A stretch of DNA of 63,942 nucleotides, filler included, from Psammoneis japonica (Eukaryota), in the NCBI GenBank assembly GCA_008632985.1. It is 3 parts of 3 records of this genome, joined end to end, with 100 filler letters (N's around TTAATTAATTAA, not from the genome) between each part and the next. Parts side by side here need not be neighbours in the genome. Positions count along the whole stretch, not along the records: positions 1 to 26,279 come from QPGO01000422.1; 2 more parts are not named here. One strand, given 5' to 3'. The notes under the pieces are model-generated. The model did no database searches. It was not told where the DNA came from and worked only from the letters and a program-made list of their open reading frames with translations. A program made the translations under genes and the position numbers. The stretch's first letter is position 1. Every line of letters begins with the position of its first letter. Below, in pieces: positions 1 to 63,942 of this stretch.

Positions 1-295
1 TCCATAAATCTCATTGACATACAATGGGACCAAACCTTCCAGACAGATTGTGAGATTATCGTTATAAATGAAACAAGAAACGGGTAAATCGGTGAAAAAT
101 TCATTGAGACATCGCAACAGCACTAACCTGTCTCGAATCGCGCAATCGATTTTTTTGGCACACTTTGGACAAACCACAAATCCATAATTCTGATTGACAC
201 GCAACGGTTCCAAGCCTTTCAGAAAGATTGTAAAATTATCGTTTAGAATGAAACAAGAAACGTGAAAATCGGTGAAAGACTCACTGAGATGTCAA
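1..295. repeat. Degenerate ~180-bp tandem repeat (one full unit plus a partial unit; array may extend left of the window)
   Basis: 1-115 (tccataaatctcattgacat...aatgaaacaagaaacg...atcggtgaaa) recurs at 181-295 (tccataattctgattgacac...aatgaaacaagaaacg...atcggtgaaa), offset exactly 180 bp. Confidence 0.85.
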
Positions 296-777
296 CATGC
301 CTGCGGTGACACCGGCAGCACTCATCATTGTTCTGCTGCATGCGCTTTTTGTTGCGTGCAAAACAGCAAATTGAGCCAATTTAGATAGAGGGAACCCACC
401 TCTCGCGCTCAACGCGCTCGCTATTTTTTTTGTGTGCGTTCAACGCCTGTGAATCCCCTCCTTTTTTCCGTTTTTCCTTTCACCCGGCCACGAATGTGAA
501 AAAATTGCCAAAAATGGGCAAAGATTTCATGCTCGTGGCTGGTTAACGATAAGCCCATAACCCATCTCGTTAAACGACTTCGAGCCAGAGTAAGCTAAAT
601 GGTTAGTGATGCCCCCTAAATAAAATTTCTACTTCGGCACAAAGACTGCTAAATGATTAGTGAAGAGACCTAAATGATTAACGTCGGGATTTCAAATAGC
701 TAATAATACAGAAATGCAATTCTTGACTAGCATTTGATGTCGCTTTTGCGTAGAATGACACATAAAAAATAAAGACA

Positions 778-2511
778 ATGAACCTGCAAATCAATTTGTA
801 TTCAACGGATCGGCATTTTTCTGGCGCAACTGACAACATCAACGCATTAGCATGGACGTTTGTGAAGTGTATCAAGGAAACAAACAACATGAATCAGGGC
901 TCACATTGTCCTGCACACAACCCATATTCTGCAAAGAATGAAGCCATAAGAAAGAACAAGAGATTGGCAGAGAGCACATTGGCCAGAATGGTGAAAGCGT
1001 CGAAGAAAGCGTCTGAAAAGGACAAAGCTCGTGTCGAGAGTGGCAAAGATGCTGCTAGGAGCCGTCGAGCAAAGAGGGCTGCAGAAACTCGAGCTGTCAA
1101 CAGAGCAGCAAAAGTTTCACGTCAAGAAGTAGATGACAATGTAGTTGATGGGAGTTTGAAAGGATCTTTCACGTCACACACCTTGGCCGTGTACGACAAG
1201 CTGTCAGAATGCCGCAAGACGTCTGTTGGCTTCCAGGCGAACGGCAAACATGAGCCATGCGGAAGCTGGCCTCGGTTGTTTGCCTCTCCCATGGCAGATC
1301 TTTCATCTGACCCCATCAACAACTTCCCTTTTCCCCCAGGACAAGAAAGTGCGGAAGAGCCGAGTGCAACGTGTCTCTGTCGCGAGGATTTCGCCATGCC
1401 GCCTATCATGTTTTTTGGGCCAGAGGATCGTTGGCGGTCATTGTATTGGCCAGAGTACAGGCCCTGCTGCCCTTTTCATCCTGGAGAGTCTGCCTGTGTT
1501 GAGCATCTTGGGTGTTCAGATTGTGTCAGGCGCGCACATGGGGAGAAGCAAAATGAAGCTTTCGTTGGGCGACGACACTTGTGCACTCGAATGCAAGCGG
1601 AGACCAATGGCACTCGGAACAAGGACAGCCACACATTCTATAGTCATGACTCTGGAGTGCTGTCGCAAGCACCTGAGTTTGTTCAAGGTTGGTGGAGACA
1701 AAATGGTTGCAGAATTACGTCTAAAGGAGCAATCAAATGGACACTTGTCGACAGGATGAGATCGGAGCTTTCACATGGAATGAGTGGGCTTGGCTTTCTC
1801 AAGTCTCTTATTGAACAATATAAACAGACTCATGCTATGAAGGCAAAGATGTGGCGAGGATGCGTCAATTCGGCCCACAATGCGGTTAGAAAGGAGAGTC
1901 GAGTCAAGAATCGCTCTTTGTACTTCGACGCTGACGATGACAGGTCGGAAATGCAAGCACCGTCCCTAGCGTACCTGTTGGAAGTAACCATATCGGAAAT
2001 TGAGTCAAACATTCCATATTATCGTCACAAGATGACGATGAATGGTGGTCTGTTTTTGTCTGGGGATCATTTTATCAAAATCGGAAAGGTTGTTCTGATC
2101 GAGAACAAACGAGGTTTCGTTGGATTGTACTCGGTTATGAACGAGTTTGGACAAATACTTCTATTCCGACTCGTCACCGGTACAACCTTGCTGGAAGTTG
2201 AGGATAGCCTACGCGGTCTCAACCGTCGGTACAGAATTCACGGTTTCAAAGGCCCAATCGTGTTCACCACGGACCGCTGCTGCAATGAGCGATCATTTTA
2301 TGAAGGTGATAAGAACAAGGGCAAGGAACCAATCTTCCATTCATTTGTTCCAGAATCAGAAGAGGAAATGGATCATGCCATCTTGGGTGATGCCGAGCCG
2401 CAACGTGAAACTGGTGCCGACGAACCTCGTAAGGGGTGCAAGCGATTCCTGGGTATCGCAATTTTTCAGGTTGATGGGTCGGATTTAATCGAGTTGGTCA
2501 ATCTTGTTTAA
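778..2511 (+). CDS. Putative DDE-type transposase-like protein (resembles DUF6729-associated proteins), 3'-truncated at the copia junction
   Basis: 577-aa ORF with SGDHFIK...LYSVMNEFGQI...L..RY...G...P.VFTTDRCC, matching the DHxxK / NExGQI / DxCC pattern I recall from DUF6729-type transposase-like proteins; ends 10 bp before the LTR. Confidence 0.55.
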   Translation: MNLQINLYSTDRHFSGATDNINALAWTFVKCIKETNNMNQGSHCPAHNPYSAKNEAIRKNKRLAESTLARMVKASKKASEKDKARVESGKDAARSRRAKRAAETRAVNRAAKVSRQEVDDNVVDGSLKGSFTSHTLAVYDKLSECRKTSVGFQANGKHEPCGSWPRLFASPMADLSSDPINNFPFPPGQESAEEPSATCLCREDFAMPPIMFFGPEDRWRSLYWPEYRPCCPFHPGESACVEHLGCSDCVRRAHGEKQNEAFVGRRHLCTRMQAETNGTRNKDSHTFYSHDSGVLSQAPEFVQGWWRQNGCRITSKGAIKWTLVDRMRSELSHGMSGLGFLKSLIEQYKQTHAMKAKMWRGCVNSAHNAVRKESRVKNRSLYFDADDDRSEMQAPSLAYLLEVTISEIESNIPYYRHKMTMNGGLFLSGDHFIKIGKVVLIENKRGFVGLYSVMNEFGQILLFRLVTGTTLLEVEDSLRGLNRRYRIHGFKGPIVFTTDRCCNERSFYEGDKNKGKEPIFHSFVPESEEEMDHAILGDAEPQRETGADEPRKGCKRFLGIAIFQVDGSDLIELVNLV

Positions 2512-2520
2512 ATCCTGTCA

Positions 2521-2796
2521 TGACAGGATTTGAACAGGATTTGGATGCGCGCGAAGTATCGCGCGCTGTTTAGTTTACCGCGCACAGTTTTGTGTGCTTT
2601 AGTTCCGCGCGTTCGCGCTCGATGTAGTTTGCTTTCGAGCCACAAGGCTCACAAGAACAACAACAGTAGCCCGATTGTGCCGACTTACACGTCTTTCGGC
2701 TCCTGTAACGGTCTCTGAGCGGAGACTCATCTGCTATTTAGACAGCAGTAAGGAGTTGTTGTTTGAATTCTTGCCATTTGCCTTCAATTTCTGTCA
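2521..2796 (+). repeat. 5' LTR of copia copy 1
   Basis: 276 bp, TG...CA ends with 6-bp terminal inverted repeat; 13 differences from 8050-8325. Confidence 0.97.
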
Positions 2797-3080
2797 GGTT
2801 GACAGTCTTGCTCATTGTCAACCCATTGAGCAACCGCCATCGTCGTCGTTGATTTACCAACGACGCTGTTTCAATTCTGCGTGGACCTCCGTGTGCACTC
2901 TGCATGCATCGGCAAGTCTACGCGCATTCAATGCCAGGGCATCGGCAGGAAGTTAACGTCACCGTCAAGTCTCCTTGCCGCTGGACATCTGGATTGATTG
3001 CACTGCCTTTGATCGCTGAAGACTTGTGTTCAACGGTCATGTCCAAGTCTGTCCTTGATCAACATCCCTTTTGGGGGGGG

Positions 3081-6000
3081 GCTCTCATTCGCGAAAATGT
3101 GGGGTCCTCTGACGCACAGACCGTCTGCCGCTCCTTGTCTGAATGTGCGCTTGCCTCCACCCGTGCATCTGTCGAGTCCTCCACCCTGCTCGCGCACATC
3201 ACCACCGCACGTCTTGGTGATGGCACTTGGAAAGGTCCGACCCACGGGTTCATCCTTCATTGGCAAGATCAGTTGCACAAGTGCGAGGCACTCATCCCCG
3301 CCAGCGACCACTTCTCTGAAGGACAGAAGCGCGTCATGCTCGAGAATGCCGTGCACCCTGTCGAGGAACTCCGTGCTGTCAAGAACCAAGCTGATCAGCA
3401 TCGCACGCAGAGTGGCAAGAGCCTCACATGCGATCAATGCTGTGGGTTGCTCCTCTCCATGGCAGCTCAGTGCGACAGCACGTTTCAACCCAAGACGACA
3501 CCTCGAGCTCCCCGACGCGCCATGTGCGCACACGACGTCTGCTCCGAGGAACCGTCCGACAATGTGTTCTACGACATTGACAGCGACGTTGACGTCCTTC
3601 AAGCCAATGCTGCCTGCACCCGTGGTCCCAGCCTCACTGGTGTCCAATGGAGACGTCTCCCTCCCGACCACCAACGGCTCTGGGATTCGTTGCCCGATTC
3701 CTCCAAGGCGATCATCCTTGAGCACTCTCGTCCGCCTCCCCGCAACCCGCGAGCCAGCAACTGCCATGAGTCTGTTACGGCCAACCTTCACGACCAACAC
3801 CTTGGGAGTGACGGTGATGTCAACTTGTCCAACACGACTCCTGCTGACTGTGGTGACTCCGCTGCACATGTGGATGCCATTTCGGACAATCCTGTCCTGG
3901 CGCACCTCACCAAGCGCAAGCCACTGCCACCCGGTGATCTGCAACATCTGTTGTCTCCCAACCAAGCCCCCAATGCCAGTCGACCGGGGCCATCCGCCGC
4001 TTCCTCTACCCCGCCAGCTTCTGCAGATGACATGGAACTTAACGGCCGCACTTGCCGCCGCGTCAACAACCACAATGTCATTTGCTCTGCCTCTGCTCAT
4101 CGCTCCACACGCACTGGCGCTCTAGTCGATCGTGGGGCCAACGGCGGCATTGCTGGCGACGACGTCCGCGTCATCGCACGCACCTCTTGCCAAGTCGACG
4201 TTCAGGGCATTGACGATCATCAATTGGTGGACATCCCCATTGTCACCGCTGGTGCCGTCATTGAGACCCAGCGTGGTCCCGTCATCGCCATCCTCCATCA
4301 GCACGCATGCACGGGAAAGGGCAAGACCATCCATTCCTGTGGCCAGCTCGAATGGCACAAACAGGATGTCAACGATCGCTCTGTCAAGGCGCCCAACGGC
4401 TTGCAACGCATTGCCACTCCTGATGGCCATGTCATCCCCATTGACATCAAGGCTGGCCTGCCTCATGTTGCCATGCGACCTTACACTGACGCCGAATGGG
4501 ACACCCTGCCCCATGTCATCCTCACCGGTGATGACACATGGGACCCTTCCGTCCTCGATCACTCTGTCACTGACGACGACCAGTGGTGCGACGCGATCTC
4601 TGACCTGCAGGACGATCCCACTGCCAACCCATTTGACGAATGCGGCAACCACCGCCGCCGTGTCGTTGTCAGCGAGACCATCTTGTCCGCTTCCTTGTCT
4701 GCCGATCACGCGTCCACCCTCGATGATCACCTCATTCCGAACGACGACGTGTTCTACGAGTGTCACATGCATGCGATTGACCCCAAGGGCGATGACGTTC
4801 CACCTCCGGAGCGCACTGCACAGCCCAAGGACCCCCCCTTCGAGTCTCTTCGGCCTCACTTTGGCTTCCCACCTGCCGACACGGTCCGTCGTACTTTTGA
4901 CTGCACCACGCAGTGCGCCCGCATGCCCGCCGGTGCACACCTTCGCAAGGCCTGCAAATCACCCAACCCCGCCCTTAATGTGCACCGCCGCAACGAGCCT
5001 GTCGCCACTGACACCATTTGTGCCGACACCCCGGCCGTCGACTCTGGTTGCACCAGCGCCCAACTGTTTGTTGGCACCGAGTCTACCGTCACTGACGTCT
5101 GCGGCACTAAGACGGACAAAGAGTTTGTCAACACACTCGAGGATCAGATCCGTGAACGTGGTGCCCCATCCAAACTCATTAGCGACCGTGCTCAAGTTGA
5201 GATCAGCAACAAAGTGCTCGGGATCCTGCGCGCCCTCTTCATCTCCAGCTGGCAAAGTGAGCCTCACCAGCAACACCAAAACTTTGCCGAGCGTCGCTGC
5301 CAGACCGTGAAGCGCATGGCGAACACTGTCATGGACCGTTTTGGTTCGCCCGCCCACACATGGCTGCTGGCGCTCATGTGCGTGTGCTTCATGCTCAACC
5401 ACACAGCGTCCCCACGTCTCCACTGGCGCACGCCCCTCGAGACTCTCACTGGATCCACCCCGGACATCAGCCCATTGCTTCGCTTTCACTGGTGGGAACC
5501 AGTGCACTTCCACCTCGATGACTCCGATTGGCCGTCCGAATCCCGTGAGTTGCGCGGACGCTTCGTTGGCATTGCTGAGCACATCGGCCACCAGATGACC
5601 TTCAAGATCCTTTCTGACGAGACTCAAAAGATCCTCTGCTGGTCCAACGTTCGCTCCGCTGCCCCCGATCCTGCTGTTCGAAACCTGCGTCTTGATCCTC
5701 CTGATGGGGAGCCACCTGAACCCATCATCAAATCTCGCCATGACGACAACCCCGTCGATTCTCCTGATGGGGAGATCAGGACACCCAAGATGCCAGTTTT
5801 CGATCCGCAAGACATCATTGGACGCACCTTCCTCATGCAGCCACAAGAGGACGGACAACGCCACAGAGCTCGCATCGTCAAGGCCGTCGAAGACCACGAA
5901 TGGAAAGTGAACGGCAATCCCGAGCTCACTAAGTTCGTCTGCTCTGTCAACAATGACGAATACGAGGAAGTCCTTGCCTGCAATGACATCATGAATCACA

Positions 6001-8102
6001 TTGAGCAAGAAGACGAAGACACCACTGTTTGGAAATTTCGACGCATCGTGTCACACGAAGGACCTCTGAAGCCTCACGACCCAACCTGGAAAGGCTCAAG
6101 CTACAACATCATGCTTGAATGGGAAAGTGGGGAGATCACGTCCGAGCCTCTTGCCATCATCGCCAAGGACGACCCCGTCACCTGTGCCATCTATGCACGA
6201 GAGAACGGACTCCTCGACACGGATGGATGGAAGCGGTTCCGCACTGTCGCGAGGCGCCAAAAGAAACTGTTTCGCATGGCCAACCAAGCCAAGCTTCGCT
6301 CCTTCCGCACTGCACCTCGCTGCAAGTGCGGGTGCGAAGTTCCCCGGAACTACAAACACGCCATGTCACTGGACGAACGCAACGGCAACCGCAAGTGGGG
6401 AGACGCAACTAATCTCGAGATGGACCAACTCGACGAATGCGAAGTCTTCCATGACTGCGGGCCCTTCAAGTCTTCCACTCCTCCTGCGGGACACAAGAAG
6501 ATCCGAGTGCACCTGGTGTACGACGTGAAACACGACGGTTGCCACAAGGCACGACTCGTAGCCGACGGGCACCTCACGGACGTACCCATCGACAGTGTCC
6601 ACTCCGGAGCAGTCTCCCTTCGTGGCCTTCGGCTGATGATTTTCCTGGCCGAACTCAACGAGCTGGAGACATGGGCCACCGACATTGGCAATGCCTGCCT
6701 TGAGGCCACCACCAAGGAGAAGCTTTACATTGCAGCTGGACCCGAATTTGGCAAACTCGAAGGACACATCCTTGTCATCCACAAGGCACTGCATGGACTG
6801 TGCAGCTCCGGTCTCCGCTGGCACGAACGCTTCGCCGACTGCCTGCGAGCTGAAGGCTTCTTCCCCTGCCGCGCCGAACCCGACATTTGGATGCGCAGGA
6901 ACGGCGACCACTGTGAATACATTGCCGTTTATGTGGATGACCTCGCCATTGCCATGAAGGACCCTCAACCTTTCGTCGACACTCTCACGGAAAAGTGCAA
7001 GTTCAAGCTCAAGGGCACGGGACCCATTGAGTTCCATCTGGGTTGCGACTTTTCCCGGGACCCCGACGGAACCTTGTGCCTGTCTCCGCGCAAGCACATC
7101 GAGCGCATGGTCGACAGCTGCGCCCGACTGTTTGGGGAGAAACCTGCCACCAACGCCCTGTCACCTCTAGAGAAGGGTGACCACCCCGAACTGGACACTT
7201 CCGAACTGCTGGGACCCGATGGCATTCACAAGTTCCAGTCTCTTGTTGGTTCACTCCAATGGGCAGTGTCCCTTGGTCGAATTGACATCACCACGGCCGT
7301 CATGTCACTCTCTAGCTTCCGAGCTGCGCCCCGTCAAGGCCACTTGGATCGTGCCAAACGCGTCTGTGGGCACCTCTCCAAGATGCGACACGGTGCTCTC
7401 CGCGTTCGCACGGAAGAGCCCGACTGTTCGGATCTCCCTGCTCCGGCCTGTGAATGGATGCATTCCGTGCATGGTGAAGCAGAAGAGATGATCCCGAAGG
7501 ACGCTCCACCGCCCCTTGGCAAGTTCGTCACTGCCACCCACTGCGTCGATGCAAACTTGCACCATTGCATGCTCACCGGACGCTCTGTCATGGGAATGCT
7601 CCACTTCCTCAACAAATTCCCGGCTGATTGGTTCTCCAAGAAACAAGCCACCGTGGAGACTGCAACCTGCGGGTCTGAATTTGTTGCCGCAAGGAATTGT
7701 GTTGAGCAGATTGTCGACCTGCGCATCACCCTGCGCTGCCTTGGCGTCCCGATCCGTAATGTCAGTTACATGTTCGGTGACAACAAGTCGGTTGTAGACA
7801 GTGCCACCATCCCGCACTCCAAGTTACACAAGCGACACACCGCACCATCGTTCCACCGTGTGCGTGAGGCAATTGCCTCTGGTTGCCTTGAGTTCCACTT
7901 CATCGAAGGCTCCCGCAACCCTGCTGACATTCTCAGCAAGCATTGGGGTCACTCCCAAATCTGGGACCTTCTCCGCCCCCTCATGTTCTGGAACTTCATT
8001 CCATCCGAAGTCGAATCTGTTTCTGTGGCTCCTCAAGCAAACTGGGGAGTGACAGGATTTGAACAGGATTTGGATGCGCGCGAAGTGTCGCGCGCTGTTT
8101 AG
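3081..8102 (+). pseudogene. Copia gag-pol (N-terminally deleted, open but Tyr-depleted)
   Basis: LVDRGANGG protease, VATDT/SDRAQVE integrase, KARLVA/DIGNAC/YVDD RT, DANL/GSEF/GDN RNaseH; many conserved Tyr are Cys/His. Confidence 0.93.
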
Positions 8103-8325
8103 TTTACCGCGCACAGTTTTGTGTGCTTTAGTTCCGCGCGTTCACGCGCGATGCAGTTTGCTTTCGAGCCACAAGGCTCACAAGAATAACAACAGTGGCC
8201 CGATTACACCGACTTGCACGTCTTTCGGCTCCTGCAACGGTCTCTGAGCGGAGACTCATCTGCCATTTAGACAGCAGCAAGGAGTTGTTGTTTGAATTCT
8301 TGCCATTTGCCTTCAATTTCTGTCA
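8050..8325 (+). repeat. 3' LTR of copia copy 1
   Basis: Direct repeat of 2521-2796, preceded by PPT. Confidence 0.97.
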
Positions 8326-11300
8326 GAATGGGACACCCTGCCCCCACGTCATCCTCACCGGTGATGACACATGGGACCCTTCCGTCCTCGATCACTCTGG
8401 TCACTGACGATGACCAGTGGTGCGACGCGATCTCTGACCTGCAGGACGATCCCACTGCCAACCTATTTGACGAATGCGGCAACTACCGTCACCGTGTCGT
8501 TGTCAACGAGACCATCTTGTCCGCTTCCTTGTCTGCCGATCACGCGTCCGCCCTCGATGATCACCTCATTCCGAACGACGACGTGTTCTACGAGTGTCAT
8601 CTGCACGCGATTGACCCCAAGGGCGATGACGTTCCACCTCCGGAGCGCACTGTACAGCCCAAGGACCCCCCCTTCGAGTCTCTTCGGCCTCACTTTGGCT
8701 TCCTACCCACCGATGCGGTCCGTCGTACTTTTGACTGCACCACGCAGTGCGCCCGCATGCCCGCCGGCACACACCTTCGCAAGGCCTTCAAATCACCCAA
8801 CCCCGCCCTTAATGTGCACCGTCGCAACGAGCCTGTCGCCACTGACACCGTTCATGCCGACACCCCGGCCGTCGACTCTGGTTGCACCAGCTCCCAACTG
8901 TTTGTTGGCACCGAGTCTACCGTCACTGACGTCTACGGCACCAAGACGGACAAAGAGTTTGTCAACACACTCGAGGATCAGATCCGTGAACGTGGTGCCC
9001 CATCCAAACTCATTAGCGACCGTGCTCAAGTTGAGATCAGCAACAAAGTGCTCGGGATCCTACGCGCCCTCTTCATCTCCAGCTGGCAAAGTGAGCCTCA
9101 CCAGCAACACCAAAACTTTGCCGAGCGTCGACACCAGACTGTGAAGCGCATGGCGAACACTGTCATGGACCGTTTTGGTTCGCCCGCCCACACATGGCTG
9201 CTGGCGCTCATGTGCGTGTGCTTCACACTCAACCATGCAGCATCCCCACGTCTCCACTGGCGCACGCCCCTCAAGACTCTCACTGGATCCACCCCGGACA
9301 TCAGCCCATTGCTTCGCTTTCACTGGTGGGAACCAGTGTACTTCCACCTCGATGACACCGATTGGCCGTCCGAATCTCGTGAGTTGCGTGGACGCTTCGT
9401 TGGCATTGCTGAGCACGTCGGCCACCAGATGACCTTCAAGATTCTATCTGACGAGACTCAGAAGATCCTCTGCCGGTCCAACGTTCGCTCCGCCACCCCC
9501 GATCCTGCCGTTCGAAACCTTCGTCTTGATCCTCCTGATGGGGAGCCACCTGAACCCATCATCAAATCTCGCCATGACGACAACCCCGTCGATTCTCCTG
9601 ATGGGGAGATCAGGACACCCAAGATGCCAGTTTTCGATCCGCAAGACATCATTGGACGTACCTTCCTCATGCAGCCACAAGAGGACGGACAACGCCACAG
9701 AGCTCGCACCGTCGAAGACCACGAATGGAAAGTGAAGTTCGTCTGCTCTGTCAACAATGACGAATACGAGGAAGTCCTTGCCTGCAATGACATCATGAAT
9801 CACATTGAGCAAGAAGACGAAGACACCACTGTTTGGAAATTTCGATGCATCGTGTCACACGAAGGCCCTCTGAAGCCTCACGACCCAACCTGGAAAGGCT
9901 CAAGCTACAACATCATGCTTGAATGGGAAAGTGGGGAGATCACGTCCGAGCCTCTTGCCATCATCGCCAAGGACGACCCCGTCACCTGTGCCATCTATGC
10001 ACGAGAGAACGGACTCCTCGACACGGATGGATGGAAGCGGTTCCGCACCATCGCGAGGCGCCAAAAGAAGCTATTTCGCATGGCCAACCAAGCCAAGCTT
10101 CGCTCCTTCCGCACTGCACCTCGCTGCAAGCACGGACACGAAGTTCCCCGGAACTGCAAACACGCCATGTCACTAGACGAACGCAACGGCAACCGCAAGT
10201 GGGGAGACGCAACTAATCTCGAGATGGACCAACTCGACGAATACGAAGTCTTCCATGACTGCGGGCCCTTCAAGTCTTCCACTCCTCCTGCGGGACACAA
10301 GAAGATCCGAGTGCACCTGGCGCACGACGTGAAACACGACGGTCGCCACAAGGCACGACTCGTAGCCGACGGGCACCTCACGGACGTACCTGTCGACAGT
10401 GTCTACTCCGGAGTAGTCTCCCTTCGTGGCCTTCGGCTGATGATTTTCCTGGCCGAACTCAACGAGCTGGAGACATGGGCCACCGACATTGGCAATGCCC
10501 ACCTTGAAGCCACCACCAAGGAGAAGCTTTACATTGTAGCTGGACCCGAATTTGGCAAACTCGAAGGACACATCCTTGTCATCCACAAGGCACTGTATGG
10601 ACTCCGCAGCTCCGGTCTCCACTGGCACGAGCGCTTCGCCGACTGCCTGCGAGCTGAAGGCTTCTTCCCCTGCCGCGCCGAACCCGACATTTGGATGCGC
10701 AGGAACGGCGACCACCATGAATGCATTGCCGTTTATGTGGATGACCTCGCCATTGCCATGAAGGACCCTCAATCTTTCGTCGACACTCTCACGGAAAAGT
10801 GCAAGTTCAAGCTCAAGGGTGCGGGACCCATTGAGTTCCATCTGGGTTGCGACTTTTCCCGGGACCCCGACGGAACCTTGTGCCTGTCTCCGCGCAAGTA
10901 CATCGAGCGCATGGTCGACAGCTGCGCCCGACTGTTTGGGGAGAAACCTGCCACCAACGCCCTGTCACCTCTAGAGAAGGGTGACCACCCTGAACTGGAC
11001 ACTTCCGAACTGCTGGGACCCGATGGCATTCACAAGTTCCAGTCTCTTGTTGGTTCACTCCAATGGGCAGTGTCCCTTGGTCGAATTGACATTGCCACGG
11101 CCGTCATGTCACTCTCTAGCTTCCGAGCTGCACCCCGTCAAGGCCACTTGGATCGTGCCAAACGCGTCTGTGGGCACCTCTCCAAGATGCGACACGGTGC
11201 TCTCCGCGTTCGCACGGAAGAGCCCGACTGTTCGGATCTCCCTGCTCCGGCCTACGAATGGATGCATTCCGTGTGCGGTGAAGCAGAAGAGATGATCCCG

Positions 11301-12129
11301 AAGGATGCTCCACCGCCCCTTGGCAAGTTCGTCACTGCCACCCACTGCGTCGATGCAAACTTGTGCCATTGCATGCTCACCGGGCGCTCTGTCATGGGAA
11401 TGCTCCACTTCCTCAACAAATTCCCGGCTGATTGGTTCTCCAAGAAACAAGCCACCGTGGAGACTGCAACCTACGGATCTGAATTTGTTGCCGCAAGGAA
11501 TTGTGTTGAGCAGATTGTCGACCTGCGCATCACCCTGCGCCACCTTGGCGTCCCGATCCGTAATGTCAGTTACATGTTCGGTGACAACAAGTCGGTTGTA
11601 GACAGTGCCACCATCCCGCACTCCAAGTTACACAAGCGACACACCGCACTATCGTTCCACCGTGTGCGTGAGGCAATTGCCTCTGGTTGCCTTGAGTTCC
11701 ACTTCATCGAAGGCTCCCGCAACCCTGCTGACATTCTCAGCAAGCATTGGGGTTGCTCCCAAATCTGGGACCTTCTCCGACCCCTCATGTTCTGGAACTT
11801 CATTCCATCCGAAGTCGAATCTGTTTCTGTGGCTCCTCAAGCAAACTGGGGAGTGACAGGATTTGAACAGGATTTGGATGCGCGCGAAGCATCACGCGCT
11901 GTTTAGTTTACCGCGCACAGTTTTGTGTGCTTTAGTTCCGCGCGTTCACGCGCGATGTAGTTTGCTTTCTAGCCACAAGGCTCACAAGAACAATGACAGT
12001 AGCCCGATTGTGCCGACTTGCACGTCTTTCGGCTCCTGCAACGGTCTCTGAGCGGAGACTCATCTGCCATTTAGACAGCAGCAAGGAGTCATTGTTTGAA
12101 TTCTTGCCATTTGCCTTCAATTTCTGTCA
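8326..12129 (+). mobile_element. Copia copy 2, 5'-truncated (starts just after protease; integrase-RT-RNaseH plus 3' LTR)
   Basis: Begins gaatgggacaccctg (equivalent to ~4494 of copy 1) directly after the copy-1 3' LTR; pol frame open to 11906. Confidence 0.95.
11854..12129 (+). repeat. 3' LTR of copia copy 2
   Basis: 276 bp, same family LTR, PPT upstream. Confidence 0.97.
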
Positions 12130-12407
12130 TTCAGAATGTGGTTCTTCCGTTGATCCAGTTGTTTGCACCGGACTTGATTCTCGTCAGTGCAGGGTGCGAT
12201 TGTGCCTCCGGCGATCCCCTCAGCAGATTTGCCATCAGCCCGCATGGGTTTTCATGCATGACAGGAATGATTGCCGGCACAATGATTCCATCGCTGTTTG
12301 CACTGGAAGGAGGCTACGATGTCGATGCAAGTGGTGCACATCCTCATCAGGCCCTTCGCACCAGTGTTGCCTGCGACAATTCAAAGTCTGTTGGATTTTG
12401 CAAATGA
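12130..12407 (+). pseudogene. Histone deacetylase family C-terminal fragment, cut by the LTR
   Basis: VLPLIQLFAPDLILVSAGCD..SGDPL....SPHGF..MT......LEGGY equals the HDAC F.PDL..VSAG(Y/F)D..GDP(L)...LEGGY motifs; aromatic of AGxD is Cys. Confidence 0.85.
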
Positions 12408-14744
12408 CAAGACAAAGTCGCTCCTATTTGGACGATTCATGGTTGAAACAGTCCGACTTGAAACCAAGATGGTCGTGGCGAAAGCTGTGCATCGAGCCAA
12501 ATTGAATGTGGCAGAGAATGATGGTTGACGGACTGAAGAAGGCCTTCATTGAACATGGTGCATGGTTCGTTCAGTGGGTCAGTTAACCAAAAGACTGCCA
12601 TTGCTCACACGACACCTGCTGCTCATGACATCGCTCAAGGCCAACAAAGGTGCGAGTTCCATCATTGTGTGTGTGTTTTTTTTTCTTTGGCTTGATCCCG
12701 GTCAACCGATGCATTTGATCCGAAAGGCGACTGTAGAAACGTCAAAACACTTGTCCAGATCACAGCTGTCAACACTGTGAAGCTCTTGACCAAATGTTTG
12801 TCCACTGCAGGAGCGACCCTGCTGAACTCAACATCATCGCCCGCACTAGAGGGGCGCTCTCCTGGAACGCCTCTTTGCAACCACCAAACTCTTTGGCAAA
12901 TGTGCAGTGCTAGAAGGAATTCATTTCGGCATTCTGGATTGCGCTCTAGAGGATCAGTGTCTTTTGGAGCTTGTCCCGCTTCGAATGGCATCCAGGATCT
13001 CTTTGTTGGTGCTGTTAGATGCATTGCATGAAGGTGGATTCTGGTTGTTGATCATGACGTTGGTCTTTTTTAGCCCTCACTCTTGAGTGACCTGATTTGA
13101 TCTTGCAGCTGTGTCAAGCTCTTCTCCCCTTCTTTTGTCTTGTTCGAGAAACAACGATGGGTGTTTGAGCAGGACAGCCACAGAAGAGTGCGTGAAGGAC
13201 AGCCTTTGACTGAGATTTCAGATTTTCAGGTGCCGCCTCCACCTCGTCTATGCTGCTTCATGCTGCACGACGGTCTGGCCCTGCAGTTCTTCGATGCTGT
13301 CGATGATCAACTCAGTCTCAATGGTGTGTTTGAAGAACTTGAGAGCAAGCTGTCTTAGAAGCCACTCCAAGTGCTCAAGATCTGCAGATGGGCCAGGCTT
13401 GAGTGTTGCTCCAACAAACACCTTGAGGATGGATGCAAACCAGCTGACATTGCTTGCCAGAAGAAACGTTGTTTCTGCAGTCATGACCATGTTGACAAAC
13501 CAAACTCAAGTCAAGGCATCATTGAAAAAAGCCTGGAGGTTACCCAGCTGCACAAAGAGGAGAGAAGTGCAACTTCCTCAAGCAGGCAAAAAGCAAGAAA
13601 CATCAACTGGTGCCAAAGTTGGAAGAGGCTGTTTTCATCTGCTGTTGCTGCCTGGTGGGGAGCATGCAACAGATGCACTCAGCACAACTGAGTGCCAAAT
13701 GTGCTCAAAGCATGACTTTGTGTTTGTTCATGAGCACTGTTGTGCCAGTCCAGTCCAGTCAATTTTGTGCTGGTTGTCACTGGCTGCAAAGGTTGGCTGC
13801 TTTGCTGCCTCCAAACTCTGACAACAAACTGCAGACTCTGGAGTTGCAGCATGTGAAAATGCAGCTCAAGTGGCAGCTGCACAACAGGCTCACTCAAAGG
13901 AGTGTGTGTGACATCTCACCAGCACAATCGTGGGCCATGTGGAACTGACAAGGCTGAAAAAACAGAACAAATCCATGGATTCAAATGATGCTGAGATGCT
14001 GTGAAGTGTGGCAAGCCCACAGCTTTCACACAAGTCTGGCACCAAAGTGCAGGGCCTGGGTTCTGCAAAACAGGAGCATGGCTGGCCCACCTGCCACAAA
14101 CCTGCCCACACTCTAAACAGTGTCAAAGACTTTTGTTCTGGTGTGTGCCAGTTTTTTTGTTGCACTTCTCTTGTTTTTTTTTTTCTGTTGCATCCTTTTT
14201 GCAAAAGAGCAGCTCATTGTGGCATGCCACTTCTGCAGGTGACCTGAGGGAATGCCATCTAGAAACTTCCAGAGCCAACACACAAGAAAAGCAATTGCCT
14301 CCCCCCACTTGCACATCATTGGCAGCTCCGCCACATTCAGGTGCCATTTTAACTCCACCTGTTGGAATGTTGAGGTGCAAGGCAGTTTTTGGAGAACAAA
14401 GAATGTTGCAGTGAAGAGTGCGCTGACACAACTGTTGATGATGTGGCTGATTCATGTTGCAACTTTTGATGAGTTGTGGGTCTTTTGCTCACTTTTTGAC
14501 TTCTCCTGCTGCACCCTGTTGACATGGCAACAGTGGCAGCAGCAACAAAAATGCATTTGCAATCCATGCGGTGAGTCAGGGATTGGCAAAACCAAGCATG
14601 TGCCAGTTGACAAGCCACAAAATTCTCACACAGAAGTAAAAAAGGCATGGCATGATGCTCAAAGGAGTGGCACTGTTCAAAAACAAAGAAGCAGTTTCTG
14701 CTGGAGGGCCTTGAGGCAGCTGTGAGGGCCTGCTGAAGGAGGGT

Positions 14745-15852
14745 GTGGCAAGGTTGTGCAGACTGGGAAACATGGGTGAAGGTGCAGCTGAGTGCTGCAA
14801 AAGCACAAAAGATTCAAAGGAGTGGGTGCATGACACCATTGCCAAGTTGGGCCAACAGGAAGATGGTTGCATGGAAACCACAAAGAAAATCAGCAAGTGC
14901 ATTGGAAGAATGTTCAGGTCAGAGATGCGGGTGTGCTGGCATCTCTGAGGCAGGAGATCAAACCAGAAGAGAGCCAGAAAATCCAACAGGAGCAACTGGC
15001 TCAGAGAAGGACAAGGTGATCTGGGGGAAACAATGCTTCCACCATGTGAGTGAAACAGAGTGTGATCTGCAAGATGCAGAAGGTGAAAGCATTTGACACA
15101 ATTGCAGGACAGTGTGCCATCACAAGGTTAAAGGAGTGACAGAGCTCACAAGGGTTGTGCAAATGGGAGCATCTGGTGCTCACATGCTCAGGCAGTGAAG
15201 GCTTGGAAGCAGTTTGCACTTGATTGTCAAGATGAGGGAGAGGCAACTTAAGATTGCCACAATCAGCTCATTGGCACTGTGGAGATGGTGGAAGGGGTCC
15301 TGGACTGCAGCAGAGTTGTCCTGGAAGAAATTGCCAAGAAAGAAGAAGATGGGTTCAGCACAGATGCTGACAACACCCAGAAGAAAAAAAAGAATGAACG
15401 AAAGAATGAACAAAAGAATGAACAAAAGAACGAACGAAAGAACGAACGAAAAAACGAGCAAAAGAATGAAAGAGAGCAAAAGAACAAAGAATGAAAGAAA
15501 GAAACAAGTTGTCAGCAGTGCTGAAAATGGAAGGCACCAAGGAACATTGGCAAGTCTTGGAAGACCCACACCAGCAGTTTGTGCTGGGATTGACGGTTGT
15601 CCCACTTTGGCCAAGGAGGCAATGCAGGCAGCCCCGCTGGACATGCATGGAGCCAACAAGAAGAAGCCCAAGGGTGCAAGCCAAGTGCAATGTGAGAAGA
15701 AGCAGGCACAATGCTGGAAACACAACAAGGCTGGGAATGTGAAAAAGGATTGTCCTTCGCTCAATGGCAATGACGATCATTCACAGGTGGAGTCAGATGA
15801 TGCAAGCCATGGGAAATGGCAAAGCAGTCAAAGTGGCATTGGCGGATCATGA
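14745..15852 (+). pseudogene. Degenerate retrotransposon gag-like relic with zinc-knuckle remnant
   Basis: QCWKHNKAGNVKKDCP at ~15708-15755 resembles CX2CX4HX4C; upstream PTG..GSEKDKVIW.K.. resembles diatom LTR gag; frames broken. Confidence 0.5.
15390..15500 (+). repeat. 12-bp minisatellite (AAGAAYGAACRA; reads KNEQ/KNER)
   Basis: aagaatgaacga aagaatgaacaa aagaatgaacaa aagaacgaacga aagaacgaacga aaaaacgagcaa ... Confidence 0.9.
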
Positions 15853-17043
15853 CATGGTTTCTAACTGTCATCCCTCTGTGATCTGTGCATGAGGCTGATC
15901 AAATGATGGCTTGTGCAAAGGAGTGTGTCAGAACATTGAGGTGCGAGGCAGTTTGTGCAGGACAGGCAGACAATGTTGCAGCGAAGGACACACTGGTTGC
16001 TGTTCATGACATTGTGCGCCAAGAATTGGCAAGCCAAAAAATTCCAATGCTGCCAACAACCAATTCTTTGCCAGGTTCAACTTGTTCTAACTCTGCCATT
16101 GCCAACAAGAGCAGTGCAGACAATGTTGCAGACATTGTGCTGCCATGCTCTGGCAGAGTCTTTTCTCCATTTGTTCAGTGTCTGAGCACTGGCAGTGTGT
16201 TCATGGTGAGAAATGTCAGCCAGGCCCAAGTGCCTGGTGGAAGAGGCATGAAAGTTCTGAATGTTGGTTCTGCTGTGTTTCATAAATCAGACTGTGGTGT
16301 GTGCACATTGGTGGAAAAGCCTTTGTGCGATGTTTGTTGGAAATTTCGTTACACACGTGACTGAATGCTAGCTAGTGAATGAATTGATGTGCGCAAAAGA
16401 CGCGCGGCGGTCATTGTCTCAATGATTGTCAGAAAACGTCAAACAATTTTCTATTAACGAATTCTCTTTTTAAAATTATAATGGCCATATTATTCCATTT
16501 AAGTAATGACTGTGATCCAATTTTCCCTCTAAGTAACATTACCTGGACGCAGTGTACAAATCCATATGACAAATTTCCTTTGACAATTTTTTACATAGTC
16601 GCAACCACTCTGTTCTCCTCTTCTGTTTTTGCATTTCTCGCTCGTCTCTCCAGCGAAGAGACAATGGGCACCACCAGAATTCGAACGGCGAGAAAAGGGC
16701 GTAAAGCACACTCTCAAAGACAGAATGGGGGAAAGCTTGCCACGACAATGTGATGGAACTCTGGAGATGCCGACATGGCGCACTGGACTGTCTTGTATCA
16801 TACAGCAGGGGGTGTTACCGGATCATGATGAAGATTCTGCAGCGATGCGATTCGGGAGGCGTTACCAATACAGTTCCTGTTTTTCAAGAATCTTCTTGTT
16901 TTTTTTTTCTAAAAAAAGGAACACATGCATTTGCGACTCTGCAGAATCCGCCAATAGAATTCCTCTCACATTTTTTTCAAAAAGAATCTGTTTCAAAAAA
17001 AAACACACACACACACACGTGTTTGGTTGCAAAACAGTTCAAG

Positions 17044-18621
17044 ATGAAACTCGTCGGTGCGGTCCTTGCCGTCGTCATGGCCCAGCAGCATGTTGCGGTA
17101 CGTGCAAATATAACATACTGATTTGTTCGTATTGCGTACTTCTCATTCTTCCAACTAAACGGTTTTGATATTTCGTTGCTATTATCTTGTTTTTAAAAAT
17201 AGATGGCTGCCAAAAACATTACAGACCTGGAAAAAGGCGCTTGCTGCCCACAGCCAGGCTCTGACAGGGTTTGCTTCAAGGGAACACTAACGGAATGCCT
17301 TTTGCTGGATAATGGCGGCATTGATTGGATCCCTGGTGTGTCGTGTGCGGACGCAAATTGTCCTACCTCGCCTCCCACCAAGTCTCCGACGCCTTCTCCC
17401 ACCAAGTCTCCGACGACGTCTCCCACCCTGGGTCCTACCGCGTCTCCCACTACGCCAGTACCCACTGCGCTTCCTACCCCGTCACCAACACCCTTTGATC
17501 AGAGCCCGGGTGCTTGTTGTACCTTGTTTAAGGGATGCATGTTTTATTCGCAAGAAACATGCAAGTTGGATGGTGGCACATTTTTGGGTCCCGGCGTCTC
17601 GTGCAAGGACGCTGATTGTCCCATCAAGGGAGCTTGCTGTAAGGAAGATGGCTGTGAGTTTACCTTTAAGAAAAAGTGTACCAACCACATGGGCGAATTC
17701 AAGGGATTTGGTGTCCAGTGTGAACCCGGTTTGTGCCCGACCAAACCGCCAACGCCAGCTCCAACCACCGCCAAGCCCACCATGAAACCCACCGTGACTC
17801 CTCCTCCTACTGGGGCATGCTGTGATGTCGAGAAGGGTGAATGCGAGCAAACCACGGAAGAAGATTGCGACACGGGCGTATTCCTCGGACTCGGAATCAA
17901 GTGCAAGCCGGGTATTTGTCCCACAAAGACATCCCCTGGAGCGTGTTGCCTCGAAAGCGGAGAGTGCCGTTTCTGGTCTCAAAGGACGTGCGCTACAAAC
18001 GGAAGCTTCTTTTTGGGTCCTGGTACAAACTGTAAAAACGTTGTTTGTCCCGTCAAGACTCCAAGCCCAACTCCTACTCCTGCCAAGAAGCCGATCGGAG
18101 CTTGTTGCTTCGACAGCGGTCTTTGTCGCAACCTCAGGCCGTCCAATTGCAGAAAGAGGTACGGCAAGTTCATCGCTATCGGCACCTTGTGCAACCCCGA
18201 CAATTCCTGTCCCATCTCGGACACCAAACCCACCAAACCCGGAGCATGCTGCTTTGCGAAAAAGCGATTCTGCAAAGTCCTTGGAGAGAAGGAATGCGTC
18301 AGACGCGGTGGAAAATTTTCGGGATCGGGCGTCAAGTGCAGCAAAAAGACCTGTCCCGCGGCATATGGAGCCTGCTGTCTGTCGGACGGTTCGTGTCTTG
18401 TGACGAGGAGGCAACGATGTGACAAGAAGGAGGGATACTTTAGGGGATTTGGTACCAAGTGCAAGAAGGACACTTGTCTTGATGATCGCCCCGGAGCTTG
18501 TTGCTGGAGGAATGGCAAGTGCAAGACTCTTAAAAAGTCAAAGTGCTGGAAAAGAGGAGGAAAGTTCAGGGGAGCTGGCGTCAAGTGCGGGAAAGGCACT
18601 TGTCCTGTCAAGCCTTACTAG
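17044..18621 (+). CDS. Secreted Cys-rich protein with nine GACC repeats and Pro/Thr linkers; exons 17044-17097 and 17203-18621
   Basis: Exon 1 MKLVGAVLAVVMAQQHVA (signal-peptide-like); phase-0 GT..AG intron 17098-17202 (gtacgt...tag); nine GACC-C-C-(G.F.G.G)-C-C units. Confidence 0.9.
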
Positions 18622-19203
18622 AGAAATAGTGAGTTTTCCTTTCTTTGTTGTCTCGACATGAAAGGGTAATATAGTGACAAAAGTATGTGTATACTATGGC
18701 CGAAAGTCTGAGACTGTAGAGTAGCGTAGTACTATGATAGTGTCAACTAGTAACTGATCAGATATCAGATCTGTTGGCGTGATGTGAATGAATCTTGGTG
18801 GCGGTTGACTTGAATGTGATCGTATTCGAACTTTGAGATCTTTCGCGCCAGGACAAACCCGCTAGCTGAGCTATCATATCAGTCGAATCTGCTGGGTGCT
18901 TGTTGCTGCTTGCTTTGGCCTTTCCATGCTAATGTCGTGTTGTCGTGGTCGTTGTTCCTGCGCTGCTCTCTCTAGAGTAGAGTAGTAGCTCTAGAGTAGT
19001 AGACAACTACCGGTACTTGTAGTACGGTAGATTCCAAAATACTGCCGTCTGCCCAACGTCAGTAGTTGGTGTTCAAATCGTTCCAACGCAACGGCCACAT
19101 CACGTAGCGGTTAGTACTTTTTTCTACGGCGTTGGATCCGCGGCGTTGAGCAAGTATCATTTGTTGCCATTGTTGTTGCTGCTAGCAAACAACATTCCTT
19201 ACC

Positions 19204-19605
19204 ATGGCACGATCCTACGCACAGGGCCGCAAGCCCAAACAAAACAAGAATCGCAGGCAAAGTGGTGGTAAACAAGGTGGTGGTAGTGGAAACAAGAAGC
19301 AAGGCAAACAGGTTGCTGCGAAAAAAGACAATCGATCCAAACGCCGCGGTGGACGTCGTCCTCCTCCTCGTCGTCGCTCCGAACGCCAAACTAAAAATCC
19401 TGCAACGGCAGAAGAATTGGATGCTGCCATGGATGATTATTGGATCAAGAGTGACAACAAGGAAGCAGCCGGAAAGAAATTAGATGAACAAATGGATGAG
19501 TATTGGGAGAAAAAGAAAGAGCCTGAAGAAGATGCGAAAGAAGAAGAAACCGCAGAGGATGCAAAGGAAGAAGCTAAAGAAGAAGAAGAAGAAGAAGCGT
19601 CGTAA
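19204..19605 (+). CDS. CHTOP/FoP-duplication domain protein (Arg/Gly/Lys-rich RNA-binding or export-adaptor-like)
   Basis: Basic G/R/K-rich N-terminus, duplicated motif TAEELDAAMDDYW / KKLDEQMDEYW, acidic tail. Confidence 0.85.
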   Translation: MARSYAQGRKPKQNKNRRQSGGKQGGGSGNKKQGKQVAAKKDNRSKRRGGRRPPPRRRSERQTKNPATAEELDAAMDDYWIKSDNKEAAGKKLDEQMDEYWEKKKEPEEDAKEEETAEDAKEEAKEEEEEEAS

Positions 19606-19929
19606 GGAAAATGATGCCACGAATGCGGGGATAATGTATGAATTTTGGTAGCTTCTAAAAGGGCGTGGTTTTGGTATAACTCTCGGTATGGATAGTTTTT
19701 GAGAAAAGAGACGGGGACAAAGACTCGATCTTATATAAGCTAGAGAGCAAAAAATCATTCAACACAAGAAAAAAATGAGCTGTACGCAACAGTTTTTGTG
19801 GTTTGGTTGTGCTCGCATTGTTTATATAATTTCCCTTTCTTGTGACACAAAGGCTCTGCGTGAAAGACCCACCAGTCTCTTCGTTTTTTGTTCGACCAAC
19901 CACAGGGCTCGCAAGGAAAAGGTTTTAGC

Positions 19930-21540
19930 ATGGAGTCATTGCAACAACATTCGTGGCAAGTTTCTGTTCAATTTGTTGTTCCTGTTCAACTTGTTGTTCC
20001 TGCTGGCATGCCCATGAATGCAGTCACGCATCTCATACATGAGACACACACACAAACATGTGTGTGCACAAAGTGTGGGTCGACAATTTTTTTTGCTCAC
20101 ATCTCATGGTGTTGTTTGTGCTCTTCTCTGAGGAGTCAAAGTCAAAAATTATCATTCACATTTTCAATTTCCATTCATTCCATCTGATGGCAAATGACAT
20201 TTTGCCATCCATCTGCACACCCTTCCTCCCATGACCTGTGCATTTGGCACTGGGGTGCAGGAGAGTTTTGGTCGCCCTTCTGACTCCTGTGTTGGTGGGG
20301 TGCTGTGACCTGCCTCTGAGAGATCTGCTGTGAACCATTTCTCTCTGTCTTGCAGAGTCTACCAGCTGCTCTGCAATGGAGCTGATCATCAGCTGACATG
20401 TTTGTCAAATCATTTGGCTTCTTGTTTTGTGGCGCCATCTCCACCAACATCATCTCCTGACCCTTTGCAGCACTCAGAGGAGCACTCCCAGTTGGTGCTG
20501 TTGCTGTTCTCTTTTTGTAGAATGCTTTGAATCAGCACACTTTTTTTGGCTTCTTGCTTGTCCAAACATCCAGAGTCCAAGCAACAGCTCCTCTGCAGGT
20601 GAGAGCCCACTGCCGCTCTCATCATGGATTCTGGCAAGCTTCAAGCCATTCCAGAGCACAGCAGCCAGCCAGTGGCAGTGCCAAAAAGGAAATCTGCATT
20701 GCTGGCAGCCAGACAGGTCATGCCACCCACCATGTTTTTTCTGTCTTTTTTGGGCCAGATGTGCTCTTTCGTAAAAAATGAGCATCTGGCACAAGAAGTT
20801 GAGAGAGAGAGCCACCAGATCTGGGTTTGCTTTCAAAAAAAGTGCCTGGAAGAAGGCCAGCTCAATGCCTTGCAAACAAAAAATCACAAAAGCAAAAACG
20901 CCAATGAGCACACAAATGAAGCAACAAAAATGTGGCGCCAAAGCTGTGCTGGACATTTTCGTGGTGCCAAGTGTGATCTCTTGCACACTGTGGCAAGCCA
21001 GGACAAGTCAGCGCACTGCACTCAAGTTGCCACTGGTGCTGGGACATGCACCAGCCACAGCACTGGGTGGCACAGATGTGCTGCACAGCGTGCTTGCAAA
21101 AAAGCCATGTCACACAACTGTTTTTGGGCCTCAAATGGCGGCAACAGCTGCTGCACATGGGCGTTGCCGTTGGCAAAAGAAAAGCAAAGCATTGGCTGGT
21201 GGCAAAGAGACAGCTCCTTCCCTTGGCCAGCATGATGCTGGAGCAGCTGTTGCTGACCTTCATGACATGGGCGGTGCTTCTCACAATGGCTGCGCGGCCT
21301 GGCTCAGGGTGTGCTCAGCCCCAGATGGGTTGCGCGCACACAAGGGTGTGACGTTGCGCAGAAGAATGGCAAAAAAGACGAGTGACTCGGCAGCTCAAAA
21401 AGTGCAGCTTTGCCGCTTCCACTGAGATCTTGCTTCTCAATCTCCAGACTAAAACATCTTTGCACTGTGGGCCTGATGCTTCCGCTAAACTCTTCCACGT
21501 TCCCTGCAGAACAAGAACATTGCACATCCGCCAACACCAC
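19930..21540. other. TA/CG-depleted degenerate block between two intact genes
   Basis: Almost no TA, few CG, TG/CA-rich; flanks have normal TA. Confidence 0.8.
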
Positions 21541-21819
21541 CTAACAACAACACCTAAATGTTTTGAAACAATTATGACCGGCAATTGATCATCGAAATTC
21601 GGCACTGGCAAAATGACCGTTGACATCAACTTTGAATTTTCAATCAGGTTGTAGTGCGGCAGATATTTATGCCCACTTATTGAGTCCCGTTACGGTCATT
21701 TTTAAATGCGCAAGTCATCGAGTCATTGCAACGGTTGTCCCGGTCACTTTTTGGAGACCATCGCTGAGACACATAAAATTGAAAGAAGTCGAGAATTTCA
21801 GCCGTTGCAATCCTTGACC

Positions 21820-22863
21820 ATGACATGCCGGCAATCGTTCAGCGGCAGGCTGCTGCTTGCTCTCGCTTCCTTCGCGGTCTTTGTCGTCCCCGTTTTCGCC
21901 ATGAACAAGGCTGAGTTGATCGACGCGATTGCGAGTGATTCGGGTCTCAGCAAGGCAGATGCCAAGCGCGCTCTTGACGGTTTCATTGTCGCGACTCAGG
22001 GAGCGCTGAAAAAGGGAGACAGAGTGGCACTAGTTGGCTTTGGCTCCTTTTCAATTTCCAAACGAGCGGCCAGAACCGGACGCAACCCGCAGACAGGCAA
22101 GGAAATCAAGATTGCTGCCAAGAATGTCGTAAGGTTCAAGGCCGGTTCCGAACTTGCTGGTAAAGTAAACAGAGCTCTAAATGAAGAGGTTGCCAAGAGG
22201 GCTGTCACGGGTGAGAACAAGTACACCGAGGTTACAGAAGTTGTTTCTCAAGTGAATCCAGAAGTGACACCAGAAGAAGATGGCGTCTGCAGCCACGGTT
22301 GGGGCACGGTTCTCGCCGAGCAGGGCATTCGCATCTCTGCGAGCCTTCGATTCCTTCCGGCGTTTGCCAAGGTAATTGTAAGGGCTATCAAATCAGGCGA
22401 GGATGTCGACATTGCGAATTTTGGTGTTTTCGGAGCTTTACAAGAGGGCGATTCTTTGTCCACATCCTTTGAGGCGTATCCCGAGTTTGCTGTCCCAGTC
22501 TTGCGCGGCATCAACGAACAATATTTCAATCTCATGAGGCTCGAGCTAAAGGTAATATCACACGGTGACCACAGCATTTCTGATTTGACGTCTTGTGTAC
22601 TTCAAATGGCTGTGCTTTCGAAAGAATACGGCGACGAATTGATGCTCGAGAGAATTGCGAAGATTCAAAAAGAAGTCATGGCGGACAAGGACGGCCTTGT
22701 CGAGTTTTATAGAAAGTGTCGGGAGCCGGCAGTTGATAGAAAAGTTCGCAGGGAATGTAAAAATGGTGCTGCAGGTACGAGAGTACGAAAAGCAATGCAG
22801 GAGTTGAAGAACTTGTCACAAGACATTCGAAAGGAAGTTCAAAACAAAAAGAACAACGGTTGA
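21820..22863 (+). CDS. hup: Signal peptide + HU (DNABII) + degenerate HU + Hc1 histone-H1-like fusion protein, 347 aa
   Basis: 21820-21900 hydrophobic leader ending VFA; 21901-22170 [11 protein letters not shown]...[12 protein letters not shown]...[25 protein letters not shown]; second motif [17 protein letters not shown]-terminal [31 protein letters not shown]. Confidence 0.92.
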
Positions 22864-23059
22864 GCATTATACAGAATCGGAGCGAAAGCGCCTTGGACCC
22901 TATCGTCTTAATATCAAACGGAGCGATAGCAAGAGTACGTTGTGACAACTCATATTACTGTATCCAGTCTCTTCTTATTGAGTAGATGCTTTGCTTGGCA
23001 TTCGTGCCCATAACAGATGCGGGTTTGCTTCTTACCGACTTTTTTACGACACCCGAGAA

Positions 23060-23531
23060 TGCTATACGCACTCCCGCCGAGTCGCAACAGAGCTTGAGTC
23101 AAGTTGTATTGCCTGGTGATTGTCATTCGAGCGGCGTCGCGTTTGTAGGCTGTGTTATGAAACTCATGGACAATGCAGCGGGTTGTTCGGCCATTCGTCA
23201 CCGCCGCACCAATGTTGTTACCGTCGCAATTTCCGCCATGGATTTTGTCCACTAGATTCATCTCGGTGAGATCTGTACCATTCAATCCCTGGTTGTCTTT
23301 TGTTCCGACAAGACTCTGGAGATAGAGGTGGTTGCGTCGACTGTCTCTATGCACAGCATTGGCAATGAGGATGATGTGATTGTGGCGAAGGGAAAGTTTG
23401 TGTTTTCTTCGCTCGACAACCATGGAAAAGCCTTTGCTGTTCCGCCTCTCAAATTGGAAACCAAGGAGGATTTCGAAAAAGCTGGAAGCATACAGTGCGC
23501 AGCAGCGGTACGAACAAGCGAAAATGTCTAG
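23060..23531 (+). pseudogene. Acyl-CoA thioesterase (HotDog fold, YciA/ACOT7-like) fragment with in-frame stop
   Basis: SQVVLPGDC...G..MKLMDNAAG.SA.RH.RTNVVTVAI..MDF, TAG at 23253-23255, then in frame IHLGE...LEIEV...G.FVF.SLD..GK...VPPL.LET. Confidence 0.85.
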
Positions 23532-23988
23532 AATAAAAGCATTATCGAAAAAGTAACAGCATAGACTGCTCTTTACGAGAACACGAAATGCTGTTGTTCA
23601 CTCTGTGTAGTTGAAAGGGCCTTCCCACCATTCCAATTTTTGCATGGGATGCTTTACATAATGCTCTTGTGAACTTGTTTGTCAATTCGCACTGGTGCCA
23701 TCAGGTTGGCGAGGTGAGGATAATGTGGACTTTGGTTCTAGGAATTCCGTCTAGAATTGCTTCTAAAGTATCTTGAACCTGCAGAAAAGTGCAAGGTTGC
23801 AAATCAACATTTTCTGCATCGCATAAACTCAAAGGAACCGCACCGAGCAAATTAAGTCATCGTCGAGTCCTTGGTCGAGTCAGTGTGTCGAGCCGCCATC
23901 ATTACAGTTTTGTTTTCGCCAACAAACCACAGAATGTAGCTAAATGTGCATTATCCCTCATAACTACTGAGGGCTACCGTGTTATCAA

Positions 23989-26279
23989 CTATTGCTGTTC
24001 CCATGTAAACATGACGGTCCTTCCCTTCAAATTCACGTCACCCGTGTCGTACGTCATTTGTTTCACACTGCCCCAGTCGGTTCCATCCCAGATACAAAAG
24101 CTACCACCCCTGCTGTTGTCCTGGATGGAAAGCATGACGCTTTGGTTAGACGGAGACGCAACAAGACTCATGGAATTGGGAGAATCGCCAAGGTCAGGAC
24201 CGTAGTATTCCCGGGACCACTGATTATTTGACCAAATTCTGTACCGCACCCTGGTGCTACCATCTACTCGATAGGTTGCGAGAGCTTTGCCCGGAAGTCC
24301 GTAAAAGTCCACCGCCACGGCATCAAAGTCAATCTTAATGGACGATGTTGGAGACGCAATTTCTCTGGAATTCCATGACGATCTTCCGTCCCAGATAGCC
24401 AACCACAAGGCATGTTGATTGCTTGTGGTGACTCCAAGGGCTATTCGGTTTGATGTTGCATCCACGCCCAGTGTAAATTGCTTTGCAATACTGTACACGC
24501 CACCTGGAGGCCCAAGGGAATGCTCTCTACTCCACTGGTACCCATCAAAAAGACGGTATAGCACGTCTTGTGTCTTTTTCCCGTATACAACCATGGCTCG
24601 GCCACTCTGTTGCTCATAGGCCACATAAATTGCTTTCATGCTTGCACTTGCATAGTTTCCAAGAACAAATCCATCATCCCATTCATTACCATCCCACACT
24701 ATGCAAAAGTCCGAGTTCTTAAAAGAAGCTCCAGCGAGAATCATCTCATTGGACGATGGATGAGACGCTAAGTACAATCGGTTGTTCGTTCCACTCTTGA
24801 CGGGTGACTCAAGTCGCTTTTCTAAACTCCAATAGTTTCCATTCCAAACGCGATAGTAAATTGCGTCTTCTCCTCCCTTGTTCCACACCAACATTGCATT
24901 CCCACTTTGAGATTCGTAGGCAATGTCAAACCCGTGTCGAAAAGTATTCATTGCATTGGAGTCAAGCGGTGAAAAAGAAATGTCATTCCAGCTGCCATCC
25001 GAGTACATTTGAGCAGTGACTTGGAGATTTTCATTGACTCCCACCACAATTGCTTCATCTCTTGTTGTCGAGAAAGCGCCTCGAATAATAACCCATCTTC
25101 CATAGGTGTTCTTCATGCTATCTACTTTGTCAAACTTGTTTCCGTCCCATAAGCTGTATCCGGGAGGGGAATCGTCACCGTTTACAAAAATCGCAATACC
25201 CCTTTCAGCCTTGCATTTATTACATGCCAAAGGGCAAGCTTCTTCCCCTGAAACCACATTTCCAGATTTTCCTTGCCCATAAAACGAGGAGCAGAAATAA
25301 CCCACGTTCCACTCCCTTAAATCGTCACAGTCGATCCGCGTCCCTTTAGATGACATATACGCCCAACTCAAGTCATCTCTACACAGCAATCCATTTTGCA
25401 CGTTAAATGCCGAAACAGCTCGATCAAACGTGGGGTAGGCTGTGAGAGGAAATGTTGTCGGTGACGGAGTGGGGTTTTTGGTGGGTTGTTTTGTCGGACT
25501 GAGAGTTGGGGAGTTGGACGGAGGCCTTGTGGGCACTTGGGTTAGAGAGATCGTTTGCGACGCGGTTGGCAGTTTGGTGGGTGATAACGTTGGTTGTTTT
25601 GTCGGACTGAGAGTTGGGGAGTTGGACGGAGGCCTTGTGGGCATATGGGTTGGAGAGGCCGTTGGCGACATGGTTGGCAGTTCGGTGGGTGATGATGTTG
25701 ACTGTATTGTCGGAGTGAGAGTTGGATAGTTGGATGGAGGCATTGTGGGCACTTGGGTTGGAGATGCCGTTGGCGACATGCTTGGCAGTTCAGTAGGAAG
25801 AGGCGTAGGAGCCGCAAGCATTGGGAGAGGGGTGTCTGGAAGAAATGCATCTGGATCGCATAAACCGCAGGTGACTGGACAGGCTTGAGAGCCTCTCGTT
25901 GGCTGTCCCCTTGCATCGAAACCCATAAGCTTGCACCTCTGTGATTTTTTGTCCTTGAGGTATCGGCAGGTCTTGTCGATTCCCTTCTTTGTTGTAAAAA
26001 CCCAATCTTTATCGTCAATACAAGGCTCAGATGAAGGTCGGGTCATTGTTTTATCTTGAACCGTTGGCAATCTAGACGGAGCAATAGATGTTGGGACTGG
26101 AACGTCATCCGTGGCCGTTGGAGGCCCAAAGATGGTACTTTCCGAACGCGCAAAGGTACCACCGGTCTTTTCGAGCTTTCCATCATAGTACAATTGGTAG
26201 GAGCCCGCCCCATAAGTACAACACATTCCATCACTTTCTAAGTCTCGAATTGTAAATGTGTATGTATCTTGTGGCAAGC
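23989..26279 (-). CDS. Extracellular multidomain protein, 5' end lost in the gap: DGMCC module, two ShK-like Cys modules, Pro/Thr repeats, C-terminal WDG/WNG-repeat domain
   Basis: 762-aa open frame; YTFTIRD..SDGMCC.YG.GSY; ACPVTCGLC and ACPLACNKC; PTxSPT repeats with 108-bp periodicity at ~25480-25790; repeated AYE..SG.AM.V...YR.W.G..WS. Confidence 0.85.
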
Positions 26280-26380
26280 NNNNNNNNNNNNNNNNNNNNN
26301 NNNNNNNNNNNNNNNNNNNNNNNTTAATTAATTAANNNNNNNNNNNNNNNNNNNNNNNNNNNNNNNNNNNNNNNNNNNNT
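26280..26380. other. Assembly gap with artificial TTAATTAATTAA all-frame-stop linker
   Basis: N run with the 12-mer at 26324-26335; same construct at 52643-52742. Confidence 0.98.
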
Positions 26381-27587
26381 TGTAAAGAAAGCAGTACTAC
26401 CGCACTTATGCAACGCAATCAATGGGCAAGCTTTTGAATTCGTGTACCGGTATTCAAATACGAATTTGCAAGTTGATTTTTGTAGAGTTATTATTCTATT
26501 GTCGCAAGGACTTTTGGTGGCTAGAAGTACCATCGCCAACAATTTGTAAGTGATACAAGTAGTCTAGCTTTAAGTTCTACGTGTGACTTTGTAGGATGGA
26601 GAATAAGCGGCTGTAAAGGCGCCATGTTCGTTCGGGGTCGGCAAGCAATCTAGACACCTATTGTGATTTATCAAGTCATTATAAGTCCAAGTAGGCGCCA
26701 AGTATGCCTTTTTTCGTCAACCACTTCAAAATGCATCATGCTAAAGAGCATTCTTCTGGCGAAAAAAGTGCAGTAATAGCTGAGAGCTGATCGGCCACTT
26801 GCAACCCCAAGGTGAAAAGAGGGGGCGCCATGATTTTTTCAGATTATGACGCCGAGACTTCAACCTAGTGTTCTGCACAAGTCTCATCCCGGAACCATGA
26901 GTGGGCGAGTCACGATGACGAATCGGGCCCAGTGTCGCAACTGGGGGGGCACCTTTGAAGTTGAAGAAGGAGACATTGTGCTTGCACCTCGCATGGCGAT
27001 CCTTGCAGAACTTGTGTCAGCCTCTGATCCTGCAATTACCTGCTGCTCTCATCGTGTCAAGCCGGCTCCAAACGCTTTACGGCTTGACGCGTCGCGACCA
27101 ATCCGTCGAAGAGAGACTTCACTCTGCAAAGAACTACATTTCAATGCGATGCTCTACTCCGAGAACATGCTCGAAGGTAACAAAACACGTGCGGACGTTT
27201 CATCGACAGCCATGGCGATGTCATGGTCACGAGAAGAAGCGATGTTTTCCATCTTGTCGCGCTGTACCGCCAGGACCTACACAGACACCGCCGAACAAAA
27301 AACCAACTTATTCGACACTGCGAAGACGTATCGCACCAGAGTGGCAATAGATAAACCATCACCATCGGCAAACTCTCAAAGTGATTCTCAGCACTATCTT
27401 TCAGTTCAGGCGACCACTTCATCCAATACTCACAATGGTTTCGGCAAGGATGGCGAGATAATCGGCAGTGTCTAGAATGTGACGACCGAAATGCGCATCG
27501 TCATCGTTCCAAACGAGTCCGAATAGGGCGGGATATTCGAGATGCCATCAAATTTACTCAAAGCTCACAACAAATAATGTTCCTTTA

Positions 27588-27890
27588 CATGAAGCCAACT
27601 GTTGTGAGCTTTCGTTAGCGTGAAACCAAAGATCGTGAGCTCTCGTTGGCACGAAGCTAACGAAATCTTCCTCCACGTGAAGCTAACGATTGCAACGCTT
27701 AACGATATTTTTTTCTCCACGTTAAGCTAACGATCGTCACCGCTATCGATAATTTTTCTCCACGTGAAGCCAACAATCGCGGGTTCTCGTTAGCGTGGCG
27801 TCAACGAAACTTTCCTCGACGTGAAGCTAACCATCGTGAGCTCTATCGTCCGCGTGAAGCTAACAAATCATCAGGGTGACGCTAACGATA
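27588..27890. repeat. Array of ~10 copies of a 14-bp motif CGTGAAGCTAACGA with variable spacers
   Basis: Copies near 27588, 27619, 27650, 27676, 27720, 27763, 27795, 27820, 27853, 27875; inverted half-sites tcgttagcg near 27612 and 27787. Confidence 0.85.
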
Positions 27891-28259
27891 TTTTCCTCAA
27901 AGATTTGATCGGAAACCCTTTTCAGATTCTTTGCGCTTTCGTTTTCCGATAGAGCCAGTCACGGTAGAACGCACCACAAGATAAAAACCTTGGCAAACAG
28001 ATATCAAATTGAAAATACGCATGCTGGCAGCCCATTCTCACTACTGCGGATATACAACATGGACGACAAAGAGTCAGATGATCACACGAGCCTTTTTCGT
28101 AACGATATAACAAGTTTGAAAGTAATCAATCCTCAGAACATGTTGGAACATTATAATCTTGTCGTCTCAAGAAGCCTATGAAGCCTCGCATCGGTCGAAA
28201 GATGGTGCTTTTACGTGTTTCTTCATTGGATTTTCAACGACAGCAAAACTTGCCTGCAG

Positions 28260-28264
<5 letters not shown>

Positions 28265-28300
<36 letters not shown>
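28265..28300. repeat. (TC)n microsatellite
   Basis: About 18 uninterrupted TC units. Confidence 0.98.
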
Positions 28301-28304
<4 letters not shown>

Positions 28305-28844
28305 GGAACGTGTGCATTTCAACCGAGGCACGGCACAAGAGAATCGTATTTTCGTTGTGGGAACGCGCATGGAGCAACGAACTCGGTAGAAAGCACGCTT
28401 TTATGCTGTGGCTCAACTCTAGACGCCATTCCTTGCATTTTAAAAATTCCTCGGGTTTGTTGAGCCGTGTTTGCCATACACCGGAAAATACGTTGTTTTA
28501 GCCTTGACATCGATAGAGAGCATCTTTTGATTTAAAGAAGAACGGGGTCTTTGTATCGTCGGGGTTGCATCTTGTGAGCATGGCCCTCGCAGCAACATAT
28601 GCGCGTTGAAATTTCACGGCAATCTCAAGTCCATAAAGATGATACTCGAAAAGAAGAACACTACAAGCCTTCATAACGCGTTTGTTGTGGAATTTGTGAT
28701 CAGGGAGCTCAAGACCTTGATCGCTTTTTGTCGATTCACATGCCTCCGTGGTGTACAAGAAGAGTAGATTTGCTGGCTATGCCCACGATGATTCCCGAAT
28801 CCCGAAACAATTGGTCCTTCCCGCAATGAGGGTTGATGTAAGTA

Positions 28845-30554
28845 CTTCCTCCGGTAAGCGATAATTGTCCACGACGAAACACCGTGTTATTCTTTTTGGG
28901 CCGTACATCGTAGTACTGCTTCTACTCAAAATGGCTCGGAGGGAAAAGCATCCACGACCCACGTCAAAGCATCACATCACATGGAAGCGCTGCAGCGACG
29001 ATGATCGCTCGTGCCGTCAACCACTACTTCGCATAACGACGATACCCTATATCATGGACCCTCCTCCACTTAGTCCAAGCGTCCACTCAGTTGGTGCATT
29101 GGTGCAGGTGCCGCCGGAACACCGCACGGGACGACCGACAGCACCGTAGTGAAGGTGGAACAGGCTTCGTCACGGGTTTCAACGCTGCCGATGGCCGAGT
29201 GAATGTGCGGTATACAGTCAACAACAGACTCAGTATGGATGTTTTTCCAAGTAGACTCTCTCCAACATCATTAGCTGTTGATGAGGTCTTGGGGATTTGT
29301 GACAGTAGCGTTTGCTCGTACCGAAAACGATTCTCAGAGAGGGGGGCGCACGTACAAGGTCGATTGTGCTCGTGCCGGTGGAAAGGTGAAGGCGAAGAAG
29401 GATTCGTATCGCCGTGTATGTGGGGCTATCAGAACATTCCACTATCCAAAGATCCCAGAGAATTTGTTGCGTCACAAAGGCGAGGATTATTTTCAGAATT
29501 GGAGGTTACACTATCGAATTCGGGGACGGAACGAAATCCGCGTGGGATTATATCCATATCATTCTGTTGGCAAAGATGGAAGCAGTTGCTCAGAGGGGAA
29601 ACAACGATAAGGGGAAAGCGAGTACATCTTTTGTTCCAGTGGGATAATGCAACACCGCATATTGATTCGGTTCTCGTGGCCGGTGTTGATGGTGAATTCG
29701 CTCAACGCGGTTGGGAGCTTGCACCGCAACCGCCAAACTCCCCACCTGTATTTCTTTCCAGCAATGGCTAAGAGGGTCACTGTAGACCAAGGGCTTGAAA
29801 ATGGTGGTCGATATTTGCAGGGGGGGGCAGCTGTGGGCATCCTTTCGTCGCGTTTATGATCGCTATCCCGAGGGGACCATCTCCCGGTCGTTGGTGTACC
29901 GCAGTCAAGTGGTGAACGCTGTTTTTGAGTGTGATGGGAGTGATGATTTCGAAATGGATTCGCAATCACTTCACTGTGGAATTCGAAATTTTTTTCAGTG
30001 TGTTTCTGACTCGGAAGAGACGCAGAATCCCACCGGAGTTGAGGTGACTGAGCACCTGGATCCGGTGGAACAGAACCTGCGGTGCACGACGCCGGATGTC
30101 ATTCGGGATGGGTACAATCCGGCAGATTTCTTGAGTGAGAATGAACTTTCAATGTTGGTGAATAATATGGACTAATCATGGAAGGATACTGAAGTGTATC
30201 CCATGGCGGAGCTAGAACAGAATCGGGAGCTATTCGATGCCGAGGCGCACTTGGAGCAGGCACTGGCAGTGCTGTTTTGGAAGGTGAAATCTCTAGAGAA
30301 TTGATAACATACACTTAGAATCGGTACTAGAGTATCTATATTATCCTACTATTGCATCAAATTGGTATTTTATACAGTAGTCGGGCGAAAAGAAGCGATT
30401 CAATAGAGCGAACTCTACTCTATAGAGAGAAGGTTTTAGTGGTTGCGCGAAGTCGCGCGTGAACAAAAAATATGTAGAAGCAGTACCATGATGTACGGCC
30501 CAAAAAGAATAACACGGTGTTTCCTCGTGGACAATTATCGCTTACCGGAGGAAG
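28845..30554 (+). mobile_element. Tc1/mariner-superfamily DNA transposon (Stowaway/DD39D-like ends), defective transposase
   Basis: 81-bp TIRs 28845-28925 and 30474-30554 (78/81 identical) starting CTTCCTCCGG; TA TSD at 28843-28844 and 30555-30556; frameshifted FQWDNATPH...QPPNSP transposase motifs at ~29630-29745. Confidence 0.93.
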
Positions 30555-32064
30555 TAATTGCATCTTTATGCTGGACGACTGAATCCAATCACGTTCAGAG
30601 TCTTCGCAAAGTTGTAGTTTTGATGGCCCTACAAAAGTTGCAAAACGCCCTGCGTTTCCATGTTGTGGTCTTTGTACGGTATGTCTGCCCCAGAAGCATT
30701 CGCCTCTGCTCTCTCTGTAGACACCACACCGCAATTCCTGGCTGGTGGCTGGTGATTGGCACTGGCATTGCATCTCCTCTGTGTCGCTGGGCATGGACTC
30801 GCACAAACAAACGACTTGGTCCTCATGCTTGTGCACCGTCTTTTGTCTCATGGATCTCTCACAAAATGCAGTGGAGCATCATCGTCTCATGATTTTTAGC
30901 AGAGAGTGTCTGTGGTGTTGGAAGAGGTTGGTCTGGGGAAATGTGTGGCGGGTGGCGGATGATGGTGTGTGGCGCGTTGATGATGGTTGACCGACTGCGG
31001 ACGCACTGTGCAGACCGGGTAGACCAAAGACACTCCGGAAGAACAATTTTGGAGTGATGAGAGGCCGATTAGCCTGTTGACAGCTGGTGCGGTTGGCGTC
31101 ATCGATGGAAGCTTTGCTTCTCAGAACTGACAAGGAAGTTTGCACAACATGGAAGTGGATGATGCGACATCACTGAACACACCTCAAAAAAACGACAGGG
31201 CCCACAGGTCCTTCCCAGCTGCCGCTCTCTTTTCATCATGCCCACAACAACCAGAGCCCCTGTCCAATTGGCAATGAAGGCTCGTCATTGGATCCATGGA
31301 AGGGTTGGAATGTGGCGCCACAAGTGCGACGACATAAAGTTGCTGCTGTTGTTGGCCTGTTTTTTTTTTTTTAAGTCTCCTCTGCATTTCACGTTGGCAC
31401 AACAACCCACAGCAAAGCAGCCTCGTCACATTTTCTGTTCTAATGAGAAAGCACGGGAGCCAACTTTCTTCATCCAGTTCACTGGAAACTGCGCATCTGC
31501 TTTTGCCTCAGGCTCGGCCGTCACGCCATTCAGCGTCTGCATGTGTTGACAGAAATTCATGGTCGGAGTGCACTGTGAGGCAGAGGTTGGGATTGCAGCA
31601 ATCCTGCCACACAACAGAAGGCGGGACATGCCATGCAAGAGCTGCTGCACATTGAGAGAAAAGCAGTCCTCATGAGGACACTTTTTGCAATGCTCACTCT
31701 CAACAGATGTGCGCTGATTTTTCAATCCACTCGACATCTTGTGAAGCACCACCAATCCACAAATCCCGTTCTTGACAAAACAAACAATGAAAGTGAATCT
31801 CGGTCCACAGCTGTCCTTGGTGGGTGCTGGCAGCTGTGCCGCCCGCATCTGCAAGACAGCACAGCAGCTTTCAAGCTTTCTCCAACAATCGTCAGAATGC
31901 ATGGCCCGGAACAGTTCTTCTTGATGCAGGGCACTGCTGTTGTCAAGAACAGCTGCATCTTGAGGGACACACTCTTTGCCGGACAGTTCTCAGAAGCAGG
32001 CTCTGCTGCAGCACTTGGCAGGCAAAACAATCAGAGGCAGAGACTGACATTGGATTTGTCCATG

Positions 32065-32443
32065 TGCACTGTGCTCGAAGAACGAGTGCAAACGAAAGTA
32101 GAGTGAAGTTCAAAAAGTGAAAATCATGAGAATTGTTTCTGCGCAATCATTTTGGGTTTCTCCGAACGGGTTCTCAACAGCCCAAACCTTTTGCACTGCT
32201 CCTGCAGACAAAAGGCCTTTCGGAGAACATGATCGTGACGACAGATTGTCCGGATGCGATTGACATTGACACATGAGATGTCAACATCATCGTACGATCG
32301 CATTTGCGATTCTCGACATCCAATCACTTCTGTGTGACTGATCTGCACTTCGTACGAACCCACGATTGACGTGCGATTGAAATGTGCTTTTATTTAACAC
32401 ATGGACACACACACACAACACGCACATGACAACGCATGTTGCA
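32065..32443 (-). repeat. 3' LTR of gypsy
   Basis: Direct repeat of 36862-37240. Confidence 0.95.
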
Positions 32444-32469
32444 TTCGCCTCCCCAATTGCACATCAGAG

Positions 32470-35400
32470 TCAGTCGTTAAACGGCATTGTTCGATGAACA
32501 TTGACAGTGTCAATGACGTTGCCGCGTTTGATCTGCGCTGTGCCATTGGTGTGTGCCATTGTCATTGCACACGGTCCAACACAGGGCTGTTCTAATTTTT
32601 GCGAGTCTTTCTCAAGTGGCATCTTTTCTCCTGCTCTGTGCGTGTGAGGAGCACGTCGAGCATTCTCTCGAGCGTCATTTTTATTTGTGATTTCTTGTTT
32701 TCGCTGCTGGATTAATTTCCAGTCCGCGACATGTTGGACGTCAAATGTCATGTCTCTGTTGAAGACCAGTTGTCCTGGTGCAGCTTGCGTGGTGGCATGA
32801 TGCGCAGAACGTGCCGCAAACGCTGCTGCTGACAGCACTCCAGCGAAAGGATCCTCAGCATCTAGAGGTGTGTGTTGCAAATCAAATGTGCGGAGCATGT
32901 TCCCCAGCACTTGATGCACGCGTTCAACAATTGCGTTTGCTTGTGGATTTCGTGCAGTCACAGGCTTGACTCCAGTGCCACAACCATCTTGCACCATTTC
33001 TCTAAATTGGTGTCCGATGAACTCACTTCCACGGTCACATGCAATTGACGATGGCCAAGGACATCTGCTCAGCCATGTTCGTTCCAGCAGTCCAGCTGCA
33101 GTCATGGACTCCTCATTTGGGATTTCCACAACTTCAAACCATCCGGTTGCTGGATCGATCACAGTCAAACATTTCAGGACTGGGGGTTTTTTCTTTCCCT
33201 TACGACGTATTTTGTATGGCCCAACAAGGTCCACACACAGTCGTTCCCATGGTGCGGATTCTGCGCACTTAGGAGGTAAATGTCCATATTTCTTGTGTTT
33301 CTTTTTGAATTTTTGGCACGTCTCACATCTCGACACGTATTTTCGTATGTCTTCACGTAAGGTGGACCACCATGGGTGTTGTGAGATTGTTTCTTCTGTT
33401 CGATTTATGCCAGGGTGAAGAAGGTGCGTATGATGCCAATCTATCACTGCCTTTTGTAACGTCCTCGGGACGACAATTTTATCCTTATGACATATGAGCA
33501 ACCGGTCTCGCTCGCCTCCACGAAAAGTCTTCGTATGAAACGTCTTATTTGACAATTGGGAGAGAATGTCTTTATCCCGTTTTTGTTCATAATCAAGAAC
33601 TTTGTAATTTAACGGAAAGACATTGTCGTAGGATTTTGGTAGGACCTTTTCAGCTAGCTCTTCTGTGCTGAGGGTTTCCATAGGTTCTATTTTCTTTATA
33701 GTAAGTCGGCTAATCGCGTCTGCGACAATATTTGCCTTGCCCTCAAGGTATATTATTTTGGGACTGTATTCTTCTATTATTAGACGCCAACGCATGACTC
33801 TGTCCGTTGTGAAATTTTTGTGTGTGAGATTTTTGTGATCCGTATATATATTTATCTGTTGGCCAAACAGTATATTTCGGAACTCTTTTAACGTCTCCAC
33901 TATGGACAATAGCTCTTTTTCCGTTGTAGTATAACGCGTCTGCGCTCCATTCAGCTTGCGGCTGTAGAAGGCAATTGGTCGGTTTTTCTGAGTAATAACC
34001 GCCCCCAATTGAGAATTACTAGCATCGGTATATATCTCAAAGGGTATATTAAAATTCGGGTATGATAATAGCATGTCTTTGGAGATGATGCGCTTCATGT
34101 TTTCGAAGGCTTTTTGTTCTGTTTCGGTCCATTGCCACTTTACTTGGGTAGAAGTGAGTTTGGCTAAAGGAGCTAAAACATGAGATCGTCGAGGCCACAT
34201 GTCTCGATAGCAGTTGATCATGCCGATAAAGCGTCGCAATTCCTTGCGAGTTTTAGGAGTTGCGATCGCGCGAATCGCTTCCACTTTTTTTGGAATCGGG
34301 CTGATGCCCTTGCGGGTGACATGAAAGCCTGGGTAGTCTACTTCGGGTTTAGCGAAAAAGGACTTCTCGGCGTTGACCTTCAATCCGGCTTGTTCTAGGC
34401 GTAAGAACACCGTTTCAAGCTTCTTGAGGTGGTCTTGAAAATCGCTTTTTGCAAGACACAACACATCGTCAACACAAGTTCTGACGAACTCCAGACCTGC
34501 CATGAGCTCACTCATGTGCTCTTGGAAAATATCTGGAGCTCCACAGATCCCCATCGGGAGTCCACAGCACTCACATTTGCCCCAAGGCATGACGATCGTG
34601 CACAGGCGACGTGCACGCGGCGTCAATTCGACATGACAGCATCCCATGTTTAAATCTAGGGACGTTGCATGCATGAAGCCTTCAAGCTTCTGTAGCATGT
34701 CCTGAATGTTGGGCAGAGGAAACGGAGCACGAATTAACCTCTCATTCAGCTCACGAAAGTCGGACAAGAACCGAACTCTGCCATTTTTCTTGGGTTGAAC
34801 AAAGGTTGGAGCCGCCCATTCAGAACAATTTGTTTTTCTTGAGACTTTCAACTTGCACAGTCTTTCAACCTCCTTACGAGCAGTCGCCTCCAAGGCTTGT
34901 GGTGCGGGAAATGGTTTGGCATGGTGCGGACTCACGCCCGATTTCAACTTTGGATCCACCGGTTTCCCGGTCCATTTGCCTGGAGAACCATCGAAAAGGT
35001 TTTCAAATCTTTTTAAGAGGAAGTTCAGCTGCTTCTGCTCTTCAGGGGTTAGATGAGTGGCTGCTGCGGTCACATCATTGAGGTTTGCAGCATGACAGTC
35101 TGAGTCAAGGATCCGATTGACCCTGTCATTGAGACTGATCACTGCACGAGATTCCTCAATGTGATCGGCAATCAACTTAAAAACATCGGCATCGAAGAGT
35201 GCACCAACATTCTTCATGGGAGCAATTGCATCTTCCCATTTAATCTCTTCATTCGAGAAGTCCAATGTTGTCCCAAGACTTGACATTGAGTCGCGTCCCA
35301 TGATCACATCATGACGACTCGAAGAAGAAGGGGAGTTGTCAACACATGCCGTTGTTTCAATCATCTCATGTTTGTCAAATTCGGGTGAGGAGAATTGGAT

Positions 35401-35574
35401 CTTACATCGACTGTCAGTCGTGAAGAGCCCTCCTTTGGTTTCCCAGAGTTTGGTGGCGGATGCTTTTGTTCTGAGTTTCCGCGCGAATTTGCGCAAAATT
35501 GTGGTTGACAATGTTCCGCTGTCGAGGAGAACGCGCAGAGGCTCATTTTTCGCCTCACCCAATGAAGCATTCAC
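32470..35574 (-). CDS. Gypsy pol (protease, RT, RNaseH, integrase); open but RT YxDD reads CVDD
   Basis: LLDSG; SDFRELN; LDLNMGCCH; CVDD; YTDAS; TDHKNL; H-H-C-C zinc finger; VDLVGP; CDRGSEF; PQANAIVER. Confidence 0.95.
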   Translation of the reverse strand: MNASLGEAKNEPLRVLLDSGTLSTTILRKFARKLRTKASATKLWETKGGLFTTDSRCKIQFSSPEFDKHEMIETTACVDNSPSSSSRHDVIMGRDSMSSLGTTLDFSNEEIKWEDAIAPMKNVGALFDADVFKLIADHIEESRAVISLNDRVNRILDSDCHAANLNDVTAAATHLTPEEQKQLNFLLKRFENLFDGSPGKWTGKPVDPKLKSGVSPHHAKPFPAPQALEATARKEVERLCKLKVSRKTNCSEWAAPTFVQPKKNGRVRFLSDFRELNERLIRAPFPLPNIQDMLQKLEGFMHATSLDLNMGCCHVELTPRARRLCTIVMPWGKCECCGLPMGICGAPDIFQEHMSELMAGLEFVRTCVDDVLCLAKSDFQDHLKKLETVFLRLEQAGLKVNAEKSFFAKPEVDYPGFHVTRKGISPIPKKVEAIRAIATPKTRKELRRFIGMINCYRDMWPRRSHVLAPLAKLTSTQVKWQWTETEQKAFENMKRIISKDMLLSYPNFNIPFEIYTDASNSQLGAVITQKNRPIAFYSRKLNGAQTRYTTTEKELLSIVETLKEFRNILFGQQINIYTDHKNLTHKNFTTDRVMRWRLIIEEYSPKIIYLEGKANIVADAISRLTIKKIEPMETLSTEELAEKVLPKSYDNVFPLNYKVLDYEQKRDKDILSQLSNKTFHTKTFRGGERDRLLICHKDKIVVPRTLQKAVIDWHHTHLLHPGINRTEETISQHPWWSTLREDIRKYVSRCETCQKFKKKHKKYGHLPPKCAESAPWERLCVDLVGPYKIRRKGKKKPPVLKCLTVIDPATGWFEVVEIPNEESMTAAGLLERTWLSRCPWPSSIACDRGSEFIGHQFREMVQDGCGTGVKPVTARNPQANAIVERVHQVLGNMLRTFDLQHTPLDAEDPFAGVLSAAAFAARSAHHATTQAAPGQLVFNRDMTFDVQHVADWKLIQQRKQEITNKNDARENARRAPHTHRAGEKMPLEKDSQKLEQPCVGPCAMTMAHTNGTAQIKRGNVIDTVNVHRTMPFND

Positions 35575-35670
35575 ACAGGCGACGACTGCTGGACTAGCAT
35601 GAATTGCTTTGGCCCTTTTTCTGGGCTTCCCAATGTCCAGCAGAGCGTGAGACTCCTCTTGCGGTGCAAG

Positions 35671-36888
35671 TCATTCCTCAGAATCACTGCGCGTCATTTT
35701 TTCAAACTGACAATTTTCCTCGTCAAGGGTGTCAGAATCACAATCTTTGCTCTTGTGTTTTTTGTCATTGTTCGAAGAACTCGCTTTGAGCATTTTTTGA
35801 ACTGCTTGGATCACCATGGCATTCAACTCTTCTTTGCGAGCGGCGTTGTCGTTGTCGCGACGAGACCACGTGCGATTGCCATTTGAACGGCGCTGTTTTG
35901 GGTCGGGTTCACAGTTCCCACGGCGTTCTTTCGCAAGTCTTTTGATCGACCAGCACTTGTCCGTGTCACGAGTGGATTTCTCGCATGAAATGCACCACTT
36001 CTCGGACTGAGATTTTTCGGTGCCATGTTGGTGACCATTTTTGGAACCACGTTGGGAACCACTCTTGGCTTTTGATGCAGTGCCGCCACTGCCATCAGCC
36101 TTGGCATGAATGCCATCAAACATGTCTTCTGCGACCTCTGGGCGCTCCAAAAACTCAACCAGCTCGTCATGGGCATGTTTCAAAATTTCGAAACCCTGGA
36201 CGGTCGACTGACGCTGCCACTTTCGAGGTGCAAGGTTGAAGAGGATGTCCTTGAGCTCGTCATCCTCGATCTTCTGTTCCTTCCCAAAGGGAGGATAGAA
36301 CTTGAGGTCTTCGTTGACTTCCTGGACCCAAGCAGCAATTTCGCGCACTTTCATGGACTCCGGCTTCTTGAGATCACGACGCAAATGACGTTTCTGCACC
36401 GAAAGTGCGTTCTTGGGAAACACATGCCTCGTGAGATGTTGGAGGCATTTCTTGAAGCTTCCTTCCGCAGATTCGTCTTCAAGGTTCGCTGCCGCATTCT
36501 CGAAAGCACGCAGGGCGTCTCCTTGGAGTGACATGCGCATGAGACGAAACTCATCAGATTGCTTCCTGACATTCTGGCCCACCAGAAGTTGATCGTAGCT
36601 CTTGAGAAATTCGATGAACTTGGGGACACCTTGTTTCTTGCAGCACTCAACATTGATGGTGCAGGTGCGGCTGTCCTTCTTCTCGGGATGAAAACGTTGC
36701 TCCATCTTGAGGTGCTGGCTCGGTTTGAGGCTCTTCGGCTCGGAGTTCGATTCCAGCGGTTGAGGGACGATTTTCTCCTGCCTCAACGAAGTTTTGGCGT
36801 TGGTTGCATGAGGTGAAAGCTTCATCTTGAACTCATTGCCTTCTGTGGTGTGTATGCACAATGCACTGTGCTCGAAGAACGAGTGCAA
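35671..36888 (-). CDS. Gypsy gag
   Basis: 405-aa ORF between 5' LTR and pol; QKRHLRRDLKKP; degenerate knuckle WCISCEKSTRDTDKCW. Confidence 0.85.
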   Translation of the reverse strand: MHSFFEHSALCIHTTEGNEFKMKLSPHATNAKTSLRQEKIVPQPLESNSEPKSLKPSQHLKMEQRFHPEKKDSRTCTINVECCKKQGVPKFIEFLKSYDQLLVGQNVRKQSDEFRLMRMSLQGDALRAFENAAANLEDESAEGSFKKCLQHLTRHVFPKNALSVQKRHLRRDLKKPESMKVREIAAWVQEVNEDLKFYPPFGKEQKIEDDELKDILFNLAPRKWQRQSTVQGFEILKHAHDELVEFLERPEVAEDMFDGIHAKADGSGGTASKAKSGSQRGSKNGHQHGTEKSQSEKWCISCEKSTRDTDKCWSIKRLAKERRGNCEPDPKQRRSNGNRTWSRRDNDNAARKEELNAMVIQAVQKMLKASSSNNDKKHKSKDCDSDTLDEENCQFEKMTRSDSEE

Positions 36889-37240
36889 ACAAAAGCAGAA
36901 TGAAGTTCAAAAAGTGAAAATTGTGAGAATCATTTCTGCGCAATCATTTTGGGTTTCTCCGAACGGGTTCTCAACAGCCCAAACCTTTTGCACTGCTCCC
37001 ACAGACAAAAGGCCTTTCGGAGAATGTGATCGTGACAACAGATTGTCCGGATACGATTGACATTGACACGTGAGATGTCAACATCATCATACGATCGCAT
37101 TTGCGATTCTCGACATCCAATCACTTCTGTGTGACTGATCTGTGCTTCGTACGAACCCACGATTGACGTACGATTGAAACACACTTTTATTCAATGCACA
37201 GATGCACATGTGCAATGCGCACATGACAACGCACATTGCA
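36862..37240 (-). repeat. 5' LTR of gypsy
   Basis: Direct repeat of 32065-32443. Confidence 0.95.
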
Positions 37241-38163
37241 CATGTTGAACATTTTCTGCAGCACTTGGATCTGTTCTCACTTCCCGCATCTCTTCCCGGC
37301 AGCATCAAATCCTTGGACGTGTCAAAACACTTTGGCGCATCCTGCAGACCATCCAACGCTTGGCAACTTGCCTCTTGGAAACTGCCACACTGGTCTCAAC
37401 ACTCTTCTCATGCTGCCACTTGTGCAGTGTCACAGACCAAGTTAGTCCCTTGCAACAATCTCCGTCTCCACTTCGAGTTGATCAAAGTGGGCCCACAACC
37501 ACTTCAACGAAGAGCGATCACGACACGCCCCAGAGCAAGAGCTCTCAGGCACATCAATTTTGCACATTGGTGGAGTCAGAGCAACAGCACAGGTGGCTGT
37601 CACAACTGCTTTGCGACTTTGTCTGTCCAGATCAACGACTGCAACTGCTCATTTCTTGTCCCCATTTCGAGCATGTTCCTGTTGACACCCGCGAAAACCT
37701 GACACCTGACACATCACACACGCACACTCTCTCTTCATTTCATCGCCTCGGCAGAATGGTTCTTGCATTCATGGCGCTTTTCACAGGTGTGCTTTTAATC
37801 ATTGTTGCATCCAAGACCACAAAAGGTCACTGTCGTGCCCCATGTGCAACACACAGCCACTGACAAGAGTTGGTGTATCACGGCGACGTGTTGCAGTCTT
37901 AAATGTCACAAAGGGCGTGACAAAAATGACCTTTTGTCTGCATGCATGCTGCACATGATCATCCTTGACGACTGGAGTGTGTCAGCATGCCGCAAGGATG
38001 CAAGCTCCGCAGCGAGGTGCAGATGCACTGGCGCTCGCGCAAACAAGCGATCCGCATGACTCAGTGTGAGACGGTGGGTTTGGGGCGAGAGCGAGATCTG
38101 CTCGATGTTTTCTTCGTCATGGGTTCGCAGTGAAATACATTCAGCACTGGTGACAATGATCAT

Positions 38164-39141
38164 CTAGAGCAAGTGTTGAGTCACACAATCAAAGTTTGCC
38201 AAAAACGAAGCTGCAGCAACTGTTTCACATCCCAGGAACAAATCGATCAGGTCGCTTTCTTTTTCTTCCTGTGTTCCTGCAGTTAAACAGATCTGGCTTT
38301 TCACAAAGCAAGGAGTGAACAACACCCACTCTGGACATGTCTGCACTGCGCTCCCCGCTTTGGCCAAGACATGGGCCCAGAGATCTGGATGAACACTGTC
38401 CTGCTTCAAAAGTTGTCGCCCATGCACTTCGATCAATGCCGAGACTACGGCTTGATGACCCCCATCGACAGCGGCGTCCAATGGTGATTTTCCATCCACA
38501 TCTTTGGCGTCAATGTCAGCTCCGTGTTCCAACAGGAGTCTCGCCACGCTTTCGCCATCAGAAAAGCCTGCTGCACAATGCAAAGGCGTTTCCCCGTCAT
38601 TGTCCATCTCGTTGACTCGCGCCCCTCCATCCTCCAAGAGAACTCGCACTGTGTTTTCCCACCCTCCACTTGAAGCTTTGTGAAGAGCCGCGCCACCGAG
38701 GGCTGACTTCAAATGGACGTCGGCACCATTTTGCAGCAGCAACAAACACACATCATCACATCCATTCATCGAAGCTAAGTGCAACGGCGTCAAATCACGG
38801 CCGTCAGCTTTGTCATTGACTGCCGCGCCGTGCGACAGGAGCACACGAGCTGTGGATGCACGCCTGTGACCGTGAAGGCACGCCAAGTGCAAGGGCGTCC
38901 ATCCACAACGTGACCGATCCATCACGCGTGCTCCAGCATCCAGCAAGAGTTGCACTTTTGTATCGCGATCGATCATGGCAAGCCGACTAACAACATGAAC
39001 AAGGATGGGGGTTGGAACACCATCAAACATGCCGTTCACAAGCATGTTCGGATCGGCACCGCTCAAAAGTGCACGTCGAACATCATCCGTGCTGCCGTTT
39101 TCAACCAAAAGGCTTGATTCCAAAAGTTGATTCGCATCCAT
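38164..39141 (-). CDS. Ankyrin-repeat protein (Tyr-free; probably hypermutated or pseudogenised)
   Basis: GWTPLHLAC, LTPLHLAS, GETPLHCAA, LLEHGADIDAKD, GKSPLDAA; no Tyr in 325 aa. Confidence 0.9.
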   Translation of the reverse strand: MDANQLLESSLLVENGSTDDVRRALLSGADPNMLVNGMFDGVPTPILVHVVSRLAMIDRDTKVQLLLDAGARVMDRSRCGWTPLHLACLHGHRRASTARVLLSHGAAVNDKADGRDLTPLHLASMNGCDDVCLLLLQNGADVHLKSALGGAALHKASSGGWENTVRVLLEDGGARVNEMDNDGETPLHCAAGFSDGESVARLLLEHGADIDAKDVDGKSPLDAAVDGGHQAVVSALIEVHGRQLLKQDSVHPDLWAHVLAKAGSAVQTCPEWVLFTPCFVKSQICLTAGTQEEKESDLIDLFLGCETVAAASFLANFDCVTQHLL

Positions 39142-39799
39142 GTCTAAAGTGACATTTTGTGATAAGAGTGAATAGAATGGAACCGCCGTCAAATTCGGTG
39201 CTGCGTTTGCTCATGGCTCATGGCCGACGCCGCTTCGTTCATGCTGAAAGCTGAAACCACAAACTACGGTAACCACCCCGTGATAGTCTACGTGAGAGTT
39301 GCATAATAGCTCGAATAATTCGACTAAACATTCTTGCATCATTCTGTACTGTACTGTACCGTAACCTTAACTAAAATACTGTGGAGGTAGACGGAAAGAA
39401 TACAACCCTGGGTACAACTGCGTAGGGTCTAGTACTTCTTCTACAGGGTCACCAGGAAAGCACAGACACCGACTTCCGCTACATCAACCTGCAGCACCCT
39501 CCAAGACGCGCAGCTGCGAAGACAACCAAAAAAGAAAACGATCGCGACAATGGCCTCCCTTGCGTCGCTGATATCTATATCTATTTTTGCCGTATTTTCC
39601 CGTTTCTTTTCGCAGCATTCGGAGCTTTTATACAAGTAACATGATGGGCTAGTGGTGCTGGCGTTGAGTTCAATCCGTCGAGGCGGATTTGTCGCTGAAG
39701 GTGCAGTGCAGAAATTGTGAGAATGCAGCATCAACATGACGGATTTTTGTGATATACTATTGTATCTTTGGTGTTGTTTCTCACTTCTTGTCATTATTT

Positions 39800-40604
39800 T
39801 GACGCATGTGCTATAAGGTGTCCACGGGGCTTGGGTTTTTATGGTGCTGACTTTCTCTTCGGAACTTATCGTTGAATAATCAAAATTGAGCTGCCACTGG
39901 AATTTATGGCAAAGAGTTGGCGGCGGTGATGTCTCAACATCCCTTGGGCCGATTTTCGCGATTCTTGTTTCATTGTTAATGGAAATTGTACAAGGAATCC
40001 AAGAGGCTTGGTTTTGTTGTGCAAAATTCCATTCTGTGCAGATGGATTTATTGGATGCCGTGCGCACAGAAATGATGCTTCAATTGGAAGGGGCGCTCCA
40101 GCGATGTTGTGGATTGAACAAGGAAGAATGAAGCCCTAGACACGCACTACATGTAACAAGAATATTAAATATGACTGTTAAACATGGCACGGGGTTTTTT
40201 ACGTCAGTTGATCGTGTCGGGTTGCCTTGATTTGACAGAACATTCCATGGCACCAACCGGTTTGACATGCAGCTGGAAATCGGCTTCCTCCAGTGTTCCA
40301 ACCAATTTGACCTTGCTTGCATGGGCAAGCTGTTGTCGCCTGGTTCGGGCGTTCCATACGCCTTTAGACCCATCCACCACGACATCGTTGGGGGTTGTTT
40401 GAATGGCCTCTGGTTGGTGAAGTCTTGTTCACATTGACAAGTCACCCCGCCAAGAAATGACGTGAGTGCTATCAAGGTTGGCTTGTAATACTTTTTAGAC
40501 GGCGTGGTCTCGGTTGTATTGTTGCATAAATCTATCAAAAACGCGACGTACCATGCAACAACCCGGTTGTTTCGATACGGGAAAAATTCCCGTGCTTCCT
40601 CCAC
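39800..40604 (-). mobile_element. Degenerate CryptonS-like (stramenopile tyrosine-recombinase transposon) relic
   Basis: KAYGTPEP......ARSN.LE.W.K.IS..M.NR.VPWN....QGNPTRS..V resembles the N-terminal region of oomycete/diatom Crypton proteins as I recall them; downstream frames broken. Confidence 0.55.
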
Positions 40605-40782
40605 AAGAACACGGAAGATACGGTCGCTGAAGTGGGGTAACGGTCAGTACAATGTGTAGAATTCAACGGAGAAATACTACGGAATACAACATGGGTTGTA
40701 TTCCCGGGATAATGTACCGGTAGTAGGGCCCTACGGTAGTACGCACGACTCCTCCTCTAGTACCTGACCTGCTGCAAAAAAC

Positions 40783-42054
40783 ATGCGGCTGCCCCACATC
40801 CACAATCCACAATCCAACCACAGCAGCGAGAAGTCTCCAAGTTGCACCCTGTCTACAGCATCCCATCTCAAAGATCACGCAATGGAGGGGCAGAAGCAGA
40901 AGGTTCAGCGGCTCATCTCGAACCTTCATGATCGCAATGTGACGGGTTCGTTTGTGGGTAACAGCCGCATCCAAGGCCTGATTGCAAAGCACGAGCTAAG
41001 CTACTTCAAATTCGAGAAGCCCAGACGAAAAGGTAAAAAGCCACATAGAGTTCAAAGTTATGATGCAAGTGAAACATGGATAAATTCGACAGACAGCAGG
41101 AGTGGCGCAGAGTACATTGGAGACAAGGATGTTTTGCCTTTCTTGTTGAAGTGCATAACGGATTCAGAAAAAGCCGGCAACATCGAAGTGAAAGATGTCG
41201 ATCCGAACAACGGTCAATCCAACAGTAAATCCTCCTTCTGTGCTGTTTTGTCCTTCCTTCTCTTTGGTGCCAACAACATGGGAGCAAACAAGACGGATCT
41301 CTGCGAAATCATGACCGCGTACTGTGCCTCGGAACGGGGACAGAGGGAATGGTTCAAAGCCGCTTCGGAGCTTTTTAAGGTAAACGTTTTCGTTGTCGAA
41401 TGCCACACCAAGTCACCTCCCAACGAGGTGTCCCCACATTTCGAGAAATTGTTCCGTGAAAAGAAAAACGACGTGAACACACAGCGGTATTTATGGAGCC
41501 GGGAGAATGGCAGGGCGTGGAGACTTCGATCGCAGTCTCACCTGCACAAATCCGATTCAAACGGTGCAACACCTTGGCTGTACCTGGGGGTGGACAATAC
41601 AGAGCATTACTTTGCTCTCTGCTCCAGCGACCCAGAGCTGTCCCTGCCCCCCGCACCAGCACTCGGCACTCAGTATCGTGGTTGCTACCGGGCCTCCACC
41701 GACCACTCCTCCACTCTGGCTCCTGGAGCTGGCGATGCTGGCGGACTTTCCTCTGGAGCACTGGCTCTCCCGATGGCTGGCGATGGAGCAAGCGGCGCAT
41801 TTGCTCCAAAGGCGGTCGGGAACAATGCCGTAGAAGCGGGGGGAAGGGAAAAGGAAGAACCGCCAACGTCTGAACCGAAGACCTCTAGCAGTGCGCCGGC
41901 TCCGGCAGCTTCGTTGCAAGGAAGAACGGCTCCGGCCGATGCCTCTGCTGGAACTGGGCGAGCAGAAAGGAAAAGAGCACTGTCACCATGTTTGGGTGAA
42001 AGCCCATCGCCGCTACCTGCTGCTACAAAAGCGAAACCGTTTCCTCCCGAGTGA
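40783..42054 (+). CDS. Hypothetical protein, possible OTU-like fold plus low-complexity Ala/Gly/Pro tail
   Basis: 423-aa ORF with normal composition; AASELFKVNVFVV and LYLG...EHYFAL resemble OTU motifs, but no DGxC catalytic motif. Confidence 0.5.
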   Translation: MRLPHIHNPQSNHSSEKSPSCTLSTASHLKDHAMEGQKQKVQRLISNLHDRNVTGSFVGNSRIQGLIAKHELSYFKFEKPRRKGKKPHRVQSYDASETWINSTDSRSGAEYIGDKDVLPFLLKCITDSEKAGNIEVKDVDPNNGQSNSKSSFCAVLSFLLFGANNMGANKTDLCEIMTAYCASERGQREWFKAASELFKVNVFVVECHTKSPPNEVSPHFEKLFREKKNDVNTQRYLWSRENGRAWRLRSQSHLHKSDSNGATPWLYLGVDNTEHYFALCSSDPELSLPPAPALGTQYRGCYRASTDHSSTLAPGAGDAGGLSSGALALPMAGDGASGAFAPKAVGNNAVEAGGREKEEPPTSEPKTSSSAPAPAASLQGRTAPADASAGTGRAERKRALSPCLGESPSPLPAATKAKPFPPE

Positions 42055-42150
42055 CTGCAAATGACTACATTTTGTATTTAATTTTTACATTTTACGCACA
42101 CAAAGCCTGACTCAATCATATGTGCTTTACGTGCAATTGTTCTTTAAAAG

Positions 42151-42697
42151 GCGACTGCCGGATCACTGATTGGAATTGGCGAGGTAGTGCTTCTTCCGCT
42201 TGATATGTTGAAAGTCAAGTCTCAAACTGCTCCAGATCAGCTTCATGGACGAGGTGTAATTGATATCTTTAGACTAGAGGGATGGGGCCTTTATCGCGGA
42301 TGGGGGATGGGGGTGGACGGCGGCTAGGAATGCACCGGGATCATTCGCTCTATTTGGTGGCAATGCCTTTGCCAAGACACTCATGGGAGTAGATGAACGT
42401 CAACAAGCCACTGGGACTCAAGATGCCATTGCATCATGTGCCGGAGCTGTTGCGTCTATCACGGTGGCCGCTCCCCTTGACGTGATCAAAACACGCATCC
42501 AGCATCGGCCTTTTGATTCGCCAGAGTCCGGACTGTCAGTTGTTGCCAATCTTGTCAAAAAAGAAGGACCTGGAGCCTTTTTCAAGGAACTCACTCCACA
42601 GCTTTTGGTCGTTGGACCCAAGTTGGTCTTTTCCTTTACGATTGCGCAGCATACAATTGCGTACTTTACGCGAGTGCTCGATCCCAACAAGATGTAA
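42151..42697 (+). pseudogene. GGC1: Mitochondrial GTP/GDP carrier, 3' exon only, frameshifted
   Basis: After acceptor ...ttctttaaaag: ATAGSLIGIGEVVLLPLD.LK.K.QT...LYRGWG(W)TAARNAPGSFALFGGNAFAK...APLDVIKTRIQ...GPKLVFSF, very close to yeast Ggc1; 7-bp duplication at ~42300-42313 shifts the frame. Confidence 0.9.
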
Positions 42698-43355
42698 TTC
42701 CTTTTTGATTGGAGAATGATTTTGTTACTTGAGCCCTCTTTTAAATAGCTAAACCTACTTAGCTTGTTATTTGGAAGAAATGACACTGCAACCCTCAAAT
42801 TGTTAATGTTCTCGCCCAGTTTCCGGTATCTTTCATACCTGAGTTTTTCATGGCGACTGCCACATGCAAGCTGAACGGGAGGGGAGCATCTGGACCGTTA
42901 GTTTGTGTAGTACTAAAGATGCAACCAGCTAAAATGATGCAAACCTCTTCATTTCGTTCGGTACCAGTGCTCCTTCTGATACTACTCAAACAATGACCAA
43001 CGCAACTCCGCTAACCGATCTGACAGATTGGCGAAAAAATGACAACGGACTCTTCAAGAGTGACAAGTACGCTGCTTTCTAAAAGTTGCGGTAGTTTCGA
43101 AGTGTAGAGTAGAGAAGATAGGAAGGTATTAAGCGTAGACTGCTACTTGATTTGAAAAGGGATGTGTGCCTTTTCCTGTTACATGTCGCCATTATACCGG
43201 TGCCAATATATTTTGTCCCTTCTCAACTATAATGGAGTCCAATAGTGAAAGATACTACTTATGCTTCGATGGACGAAACCGGGAAGTCATTTGACTCGGG
43301 TGCGAATTAGTAGGGCCCCTACGCGTCCAAAGTCGAGCATCTATCGAAGTAAAGT

Positions 43356-44886
43356 TTATCTCGCACCTTTTTGCTTCGTCCGTTCCTGAGTAAAATCTAC
43401 ATTCTTGCTGATATAATTAGGGACCGAAAACTCGACCGCATTCTTCTCCACGGCTCGAGCAATTGCCATCAGCACAGCATTCCGATTGTCCATGTATTCA
43501 TCGCCATAGGGCTTGAGGTCAAAGTTGACATTCACCAACACTTCTACACGATCTTCTTTGAAATCGTTCATGTGAACACGAAATGGACGGCGACCATCGG
43601 TGATCAATTTGGGGCACGAGATCCGGATTTCTTCCTTGATTGATTCGACGAGATCAGGAATTTTGTCAAGATCGTCATAATGGAACCCCAACACTTGCTT
43701 CACTTGGCAATTGTCAGTTCGAGCTAGATTTTGCGATCGTTGAGCGTTTAGCTGCGTATTGGGAATTCTAATTACAATTCCGTCTGTACCTGCGACAGAT
43801 GGACGAAGGTGAAGTGTAAGAACCTGTACATAGAACATAACTCTTACAAAAAGGTCTGCTGGTACAGACTACGTAGTCCGCAAAAATTGACGTACCTTTA
43901 ATGTGTGTCTCTAGTGAGCCTATCAGTTGCACACTTCCAGTGGTTCCGTCTCCAAGCCGGATCAAATCCCCTTCCTTAAATTTGCCTGAGATACGAAGCG
44001 CGAAAGCATTCACAATCGCACTCGCCAAATCCTTAGAGGCCAACGAAAACACCAATCCTGCTATGCCTCCCGCGGCAAGGACTGAGGTAACGCCCTTTCC
44101 GAGTCCCCACTGGCAGATGTCTTCAAAGAACAAAAATGTACAAACGGCAATGAGGCCATCCAGCACGCGAGAAAGAATTTCGGTCTTTTCATCCAATTTA
44201 CGCTTTCTCAACATGAACTGCTTGAAGTTACGAATCCTCCAGGCAACCCAAGCTGTGTGTGCCGATTTGGCAAACATGCCGGGATGGTCGGGGTGTGTGG
44301 CAAATCCCAACGTTGTCAACGCCAACGAAACCATGTCAAAGGCATAGATGATCCCCGCTACCTTGGCTAGCTGAGAAATCGTGGTCGCACCTCGAAAGAG
44401 AAGCGTCTTTTGGTAATCTTCGTCGTTTTCTTTGTCCTTTAGGCGCTGGAGTAGATAGCGTTTGGCGAGTGGTTGTGGAAGCCAGGCAATCACCCCCAAC
44501 AGAGCAACATCACTAAGATCAAAGGCGTTGGCCAGAGCTTGCCAAGTGGGACGTAGCTTGGAGGGAAGGAGCGTGAACTTCTGGATAATGGATCCCAAAC
44601 GTCCGACTGCGGCGGGTGCAAGCACAGTGCCACGGCTGCTGTTACTCGTTCCAGCCGCAGCAGCCGCTTTCGCGGGAAGGTTCATCTGGGTGGCAGGTCG
44701 ATGACGAGTCAACGTGTCGGCCACCACCACTCCTCTCTCGCCTTGACGAAGTGAGCGGATGCCAAAATGAGGGAGCACAAGAAGGGAGGAATCGACCGGC
44801 GTCACCCACGCAGCAGCCAAGCTAGCAACAGTGAACAAAAGCAACAGCAACAATGGTGAGTTTGGAGGACAAAGACTCGTCCTCAT
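43356..44886 (-). CDS. mscS: MscS-family small-conductance mechanosensitive channel, probably plastid-targeted; exons 44886-43896 and 43789-43356
   Basis: GGIAGLVFSLASKD...F.EGD.I.LG.GT.G.V..IG.LET...IPN..L; 106-bp GT..AG intron 43895-43790 joins the two ORFs in frame; leader LLLLLLFTVASLAAA-WVTP fits signal peptide plus aromatic +1 residue. Confidence 0.92.
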
Positions 44887-45394
44887 CCTGACAGGCATTT
44901 GTGTTTGCCTTTCTGCTGCCTGCTTTTTGCGGGTCAAGAAACAAATGATGTCTCTGCAGTGCAGTGATGTGTGACGGCGCTTGATGGTTGCAGTGCGGTC
45001 GCTGTTGGCTGTGGCGCTTCTTCGGGGCTACCTTGCACTCTCCCAGGTGATCCCGGCCAGAGATGTCACAAACCAGCATGTGGCAGCCAATTGAAAATGT
45101 GAGGAAAGAACCGCAACATCAATCCCTGAGAAGCGAAGACAATGCATGGACTGTGGAAGTGCAGTCATGAGTCAAAACACCGCGGAACAGGATCCATGCT
45201 CCGAGATCTGTGCGGCACCGCGACAATCTTCATCGCCGGTGCTGGCTAGGGCCCACCGGCATGCTGGCACTGCAGATGTCTTTTTGGGTCTCGGATGTCT
45301 GTCTTTCGCCCGCCCGACGCTCCTGGCTCTGATCATGTCATGACTTTCGGTTTCAGCAGTTGTCGGGTCGTTGAAAAAGTCAGTGGGGCAGCTG

Positions 45395-45666
45395 TGACAG
45401 GATTTGAACAGGATTTGGATGCGCGCATTCGCGCGCTGTTTAGTTTACCGCGCACAGTTTTGTGTGCTTTAGTTCCGCGCGTTCACGCGCGATGTAGTTT
45501 GCTTTCGAGCCACAAGGCTCACAAGAATGACAACAGCAGCCCGATTGTGCCGACTCACACGTCTTTCGGCTCCTGTGACGGTCTCTGAGCGGAGACTCAT
45601 CTGCCATTTAGACAGCAGTAAGGAGTTGTTGTTTGAATTCTTGCCATTTGCCTTCATTTTCTGTCA
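45395..45666 (+). repeat. 5' LTR of copia copy 3
   Basis: 272 bp (4 bp shorter, in the GCGCGC hairpin loop). Confidence 0.97.
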
Positions 45667-45681
45667 GATTAACAGTCTTGC
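45667..45681 (+). promoter_or_regulatory. Putative primer-binding site complementary to a tRNA-Asn(GUU) anticodon arm
   Basis: GATTAACAGTCTTGC immediately after the LTR; reverse complement G-CAAGA-CT-GTT-AA-TC. Confidence 0.6.
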
Positions 45682-46606
45682 TCATTGTCAACCCATTGAG
45701 CAACCGCCATCGTCGTCGTTGATTTACCAACGACGCTATCTTTAATTCTACGTGGACCTCCGTATATATTCTACATACATCGGCAAGTCTACGCGCATTC
45801 AATACCAGGGCATCGGCAGGAAGTTAACGTCACCGTCAAGTCTCCTTACCGCTGGATATCTGGATTGATTATACTACCTTTGATCGCTGAAGACATACAT
45901 TCAACGGTCATATCCAAGTCTATCCTTGATCCTCATCCCTTGATATACCTATTCATCGGTTAACGGTCAAGAACCCTACATATTCAAGGATCTTCGTCGC
46001 TGAAGACATATATATATATACATGTCTTCACGGCCAAGAACCTGTACCCACTCTTCGGACTGCGGTTTTGCCACCACTCTACAAGCACACCGAGTCCATT
46101 GTACCTGATCTACCCCGGACTGCTGGTGCTCTACAGTTCTACTAGGTCCACGAGGACGACTGTGAGAGCAAGCAGCCGTGATTGCAGCCTGCGTTGGGGC
46201 GAGGGTGCTTTCCCGCGTTTGTTCGTTCGTCCACAGCGCCCAACGCCTGCGTCAACTGGCCAGCCTGATCGGGAAATCCAACCGACATAAAATAAGAACG
46301 GTTTGGGGGTCTTGTCCACCTCCAGTCAGCTCACCTGCAGGGGTTTGCAACCCGCTGCTCTGCTCGCAAGCAACCCAAAGCGCCGCCAGCTACGGGTTCG
46401 GACATGCCAGCACAGCTCTACGGACCGGACAGGAAGTTTGGCACTTGACAACGAACGGGACAACAAAGCCCGGCGACTTCTGATTTTAAGATAGTTCAAG
46501 ATTTCAAGTCAAGTCTGTTTCAAGTCAAGTCTGTTCTCACCCAAGTTTCGAGTCTACCTTCGCTTCCCAACCAGAATTGATTGTCCTGACACCACTTTTG
46601 TCTGCC

Positions 46607-49600
46607 ATGGTTCTCACTCGTCAGCAACAAACCGATGGTTTCGAGCACGTTGTTGGAACCGTGCTTGCCCAAGGTGCTGGGAGTCCTCTTCGTTTGGCTT
46701 TGGCCCAAGACGGCACGGACTCGCATCAGGAACTGTTCACGTTCATGCCGCCCCCAAATCGACTTGCTTGAGTGCGACAACGGCGCCAATGTGATCCCTT
46801 TGCCCCGTGGTTATAAGAACATGTTGGCAGCACTAGCCAGCCTGCACATTGTCAAAGCACACAAAGGTCTTGACGTTGCCAACGACTCCTCTTTGTTCAC
46901 GCATGACGAGTTCCTTGCCTGCCGCCTCAGCCCGGACTGCATGTCCTCTCTGTCCATCGGCAGCTCACCCCTTGCACCTCCACATGTCACCAACCCGACC
47001 AAGGCACGCGACCCGGTGCGAGACTTCAAGCGAGGCATCAAGCGTGATCCCACCGCTTTCACGGCTCTCAAATCCGACAAGCAGTGGCACACTTGGCACA
47101 CCTCACTTGTGGCACAAGCCCGTGCCCAAGACGTCGAGTGCATTCTAGACTCGTCGTACAAACTGACCAGCCCCGAAGACAAACTGCTCTTTGCTGAACA
47201 GCAAAAGCACATGTTCGCCATCTTCGAACGCATCCTTCTCACCGACAAGGGCAAGGCTCTCATTCGCGAAAATGTGGGGTCCTCTGACGCACAGACCGTC
47301 TGCCGCTCCTTGTCTGAATGCGCGCTTGCCTCCACCCGTGCATCTGTCGAGTCCTCCACCCTGCTCACGCACCTCACCACCGCACGTCTTGGTGATGGCA
47401 CTTGGAAAGGTCCGACCCACGGGTTCATCCTTCATTGGCAAGATCAGTTGCGCAAGTGCAAAGGCACTCATCCCCGCCAGCGACCACTTCTCTGAAGGAC
47501 AGAAGCGCGTCATGCTCGAGAATGCCGTGCACCCTGTCGAGGAACTCCGTGCTGTCAAGAACCAAGCTGATCAGCATCATGCGCAGAGTGGCAAGAGCCT
47601 CACGTGCGATCAACACTGTGGCTTGCTCCTCTCCACGGCAGCTCAGTGCGACAGCACGTTTCAACCCAAGACGACACCTCGAGCTCCCCGACGCGCCACA
47701 TGCGCACACGACGTCTGCTCCGAGGAACCGTCCGACAATGTGTTCTGCGACATTGACAGCGACGTTGACGTCCTTCACGCCAATGCTGCCTGCACCCGTG
47801 GTCCCAGCCTCACCGGTGTCCAATGGAGACGTCTCCCTCCCGACCACCAACGGCTCTGGGATTCGTTGCCCGATTCCTCCAAGGCGATCATCCTTGAGCA
47901 CTCTTGTCCGCCTCCCCGCAACCCACGAGCCAGTGACTGCCATGAGTCTGTTACGGCCAACCTTCACGACCAACACCTTGGGAGTGACGGTGATGTCAAC
48001 TTGTCCAACACGACTCCTGCTGACTGTGGTGACTCCGCTGCACATGTGGACGCCATTTCGGATGATCCCATCCTGGCGCACCTCACCAAGCGCAAGCCAC
48101 TGCCACCCAGTGATCTGCAACGTCTGTTGTCTCCTAACCAAGCCCCCAATGCCAGTCGACCGGGGCCATCCGCCACTTCCTCTACCCCGCCAGCTTCTGC
48201 AGATGACACAGAACTTAACGGCCGCACTTGCCGCCGCGTTGACAACCACAATGTCATTCACTCTGCCTCTGCTCATCGCTCCACATGCACTGGTGCTCTG
48301 GTCGATCGTGGGGCCAACGGCGGCATTGCTGGCGACGACGTCCGCGTCATCGCACGCACCTCTCGCCAAGTCGACGTTCAGGGCATTGACGATCATCAAT
48401 TGGTGGACATCCCCATTGTCACCGCTGGTGCCGTCATTGAGACCCAGCGTGGTCCCGTCATCGCCATCCTCCATCAGTGCGCATGCACGGGAAAGGGCAA
48501 GACCATCCATTCCTGTGGCCAGCTTGAATGGCACAAACAGGATGTCAATGATCGCTCTGTCAAGGTGCCCAACGGCTTGCAACGCATTGCCACTCCTGAT
48601 GGCTGTGTCATCCCCATTGACACCAAGGCTGGCCTGCCTTTGTGTTGCCATGCGACCTTGCACTGACGCCGAATGGGACACCCTGCCCCACATCATCCTC
48701 ACCGGTGATGACACATGGGACCCTTCCGTCCTCGATCACTCTGTCACTGACGATGACCAGTGGTGCGACGCGATCTCTGACCTGCAGGACGATCCCACTG
48801 CCAACCCATTTGACGAATGCGGCAACTGCTGTCACCGTGTCGTTGTCAACGAGACCATCTTGTCCGCTTCCTTGTCTGCCGATCACGCGTCCGCCCTCGA
48901 TGATCACCTCATTCCGAACGACGACGTGTTCTACGAGTGTCATCTGCATGCGATTGACCCCAAGGGCGATGACGTTCCACCTCCGGAGCACACTGTACAG
49001 CCCAAGGACCCCCCCTTCGAGTCTCTTCGGCCTTGCTTTGGCTTCCCACCTGCCGATGCGGTCCGTCGTACTTTTGACTGCACCACGCAGCACGCCCGCA
49101 TGCCCGCCGGTGCACACCTTCGCAAGGCCTTCAAATCACCCAACCCCGCCCTTAATGTGCACCGTCGCAACGAGCCTGTCGCCACTGACACCGTTTGTGC
49201 CGACACCCCGGCCGTCGACTCTGGTTGCACCAGCGCCCAACTGTTTGTTGGCACCGAGTCTACCGTCACTGACGTCTGCGGCACTGAGACGGACAAAGAG
49301 TTTGTCAACACACTCGAGGATCAGATCCGTGAACGTGGTGCCCCATCCAAACTCATTGGCGACCGTGCTCAAGTTGAGATCAGCAACAAAGTGCTCGGGA
49401 TCCTACGTGCCCTCTTCATCTCCAGCTGGCAAAGTGAGCCTCACCAGCAACACCAAAACTTTGCCGAGCATCGACACCAGACTGTGAAGCGCATGGCGAA
49501 CACTGTCATGGACCGCTTTGGTTCGCCCGCCCACACATGGCTGCTGGCGCTCATGTGCGTGTGCTTCATGCTCAACCACACAGCGTCCCCACGTCTCCAC

Positions 49601-52279
49601 TGGCGCACGCCCCTCGAGACTCTCACTGGATCCACCCCGGACATCAGCCCATTGCTTCACTTTCACTGGTGGGAACCAGTGTGCTTCCACCTCGATGACT
49701 CCGATTGGCCGTCCGAATCTCGTGAGTTGCGCGGACGCTTCGTTGGCATTGCTGAGCACGTCGGCCACCAGATGACCTTCAAGATTCTATCTGACGAGAC
49801 TCAGAAGATCCTCTGCCGGTCCAACGTTCGCTCCGCCACCCCCGATCCTGCCGTTCGAAACCTGCGTCTTGATCCTCCTGATGGGGAGCCACCTGCACCC
49901 ATCATCAAATCTCGCCATGACGACAACCCCGTCGATTCTCCTGATGGGGAGATCAGGACACCCAAGATGCCAGTTTTCGATCCGCAAGACATCATTGGAC
50001 GCACCTTCCTCATGCAGCCACAAGAGGACGGACAACGCCACAGAGCTCGCATCGTCAAGGCCGTCGAAGACCACGAATGGAAAGTGAACGGCAATCCCGA
50101 GCTCACTAAGTTCGTCTGCTCTGTCAACAATGACGAATGCGAGGAAGTCCTTGCCTGCAATGACATCATGAATCACATTGAGCAAGAAGACAAAGACACC
50201 ACTGTTTGGAAATTTCGACGCATCGTGTCACACGAAGGCCCTCTGAAGCCTCACGACCCAACCTGGAAAGGCTCAAGCTACAACATCATGCTTGAATGGG
50301 AAAGTGGGGAGATCATGTCCGAGCCTCTTGCCATCATCGCCAAGGATGACCCCGTCACCTGTGCCATCTGTGCACGAGAGAATGGACTCCTCGACACGGA
50401 TGGATGGAAGCGGTTCCGCACCATCGCGAGGCGCCAAAAGAAGCCATTTCGCATGGCCAACCAAGCCAAGCTTCGCTCCTTCCGCACTGCACCTCGCTAC
50501 AAGTACGGACACGAAGTTCCCCGGAACTACAAACACGCCATGTCACTAGACGAACGCAACGGCAACCACAAGTGGGGAGACGCAACTAATCTCGAGATGG
50601 ACCAACTCGACGAATACGAAGTCTTCCATGACTGCGGGCCCTTCAAGTCTTCCACTCCTCCTGCGGGACACAAGAAGATCCGAGTGCACCTGGTGTGCGA
50701 CGTGAAACACGACGGTCGCCACAAGGCACGACTCGTAGCCGACGGGCACCTCACGGACGTACCTGTCGACAGTGTCTACTCCGGAGCAGTCTCCCTTCGT
50801 GGCCTTCGGCTGATGATTTTCCTGGCCGAACTCAACGAGCTGGAGACATGGGCCACCGACATTGGCAATGCCTGCCTTGAAGCCACCACCAAGGAGAAGC
50901 TTTACATTGTAGCTGGACCCGAATTTGGCAAACTCGAAGGACACATCCTTGTCATCCACAAGGCACTGCATGGACTCCGCAGCTCCGGTCTCCGCTGGCA
51001 CGAGCGCTTCGCCGACTGCCTGCGAGCTGAAGGCTTCTTCCCCTGCCGCGCCGAACCCGACATTTGGATGCGCAGGAACGGCGACCACTGTGAACACATT
51101 GCCGTTTATGTGGATGACCTCGCCATTGCCATGAAGGACCCTCAATCTTTCGTCGACACTCTCACGGAAAGGTGCAAGTTCAAGCTCAAGGGTGCGGGAC
51201 CCATTGAGTTCCATCTGGGTTGCGACTTTTCCCGGGACCCCGACGGAACCTTGTGCCTGTCTCCGCGCAAGTACATCGAGCACATGGTCGACAGCTGCGC
51301 CCGACTGTTTGGGGAGAAACCTGCCACCAACGCCCTGTCACCTCTAGAGAAGGGTGACCACCCCGAACTGGACACTTCCGAACTGCTGGGACCCGATGGC
51401 ATTCACAAGTTCCAGTCTCTTGTTGGTTCACTCCAATGGGCAGTGTCCCTTGGTCGAATTGACATTGCCACGGCCGTCATGTCACTCTCTAGCTTCCGAG
51501 CTGCGCCCCGTCAAGGCCACTTGGATCGTGCCAAACGCGTCTGTGGGCACCTCTCCAAGATGCGACACGGTGCTCTCCGCGTTCGCACGGAAGAGCCCGA
51601 CCATTCGGATCTCCCTGCTCCGGCCTACGAATGGATGCATTCCGTGTGTGGTGAAGCAGAAGAGATGATCCCGAAGGACGCTCCACCGCCCCTTGGCAAG
51701 TTCGTCACTACCACCCACCATGTCGATGCAAACTTGTACCGTTGCATGCTCACCGGACGCTCTGTCATGGGAATGCTCCACTTCCTCAACAAATTCCCGG
51801 CTGATTGGTTCTCCAAGAAACAAGCCACCGTGGAGACTGCAACCTGCGGATCTGAATTTGTTGCCGCAAGGAATTGTGTTGAGCAGATTGTCGACCTGCG
51901 CATCACCCTGCGCTGCCTTGGCGTCCCGATCCGTAATGTCAGTTACATGTTCGGTGACAACAAGTCGGTTGTAGACAGTGCCACCATCCCGCACTCCAAG
52001 TTACATGAGCGACACACCGCACTGTCGTTCCACCGTGTGCGTGAGGCAATTGCCTCTGGTTACCTTGAGTTCCACTTCATCGAAGGCTCCCGCAACCCTG
52101 CTGACATTCTCAGCAAGCATTGGGGTCACTCCCAAATCTGGGACCTCCTCCGACCCCTCATGTTCTGGAACTTCATTCCATCCGAAGTCGAATCTGTTTC
52201 TGTGGCTCCTCAAGCAAACTGGGGAGTGACAGGATTTGAACAGGATTTGGATGCGCGCGAAGCATCGCGCGCTGTTTAG
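46607..52279 (+). pseudogene. Copia gag-pol, originally a single ORF, now with three +1 frameshifts
   Basis: Starts MVLTRQQQTDG; 1-bp insertions near 46752, 47461 and 48640 relative to the other copies. Confidence 0.92.
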
Positions 52280-52502
52280 TTTGCTGCGCACAGTTTTGTG
52301 TGCTTTAGTTCCGCGCGTTCACGCGCGATGCAGTTTGCTTTCGAGCCACAAGGCTCACAAGAATGACAACAGCAGCCCGATTGTGCCGACTTACACGTCT
52401 TTCGGCTCCTGTGACGGTCTCTGAGCGGAGACTCATCTGCCATTTAGACAGCAGCAAGGAGTTGTTGTTTGAATTCTTGCCATTTGCTTTCATTTTCTGT
52501 CA
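52227..52502 (+). repeat. 3' LTR of copia copy 3
   Basis: 276 bp, PPT ggggag at 52221-52226. Confidence 0.97.
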
Positions 52503-52642
52503 AGCTGCGTTGCTGATGTTGAGTGCAACACGACGCAACAACGTGCAACCTGCATGAAGAATGTGAGCAAACTGCATCAAATGAGAGCAGAAGCACAACA
52601 CCAAAACATCAAATGCACCAACTGTGCACACGCATTGTGTTC

Positions 52643-52742
52643 NNNNNNNNNNNNNNNNNNNNNNNNNNNNNNNNNNNNNNNNNNNNTTAATTAATTAANN
52701 NNNNNNNNNNNNNNNNNNNNNNNNNNNNNNNNNNNNNNNNNN
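52643..52742. other. Assembly gap with artificial TTAATTAATTAA linker
   Basis: N44 + 12-mer + N44. Confidence 0.98.
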
Positions 52743-52783
52743 TTTCGTTCGTACGCAACCCTGTAAGAAAATATGGAGAACGC

Positions 52784-53773
52784 GTGGCTGACCCGTGTTT
52801 GTTCAATCAGATTCCGCAACGTCACGAGAAGGATCCTTTGTTCACGCTGCATGGCGCTCATGACAATATATCACATGAAAGCATAAAGATTGATTTCTAT
52901 AATCACATTGATAACAGTGGATTCAAGTATCGTTTGAGTTACCGGCATAAGCCTGCTTCACCCGGATTTGAAAAAAGAACTCCGTGGTTTCTGGTACATC
53001 CTGTTGGAATTGGTTTGTCGTCATGGTTCTGGGATAAGCTCATGCAAGAGCCTGGACCTGAAATGTACGCTCCTGACCTGATTGGGTGTGGGGTAGGGTC
53101 TGGTGCCGACTCGTGGGATCCAGACACCAAGAGCCTATCTTTTCCTTTGGGATGGGTTCAAGGCTGCGAATCATTGCTGCAACAAATCAACTCTAGACGT
53201 GGCGTCGTGGTAATAGCTCAGGGTGGATTGGCACCTGTTGGTGTTTTGCTTGCGAGTCGGAATCCGCAAAACGTCAGAAAGCTTGTCTTGACATCGCCAC
53301 CAGAGTGGAAGTTCATGAACGAACCCATTCCTCAAGAGGAATTGCGACGTAACTTCAATTTCTTGCGTTCCAAACCATGGGGTGATTGGGCGTTCAATGC
53401 GCTGGAATCAAAATGGGCCATTGAATTCTTTTCGAATGCATTTCTATTTGACGATCCTTGCGATGACCAATGGCTAGATTTGGCAATGGGCGCGGTATCC
53501 AAAGATGCACGGCCGCCCATACAAGTGTTTAACGCCGGGTTCTGCAATCATAGGTCCTTTCAGGATGAGCTATGCAATCTGGTTCAGCAACCAACCTTGG
53601 TTCTATCCGGAGCAAAAGACAAACGTCACAGAGAACGTACTGATTATGAAATTGAAATGCCAGATTGCCGACTACGGCAACTAGGAAAAGGTCAAAACGT
53701 GCTCCCTTGGGAGTGCCCAGCGGAGACGCGTGATTGTATCATGGCGTTTTGCCAAGAGGATAACGCAATTTAA
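52784..53773 (+). CDS. Alpha/beta-hydrolase fold protein (5' end uncertain, next to the gap)
   Basis: FLVHPVGIGLSSWFW, YAPDLIGCG, VVIAQGG, RNPQNVRKLVL.SP, PTLVLSG..D, NVLPWECP. Confidence 0.82.
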   Translation: MADPCLFNQIPQRHEKDPLFTLHGAHDNISHESIKIDFYNHIDNSGFKYRLSYRHKPASPGFEKRTPWFLVHPVGIGLSSWFWDKLMQEPGPEMYAPDLIGCGVGSGADSWDPDTKSLSFPLGWVQGCESLLQQINSRRGVVVIAQGGLAPVGVLLASRNPQNVRKLVLTSPPEWKFMNEPIPQEELRRNFNFLRSKPWGDWAFNALESKWAIEFFSNAFLFDDPCDDQWLDLAMGAVSKDARPPIQVFNAGFCNHRSFQDELCNLVQQPTLVLSGAKDKRHRERTDYEIEMPDCRLRQLGKGQNVLPWECPAETRDCIMAFCQEDNAI

Positions 53774-53985
53774 GACACTGTACAGGGCTCTAGTAGAGTT
53801 GTGAGAAAACAGAGCGGCGGAAGTACATAATATTTTTTTTTTTTTCAAAACGTTCTCCATAAGTGCGCCCGGCGGGGACGCGTGCTGGTATCCTGGCTTT
53901 TTTGCCAAGAGGACAATGCAAGCTAAAACTTACGTACACGGTGCTGGTAGAGCAGTGAGAAAACAGAGCGGCAGAATAAACAACA
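53747..53985 (+). repeat. Imperfect direct duplication, ~155-bp spacing
   Basis: tttgccaagagga...gtagag..gtgagaaaacagagcggc.gaa at ~53747-53823 and ~53901-53977. Confidence 0.8.
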
Positions 53986-54029
53986 GTGTTTACCACTTTC
54001 GTGGTGTGTAAAGTCTAGCCTGCTCGCAG

Positions 54030-57000
54030 AGAGCCTGTCATGTCATGGATGACGAGCTGTCGCTTGTGGTGTGATCGCGGGTGAATGACTGACGCGTCAC
54101 TTCACCTTGGGAATGTGTTGTGCATGACCGAGGAAGCAGTGAGCAACATTCAGTCATGTGCTTTAAGTGGTTCTCTACTCCAGTGGAGCCAGCAGCAGCC
54201 ATCAGGGGCAATGGGATGTGGCGGCCCTGCCGTGCCGTGCAATCGATGATCGACCAGACAGTCTTTTGACTTTGACGTGCAGGTGCATTGCACTGAGCAC
54301 AACAATGAGCAAGTCTCCAGTGATTTGATGCTTGCTGCCCTGCTCCACCCATGGTTTCAGCCCAGCAGCACCACTTGGGAGCAGCAAGATGTGCCAAGCA
54401 TGAGCTCTGCTCTCCCAGGAATGTCCCAAGAAAAGTGCTGAACCAAGGCAAGCCCGCCCAGCTCCTCCCGTCAGCACCTGAGAAGCTCCAGCCCAGCCCC
54501 AAGAACAACACATGGCTGCAGCCTGCCTGGAGATCAAGCCTGGTTCTGAGTGTCTTTTGTTGCCAAGAAAGTGCAGCAGTTGGCTCATTTCAAGTTCCAA
54601 GCAATGCATCCCAGTGCAAGCCCTGCTTCCAGCAGCACCCCAAGCATCAAAAAACACAAAAGCCTGCCCCCCAGCAGAGTGTCCAGCCCAAGCACTGGGC
54701 CAGGTGAAAGTGCACCCCCCTTCCCAATGTTGACACATGGCAGCAACCCCTCAAGTGTGTGGCAATGCTCCATGTCACCCTTGCAGGTCATTTTGGCGAT
54801 GACAGCGGTGTGTGCATGAGGCATGAGAGAAGCTCTTGGAGACCCACCTTTTTTCATGGCTGCTTGCACCAGATGATCCTTGAGTTGTTCAAGACAACCA
54901 GCATGGGACAGGGTGCTCTGCTTGAGCTTGCAGGAAGAGTGCTCTGCATCCACACCAGAAAAAAGCATGGGTCGGCTCTTGACCAGAATGGCATGCTGGC
55001 ACTGCAGATGAGTCTGAGCAGCTCAAAAATGTCAGACATTCCATTGATGCCATTTCACTCAGAGACCACCTTGACAACATTGCCAGCATGTTGGGGGGCA
55101 TTGTCCAGCCAGCGGTGAGTGCATGAGCTTGAGTGTCCATTGTCAGCAGCTGGGGCATTCAGCAGCTTTCTGCCCCACCTGCAAAGTCACACCTTGACCG
55201 GGGCCTGGGTTGCTGGGAGGGCTGTTTGGCTGTCAGAGACAACAGGAAAGTCCGTGCCAGTGAGCCTGCTGTGCAGCTTGCCCCGATCCTCAAATGCTCT
55301 GTGCGCCAGATGGTGTGCTCAGCTGTGTGCCATTTTGAGCAGTTGTGAAAGCTTTCTTTCCCTCAAGGCAAATCTTGGTGGTGGCACGTGCTTGCAATGG
55401 CCCAAAAAAGGCAGCCAGCAGATGCACAACATCAGGTGACAGCTGCCAAGGCTCTTGCAAATGTGGTCACAGAAGCCAGGCATCTTGTGGCTCTGCAAAA
55501 AGACTGCATTGCAGCACAGGCTCTGGTGATCACTGTGGATGACATGAGCAAAGCCACCCATTGTGACCACAAGACCAAATTGCAAATTGTTGCCAAGGCG
55601 CTCAAAGAGACAAGAGAAATTGACACAAAACAAGTGCAAATGTGAGAGCAAGCTTTTTTCCAATTGCACATGCATCACTGTGCCACAATGAGCAAGCACA
55701 AAAAGACCTTTGTTGCTGCATTTCATGTCAATGTTGAAAAAGTGACAGAGGCTCTTCAAAGCATGTTGGCACACACACCAGCGCTGCTGCAGCTCATGAG
55801 TCACTTTGGGAATGTTGCAAGGGATCTTGAGCTCCTTGCAAAGGCTTCGGCAATCCAACCCACCACATCTCCATGGCCTTTGGGGGTCAAAAGACAATTG
55901 GATGAGCTGTTGGACTGGTGGCACACCTTTTGATGACTCCACATGCTGAAAGCTGCAATTGATGCAACACAATTGCCAAATTTGCAATGTCAAATGTGTC
56001 GCCCCTCTGCTCTTCCAGGAGGAGCTTAGCTGCTTTGTCAAATGCCTTGTGGGACAACTCAAATGTGTCAAACACCTTGTCTGAATTTCCTTCACACCAC
56101 AGCAATGGAGTGCCGTCATGTTGTCTTCTCCCAAAGCATCAGACAGATCACTGGTGCTCAAATCAGAATTTCCACTGCTGTCCTGTCCAAAGATGCTGCA
56201 GCAGCAATGGATCCAAGATTGAACTCCAGGTCAGATGTTCTTTGAAGTTTGCCAAAAAGAGTGGCCAGGACACATGACACTTTTCTGCACCATGAAAGCG
56301 TGTTGTTTCCACACCTCAGTGCTTGTGCCACAGAGTCCTTCTTTGGGCTCCTTGCCTTGACATTCATTTTTGTGAAGCTCTGCGACACATCAAAGTCATT
56401 TCAACATGAGCCATCAAGCATCCCCCTGAATTCTGCTGCTTTGCAGAAGTCTGACAAGCAACCACAAATGGCTTCTCTTCTCCTCTGAACAACTGTGTTT
56501 TGAGAGTCATGCATTGTTGTGCCATTGTGAATGGTGTTGGCAGCACAACACGTCAAGCAGCCCTGATCCAACTGCTCATGAAAAAACAGAACACTGCCAG
56601 CCCTGCTCCCAGCTTAGAGTCCAGAGCTCCAACAGCAACAGAGAACAAACAATGGCTTGCAAGGACCACTCATGGGGGGACCAAGTTGGAAATCTTGGTT
56701 TGCTTCTTGTTGCTCAAGAAGGTTGAAAGTCAAGCCCCCCACAGAGTCACCAGAAGAGAGTCAAGACCCCCATTTTGACTGTGAAAGAATGAATGAAGGA
56801 CTGCAAATCAGAGGCACCACAAAGACCAATGTCCCCATCTGAAGCTCATGTCATTGACAAGGACCATTTGTGAGGCCAAGTTGGAAATCTGTGTTTTGTT
56901 TCATGTCATTTGAGAAGGTGGAAAGCCAAACAAATGGAGTTGCTGGGAGAGTCAAGACCCCAGCTTTGATTCCTCTTTCACCGGCAGGGGCAGATCTGCC

Positions 57001-57620
57001 CTTTTTTCATTCATGCACCTTCAGCTTGATTTGGATTTAAGGGGCACTGGATGCAGTCATGTGCCAGGTGCAATGGCTGGTGCTGAGAAACAGTGGAAGC
57101 CAAAGATTTTGCTGTGTGTGGCAGTGGCATTTGACTGCTCTTCCTCTCATGCCCCCACCTCTCTGTTTTGTTGTGATGCTGCTCACACAAGATGCACCTC
57201 TGTTGCATTTGTGCCAGGCTTGTCTTGTGATTGGGCAAAATGTGACAGAGCCGGAGCAGCTTCATCTGGGCTTCTTTGAGCTGCAGCACAAGCTGGTCTG
57301 AAAAACATTGCAAATCACAGGTGCAAACCCTGCAGTTGCACGTGTGCCTCTCAATGCCACCTCCTGAATCCATTTGGTTGGCCCACTCCAAGATGCGGCA
57401 CATGTGGCTGGCACCCAAGTCGAGACACAGTCCTGCAGCTGGGCAGGATGGATGAGACCTTGGAGGTTGGTGGCAATGTGAATGGCAACAGAGGCAAACA
57501 GACGCTTGTTCAAAGTCGTTGTCTAAAAATTGTGACGAATGTCGTTGCTTCTGTTTGAATCGATTTTGTGATGAGCCAATTGTTTCGAAGAGAAAATCTG
57601 AGTCTGGGTTGCAGTCGTGA
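54030..57620. other. TA/CG-depleted degenerate repeat block
   Basis: TA nearly absent and CG rare over ~3.6 kb; local duplication (ccaagttggaaatct...gagtcaagaccc) at ~56680 and ~56875. Confidence 0.85.
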
Positions 57621-57896
57621 TGACAGAAATTGAAGGCAAATGGCAAGAATTCAAACAATGACTCCTCACTGCTGTCTAAACAGCAGATGAGTCTCCGCTC
57701 AGAGACCGTTGCAGGAGCCAAAAGACGTGCAAGTCGGCACAATCGGGCTGCTGTCATCATTCTTGTGAGCCTTGTGGCTCGAAAGCAAACTACATCGCGC
57801 GTGAACGCGTGGAACTAAAGCACACAAAACTGTGCACGGTAAACTAAACAGCGCGCGATACTTCGCGCGCACCCGAATCCTGTTCAAATCCTGTCA
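57621..57896 (-). repeat. 3' LTR of copia copy 4
   Basis: 276-bp reverse complement of the family LTR. Confidence 0.97.
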
Positions 57897-60800
57897 CTCC
57901 CCAGTTTGCTTGAGGAGCCACAGAAACAGATTCGACTTCGGATGGAATGAAGTTCCAGAACATGAGGGGGCGGAGAAGGTCCCAGATTTGGGAGCAACCC
58001 CAATGCTTGCTGAGAATGTCAGCAGGGTTGCGGGAACCTTCGATGAAGTGGAACTCAAGGCAACCAGAGGCAATTGCCTCACGCACACGGTGGAACGACA
58101 GTGCGGTGTGTCGCTTGTGTAACTTGGAGTGCGGGATGGTGGCACTGTCTACAACCGACTTGTTGTCACCGAACATGTGACTAACGTTGCGGATCGGGAC
58201 GCCAAGGCAGCGCAGGGTGATGCGCAGGTCGACAATCTGCTCAACACAAGTCCTTGCGGCAACAAATTCAGACCCGCAGGTCGCAGTCTCCACGGTGGCT
58301 TGTTTCTTAGAGAACCAATCAGCCGGGAATTTGTTGAGGAAGTGGAGCATTCCCATGACAGAGCGTCCGGTGAGCATGCAATGGTGCAAGTTTGCATCGA
58401 CGTAGTGGGTGGCAGTGACGAACTTGCCAAGGGGCGGTGGAGCGTCCTTCGGGATCATCTCTTCTGCTTCACCATGCACGGAATGCATCCATTCATAGGC
58501 CGGAGCAGGGAGATCCGAATGGTCGGGCTCTTCCGTGCGAACGCGGAGAGCACCGTGTCGCATCTTGGAGAGGTGCCCACAGACGCGTTTGGCACGATCC
58601 AAGTGGCCTTGACGGGGCGCAGCTCGGAAGCTAGAGAGTGACATGACGGCCGTGGTGATGTCAATTCGACCAAGGGACACTGCCCATTGGAGTGAACCAA
58701 CAAGAGACTGGAACTTGTGAATGCCATCGGGTCCCAGCAGTTCGGAAGTGTCCAGTTCGGGGTGGTCACCCTTCTCTAGAGGTGACAGGGTGTTGGTGGT
58801 GGGTTTCTCCCCAAACAGTCGGGCACAGCTGTCGACCATGCGCTCGATGCACTTGCGCGGAGACAGGCACAAGGTTCTGTCGGGTTCCCGGGAAAAGTCG
58901 CAACCCAGATGGAACTCAATGGGTCCCGCACCCTTGAGCTTGAACTTGTGCTTTTCCGTGAGAGTGTCGACGAAAGATTGAGGGTCCTTCATGGCAATGG
59001 CGAGGTCATCCACATAAACGGCAATGCACTCACAGTGGTCACCGTTCCTGCGCATCCAAATGTCGGGTTCGGCACGGCAGGGGAAGAAGCCTTCAGCTCG
59101 CAGGCAGTCGGCGAAGCGCTCGTGCCAGCGGAGACCGGAGCTGCGCAGTCCATGCAGTGCCTTGTGGATGACAAGGATGTGCCCTTCGAGTTTGCCGAAC
59201 TCGGGTCCAGCTACAATGTAAAGCTTCTCCTTGGTGGTGGCTTCAAGGTGGGCATTGCCAATGTCGGTGGCCCATGTCTCCAACTCGTTGAGTTCGGCCA
59301 GGAAAATCATCAGCCGAAGGCCACGGAGGGAGACTGCTCCAGAGCAGACACTGTCGACAGGTACGTCCGTGAGGTGCCCGTCGGCTACGAGTCGTGCCTT
59401 GTGGCGACCGTCGTGTTTCACGTCGCACACTGGGTGCACTCGGATCTTCTTGTGTCCCGCAGGAGGAGTGGAAGACTTGAAGGGCCCGCAGTCATGGAAG
59501 ACTTCGTATTCGTCGAGTTGGTCCATCTCGAGATTAGTTGCGTCTCCCCACTTGCGTTGCCGTTGCGTTCGTCTGGTGACATGGCGTGTTTGCAGTTCCG
59601 GGGAACTTCACATCCACACTTGTAGCGAGGTGCAGTGCGGAAGGAGCGAAGCTTGGCTTGGTTGGCCATGCGAGATAGCTTCTTTTGGCGCCTCGCGATG
59701 GTGCGGAACCGCTTCCAGCCATCCGTGTCGAGGAGTCCGTTCTCTCGTGCATAGATGGCACAGGTGACGGGGTCGTCCTTGGCGATGATGGCAAGAGGCT
59801 CGGACGTGATCTCCCCACTTTCCCATTCAAGCATGATGTTGTAGCTGGAGCCTTTCCAGGTTGGGTCGTGAGGCTTCAGAGGTCCTTCGTGCGACACGAT
59901 GCATCGAAATTTCCAAACAGTGGTGTCTTCGTCTTCTTGCTCAATGTGATTCATGATGTCATTGCAGGCAAGGACTTCCTCGCATTCGTCATTGTTGACA
60001 GAGCAGACGAACTCAGTGAGCTCGGGATTGCCGTTCACTTTCCATTCGTGGTCTTCGACGGCCTTGATGATGCGAGCTCTGTGGCGTTGTCTGTCCTCTT
60101 GTGGCTGCATGAGGAAGGTGCGTCCAATGATGTCTTGCGGATCGAAAACTGGCATCTTGGGTGTCCTGATCTCCCCATCAGGAGAGTCGACGGGGTTGTC
60201 GTCATGGCGAGATTTGATGATGGGTTCAGGTGGCTCCCCATCAGGAGGATCAAGACGCAGGTTTCGAACGGCAGGATCGGGGGCAGCGGAGCGGACGTTG
60301 GACCGGCAGAGGATCTTCTGAGTCTCGTCAGATAGAATCTTGAAGGTCATCTGGTGGCCGACGTGCTCAGCAATGCCAACGAAGCGTCCGCGCAACTCAC
60401 GGGATTCGAGCGGCCAATCGGAGTCATCGAGGGGGAAGTGCACGGGTTCCCACCAGTGAAAGCGAAGCAATGGGCTGATGTCCGGGGTGGAGCCAGTGAG
60501 AGTCTCGAGGGGCGTGCGCCAGTGGAGACGTGGGGACGCTGTGTGGTTGAGCATGAAGCACATGTGCATGAGCGCCAGCAGCCATGTGTGGGCGGGCGAA
60601 CCAAAACGATCCATGACAGTGTTCGCCATGCGCTTCACGGTCTGGTGTCGACGTTCGGCAAAGTTTTGGTGTTGCTGGTGAGGCTCACTTTGCCAGCTAG
60701 AGATGAAGAGGGCGCGTAGGATCCCGAGCACTTTGTTGCTGATCTCAACTTGAGCACGGTCGCCAATGAGTTTGGATGGAGCACCACGTTCACGGATCTG

Positions 60801-63510
60801 ATCCTCGAGTGTGTTGACAAACTCTTTGTCCGTCTTAGTGCCGCAGACGTCAGTGACGGTAGACTCGGTGCCAACAAACAGTTGGGCGCTGGTGCAACCA
60901 GAGTCGACGGCCGGGGTGTCGGCACAAACGGTGTCAGTGGCGACAGGCTCGTTGCGGCGGTGCACATTAAGGGCGGGGTTGGGTGATTTGCAGGCCTTGC
61001 GAAGGTGTGTACCGGCGGGCATGCGGGCGCACTGCGTGGTGCAGTCAAAAGTACGACGGACCGCATCGGCAGGTAGGAAGCCAAAGTGAGGCCGAAGAGA
61101 CTCGAAGGGGGGGTCCTTGGGCTGTACAGTGCGCTCCGGAGGTGGAACGTCATCGCCCTGGGGGTCAATCGCATGCAGATGACACTCGTAGAACACGTCG
61201 TCGTTCGGAATGAGGTGATCATCGAGGGCGGACGCGTGATCGGCAGACAAGGAAGCGGACAAGATGGTCTCGTTGACAACGACACGGTGACGGCAGTTGC
61301 CGCATTCGTCAAATGGGTTGGCAGTGGGATCGTCCTGCAGGTCAGAGATCGCGTCGCACCACTGGTCGTCGTCAGTGACAGAGTGATCGAGGACGGAAGG
61401 GTCCCATGTGTCATCACCGGTGAGGATGACATGGGGCAGGGTGTCCCATTCGGCGTCAGTGTAAGGTCGCATGGCAACATGAGGCAGGCCAGCCTTGATG
61501 TCAATGGGGATGACATAGCCATCAGGAGTGGCAATGCGTTGCAAGCCGTTGGGCACCTTGACAGAGCGATCGTTGACATCCTGTTTGTACCATTCGAGCT
61601 GGCCGCAGGAATGGATGGTCTTGCCCTTTCCCGTGCATGCGCACTGATGGAGGATGGCGATGACGGGACCACGCTGGGTCTCAATGACGGCACCAGCGGT
61701 GACAATGGGGATGTCCACCAATTGATGATCGTCAATGCCCTGAACGTCGACTTGGCGAGAGGTGCGTGCAATGACGCGAACGTCGTCGCCAGCAATGCCG
61801 CCGTTGGCCCCACGATCGACTAGAGCGCCAGTGCGTGTGGAGCGATGAGCAGAGGCAGAGCAAATGACATTGTGGTTGTCAACGCGGCGGCAAGTGCGGC
61901 CGTTAAGTTCCATGTCATCTGCAGAAGCTGGCGGGGTAGAGGAAGCGGCGGATGGCCCCGGTCGACTGGCATTGGGGGCTTGGTTAGGAGACAACAGACG
62001 TTGCAGATCACCGGGTGGCAGTGGCTTGCGCTTGGTGAGGTGCGCCAGGATGGGATTGTCCGAAGTGGCGTCCACATGTGGAGCGGAGTCACCAGAGTCA
62101 GCAGGAGTCGTGTTGGACAAGTTGACATCACCGTCACTCCCAAGGCGTTGGTCGTGAAGGTTGGCCGTAACAGACTCATGGCAGTTGCTGGCTCGCGGGT
62201 TGCGGGGAGGTGGACGAGAATGCTCAAGGATGATCGCCTTGGAGGAATCGGGCAACGAATCCCAGAGCCGTTGGTGGTCGGGAGGGAGACGTCTCCATTG
62301 GACACTGGTGAGGCTGGGACCGCGGGTGTGGGCAGCATTGGCCTGAAGGACATCAACGTCGCTGTCAATGTCGTAGAACACATCGTCGGACGGTTCCTCG
62401 GAGCAGATGTCATGTGCGATGTGGCGCGTCGGGGAGCTCGAGGTGTCGTCTTGGGTTGAAACGTCTGTCGTACTGAGCTGCCGCGGAGAGGAGCAAGCCA
62501 CAGCATTGATCGCATGTGAGGCTCTTGCCACTCTGCGTACGATGCTGATCAGCTTGGTTCTTGACAGCACGGAGTTCCTCGACAGGGTGCACGGCATTCT
62601 CGAGCATGACGCGCTTCTGTCCTTCAGAGAAGTGGTCACTGGCCGGGATGAGTGCCTCGCACTTGCGCAACTGATCTTGCCAATGAAGGATGAACCCGTG
62701 GGTCGGACCTTTCCAAGTGCCATCACCAAGACGTGCGGTGGTGAGGTGCGTGAGCAGGGTGGAGGACTCGACAGATGCGCGGGTGGAGGCAAGCGCGCAC
62801 TCAGACAAGGAGCGGCAGACGGTCTGTGCGTCAGAAGACCCCACATTTTCGCGAATGAGAGCCTTGCCCTTGTCGGTGAGAAGGATGCGTTCGAAGACGG
62901 CGAACATGTGCTTTTGCTGTTCAGCAAAGAGCAGTTTGTCTTCGGGGCTGGTCGGTTTGTACGACGAGTCTAGAATGCACTCGACGTCTTGGGCACGGGC
63001 TTGTGCCACAAGTGAGGTGTGCCAAGTGTGCCACTGCTTGTCGGATTTGAGAGCCGTGAAAGCGGTGGGATCACGCTTGATGCCTCGCTTGAAGTCCCGC
63101 ACCGGGTCGCGTGCCTTGGTCGGGTTGGTGACATGTGGAGGTGCAAGGGGTGAGCTGCCGATGGACACAGAAGACATGCAGTCGGGGCTGAGGCGGCAGG
63201 CAAGGAACTCGTCATGTGCGAACAAAGAGGAGTCGTTGGCAACATCAAGACCTTTGTGTGCTTTGACAATGTACAGACTGACTGGTGCTGCTAACATGTT
63301 CTTATAACCACGGGGCAAAGGGATTGCATCAGTGCCGTTGTCGCACTCAAGCGAGTCGATTTGGGACGGCATGAACGTGAACAGTTCCTGATGCGAGTCC
63401 GTGCCGTCTTGGGCCAAAGCCAAACGAAGAGGACTCCCAGCACCTTGGGCAAGCACGGTTCCAACCACGTGCTCGAAACCATCGGTTTGTTGCTGACGAG
63501 TGAGAACCAT
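57844..63510 (-). pseudogene. Copia gag-pol with frameshifts near 62420-62465 and ~59550
   Basis: ORF pieces 63510-62410, 62927-59418 and 59526-57844 together give the family polyprotein. Confidence 0.92.
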
Positions 63511-63942
63511 GGCAGACAAAAGTGGTGTCAGGACAATCAATTCTGGTTGGGAAGAGAAGGTGGACTCGAAACTTGGGTGAGAACAGACTTGACTTGAAAT
63601 GGACTTGACTTGAAATCTTGAACTATCTTAAAATCAGAAGTCGCCGGGCTTTGTTATCCCGTTCGTTGTCAAGTGCTAAACTTCCCATCCGGTCCGCAGA
63701 GTTGTGCCGGCACATCCGAACCCGCAGCTGGCGGCGCTTTGGGTTGCTTGCGAGCGGAGCAGCGGGTTGTAAACCCCTGCAGGTAAGCTGACTAGAGGTG
63801 GACAAGACCCCCGAACCGTTCTCATTTTATGTCGGTTGGATTTCCCGATCAGGCTGGCCAGTTGACGCAGGCGTTGGGCGCTGTGGACGAACGAACAAAC
63901 GCGGGAAAGCACCCTCGCCCCAACGCAGGCTGCAATCACGGC

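What the first reader, a model, noticed from the sequence alone, without database searches (positions are those of the whole stretch)
21820..22863. Signal-peptide-bearing HU + HU-like + Hc1 fusion: two bacterial nucleoid proteins joined in a eukaryote
SEEN: a 27-aa leader is fused exactly at the retained bacterial start MNKAELIDA of a near-canonical 90-aa HU. A degenerate HU-like segment follows, then a C-terminal [29 protein letters not shown]. The gene is intronless and on the same contig as eukaryotic genes. KNOWN (from recall): the IAAKNVV(K/R)FKAG ending is typical of Bacteroidota [21 protein letters not shown] is the Bacteroidota histone-H1-like Hc1 family; DNABII proteins scaffold extracellular DNA in biofilms. 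INFERENCE: a horizontally acquired chimera routed to the secretory pathway with no obvious transit peptide. It may be an extracellular-DNA or biofilm-matrix binder, an antimicrobial, or an organelle nucleoid protein.
Basis: partly seen in the sequence, partly recalled or inferred. Interest (0 to 1): 0.82.

Follow-up and report, generated by a model that had tools for sequence, protein, structure and literature searches.

The report
Signal-peptide HU plus Hc1 fusion gene
A eukaryotic genome carries an intact, anciently acquired bacterial-type gene that puts a histone-like HU DNA-binding protein, a second crippled HU unit and an Hc1 domain behind a secretion signal, an unusual design whose destination and role are still untested.

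Summary
Window 21820-22863 (+) is one open frame of 347 codons. It encodes a 27-residue signal-peptide-like leader, then a full 90-residue HU domain starting at its own Met. An acidic linker follows, then an armless HU-like unit, a helical stretch and a C-terminal Hc1 domain. The gene lies on gap-free sequence with copia and gypsy retroelements, so it is eukaryotic DNA and not a bacterial contaminant. Its HU part is up to 87-90% identical in protein to bacterial HUs but at most 72% in DNA. Its GC3 is 0.56 against a bacterial median of 0.21, which fits an old, ameliorated, strongly constrained transfer.

First, the leader-to-Met junction was not invented here. It is shared by 11 of 11 related signal-bearing HU proteins, three of which have the same HU...Hc1 layout. 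Second, the Hc1 piece is the conserved N-terminal domain, reported to mediate dimerisation, and not the lysine-rich DNA-binding tail.

Best reading: a single-chain, one-armed HU sent into the secretory pathway, probably to bind or bridge DNA outside the cytoplasm. Expression, localisation and the hosts of the relatives are unknown. Earlier notes of this scan describe exported tandem HUs in prokaryotes, but not this fusion.

The parts
21706..21708 (+). Alternative in-frame upstream ATG. It would add 38 residues before the leader and is probably not the start.
   Evidence: It directly follows a stop and has T at -3. No other ATG lies between it and 21820. Relatives start 17-28 residues before the HU Met.
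21820..22863 (+). Whole coding frame, 347 codons plus the TGA stop. No intron is needed.
   Evidence: It is the only copy in the window (tblastn).
21820..21900 (+). Signal-peptide-like leader, residues 1-27. The predicted cleavage is after VFA, directly before the HU Met.
   Evidence: rule-based only; no SignalP was available. The same junction is found in 11 of 11 related proteins.
21901..22170 (+). Complete HU (DNABII) domain, residues 28-117, with an intact beta-arm (R55, R58, R61 and P63 in HU numbering).
   Evidence: profile 1-90/90, E 5e-37. (the invariant and nearly invariant HU columns are all kept). (Foldseek matches to solved HUs).
22171..22305 (+). Acidic, probably disordered linker, residues 118-162.
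   Evidence: net charge -5 over residues 118-165. (pLDDT below 50 over mature residues 90-154).
22306..22560 (+). Armless HU-like unit, residues about 163-247. It keeps the helix-helix-strand-strand-strand-helix body, but the DNA-inserting arm is reduced to a tight hairpin.
   Evidence: homology to HU positions about 4-58. (secondary-structure order at mature residues 136-220; local pLDDT 45-73). (alignment).
22561..22638 (+). Helical connector, residues 248-273.
   Evidence: predicted helices; pLDDT 45-65, low confidence.
22639..22860 (+). Hc1 conserved domain, residues about 274-347, ending the protein with no lysine/alanine-rich tail. It contains a 14-residue Cys-bounded basic insertion (residues 300-313, window 22717-22758).
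   Evidence: Pfam 314-345. (tblastn matches of bacterial Hc1-like genes reach back to residue 259-276). (small bacterial Hc1 proteins share the preceding helix motif). (Cys positions).

Best explanation
This is a real nuclear gene of a eukaryote, descended from bacterial genes by an old horizontal transfer.

Proposed mechanism:
1. The N-terminal signal peptide sends the protein into the ER and is cut off exactly at the HU Met (inferred).
2. The mature 320-residue protein is a single-chain HU. One complete HU unit and one armless HU-like unit pack together as HU dimers do, which gives a body with a single DNA-inserting arm (inferred; weak model support).
3. The C-terminal Hc1 domain, by homology the dimerising part of Hc1, pairs two such chains (inferred).
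4. The assembly can then hold two DNA segments, and it acts in a secretory or extracellular compartment as a binder or bridger of DNA (inferred).

Shown: the domain content, the eukaryotic context, the bacterial affinity and the strong constraint.
For: - Domains.
- Eukaryotic, gap-free context, with composition like the neighbours (gene GC3 0.53, neighbours 0.43-0.56).
- Old transfer under purifying selection: protein identity to 75 bacterial HU genes reaches 78 of 90, DNA identity is at most 0.72 (median 0.65), and GC3 is 0.556 against a bacterial median of 0.21.
- DNA-contact residues of the HU arm are all kept.
- The leader obeys the n/h/c layout and the -3/-1 rule. The same junction occurs in 11 of 11 signal-bearing relatives.
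- By a crude hydrophobicity or twin-arginine test, 91 of the 120 proteins of similar length have an export-type N-terminus. Several are named haloarchaeal or Nitrospinaceae proteins.
- Relatives P0075 and P0113 carry Cys-rich Asp/Asn repeats, typical of proteins outside the cytoplasm (that reading is my knowledge).
- The mature protein has 4 Cys, two of which bracket a loop in the Hc1 domain.
- HU:HU-like pairing, verdict 'weak support': complex prediction score 0.54, best of 3 controls 0.00. That mark was reached by 51 of 78 solved complexes and 2 of 108 mismatched pairs. At 0.60 or under it was reached by only 5 of those 78, and by all 4 mismatches that passed (of 180). The runs agree in at least 76% of contacts, and the partner pLDDT is at least 60. 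Because HU dimers are solved, this may show likeness only.
- Role of the Hc1 N-domain in dimerisation: passages of PMC2848022.
- Published view that nucleoid proteins have no signal peptide yet act on eDNA outside cells: passage of PMC6011942.
Against: - I have no expression or 5'-end data.
- The signal peptide was judged by simple rules, not by a trained predictor.
- An in-frame ATG at 21706 could give a 65-residue N-terminus, with the hydrophobic stretch acting as a signal anchor.
- The internal Met28 could serve as a start for a leaderless form.
- Neither the 347-, 385- nor 320-residue version is in the 15-billion-protein collection, so no outside gene call backs any start.
- Both AlphaFold models are poor (mean pLDDT 37.5 and 55.3), so the pseudo-dimer is not established.
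- The Hc1 piece lacks the tail that binds DNA in Chlamydia, and its dimerising role here rests on homology alone.
- DNA is not an obvious ligand in a eukaryotic secretory pathway.
- The hosts of the three same-architecture relatives are unknown.
- The HU of this protein is closer to free 90-residue bacterial HUs (80 of 90) than to the HUs of its own family (63-72 of 90), and the family clade has weak support (0.63).
Confidence: 0.45

Rival explanations
1. Organelle nucleoid protein. In a host with a complex plastid, the signal peptide is the first half of a plastid-targeting signal, and the protein compacts plastid (or another organelle's) DNA, like PfHU and the algal HU-like proteins.
For: Known eukaryotic HUs are mostly plastid proteins that carry an N-terminal signal peptide (passages of PMC5499826; abstract of PMC2528193 in the listing). 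A DNA-containing compartment would give the protein an obvious ligand. A Leu-Ala-Ser|Phe-Ala-Val stretch inside the leader loosely recalls the diatom plastid cleavage motif (recalled, not tested).
Against: The leader ends at residue 1 of the HU fold, so there is no transit-peptide-like region, and the residue after the predicted cleavage is Met. The HU is Bacteroidota-like, not cyanobacterial. None of the three same-architecture relatives has an aromatic residue after the junction. I do not know whether the host has a plastid.
Confidence: 0.12
2. Leaderless nuclear or cytosolic chromatin protein. Translation or transcription starts at the HU Met (21901), and the 'leader' is 5' UTR that happens to be open.
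For: Met28 is the ancestral start. No RNA evidence fixes the start. The HU and Hc1 parts are basic (net +9 and +6), which would suit nuclear DNA.
Against: The 27 codons upstream keep a textbook signal-peptide layout with no acidic residue. Equivalent leaders precede the same Met in 11 of 11 relatives despite unrelated leader sequences. ATG 21820 has A at -3 and is the first ATG after 21706.
Confidence: 0.12
3. Endomembrane-retained defence or scavenging factor. The protein stays in the ER, vacuole, lysosome or food vacuole, or acts as a basic antimicrobial. There it binds the DNA of ingested or invading microbes and viruses, or captures eDNA for nutrient recovery.
For: It has the same signal-peptide evidence as the main reading. 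Extracellular and toxic effects of released HU are reported (titles and abstracts in the listing).
Against: There is no retention signal at the C-terminus (it ends Lys-Lys-Asn-Asn-Gly), and no nuclease or other partner gene lies beside it. Nothing separates this reading from plain secretion.
Confidence: 0.15
4. Artefact or dead gene: bacterial contamination, a chimeric assembly, or a decaying transferred fragment.
For: The HU is very bacterial-looking (up to 90% identity). No read-level check was possible. The next gene downstream, a thioesterase-like frame, carries an in-frame stop.
Against: The sequence is gap-free to the retroelements on the left. Composition is host-like, and DNA identity to bacterial HU genes is at most 72%. 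The 347-codon frame is intact with all HU contact residues. The whole length is conserved with P0072 (39% identity over 97% of the protein).
Confidence: 0.04

Closest known systems
Canonical bacterial HU (DNABII, Pfam PF00216), especially 90-residue HUs of Bacteroidota such as Crocinitomicaceae
   Same: Residues 28-117 are a full HU, 83-89% identical to these proteins, with the arm residues intact.
   Different: Canonical HU is a 90-residue cytoplasmic homodimer or heterodimer with no signal peptide (passage of PMC6011942). Here the HU sits behind a signal peptide, is followed by 230 more residues, and is encoded in a eukaryote.
Exported single-chain multi-HU proteins of prokaryotes (haloarchaeal Tat-signal forms; Nitrospinaceae P0091/P0068; unnamed P0014, P0042, P0053, P0095, P0099, P0105, P0120)
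   Same: A signal peptide ends right at an HU Met. Two HU units lie in one chain, and one is often armless or split. In the HU tree P0053, P0099, P0105 and P0120 fall near the family (weak support). Earlier notes of this scan (e1-1543788, e1-1243103) describe the same design.
   Different: Those proteins end in a full HU and have no Hc1. Where one unit is armless, it comes first (P0053, P0091). Here the order is full HU, then armless HU, then Hc1, and the host is a eukaryote.
Hc1 / HctA of Chlamydia and the small Hc1-like proteins of Bacteroidota (Pfam PF07432)
   Same: The last ~74 residues match the conserved Hc1 domain. Identity is 66-77% to small bacterial proteins over the core and 39-49% over the whole domain.
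   Different: Those proteins are stand-alone and 58-125 residues long, and 0 of 160 prokaryotic and viral loci examined are fused to HU. Chlamydial Hc1 binds DNA through a lysine-rich C-terminal tail, which is absent here.
Plastid-targeted eukaryotic HU-like proteins (PfHU of Plasmodium, algal HLPs)
   Same: A nuclear-encoded bacterial-type HU with an N-terminal signal peptide (abstract of PMC2528193).
   Different: Those belong to a plastid/cyanobacterial clade and carry a transit peptide. This HU is Bacteroidota-like, has no transit-peptide region, and has a second HU unit plus Hc1.
Engineered single-chain IHF (PDB 2iif/2iie)
   Same: It is the best-scoring solved sequence for the HU domain and also matches the HU-like unit. 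It shows that two HU-type units can work in one chain.
   Different: It is man-made, both of its units keep their arms, and it has no signal peptide or Hc1.

Membership tests
HU/IHF (DNABII, PF00216) | Full-length match to the family profile above the curated cut-off | tested here: met
   126.5 bits against a cut-off of 22.4, profile 1-90/90, residues 28-117.
HU/IHF (DNABII, PF00216) | Beta-arm with conserved arginines and the intercalating proline | tested here: met
   the invariant or nearly invariant columns R55, R58, R61, N62 and P63 are all present in the first HU unit. They are absent from the second, HU-like unit.
HU/IHF (DNABII, PF00216) | Two-unit (dimeric) body | tested here: inconclusive
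   HU against HU-like scores 0.54, best control 0.00, verdict 'weak support', and the pass may come from memory of solved HU dimers. AlphaFold models are of low confidence.
HU/IHF (DNABII, PF00216) | DNA binding and bending | not testable with these tools
   Needs EMSA or similar.
Hc1 (PF07432) | Match to the conserved Hc1 domain above the cut-off | tested here: met
   47.1 bits against 23.5, profile 25-56/57. P0072 covers profile positions 9-55. tblastn to bacterial genes extends over the whole domain.
Hc1 (PF07432) | Lysine-rich C-terminal DNA-binding tail, as in chlamydial Hc1 | tested here: not met
   The protein ends 2 residues after the domain. The tail's role is taken from PMC2848022.
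Hc1 (PF07432) | Small stand-alone protein | tested here: not met
   Here the domain is the C-terminal part of a 347-residue protein. All 160 prokaryotic and viral Hc1 loci examined are stand-alone.
Exported single-chain multi-HU proteins (not a curated family) | Signal peptide ending at the Met of an HU unit | tested here: met
   11 of 11, including this protein (rule-based).
Exported single-chain multi-HU proteins (not a curated family) | Two HU units in one chain | tested here: met
   The second unit is armless and below the Pfam cut-off in this protein, but it passes in P0072.
Plastid-type eukaryotic HU | Affinity to cyanobacterial/plastid HU | tested here: not met
   Anabaena HU 61.9 bits, against E. 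coli HU-beta 96.4. Bacteroidota-type HUs about 150 bits. No plastid HU sequence was available for a tree.
Plastid-type eukaryotic HU | Bipartite leader with a transit peptide | tested here: not met
   The leader is 27 residues and abuts HU residue 1. ASAFind/HECTAR could not be run.

The most novel reading that the evidence does not exclude
A eukaryote has domesticated a bacterial exported-HU module and secretes a self-pairing, one-armed HU-Hc1 protein. This protein binds and cross-links extracellular DNA, for example to build, stabilise or hijack the eDNA scaffold of the bacterial biofilm around the cell, or to capture eDNA at the cell surface. That would make it the first eukaryote-encoded counterpart of the DNABII matrix proteins of bacteria, and it would belong to a small, previously undescribed family (with P0072, P0075 and P0113).
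Probability: 0.3. Interest if true: 0.85.

Novelty: new variant of a known kind. Interest (0 to 1): 0.62.

Why it matters
HU and IHF hold together the extracellular DNA of bacterial biofilms, yet the literature I read says that nucleoid proteins have no export signal (PMC6011942).

This gene belongs to a little-described set of HU proteins that do carry one. It shows that such a design has been taken up and kept under selection by a eukaryote, with an added Hc1 pairing domain. If the protein is secreted, it gives a direct experimental handle on how a eukaryote handles DNA outside its cytoplasm, whether in microbe-host surfaces, DNA scavenging or defence.

It is also a clean case of an old bacterium-to-eukaryote transfer in which the bacterial signal peptide position was retained.

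Tried and rejected
- RNA evidence: no RNA holder was listed for window 21400-23100, so read laying could not be used.
- Own genome: none is held.
- Word-indexed protein search on residues 118-347: no hit at E<=0.01, although the exhaustive search found P0072. I treat as a miss of the word index.
- Metagenome scan with the family alignment: it picked HU N-terminal patterns and returned only ordinary 90-residue HU genes without leaders (80 of 80). The contigs of P0072, P0075 and P0113 were therefore not obtained, and their hosts stay unknown.
- ESM Atlas: no usable hit for the protein. The copia polyprotein gave no informative taxa.
- Cluster look-ups: no names or accessions for the relatives. 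The 347-, 385- and 320-residue versions of this protein are not in the collection.
- First AlphaFold run on 4 sequences: unusable (pLDDT 37.5).
- A 68-sequence mixed alignment (A3): it misaligned the Hc1 proteins onto the HU arm and was dropped.
- Foldseek on the second model: only HU hits to the first unit.
- Literature: four searches found no paper on an HU in diatoms or stramenopiles with Hc1, or on a signal-bearing HU in eukaryotes other than plastid forms (searches gave 0 papers; none of the 10 listed holds PF00216). Searches gave nothing closer.
- Supplement of PMC5499826: it may list stramenopile HUs but could not be read.
- Rejected idea, one donor genome for both domains: the 5 genomes with the closest Hc1 have HU matches of only 32-38% identity, and the 5 sampled Bacteroidota genomes with the closest HU (73-82%) show no Hc1 (0 of 5). 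These samples are small.

Full report
**What is there.** The plus strand of window 21820-22863 holds one uninterrupted frame of 347 codons ending in TGA.
- Pfam finds a complete HU domain: Bac_DNA_binding at residues 28-117, profile 1-90 of 90, E 5e-37.
- Pfam also finds an Hc1 domain at the C-terminus: PF07432 at residues 314-345, E 2.2e-12, 47.1 bits against a cut-off of 23.5.
- NCBIfam places the first domain nearest HU-beta, but below the equivalog cut-off.
- The 27 residues before the HU Met have two basic and no acidic residues, a strongly hydrophobic core, and Val and Ala at -3 and -1. This is a classical signal peptide by rule. I had no trained predictor.

**The middle of the protein.**
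- Residues 118-162 are acidic and modelled as disordered.
- Residues about 163-247 are a second, degenerate HU unit. Taken alone it scores below the Pfam cut-off (E 0.0049, 17.5 bits). The same segment of the relative P0072 passes (26.8 bits, E 6.3e-6).
- A profile of the four family members matches solved HU 5lvt at E 2.1e-4 over HU positions 6-58. It also matches the engineered single-chain IHF.
- The alignment shows that the long DNA-inserting arm, with its Arg-Asn-Pro motif, is replaced by a short hairpin.
- The second AlphaFold model gives helix-helix-strand-strand-strand-helix for this unit, but its overall confidence is low (mean pLDDT 55.3, pTM 0.27).
- A pairing test of the HU unit against the HU-like unit gave 'weak support': score 0.54, best of three controls 0.00. 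The tool's calibration says this mark was reached by 51 of 78 solved complexes and 2 of 108 mismatched pairs. At 0.60 or under it was reached by only 5 of those 78, and by all 4 mismatches that passed (of 180). The runs agree in at least 76% of contacts and the partner pLDDT is at least 60. HU dimers are solved, so this may reflect likeness only.

**The Hc1 part.**
- Bacterial Hc1-like genes align not only to the Pfam core but back to residue 259-276.
- The small bacterial proteins share the preceding helix motif. The whole conserved domain is therefore present, interrupted by a 14-residue basic loop bounded by two cysteines.
- The protein stops two residues after the domain.
- According to PMC2848022 (passages read), chlamydial Hc1 has a conserved N-terminus that mediates dimerisation and a lysine-rich C-terminus that binds DNA.
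- In bacterial homologues that have tails, the lysine/alanine tail follows the conserved domain (P0136; L137, L142 and L145).
- What is fused here is thus the conserved, putatively dimerising domain, not the DNA-binding tail. No solved structure matched this part by sequence.

**Is it eukaryotic and real?**
- The window holds four RVT_2 (copia-type) polyprotein frames, a gypsy-type RT/RNase H/integrase frame and an ankyrin gene.
- The only N runs are four 44-base pieces at 26280-26379 and 52643-52742. The gene is therefore joined without a gap to the copia elements at 2853-11906.
- Gene GC is 0.498 and GC3 is 0.53, within the range of neighbouring frames (GC3 0.43-0.56).
- I compared the HU segment with 75 bacterial HU genes from fetched loci. 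Protein identity reaches 78 of 90, but DNA identity is at most 0.72 (median 0.65). GC3 is 0.556 against a bacterial median of 0.21.
- That pattern means an old transfer, ameliorated to the host, with the protein held nearly constant by selection. It argues against both contamination and a decaying fragment.
- The gene is single-copy in the window.

**Relatives.**
- Among proteins of similar length, most hits are two-HU proteins of 200-280 residues. Many are named as haloarchaeal HU-family proteins, and one pair is from a Nitrospinaceae MAG.
- A crude test finds a hydrophobic or twin-arginine N-terminus in 91 of the 120.
- Three proteins have the same layout as the window protein (signal, HU, HU-like, helical region, Hc1). 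They are P0072 (366 residues, 39% identity over 97% of the query), P0075 (477) and P0113 (482). P0075 and P0113 carry an extra Cys-rich Asp/Asn repeat block.
- Seven more proteins (P0014, P0042, P0053, P0095, P0099, P0105, P0120) have a signal peptide and two HU units, one of them split or armless.
- In all 11, the leader ends with small residues at -3 and -1 directly before an HU Met.
- An exhaustive search of 1.84 billion representatives with residues 118-347 gave only 21 hits. P0072 was the only one covering the middle region (E 1.4e-13), and 18 were small Hc1 proteins.
- None of 160 prokaryotic and viral Hc1 loci is fused to HU. The fusion is therefore rare.
- I could not obtain DNA for P0072, P0075 or P0113, so whether they are eukaryotic is open. 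Their longest contigs are short (1.7, 3.4 and 10.3 kb).

**Donor affinities.**
- The HU unit is 83-89% identical to 90-residue HUs. Nine of the 120 listed short hits carry organism names: 4 Crocinitomicaceae, 2 Bacteroidota/Bacteroidetes, 1 Lentimonas, 1 Psychromonas and 1 'bacterium'.
- In a sample of 401 Bacteroidota genomes, 194 have a match at E<=1e-20, the best at 82%.
- Anabaena HU scores far lower than E. coli or Bacillus HU (61.9 against 96.4 and 90.2 bits).
- The Hc1 unit's best genome matches are, by record title, 68 of 80 Bacteroidota (mostly Cytophagales), 5 Rhodothermales, 4 other phyla and 3 unnamed. Assigning genera to phyla is my knowledge.
- The two domains do not point to the same genomes. 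Five genomes with close Hc1 have only 32-38% HU matches. Five sampled genomes with the closest HU have no Hc1.
- In an HU-domain tree of 178 units, the four family members fall in a 17-tip group with other signal-bearing HUs and some free HUs, at support 0.63. The window HU is closer to free HUs (80 of 90) than to its family's HUs (63-72 of 90). The history is unresolved.

**How it most likely works.**
- Shown: a eukaryotic gene encodes a leader, a full HU, an armless HU and the Hc1 conserved domain, under strong constraint.
- Inferred: the leader directs ER entry and is cleaved at 27/28. The two HU units pack within the chain into an HU-type body with one arm. The Hc1 domain pairs two chains. 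The resulting particle binds or bridges DNA in a secretory or extracellular compartment.
[quoted passage not shown] A survey of the HU superfamily describes eukaryotic HUs only as plastid forms, CCDC81 forms and a few late transfers, with no mention of Hc1 or secretion in its main text (PMC5499826, passages; supplement unreadable).
- I give the secreted/lumenal DNA-binder reading 0.45. The rivals are plastid or other organelle 0.12, leaderless nuclear form 0.12, retained defence/scavenging form 0.15, and artefact or dead gene 0.04.

**Open points.**
- There are no expression data (see Tried and rejected).
- The start codon is inferred from homology. The in-frame ATG at 21706 has T at -3 and would put 38 residues before the leader. 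ATG 21820 has A at -3.
- The host lineage is unknown to me, which limits any statement on plastid targeting.

**Verdict.** This is a new variant of a known kind: an exported single-chain HU, here with an Hc1 domain and in a eukaryote. Interest 0.62.

Noticed in passing
window 22986-23531 (+): A thioesterase-like frame lies just downstream. The first piece matches Pfam 4HBT positions 2-41 (E 9.1e-5) and stops at an in-frame TAG at 23256-23258. The frame then continues open to 23531. It may be a pseudogene, a sequencing error, a tiny intron or a recoded stop.
   Followed up: partly
window 23989-26277 (-): A 762-residue frame with long Pro/Thr/Ser-rich repeats and Cys-containing modules has no Pfam family (only a faint PT-repeat hit). 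Its upstream end abuts the N run at 26280.
   Followed up: partly
window 2853-11906, 32470-35670, 47396-52279, 57844-62969: The gene sits in a retroelement-dense region. There are four copia-type (RVT_2) polyprotein frames, GC-richer than the rest (0.56-0.59), and one gypsy-type RT/RNase H/integrase frame.
   Followed up: partly
window 26280-26379 and 52643-52742: N runs come as two pairs of exactly 44 bases, 12 bases apart. They look like masked stretches rather than scaffold gaps.
   Followed up: no
viral loci L161-L240 (for example L170, L172, L192): Small stand-alone Hc1-domain genes occur on 80 viral contigs, some of 250-434 kb. A 2025 paper on large aquatic phages also mentions Hc1/PF07432 (PMC12619734, seen in a search listing only).
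   Followed up: partly
proteins P0075, P0113, P0053, P0099, P0105: Signal-bearing HU proteins of two different layouts share Cys-rich Asp/Asn repeat blocks that match no Pfam family at E<=0.01. This hints at module shuffling within one pool of exported HU proteins.
   Followed up: no
protein P0072 (HU unit, residues about 85-100): The closest full-length relative has a shortened HU arm that lacks the intercalating proline. DNA kinking may therefore not be conserved across the family.
   Followed up: no
genomes G001-G005 and G092, G104, G108, G112, G367: In the small samples searched, Bacteroidota genomes with the closest Hc1 have only distant HU matches to this protein (32-38%). Those with the closest HU show no Hc1 (0 of 5).
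   Followed up: partly

Follow-up and report, generated by a model that had tools for sequence, protein, structure and literature searches.

What kind of mutation process leaves TG in one LTR and CA at the same place in the other LTR of a single retrotransposon insertion? The locus that raises this question, positions 32065-37240 of the window (the whole 63,942-nucleotide stretch of DNA that was analysed, filler included), is one Ty3/gypsy LTR retrotransposon copy on the minus strand, bordered by a 4-bp CATG target-site duplication. Our comparisons indicate that this copy was very probably hit by a TpA→TpG/CpA mutation process after its LTRs had become separate double-stranded DNA.

Regional TpA→TpG/CpA hypermutation has been described in mutation-accumulation lines of Bigelowiella natans, where it arose de novo in culture and in some lines only (Mettrop et al., bioRxiv 10.64898/2026.01.13.699255). 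In that preprint, the de novo mutations of two hypermutable regions were A→G or T→C in 230 of 231 cases, every GC-biased mutation of those regions fell on TpA, TpA-depleted coding sequences were enriched in reverse-transcriptase and DDE domains, and an ADAT2 homologue was named as candidate enzyme (bioRxiv 10.64898/2026.01.13.699255). A full-text literature search for a natural TA-specific A:T→G:C chromosomal mutator found no report beyond this one 2026 preprint.

Results

Structure of the insertion

The element belongs to a multi-copy Ty3/gypsy family, and its features are collected in Table 1. The probability that two random 4-mers from the window would match, as the CATG on both flanks does, is 0.0046. 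The LTRs are direct repeats, 90.2% identical, with termini TGCA...TGCA; the preliminary description regarded these termini as unusual, but they obey the canonical TG...CA rule and present no anomaly. A purine run, GGGGAGGCGAA, abuts the 3' LTR, and a tRNA-complementary primer-binding site was not recognised in this mutated sequence. The pol frame has the order protease, RT, RNase H, integrase, as for Ty3/gypsy elements. Its protease motif is LLDSG at residue 48, with no Pfam match to a protease domain, and Pfam placed RVT_1 at residues 293-451 (4.2e-16), RT_RNaseH at 540-635 (2.6e-30), Integrase_H2C2 at 734-790 (5.9e-17) and rve at 806-895 (3.6e-07; 30.8 bits, under its 32.6-bit cut-off). The gag-like ORF gave no Pfam match and is nearly devoid of TA. 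No in-frame stop interrupts the 1066 aa of pol. Since TA→TG/CA changes cannot create a new stop codon, a dead element of this kind retains full-length gag and pol frames.

Table 1. Features of the Ty3/gypsy copy and its borders, in window coordinates.
Feature	Position	Strand	Basis
Left target-site duplication, CATG	32061..32064	.	Flank sequence
3' LTR, 379 bp	32065..32443	-	LTR alignment, repeat family; element sense is minus
Putative polypurine tract adjoining 3' LTR	32444..32460	-	Reverse complement reads ...GGGGAGGCGAA; taken directly from sequence
pol ORF, 1066 aa	32470..35670	-	ORF scan and Pfam domains
TA-rich spared patch, graded edges	33200..34400	.	TA counts, GC, conserved Tyr
RT YxDD motif, now CVDD	34465-34476	-	Motif search
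Protease DSG motif in pol	35515-35529	-	Motif search
Single in-frame TGA separating gag from pol	35671..35673	-	ORF scan
gag-like ORF	35674..36825	-	Start is first Met of 411-aa stop-to-stop frame
5' LTR, 379 bp	36862..37240	-	LTR alignment
Right target-site duplication, CATG	37241..37244	.	Flank sequence

Differences between the two LTRs

The spectrum of differences between the LTRs is narrow. In a gap-free alignment 37 of 379 positions differ, all by transitions, with no transversions or indels. Fourteen adjacent TG↔CA dinucleotide swaps make up 28 of these differences, and the nine single ones comprise four CG↔CA, two TA↔TG, two TA↔CA and one outside pyrimidine-purine (YR) dinucleotides. 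Thus 36 of the 37 lie inside YR dinucleotides, as against one among 171 non-YR positions; 32 are TA-derived (the 14 swaps and four of the singles), four are at CG and one is elsewhere. When 37 differences were placed at random in 379 positions (100,000 trials), adjacent pairs averaged 3.5 and reached at most 11, compared with 16 observed. The preliminary description had reported reciprocal TG/CA states in the two LTRs of an insertion flanked by a target-site duplication, and the 14 swaps, with CATG on both sides, confirm this; the strings that it quoted at ~32380-32422 and ~37177-37219 also match the sequence as written there.

CG is intact in both LTRs at 20 sites, compared with the four CG↔CA differences, and TA is kept in both at three sites, two of them within GTACGA. 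TA sites are heterogeneous, and a single per-site rate does not fit. The raw divergence of the pair is 9.8% versus 0.6% (1/171) at non-YR positions, which bears out, for this copy, the earlier expectation that dating by LTR divergence would be inflated.

Ancestral state of the reciprocal sites

Whether TA or CG was ancestral at the reciprocal sites had been set beforehand as the test of the preliminary description, and four routes favoured TA. We compared pol at 452 columns with a conservation of 80% or more among 42 homologs, a selection of the 120 matches listed, and found 71 mismatches, among them ten Y→C and six Y→H. Outside the TA-rich patch described below, conserved Tyr was kept in none of 15 columns (nine Cys, five His, one Phe) and conserved Arg in 30 of 33. 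Of the conserved-column mismatches there, 57 in all, a single TA→TG/CA step explains 31 and a single CG→TG/CA step explains one. In contigs from other gypsy copies, inspection by eye showed TA at two of the reciprocal LTR sites, with no CG at any, and the variant places were transitions in 102 of 105 cases; these contigs, possibly drawn from the sample that was assembled, do not count as independent of the assembly. As judged from these comparisons, the polarity is clear, and the ancestral state at the reciprocal gypsy LTR sites is TA, not CG. Some A→G or T→C changes outside TA also occur where this copy departs from the family majority, for example at 32972 and 32975.

A TA-rich patch and the composition of the window

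Mutation within the element is patchy. GC content is 0.406 in the TA-rich patch and 0.496 in the remaining internal sequence. The patch has 58 TA within 33450-34200, and it equals the gypsy family majority. It keeps conserved Tyr in nine of 11 columns, contains no in-frame stops and shows 14 mismatches in 189 conserved columns, as against 57 in 263 in the TA-poor parts. A uniform process does not explain a 1.2-kb unmutated patch in an otherwise saturated copy; the process may have been regionally targeted, an unmutated copy may have donated the patch by gene conversion, or the patch may be a chimera produced in assembly or polishing.

The same regional pattern extends across the window, where affected tracts hold 0-15 TA per kb and neighbouring tracts 30-57. 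The flanks of the element are TA-poor too (31-32 kb and 37-39 kb hold 5-9 TA per kb), and 40 of 63 1-kb windows fall under a Rho_TpA of 0.43, the 5% genome cut-off given in the B. natans preprint (bioRxiv 10.64898/2026.01.13.699255). The DNA would thus be either an unusual stretch of such a genome or that of a different organism. CG observed/expected is 0.8-1.2 across the gypsy element; in older stretches, such as 13-16 kb and 54-57 kb, CG has gone as well as TA (4-19 CG per kb). Where DNA is free of TA, long ORFs run in each of the six frames.

The mutated A follows T, and C is favoured as the next base 91:41, or about 2-fold (summed by hand). The extended motif can be written as RTAY susceptible and YTAR resistant, with a 3' C favoured. 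TACG sites nevertheless occur among the retained TAs of the gypsy LTRs.

Copia copies in the same window

The window also contains four copies of a copia family unrelated to the gypsy element, and these were compared site by site. At the 21 sites where TG, CA and a third state occur, the third state was TA at 19 and CG at two; CG→TG/CA singletons were found at 22, 19, 13 and 9 sites. The LTR pair of copia copy A, which is younger and less saturated, has 13 differences, of which nine are TA versus TG/CA, one is a swap and one is CG↔CA. In this copy conserved Tyr is now Cys or His in 33 of 42 columns, and conserved Arg is His, Trp or Cys in four of 55.

The TG:CA ratios by copy were 40:40, 24:25, 46:31 and 39:31. 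A runs test on direction gave z from -1.87 to +1.66, without strand runs, and pairs of copies ranged from 19:24 to 32:28 for same versus opposite direction. Direction is thus about 50:50 on both strands and independent between copies. Such equal targeting of the strands, independent from copy to copy, fits a DNA-level process acting on LTR duplexes that were already separate.

Discussion

A process that would account for the gypsy copy is A:T→G:C transition at TA, a palindromic step whose two strands would be equally likely to be hit. It would have struck this copy once the two LTRs were separate double-stranded DNA, most probably in the integrated element, and susceptible TA sites would have approached saturation while ordinary substitutions barely accumulated. 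The same ancestral TA could then be lost in opposite directions, giving TG in one LTR and CA in the other. The likeliest chemistry would be enzymatic deamination of DNA adenine at T-A (A→inosine→G), and its role would plausibly be defence against foreign or mobile DNA. The preliminary description had gone further on timing, placing near-saturating mutation in chromosomal DNA. The divergence of the LTRs upholds that claim as far as reverse transcription: the LTR argument proves mutation after that step and not strictly after integration, since unintegrated double-stranded DNA also fits. Its rejection of RNA editing stands, because both Y→C and Y→H occur and the LTRs differ at 37 sites.

Decay of methylated CpG, in which the reciprocal sites would be former CG whose 5-methylcytosine was deaminated on either strand, is formally compatible with TG/CA reciprocity, and it can point to the four CG↔CA differences, to the older stretches depleted of CG as well as TA, and to the CG→TG/CA singletons of the copia copies. 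We give it barely any probability: CG persists in both gypsy LTRs at 20 sites and at near-expected frequency (0.8-1.2) across the element, Arg was kept in 30 of 33 columns while all 15 Tyr were lost outside the patch, copia third states favour TA 19 to two, and one CG step accounts for one of 57 pol mismatches against 31 by a TA step. The Tyr/Arg contrast and the copia third states largely refute CpG decay as the main cause; with four of the 37 gypsy LTR differences, it contributes as a minor, slower process. Reading the polarity the other way round, with CA/TG ancestral, TA the product of C→T, and the TA-rich patch the mutated part, would recall fungal RIP, which is described as turning CpA/TpG of repeated DNA into TA and leaving AT-rich patches. 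Here, however, the TA-rich part holds the intact conserved motifs (Tyr 9/11, 14 mismatches in 189 columns versus 57 in 263 outside, no in-frame stops) and it is in the TA-poor part that YxDD reads CVDD; sites that read TG in some copies and CA in others are moreover out of reach of C→T. Tyr loss, copia third states and conservation of the patch refute this polarity, to which we assign practically no chance.

Could the copy have arrived already mutated, through hyperediting of its RNA by an ADAR-like enzyme or of its cDNA or unintegrated double-stranded DNA by a deaminase? ADAR-type enzymes do prefer a 5' U (also noted in bioRxiv 10.64898/2026.01.13.699255), and unintegrated double-stranded cDNA carries two LTRs open to independent hits. 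RNA editing, though, would be one-stranded and copied into both LTRs, in conflict with the ten Y→C, six Y→H and 37 LTR differences; the host flanks on both sides are TA-poor as well, the LTR pair of copia A looks like the same process at an unsaturated stage, and the same spectrum was measured in situ in chromosomal DNA (bioRxiv 10.64898/2026.01.13.699255). Editing before integration is thus very unlikely. That the LTRs stem from different insertions, through recombination of differently mutated copies, or that the pattern arose artificially in assembly or sequencing, has an exceedingly slim chance. The family is large (3746 matching contigs, with a summed depth of 4,800-17,700 on the element versus 65-89 on the flanks), only short contigs cover the interior of this copy, and a patch equal to the family majority could be a polishing chimera. 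Yet the CATG duplications match, contigs span both flank-LTR junctions at the depth of a single copy, with 0 and 1 differences, and 770 of the 3746 contigs reach 99% similarity or more. A second family, protein-level comparisons and four separate copies all show this spectrum, and the TA-loss signature would persist even in a recombinant. The same TpA spectrum might instead reflect other chemistry, in which a modified thymine (5-hydroxymethyluracil, 5hmU, or a base-J-like base) mispairs with G and yields T→C with no adenine deaminase. TA being palindromic, T→C and A→G are indistinguishable from sequence, and in the dinoflagellate C. cohnii 5hmU is reported to take the place of thymine with a preference for TA and TC, with enrichment on transposable elements (PMC11572971). 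Base-resolution mapping in Breviolum minutum gave no sequence motif for 5hmU (PMC11071213); TC is no hotspot here, where non-YR differences are one of 37, and the window contains no spliced-leader relic or diagnostic gene pointing to a dinoflagellate host. We consider this chemistry unlikely.

TpA→TpG/CpA mutation of DNA is the reading to set beside known systems. As in B. natans, changes are almost only A→G/T→C at TpA on both strands (with a minority of non-TA changes here) and regional, with TpA-depleted, CpA- and TpG-enriched tracts beside DNA of normal TA content. The preprint covers integrated giant-virus and virophage regions, and in its text the words LTR, retrotransposon, gypsy and copia have 0 occurrences each (bioRxiv 10.64898/2026.01.13.699255); unlike that study, ours concerns targeted LTR retrotransposons, an LTR-pair and copy comparison, and depletion near saturation. 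The match of the gypsy and copia process to B. natans TpA hypermutation is supported, as an identification by signature; the window yielded no marker gene, rRNA or named close homolog that would tie it to that species.

The process resembles ascomycete RIP in that both hypermutate DNA by transitions in a specific dinucleotide, disable repeats or mobile elements, and distort dinucleotide content as well as LTR-based dating. RIP, however, is C→T, mostly CpA→TpA, and gains TA, lowers GC and makes stops, whereas here TA is lost, GC rises and no stop is possible; duplication as a trigger, too, is without support here. The clustered, deaminase-type transitions on retroelements also resemble APOBEC3/ADAR hyperediting, which acts on single-stranded cDNA or RNA before integration, is strand-specific and is copied to both LTRs, whereas here both strands are affected and the LTRs have diverged. 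ADAR prefers a 5' U. The natural target of tRNA deaminases, A34, always follows U33, and the substrate loop of E. coli TadA is U-A-C-G. Like TadA/ADAT2-type deaminases and TadA-derived base editors, the process described here would take A after T(U) with C favoured next; unlike the U-A-C-G context, TACG is among the TAs retained, the preference is only about 2-fold, and no deaminase gene was noticed in the window.

We can imagine, though the odds seem to us against it, a dedicated genome defence that erases retrotransposon TpA through a DNA adenine deaminase of TadA/ADAT2 ancestry. The T-A-C preference would echo the U33-A34-C35 anticodon loop, regional bursts might stop inside an element and leave a 1.2-kb patch, and proteins would be killed (all conserved Tyr lost) without stop codons. 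If this is true, and if the source is other than Bigelowiella, it would be the first sign of such a defence system in a second lineage, reshaping most of a region.

The TpA process, as recognised by its signature, is not new; the extension lies in its acting on LTR retrotransposons. These data provide independent, sequence-only evidence that it acts on LTR retrotransposons of two superfamilies, that it acts after LTR formation, and that it can near saturation with background divergence below 1%. LTR-divergence dating is inflated ~17-fold at the gypsy copy, dead elements with long open frames will get called as genes, and richness in TG/CA should not be taken for CpG decay. Copies that are only partly mutated, together with the spared patch, offer ready substrates for the search for the enzyme and also supply the extended motif given above.

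Results

The stretch at 32065-37240 is a complete LTR retrotransposon of the Ty3/gypsy type, on the minus strand (hereafter the gypsy element). Between its LTRs, a single reading frame runs through a gag-like ORF of 411 aa, one TGA and a pol ORF of 1066 aa; pol carries a DSG protease motif and the Pfam domains RVT_1, RT_RNaseH, Integrase_H2C2 and rve (slightly below cut-off), in the gypsy order. A purine run adjoins the 3' LTR. The LTRs start with TG and finish with CA, which is the rule, and we therefore see no anomaly in the termini that the preliminary description had called unusual. No second copy of this family was found within the window, and two pattern scans of public metagenome contigs, for the LTR and for an unmutated part of pol, found no copies.

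Features of the window, with positions, strands and supporting observations
Feature	Position	Strand	Observation
Gypsy LTRs (direct repeats), 379 bp each	32065-32443 and 36862-37240	minus	gap-free alignment
CATG	both flanks of the gypsy element		chance match of two random window 4-mers, 0.0046
Four Ty1/copia copies (A-D), one family	2521-12129, 45394-52502, 57621-62863	copy D minus	
HU-domain frame, 385 aa stop-to-stop	21706-22860	plus	Pfam HU, 6.3e-37, bacterial-type
Ankyrin-repeat ORF, 348 aa	38167-39210	minus	Pfam Ank_2, 5.1e-36; in TA-poor gypsy flank
Tandem repeat, 3 copies of a 108-bp unit	25481-25804		100%, 89% and 76% identity to first copy
N runs, two of identical layout	26280-26379 and 52643-52742		44 N, 12 bases, 44 N; resemble masking more than ordinary assembly gaps
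Long ORFs, 419-581 aa	766-2508, 17203-18618, 40768-42051, 43771-45027		in tracts of normal or intermediate TA; no Pfam match

Between the two gypsy LTRs, 37 of 379 positions differ, exclusively by transitions and with no indels. As the preliminary description had reported, they carry reciprocal states: 28 of the differences form 14 adjacent swaps, in which one LTR reads TG and its partner CA. The remaining nine comprise four CG/CA, two TA/TG and two TA/CA differences, and one G/A outside pyrimidine-purine (YR) steps, the sole difference among 171 such positions. Since adjacent pairs numbered 16, compared to a maximum of 11 when 37 differences were placed at random (100,000 trials), and positions outside YR steps hardly differ, the pattern is real and far past chance.

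A swap between TG and CA requires an intermediate, and therefore either CG or TA. We looked for a CG ancestor in relatives, which would contradict the TA origin proposed in the preliminary description, and found that conserved Tyr and Arg residues of pol, third states among copia copies, the LTRs of copia copy A and other gypsy copies all favour TA. All four lines of sequence evidence point to TA as the ancestral state at the swaps.

For pol, we aligned 42 homologs picked from the best 120 (50-57% identity) and scored the 452 columns in which 80% or more of them have one residue in common. Among 71 mismatches, Y to C was the most frequent (10), followed by Y to H (6), while R to H occurred once; in several K to E, N to D, I to V and T to A changes a T directly precedes the codon, so that T|A becomes T|G. 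TA density is about 1 per 100 bp across most of the gypsy element and 8-12 per 100 bp in a stretch of pol at ~33200-34400 with graded edges and a GC content of 0.41 (hereafter the patch). Within the patch, 9 of 11 conserved Tyr columns are still Tyr, compared to none of 15 beyond it, where 9 have become Cys, 5 His and 1 Phe. The reverse transcriptase now has CVDD for its catalytic YxDD, and 30 of 33 conserved Arg columns are kept. One TA to TG or CA step accounts for 31 of the 57 mismatches outside the patch, and one CG to TG or CA step for a single mismatch.

Of the four copia copies, A is complete, B is 5'-truncated and adjoins the 3' LTR of A in tandem, and C has a 1.3-kb insertion at ~45941-47255. 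In their DNA alignment, 21 sites have TG, CA and a third state: TA in 19 cases, CG in 2. A further 42 sites have TG and CA alone. Copy A was compared with 20 homologs, the first among P0248-P0299 to exceed 1500 aa: 33 of 42 conserved Tyr columns now read Cys or His, and just 4 of 55 conserved Arg columns H, W or C. Copies B-D behave in the same way. All copies retain long ORFs, even though each has lost 16 to 33 conserved Tyr to Cys or His. The LTR pair of copy A (277 bp) has 13 differences, including nine of TA versus CA or TG, one swap, one CG/CA and one transversion, and shows a less saturated, one-step stage of the process.

Public DNA-run contigs, which may derive from the assembly's own sample and are not independent of the assembly, matched the gypsy element in large number (n = 3746; summed depth 4,800-17,700 versus 65-89 on the flanks). 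We read this excess solely as a sign of a multi-copy family. Transitions made up 102 of the 105 variant places among these contigs. Comparing contig strings by eye, we found TA in other copies at two reciprocal LTR sites and CG at none. Where both gypsy LTRs have CA, other copies carry TG, which is the expected hidden class of sites at which both LTRs mutated in the same direction. At 37193, close to the 5' LTR end and at single-copy depth, one contig has G for A (depth 40.6 of 77.1); this site is not a TpA, and the difference could be allelic or recent.

The polarity of the process is AT to GC, and GC content in the gypsy internal region is 0.496 in mutated parts versus 0.406 in the patch. 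Both strands are equally affected in the copia copies (TG:CA of 40:40, 24:25, 46:31 and 39:31). Strand-coordinated tracts, which a processive single-strand deaminase would be expected to leave, were not seen along the copia DNA (runs-test z -1.87 to +1.66). Where two copia copies are both mutated, about half of the sites agree in direction (same versus opposite, 19:24 to 32:28), indicating that each copy mutated independently. Same-direction sites in the gypsy LTR pair, which are invisible, should accordingly be about as numerous as opposite-direction sites.

Susceptibility is context-dependent. We inferred an ancestral TA at 116 copia sites, where 276 of 441 copy-sites have mutated. RTAY was mutated at 0.69-1.0 and YTAR at 0.25-0.43, and at asymmetric sites the strand with A then C was mutated 91 times versus 41 (hand sum of the direction table). 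This T-A-C preference may echo U33-A34-C35 in the tRNA on which TadA acts. The 31 TAs surviving in saturated gypsy zones lie mostly in TTAA, CTAG, TTAT and TACG. Protection by a neighbouring CpG is at most a weak trend, with 48 of 90 copia copy-sites mutated next to CG versus 222 of 345 away from it, and TAs adjoining CG making up 8 of 31 retained in mutated gypsy zones versus 3 of 58 in the patch. CpG decay is also present and is much slower than TA loss: the gypsy LTRs share CG at 20 sites versus four CG/CA differences, and hundreds of CG are intact in copia.

Under the genetic code, TA to TG or CA changes create no stop, and the only stop codon touched is TAA, which becomes TGA. This explains how the gypsy copy stayed open over 1066 + 411 codons despite the loss of conserved Tyr, and why TA-free DNA in the window has long ORFs in all frames.

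The window is a mosaic, with Rho_TpA at or below 0.43 in 40 of 63 1-kb windows. TA content is normal at 22-31 kb and 39-46 kb, and low in the DNA that flanks the gypsy element. Three tracts (13001-16000, 20001-21000 and 54001-57000) have 0-5 TA and 4-19 CG per kb; TG and CA each occur ~100-124 times per kb (~20-24% together). These tracts resemble old DNA where YR decay has finished by both routes, and no Pfam domains were found in their ORFs. A Pfam search of 28 window ORFs matched only the HU/Hc1-like ORF, the ankyrin ORF and copia reverse transcriptase. The HU frame, in TA-normal DNA, combines a hydrophobic signal-like stretch, the HU domain and a C-terminal Hc1-like basic tail, and its nearest named database relatives are prokaryotic HU proteins. 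An Rfam search of the window gave no matches. No host lineage emerged from homologs of the HU-like ORF and the copia polyprotein, from a cluster look-up or from a protein atlas, in which taxa were mixed or lacking.

Discussion

The preliminary description had proposed that the gypsy LTRs were mutated after insertion, at the DNA level. Its observation is confirmed and its interpretation supported. Judging from the LTR sequences, the changes postdate LTR formation, an argument that excludes RNA editing and reverse-transcriptase error; taken strictly, it leaves room for unintegrated double-stranded cDNA as the substrate. Chromosomal DNA is the likelier one, because the flanks are TA-poor and mutation has been measured in situ in Bigelowiella natans (Mettrop et al., bioRxiv 10.64898/2026.01.13.699255). 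For the patch, candidate origins are regional targeting that halted partway through the element, gene conversion with an unmutated copy as donor, and a polishing chimera. Its sequence is that of the family majority, and 4 of 40 variant places listed fall inside it, three at the right edge; none of the contigs listed spans the element or the patch, and the presence of both LTR versions and the patch on a single molecule is presumed.

In a full-text literature search, the B. natans preprint was the one report of such a TpA process. According to its available text, two integrated viral regions in mutation-accumulation lines mutate ~1000-fold faster than other parts of the genome; 230 of 231 changes there are A to G or T to C, all GC-biased changes fall at TpA, giving TpG or CpA, and hypermutation is confined to some lines. 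TpA-depleted coding sequences are enriched in reverse-transcriptase and DDE domains, and the authors propose that an ADAT2-like adenosine deaminase is responsible (bioRxiv 10.64898/2026.01.13.699255). The signature in our window is the same, and the process itself is therefore not new. An alternative chemistry, mispairing of 5hmU at TpA, draws on dinoflagellate reports (PMC11572971), but is weakened by the lack of a sequence motif for 5hmU in Breviolum (PMC11071213) and because nothing points to a dinoflagellate host; a dinoflagellate spliced-leader motif had no match in the window.

The targets differ, being integrated viral regions in B. natans and LTR retrotransposons here, and the preprint's available text mentions neither LTR, retrotransposon, gypsy or copia, nor the RTAY/YTAR and A-then-C preferences. 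LTR retrotransposons, and possibly another genome, thus join a kind of hypermutation reported once, in a 2026 preprint. To that report, these loci add retrotransposons of two superfamilies as targets, the LTR-pair proof that the changes came later than LTR formation, near saturation against a background divergence of 0.6%, a context preference, the no-stop property and a spared patch within an element.
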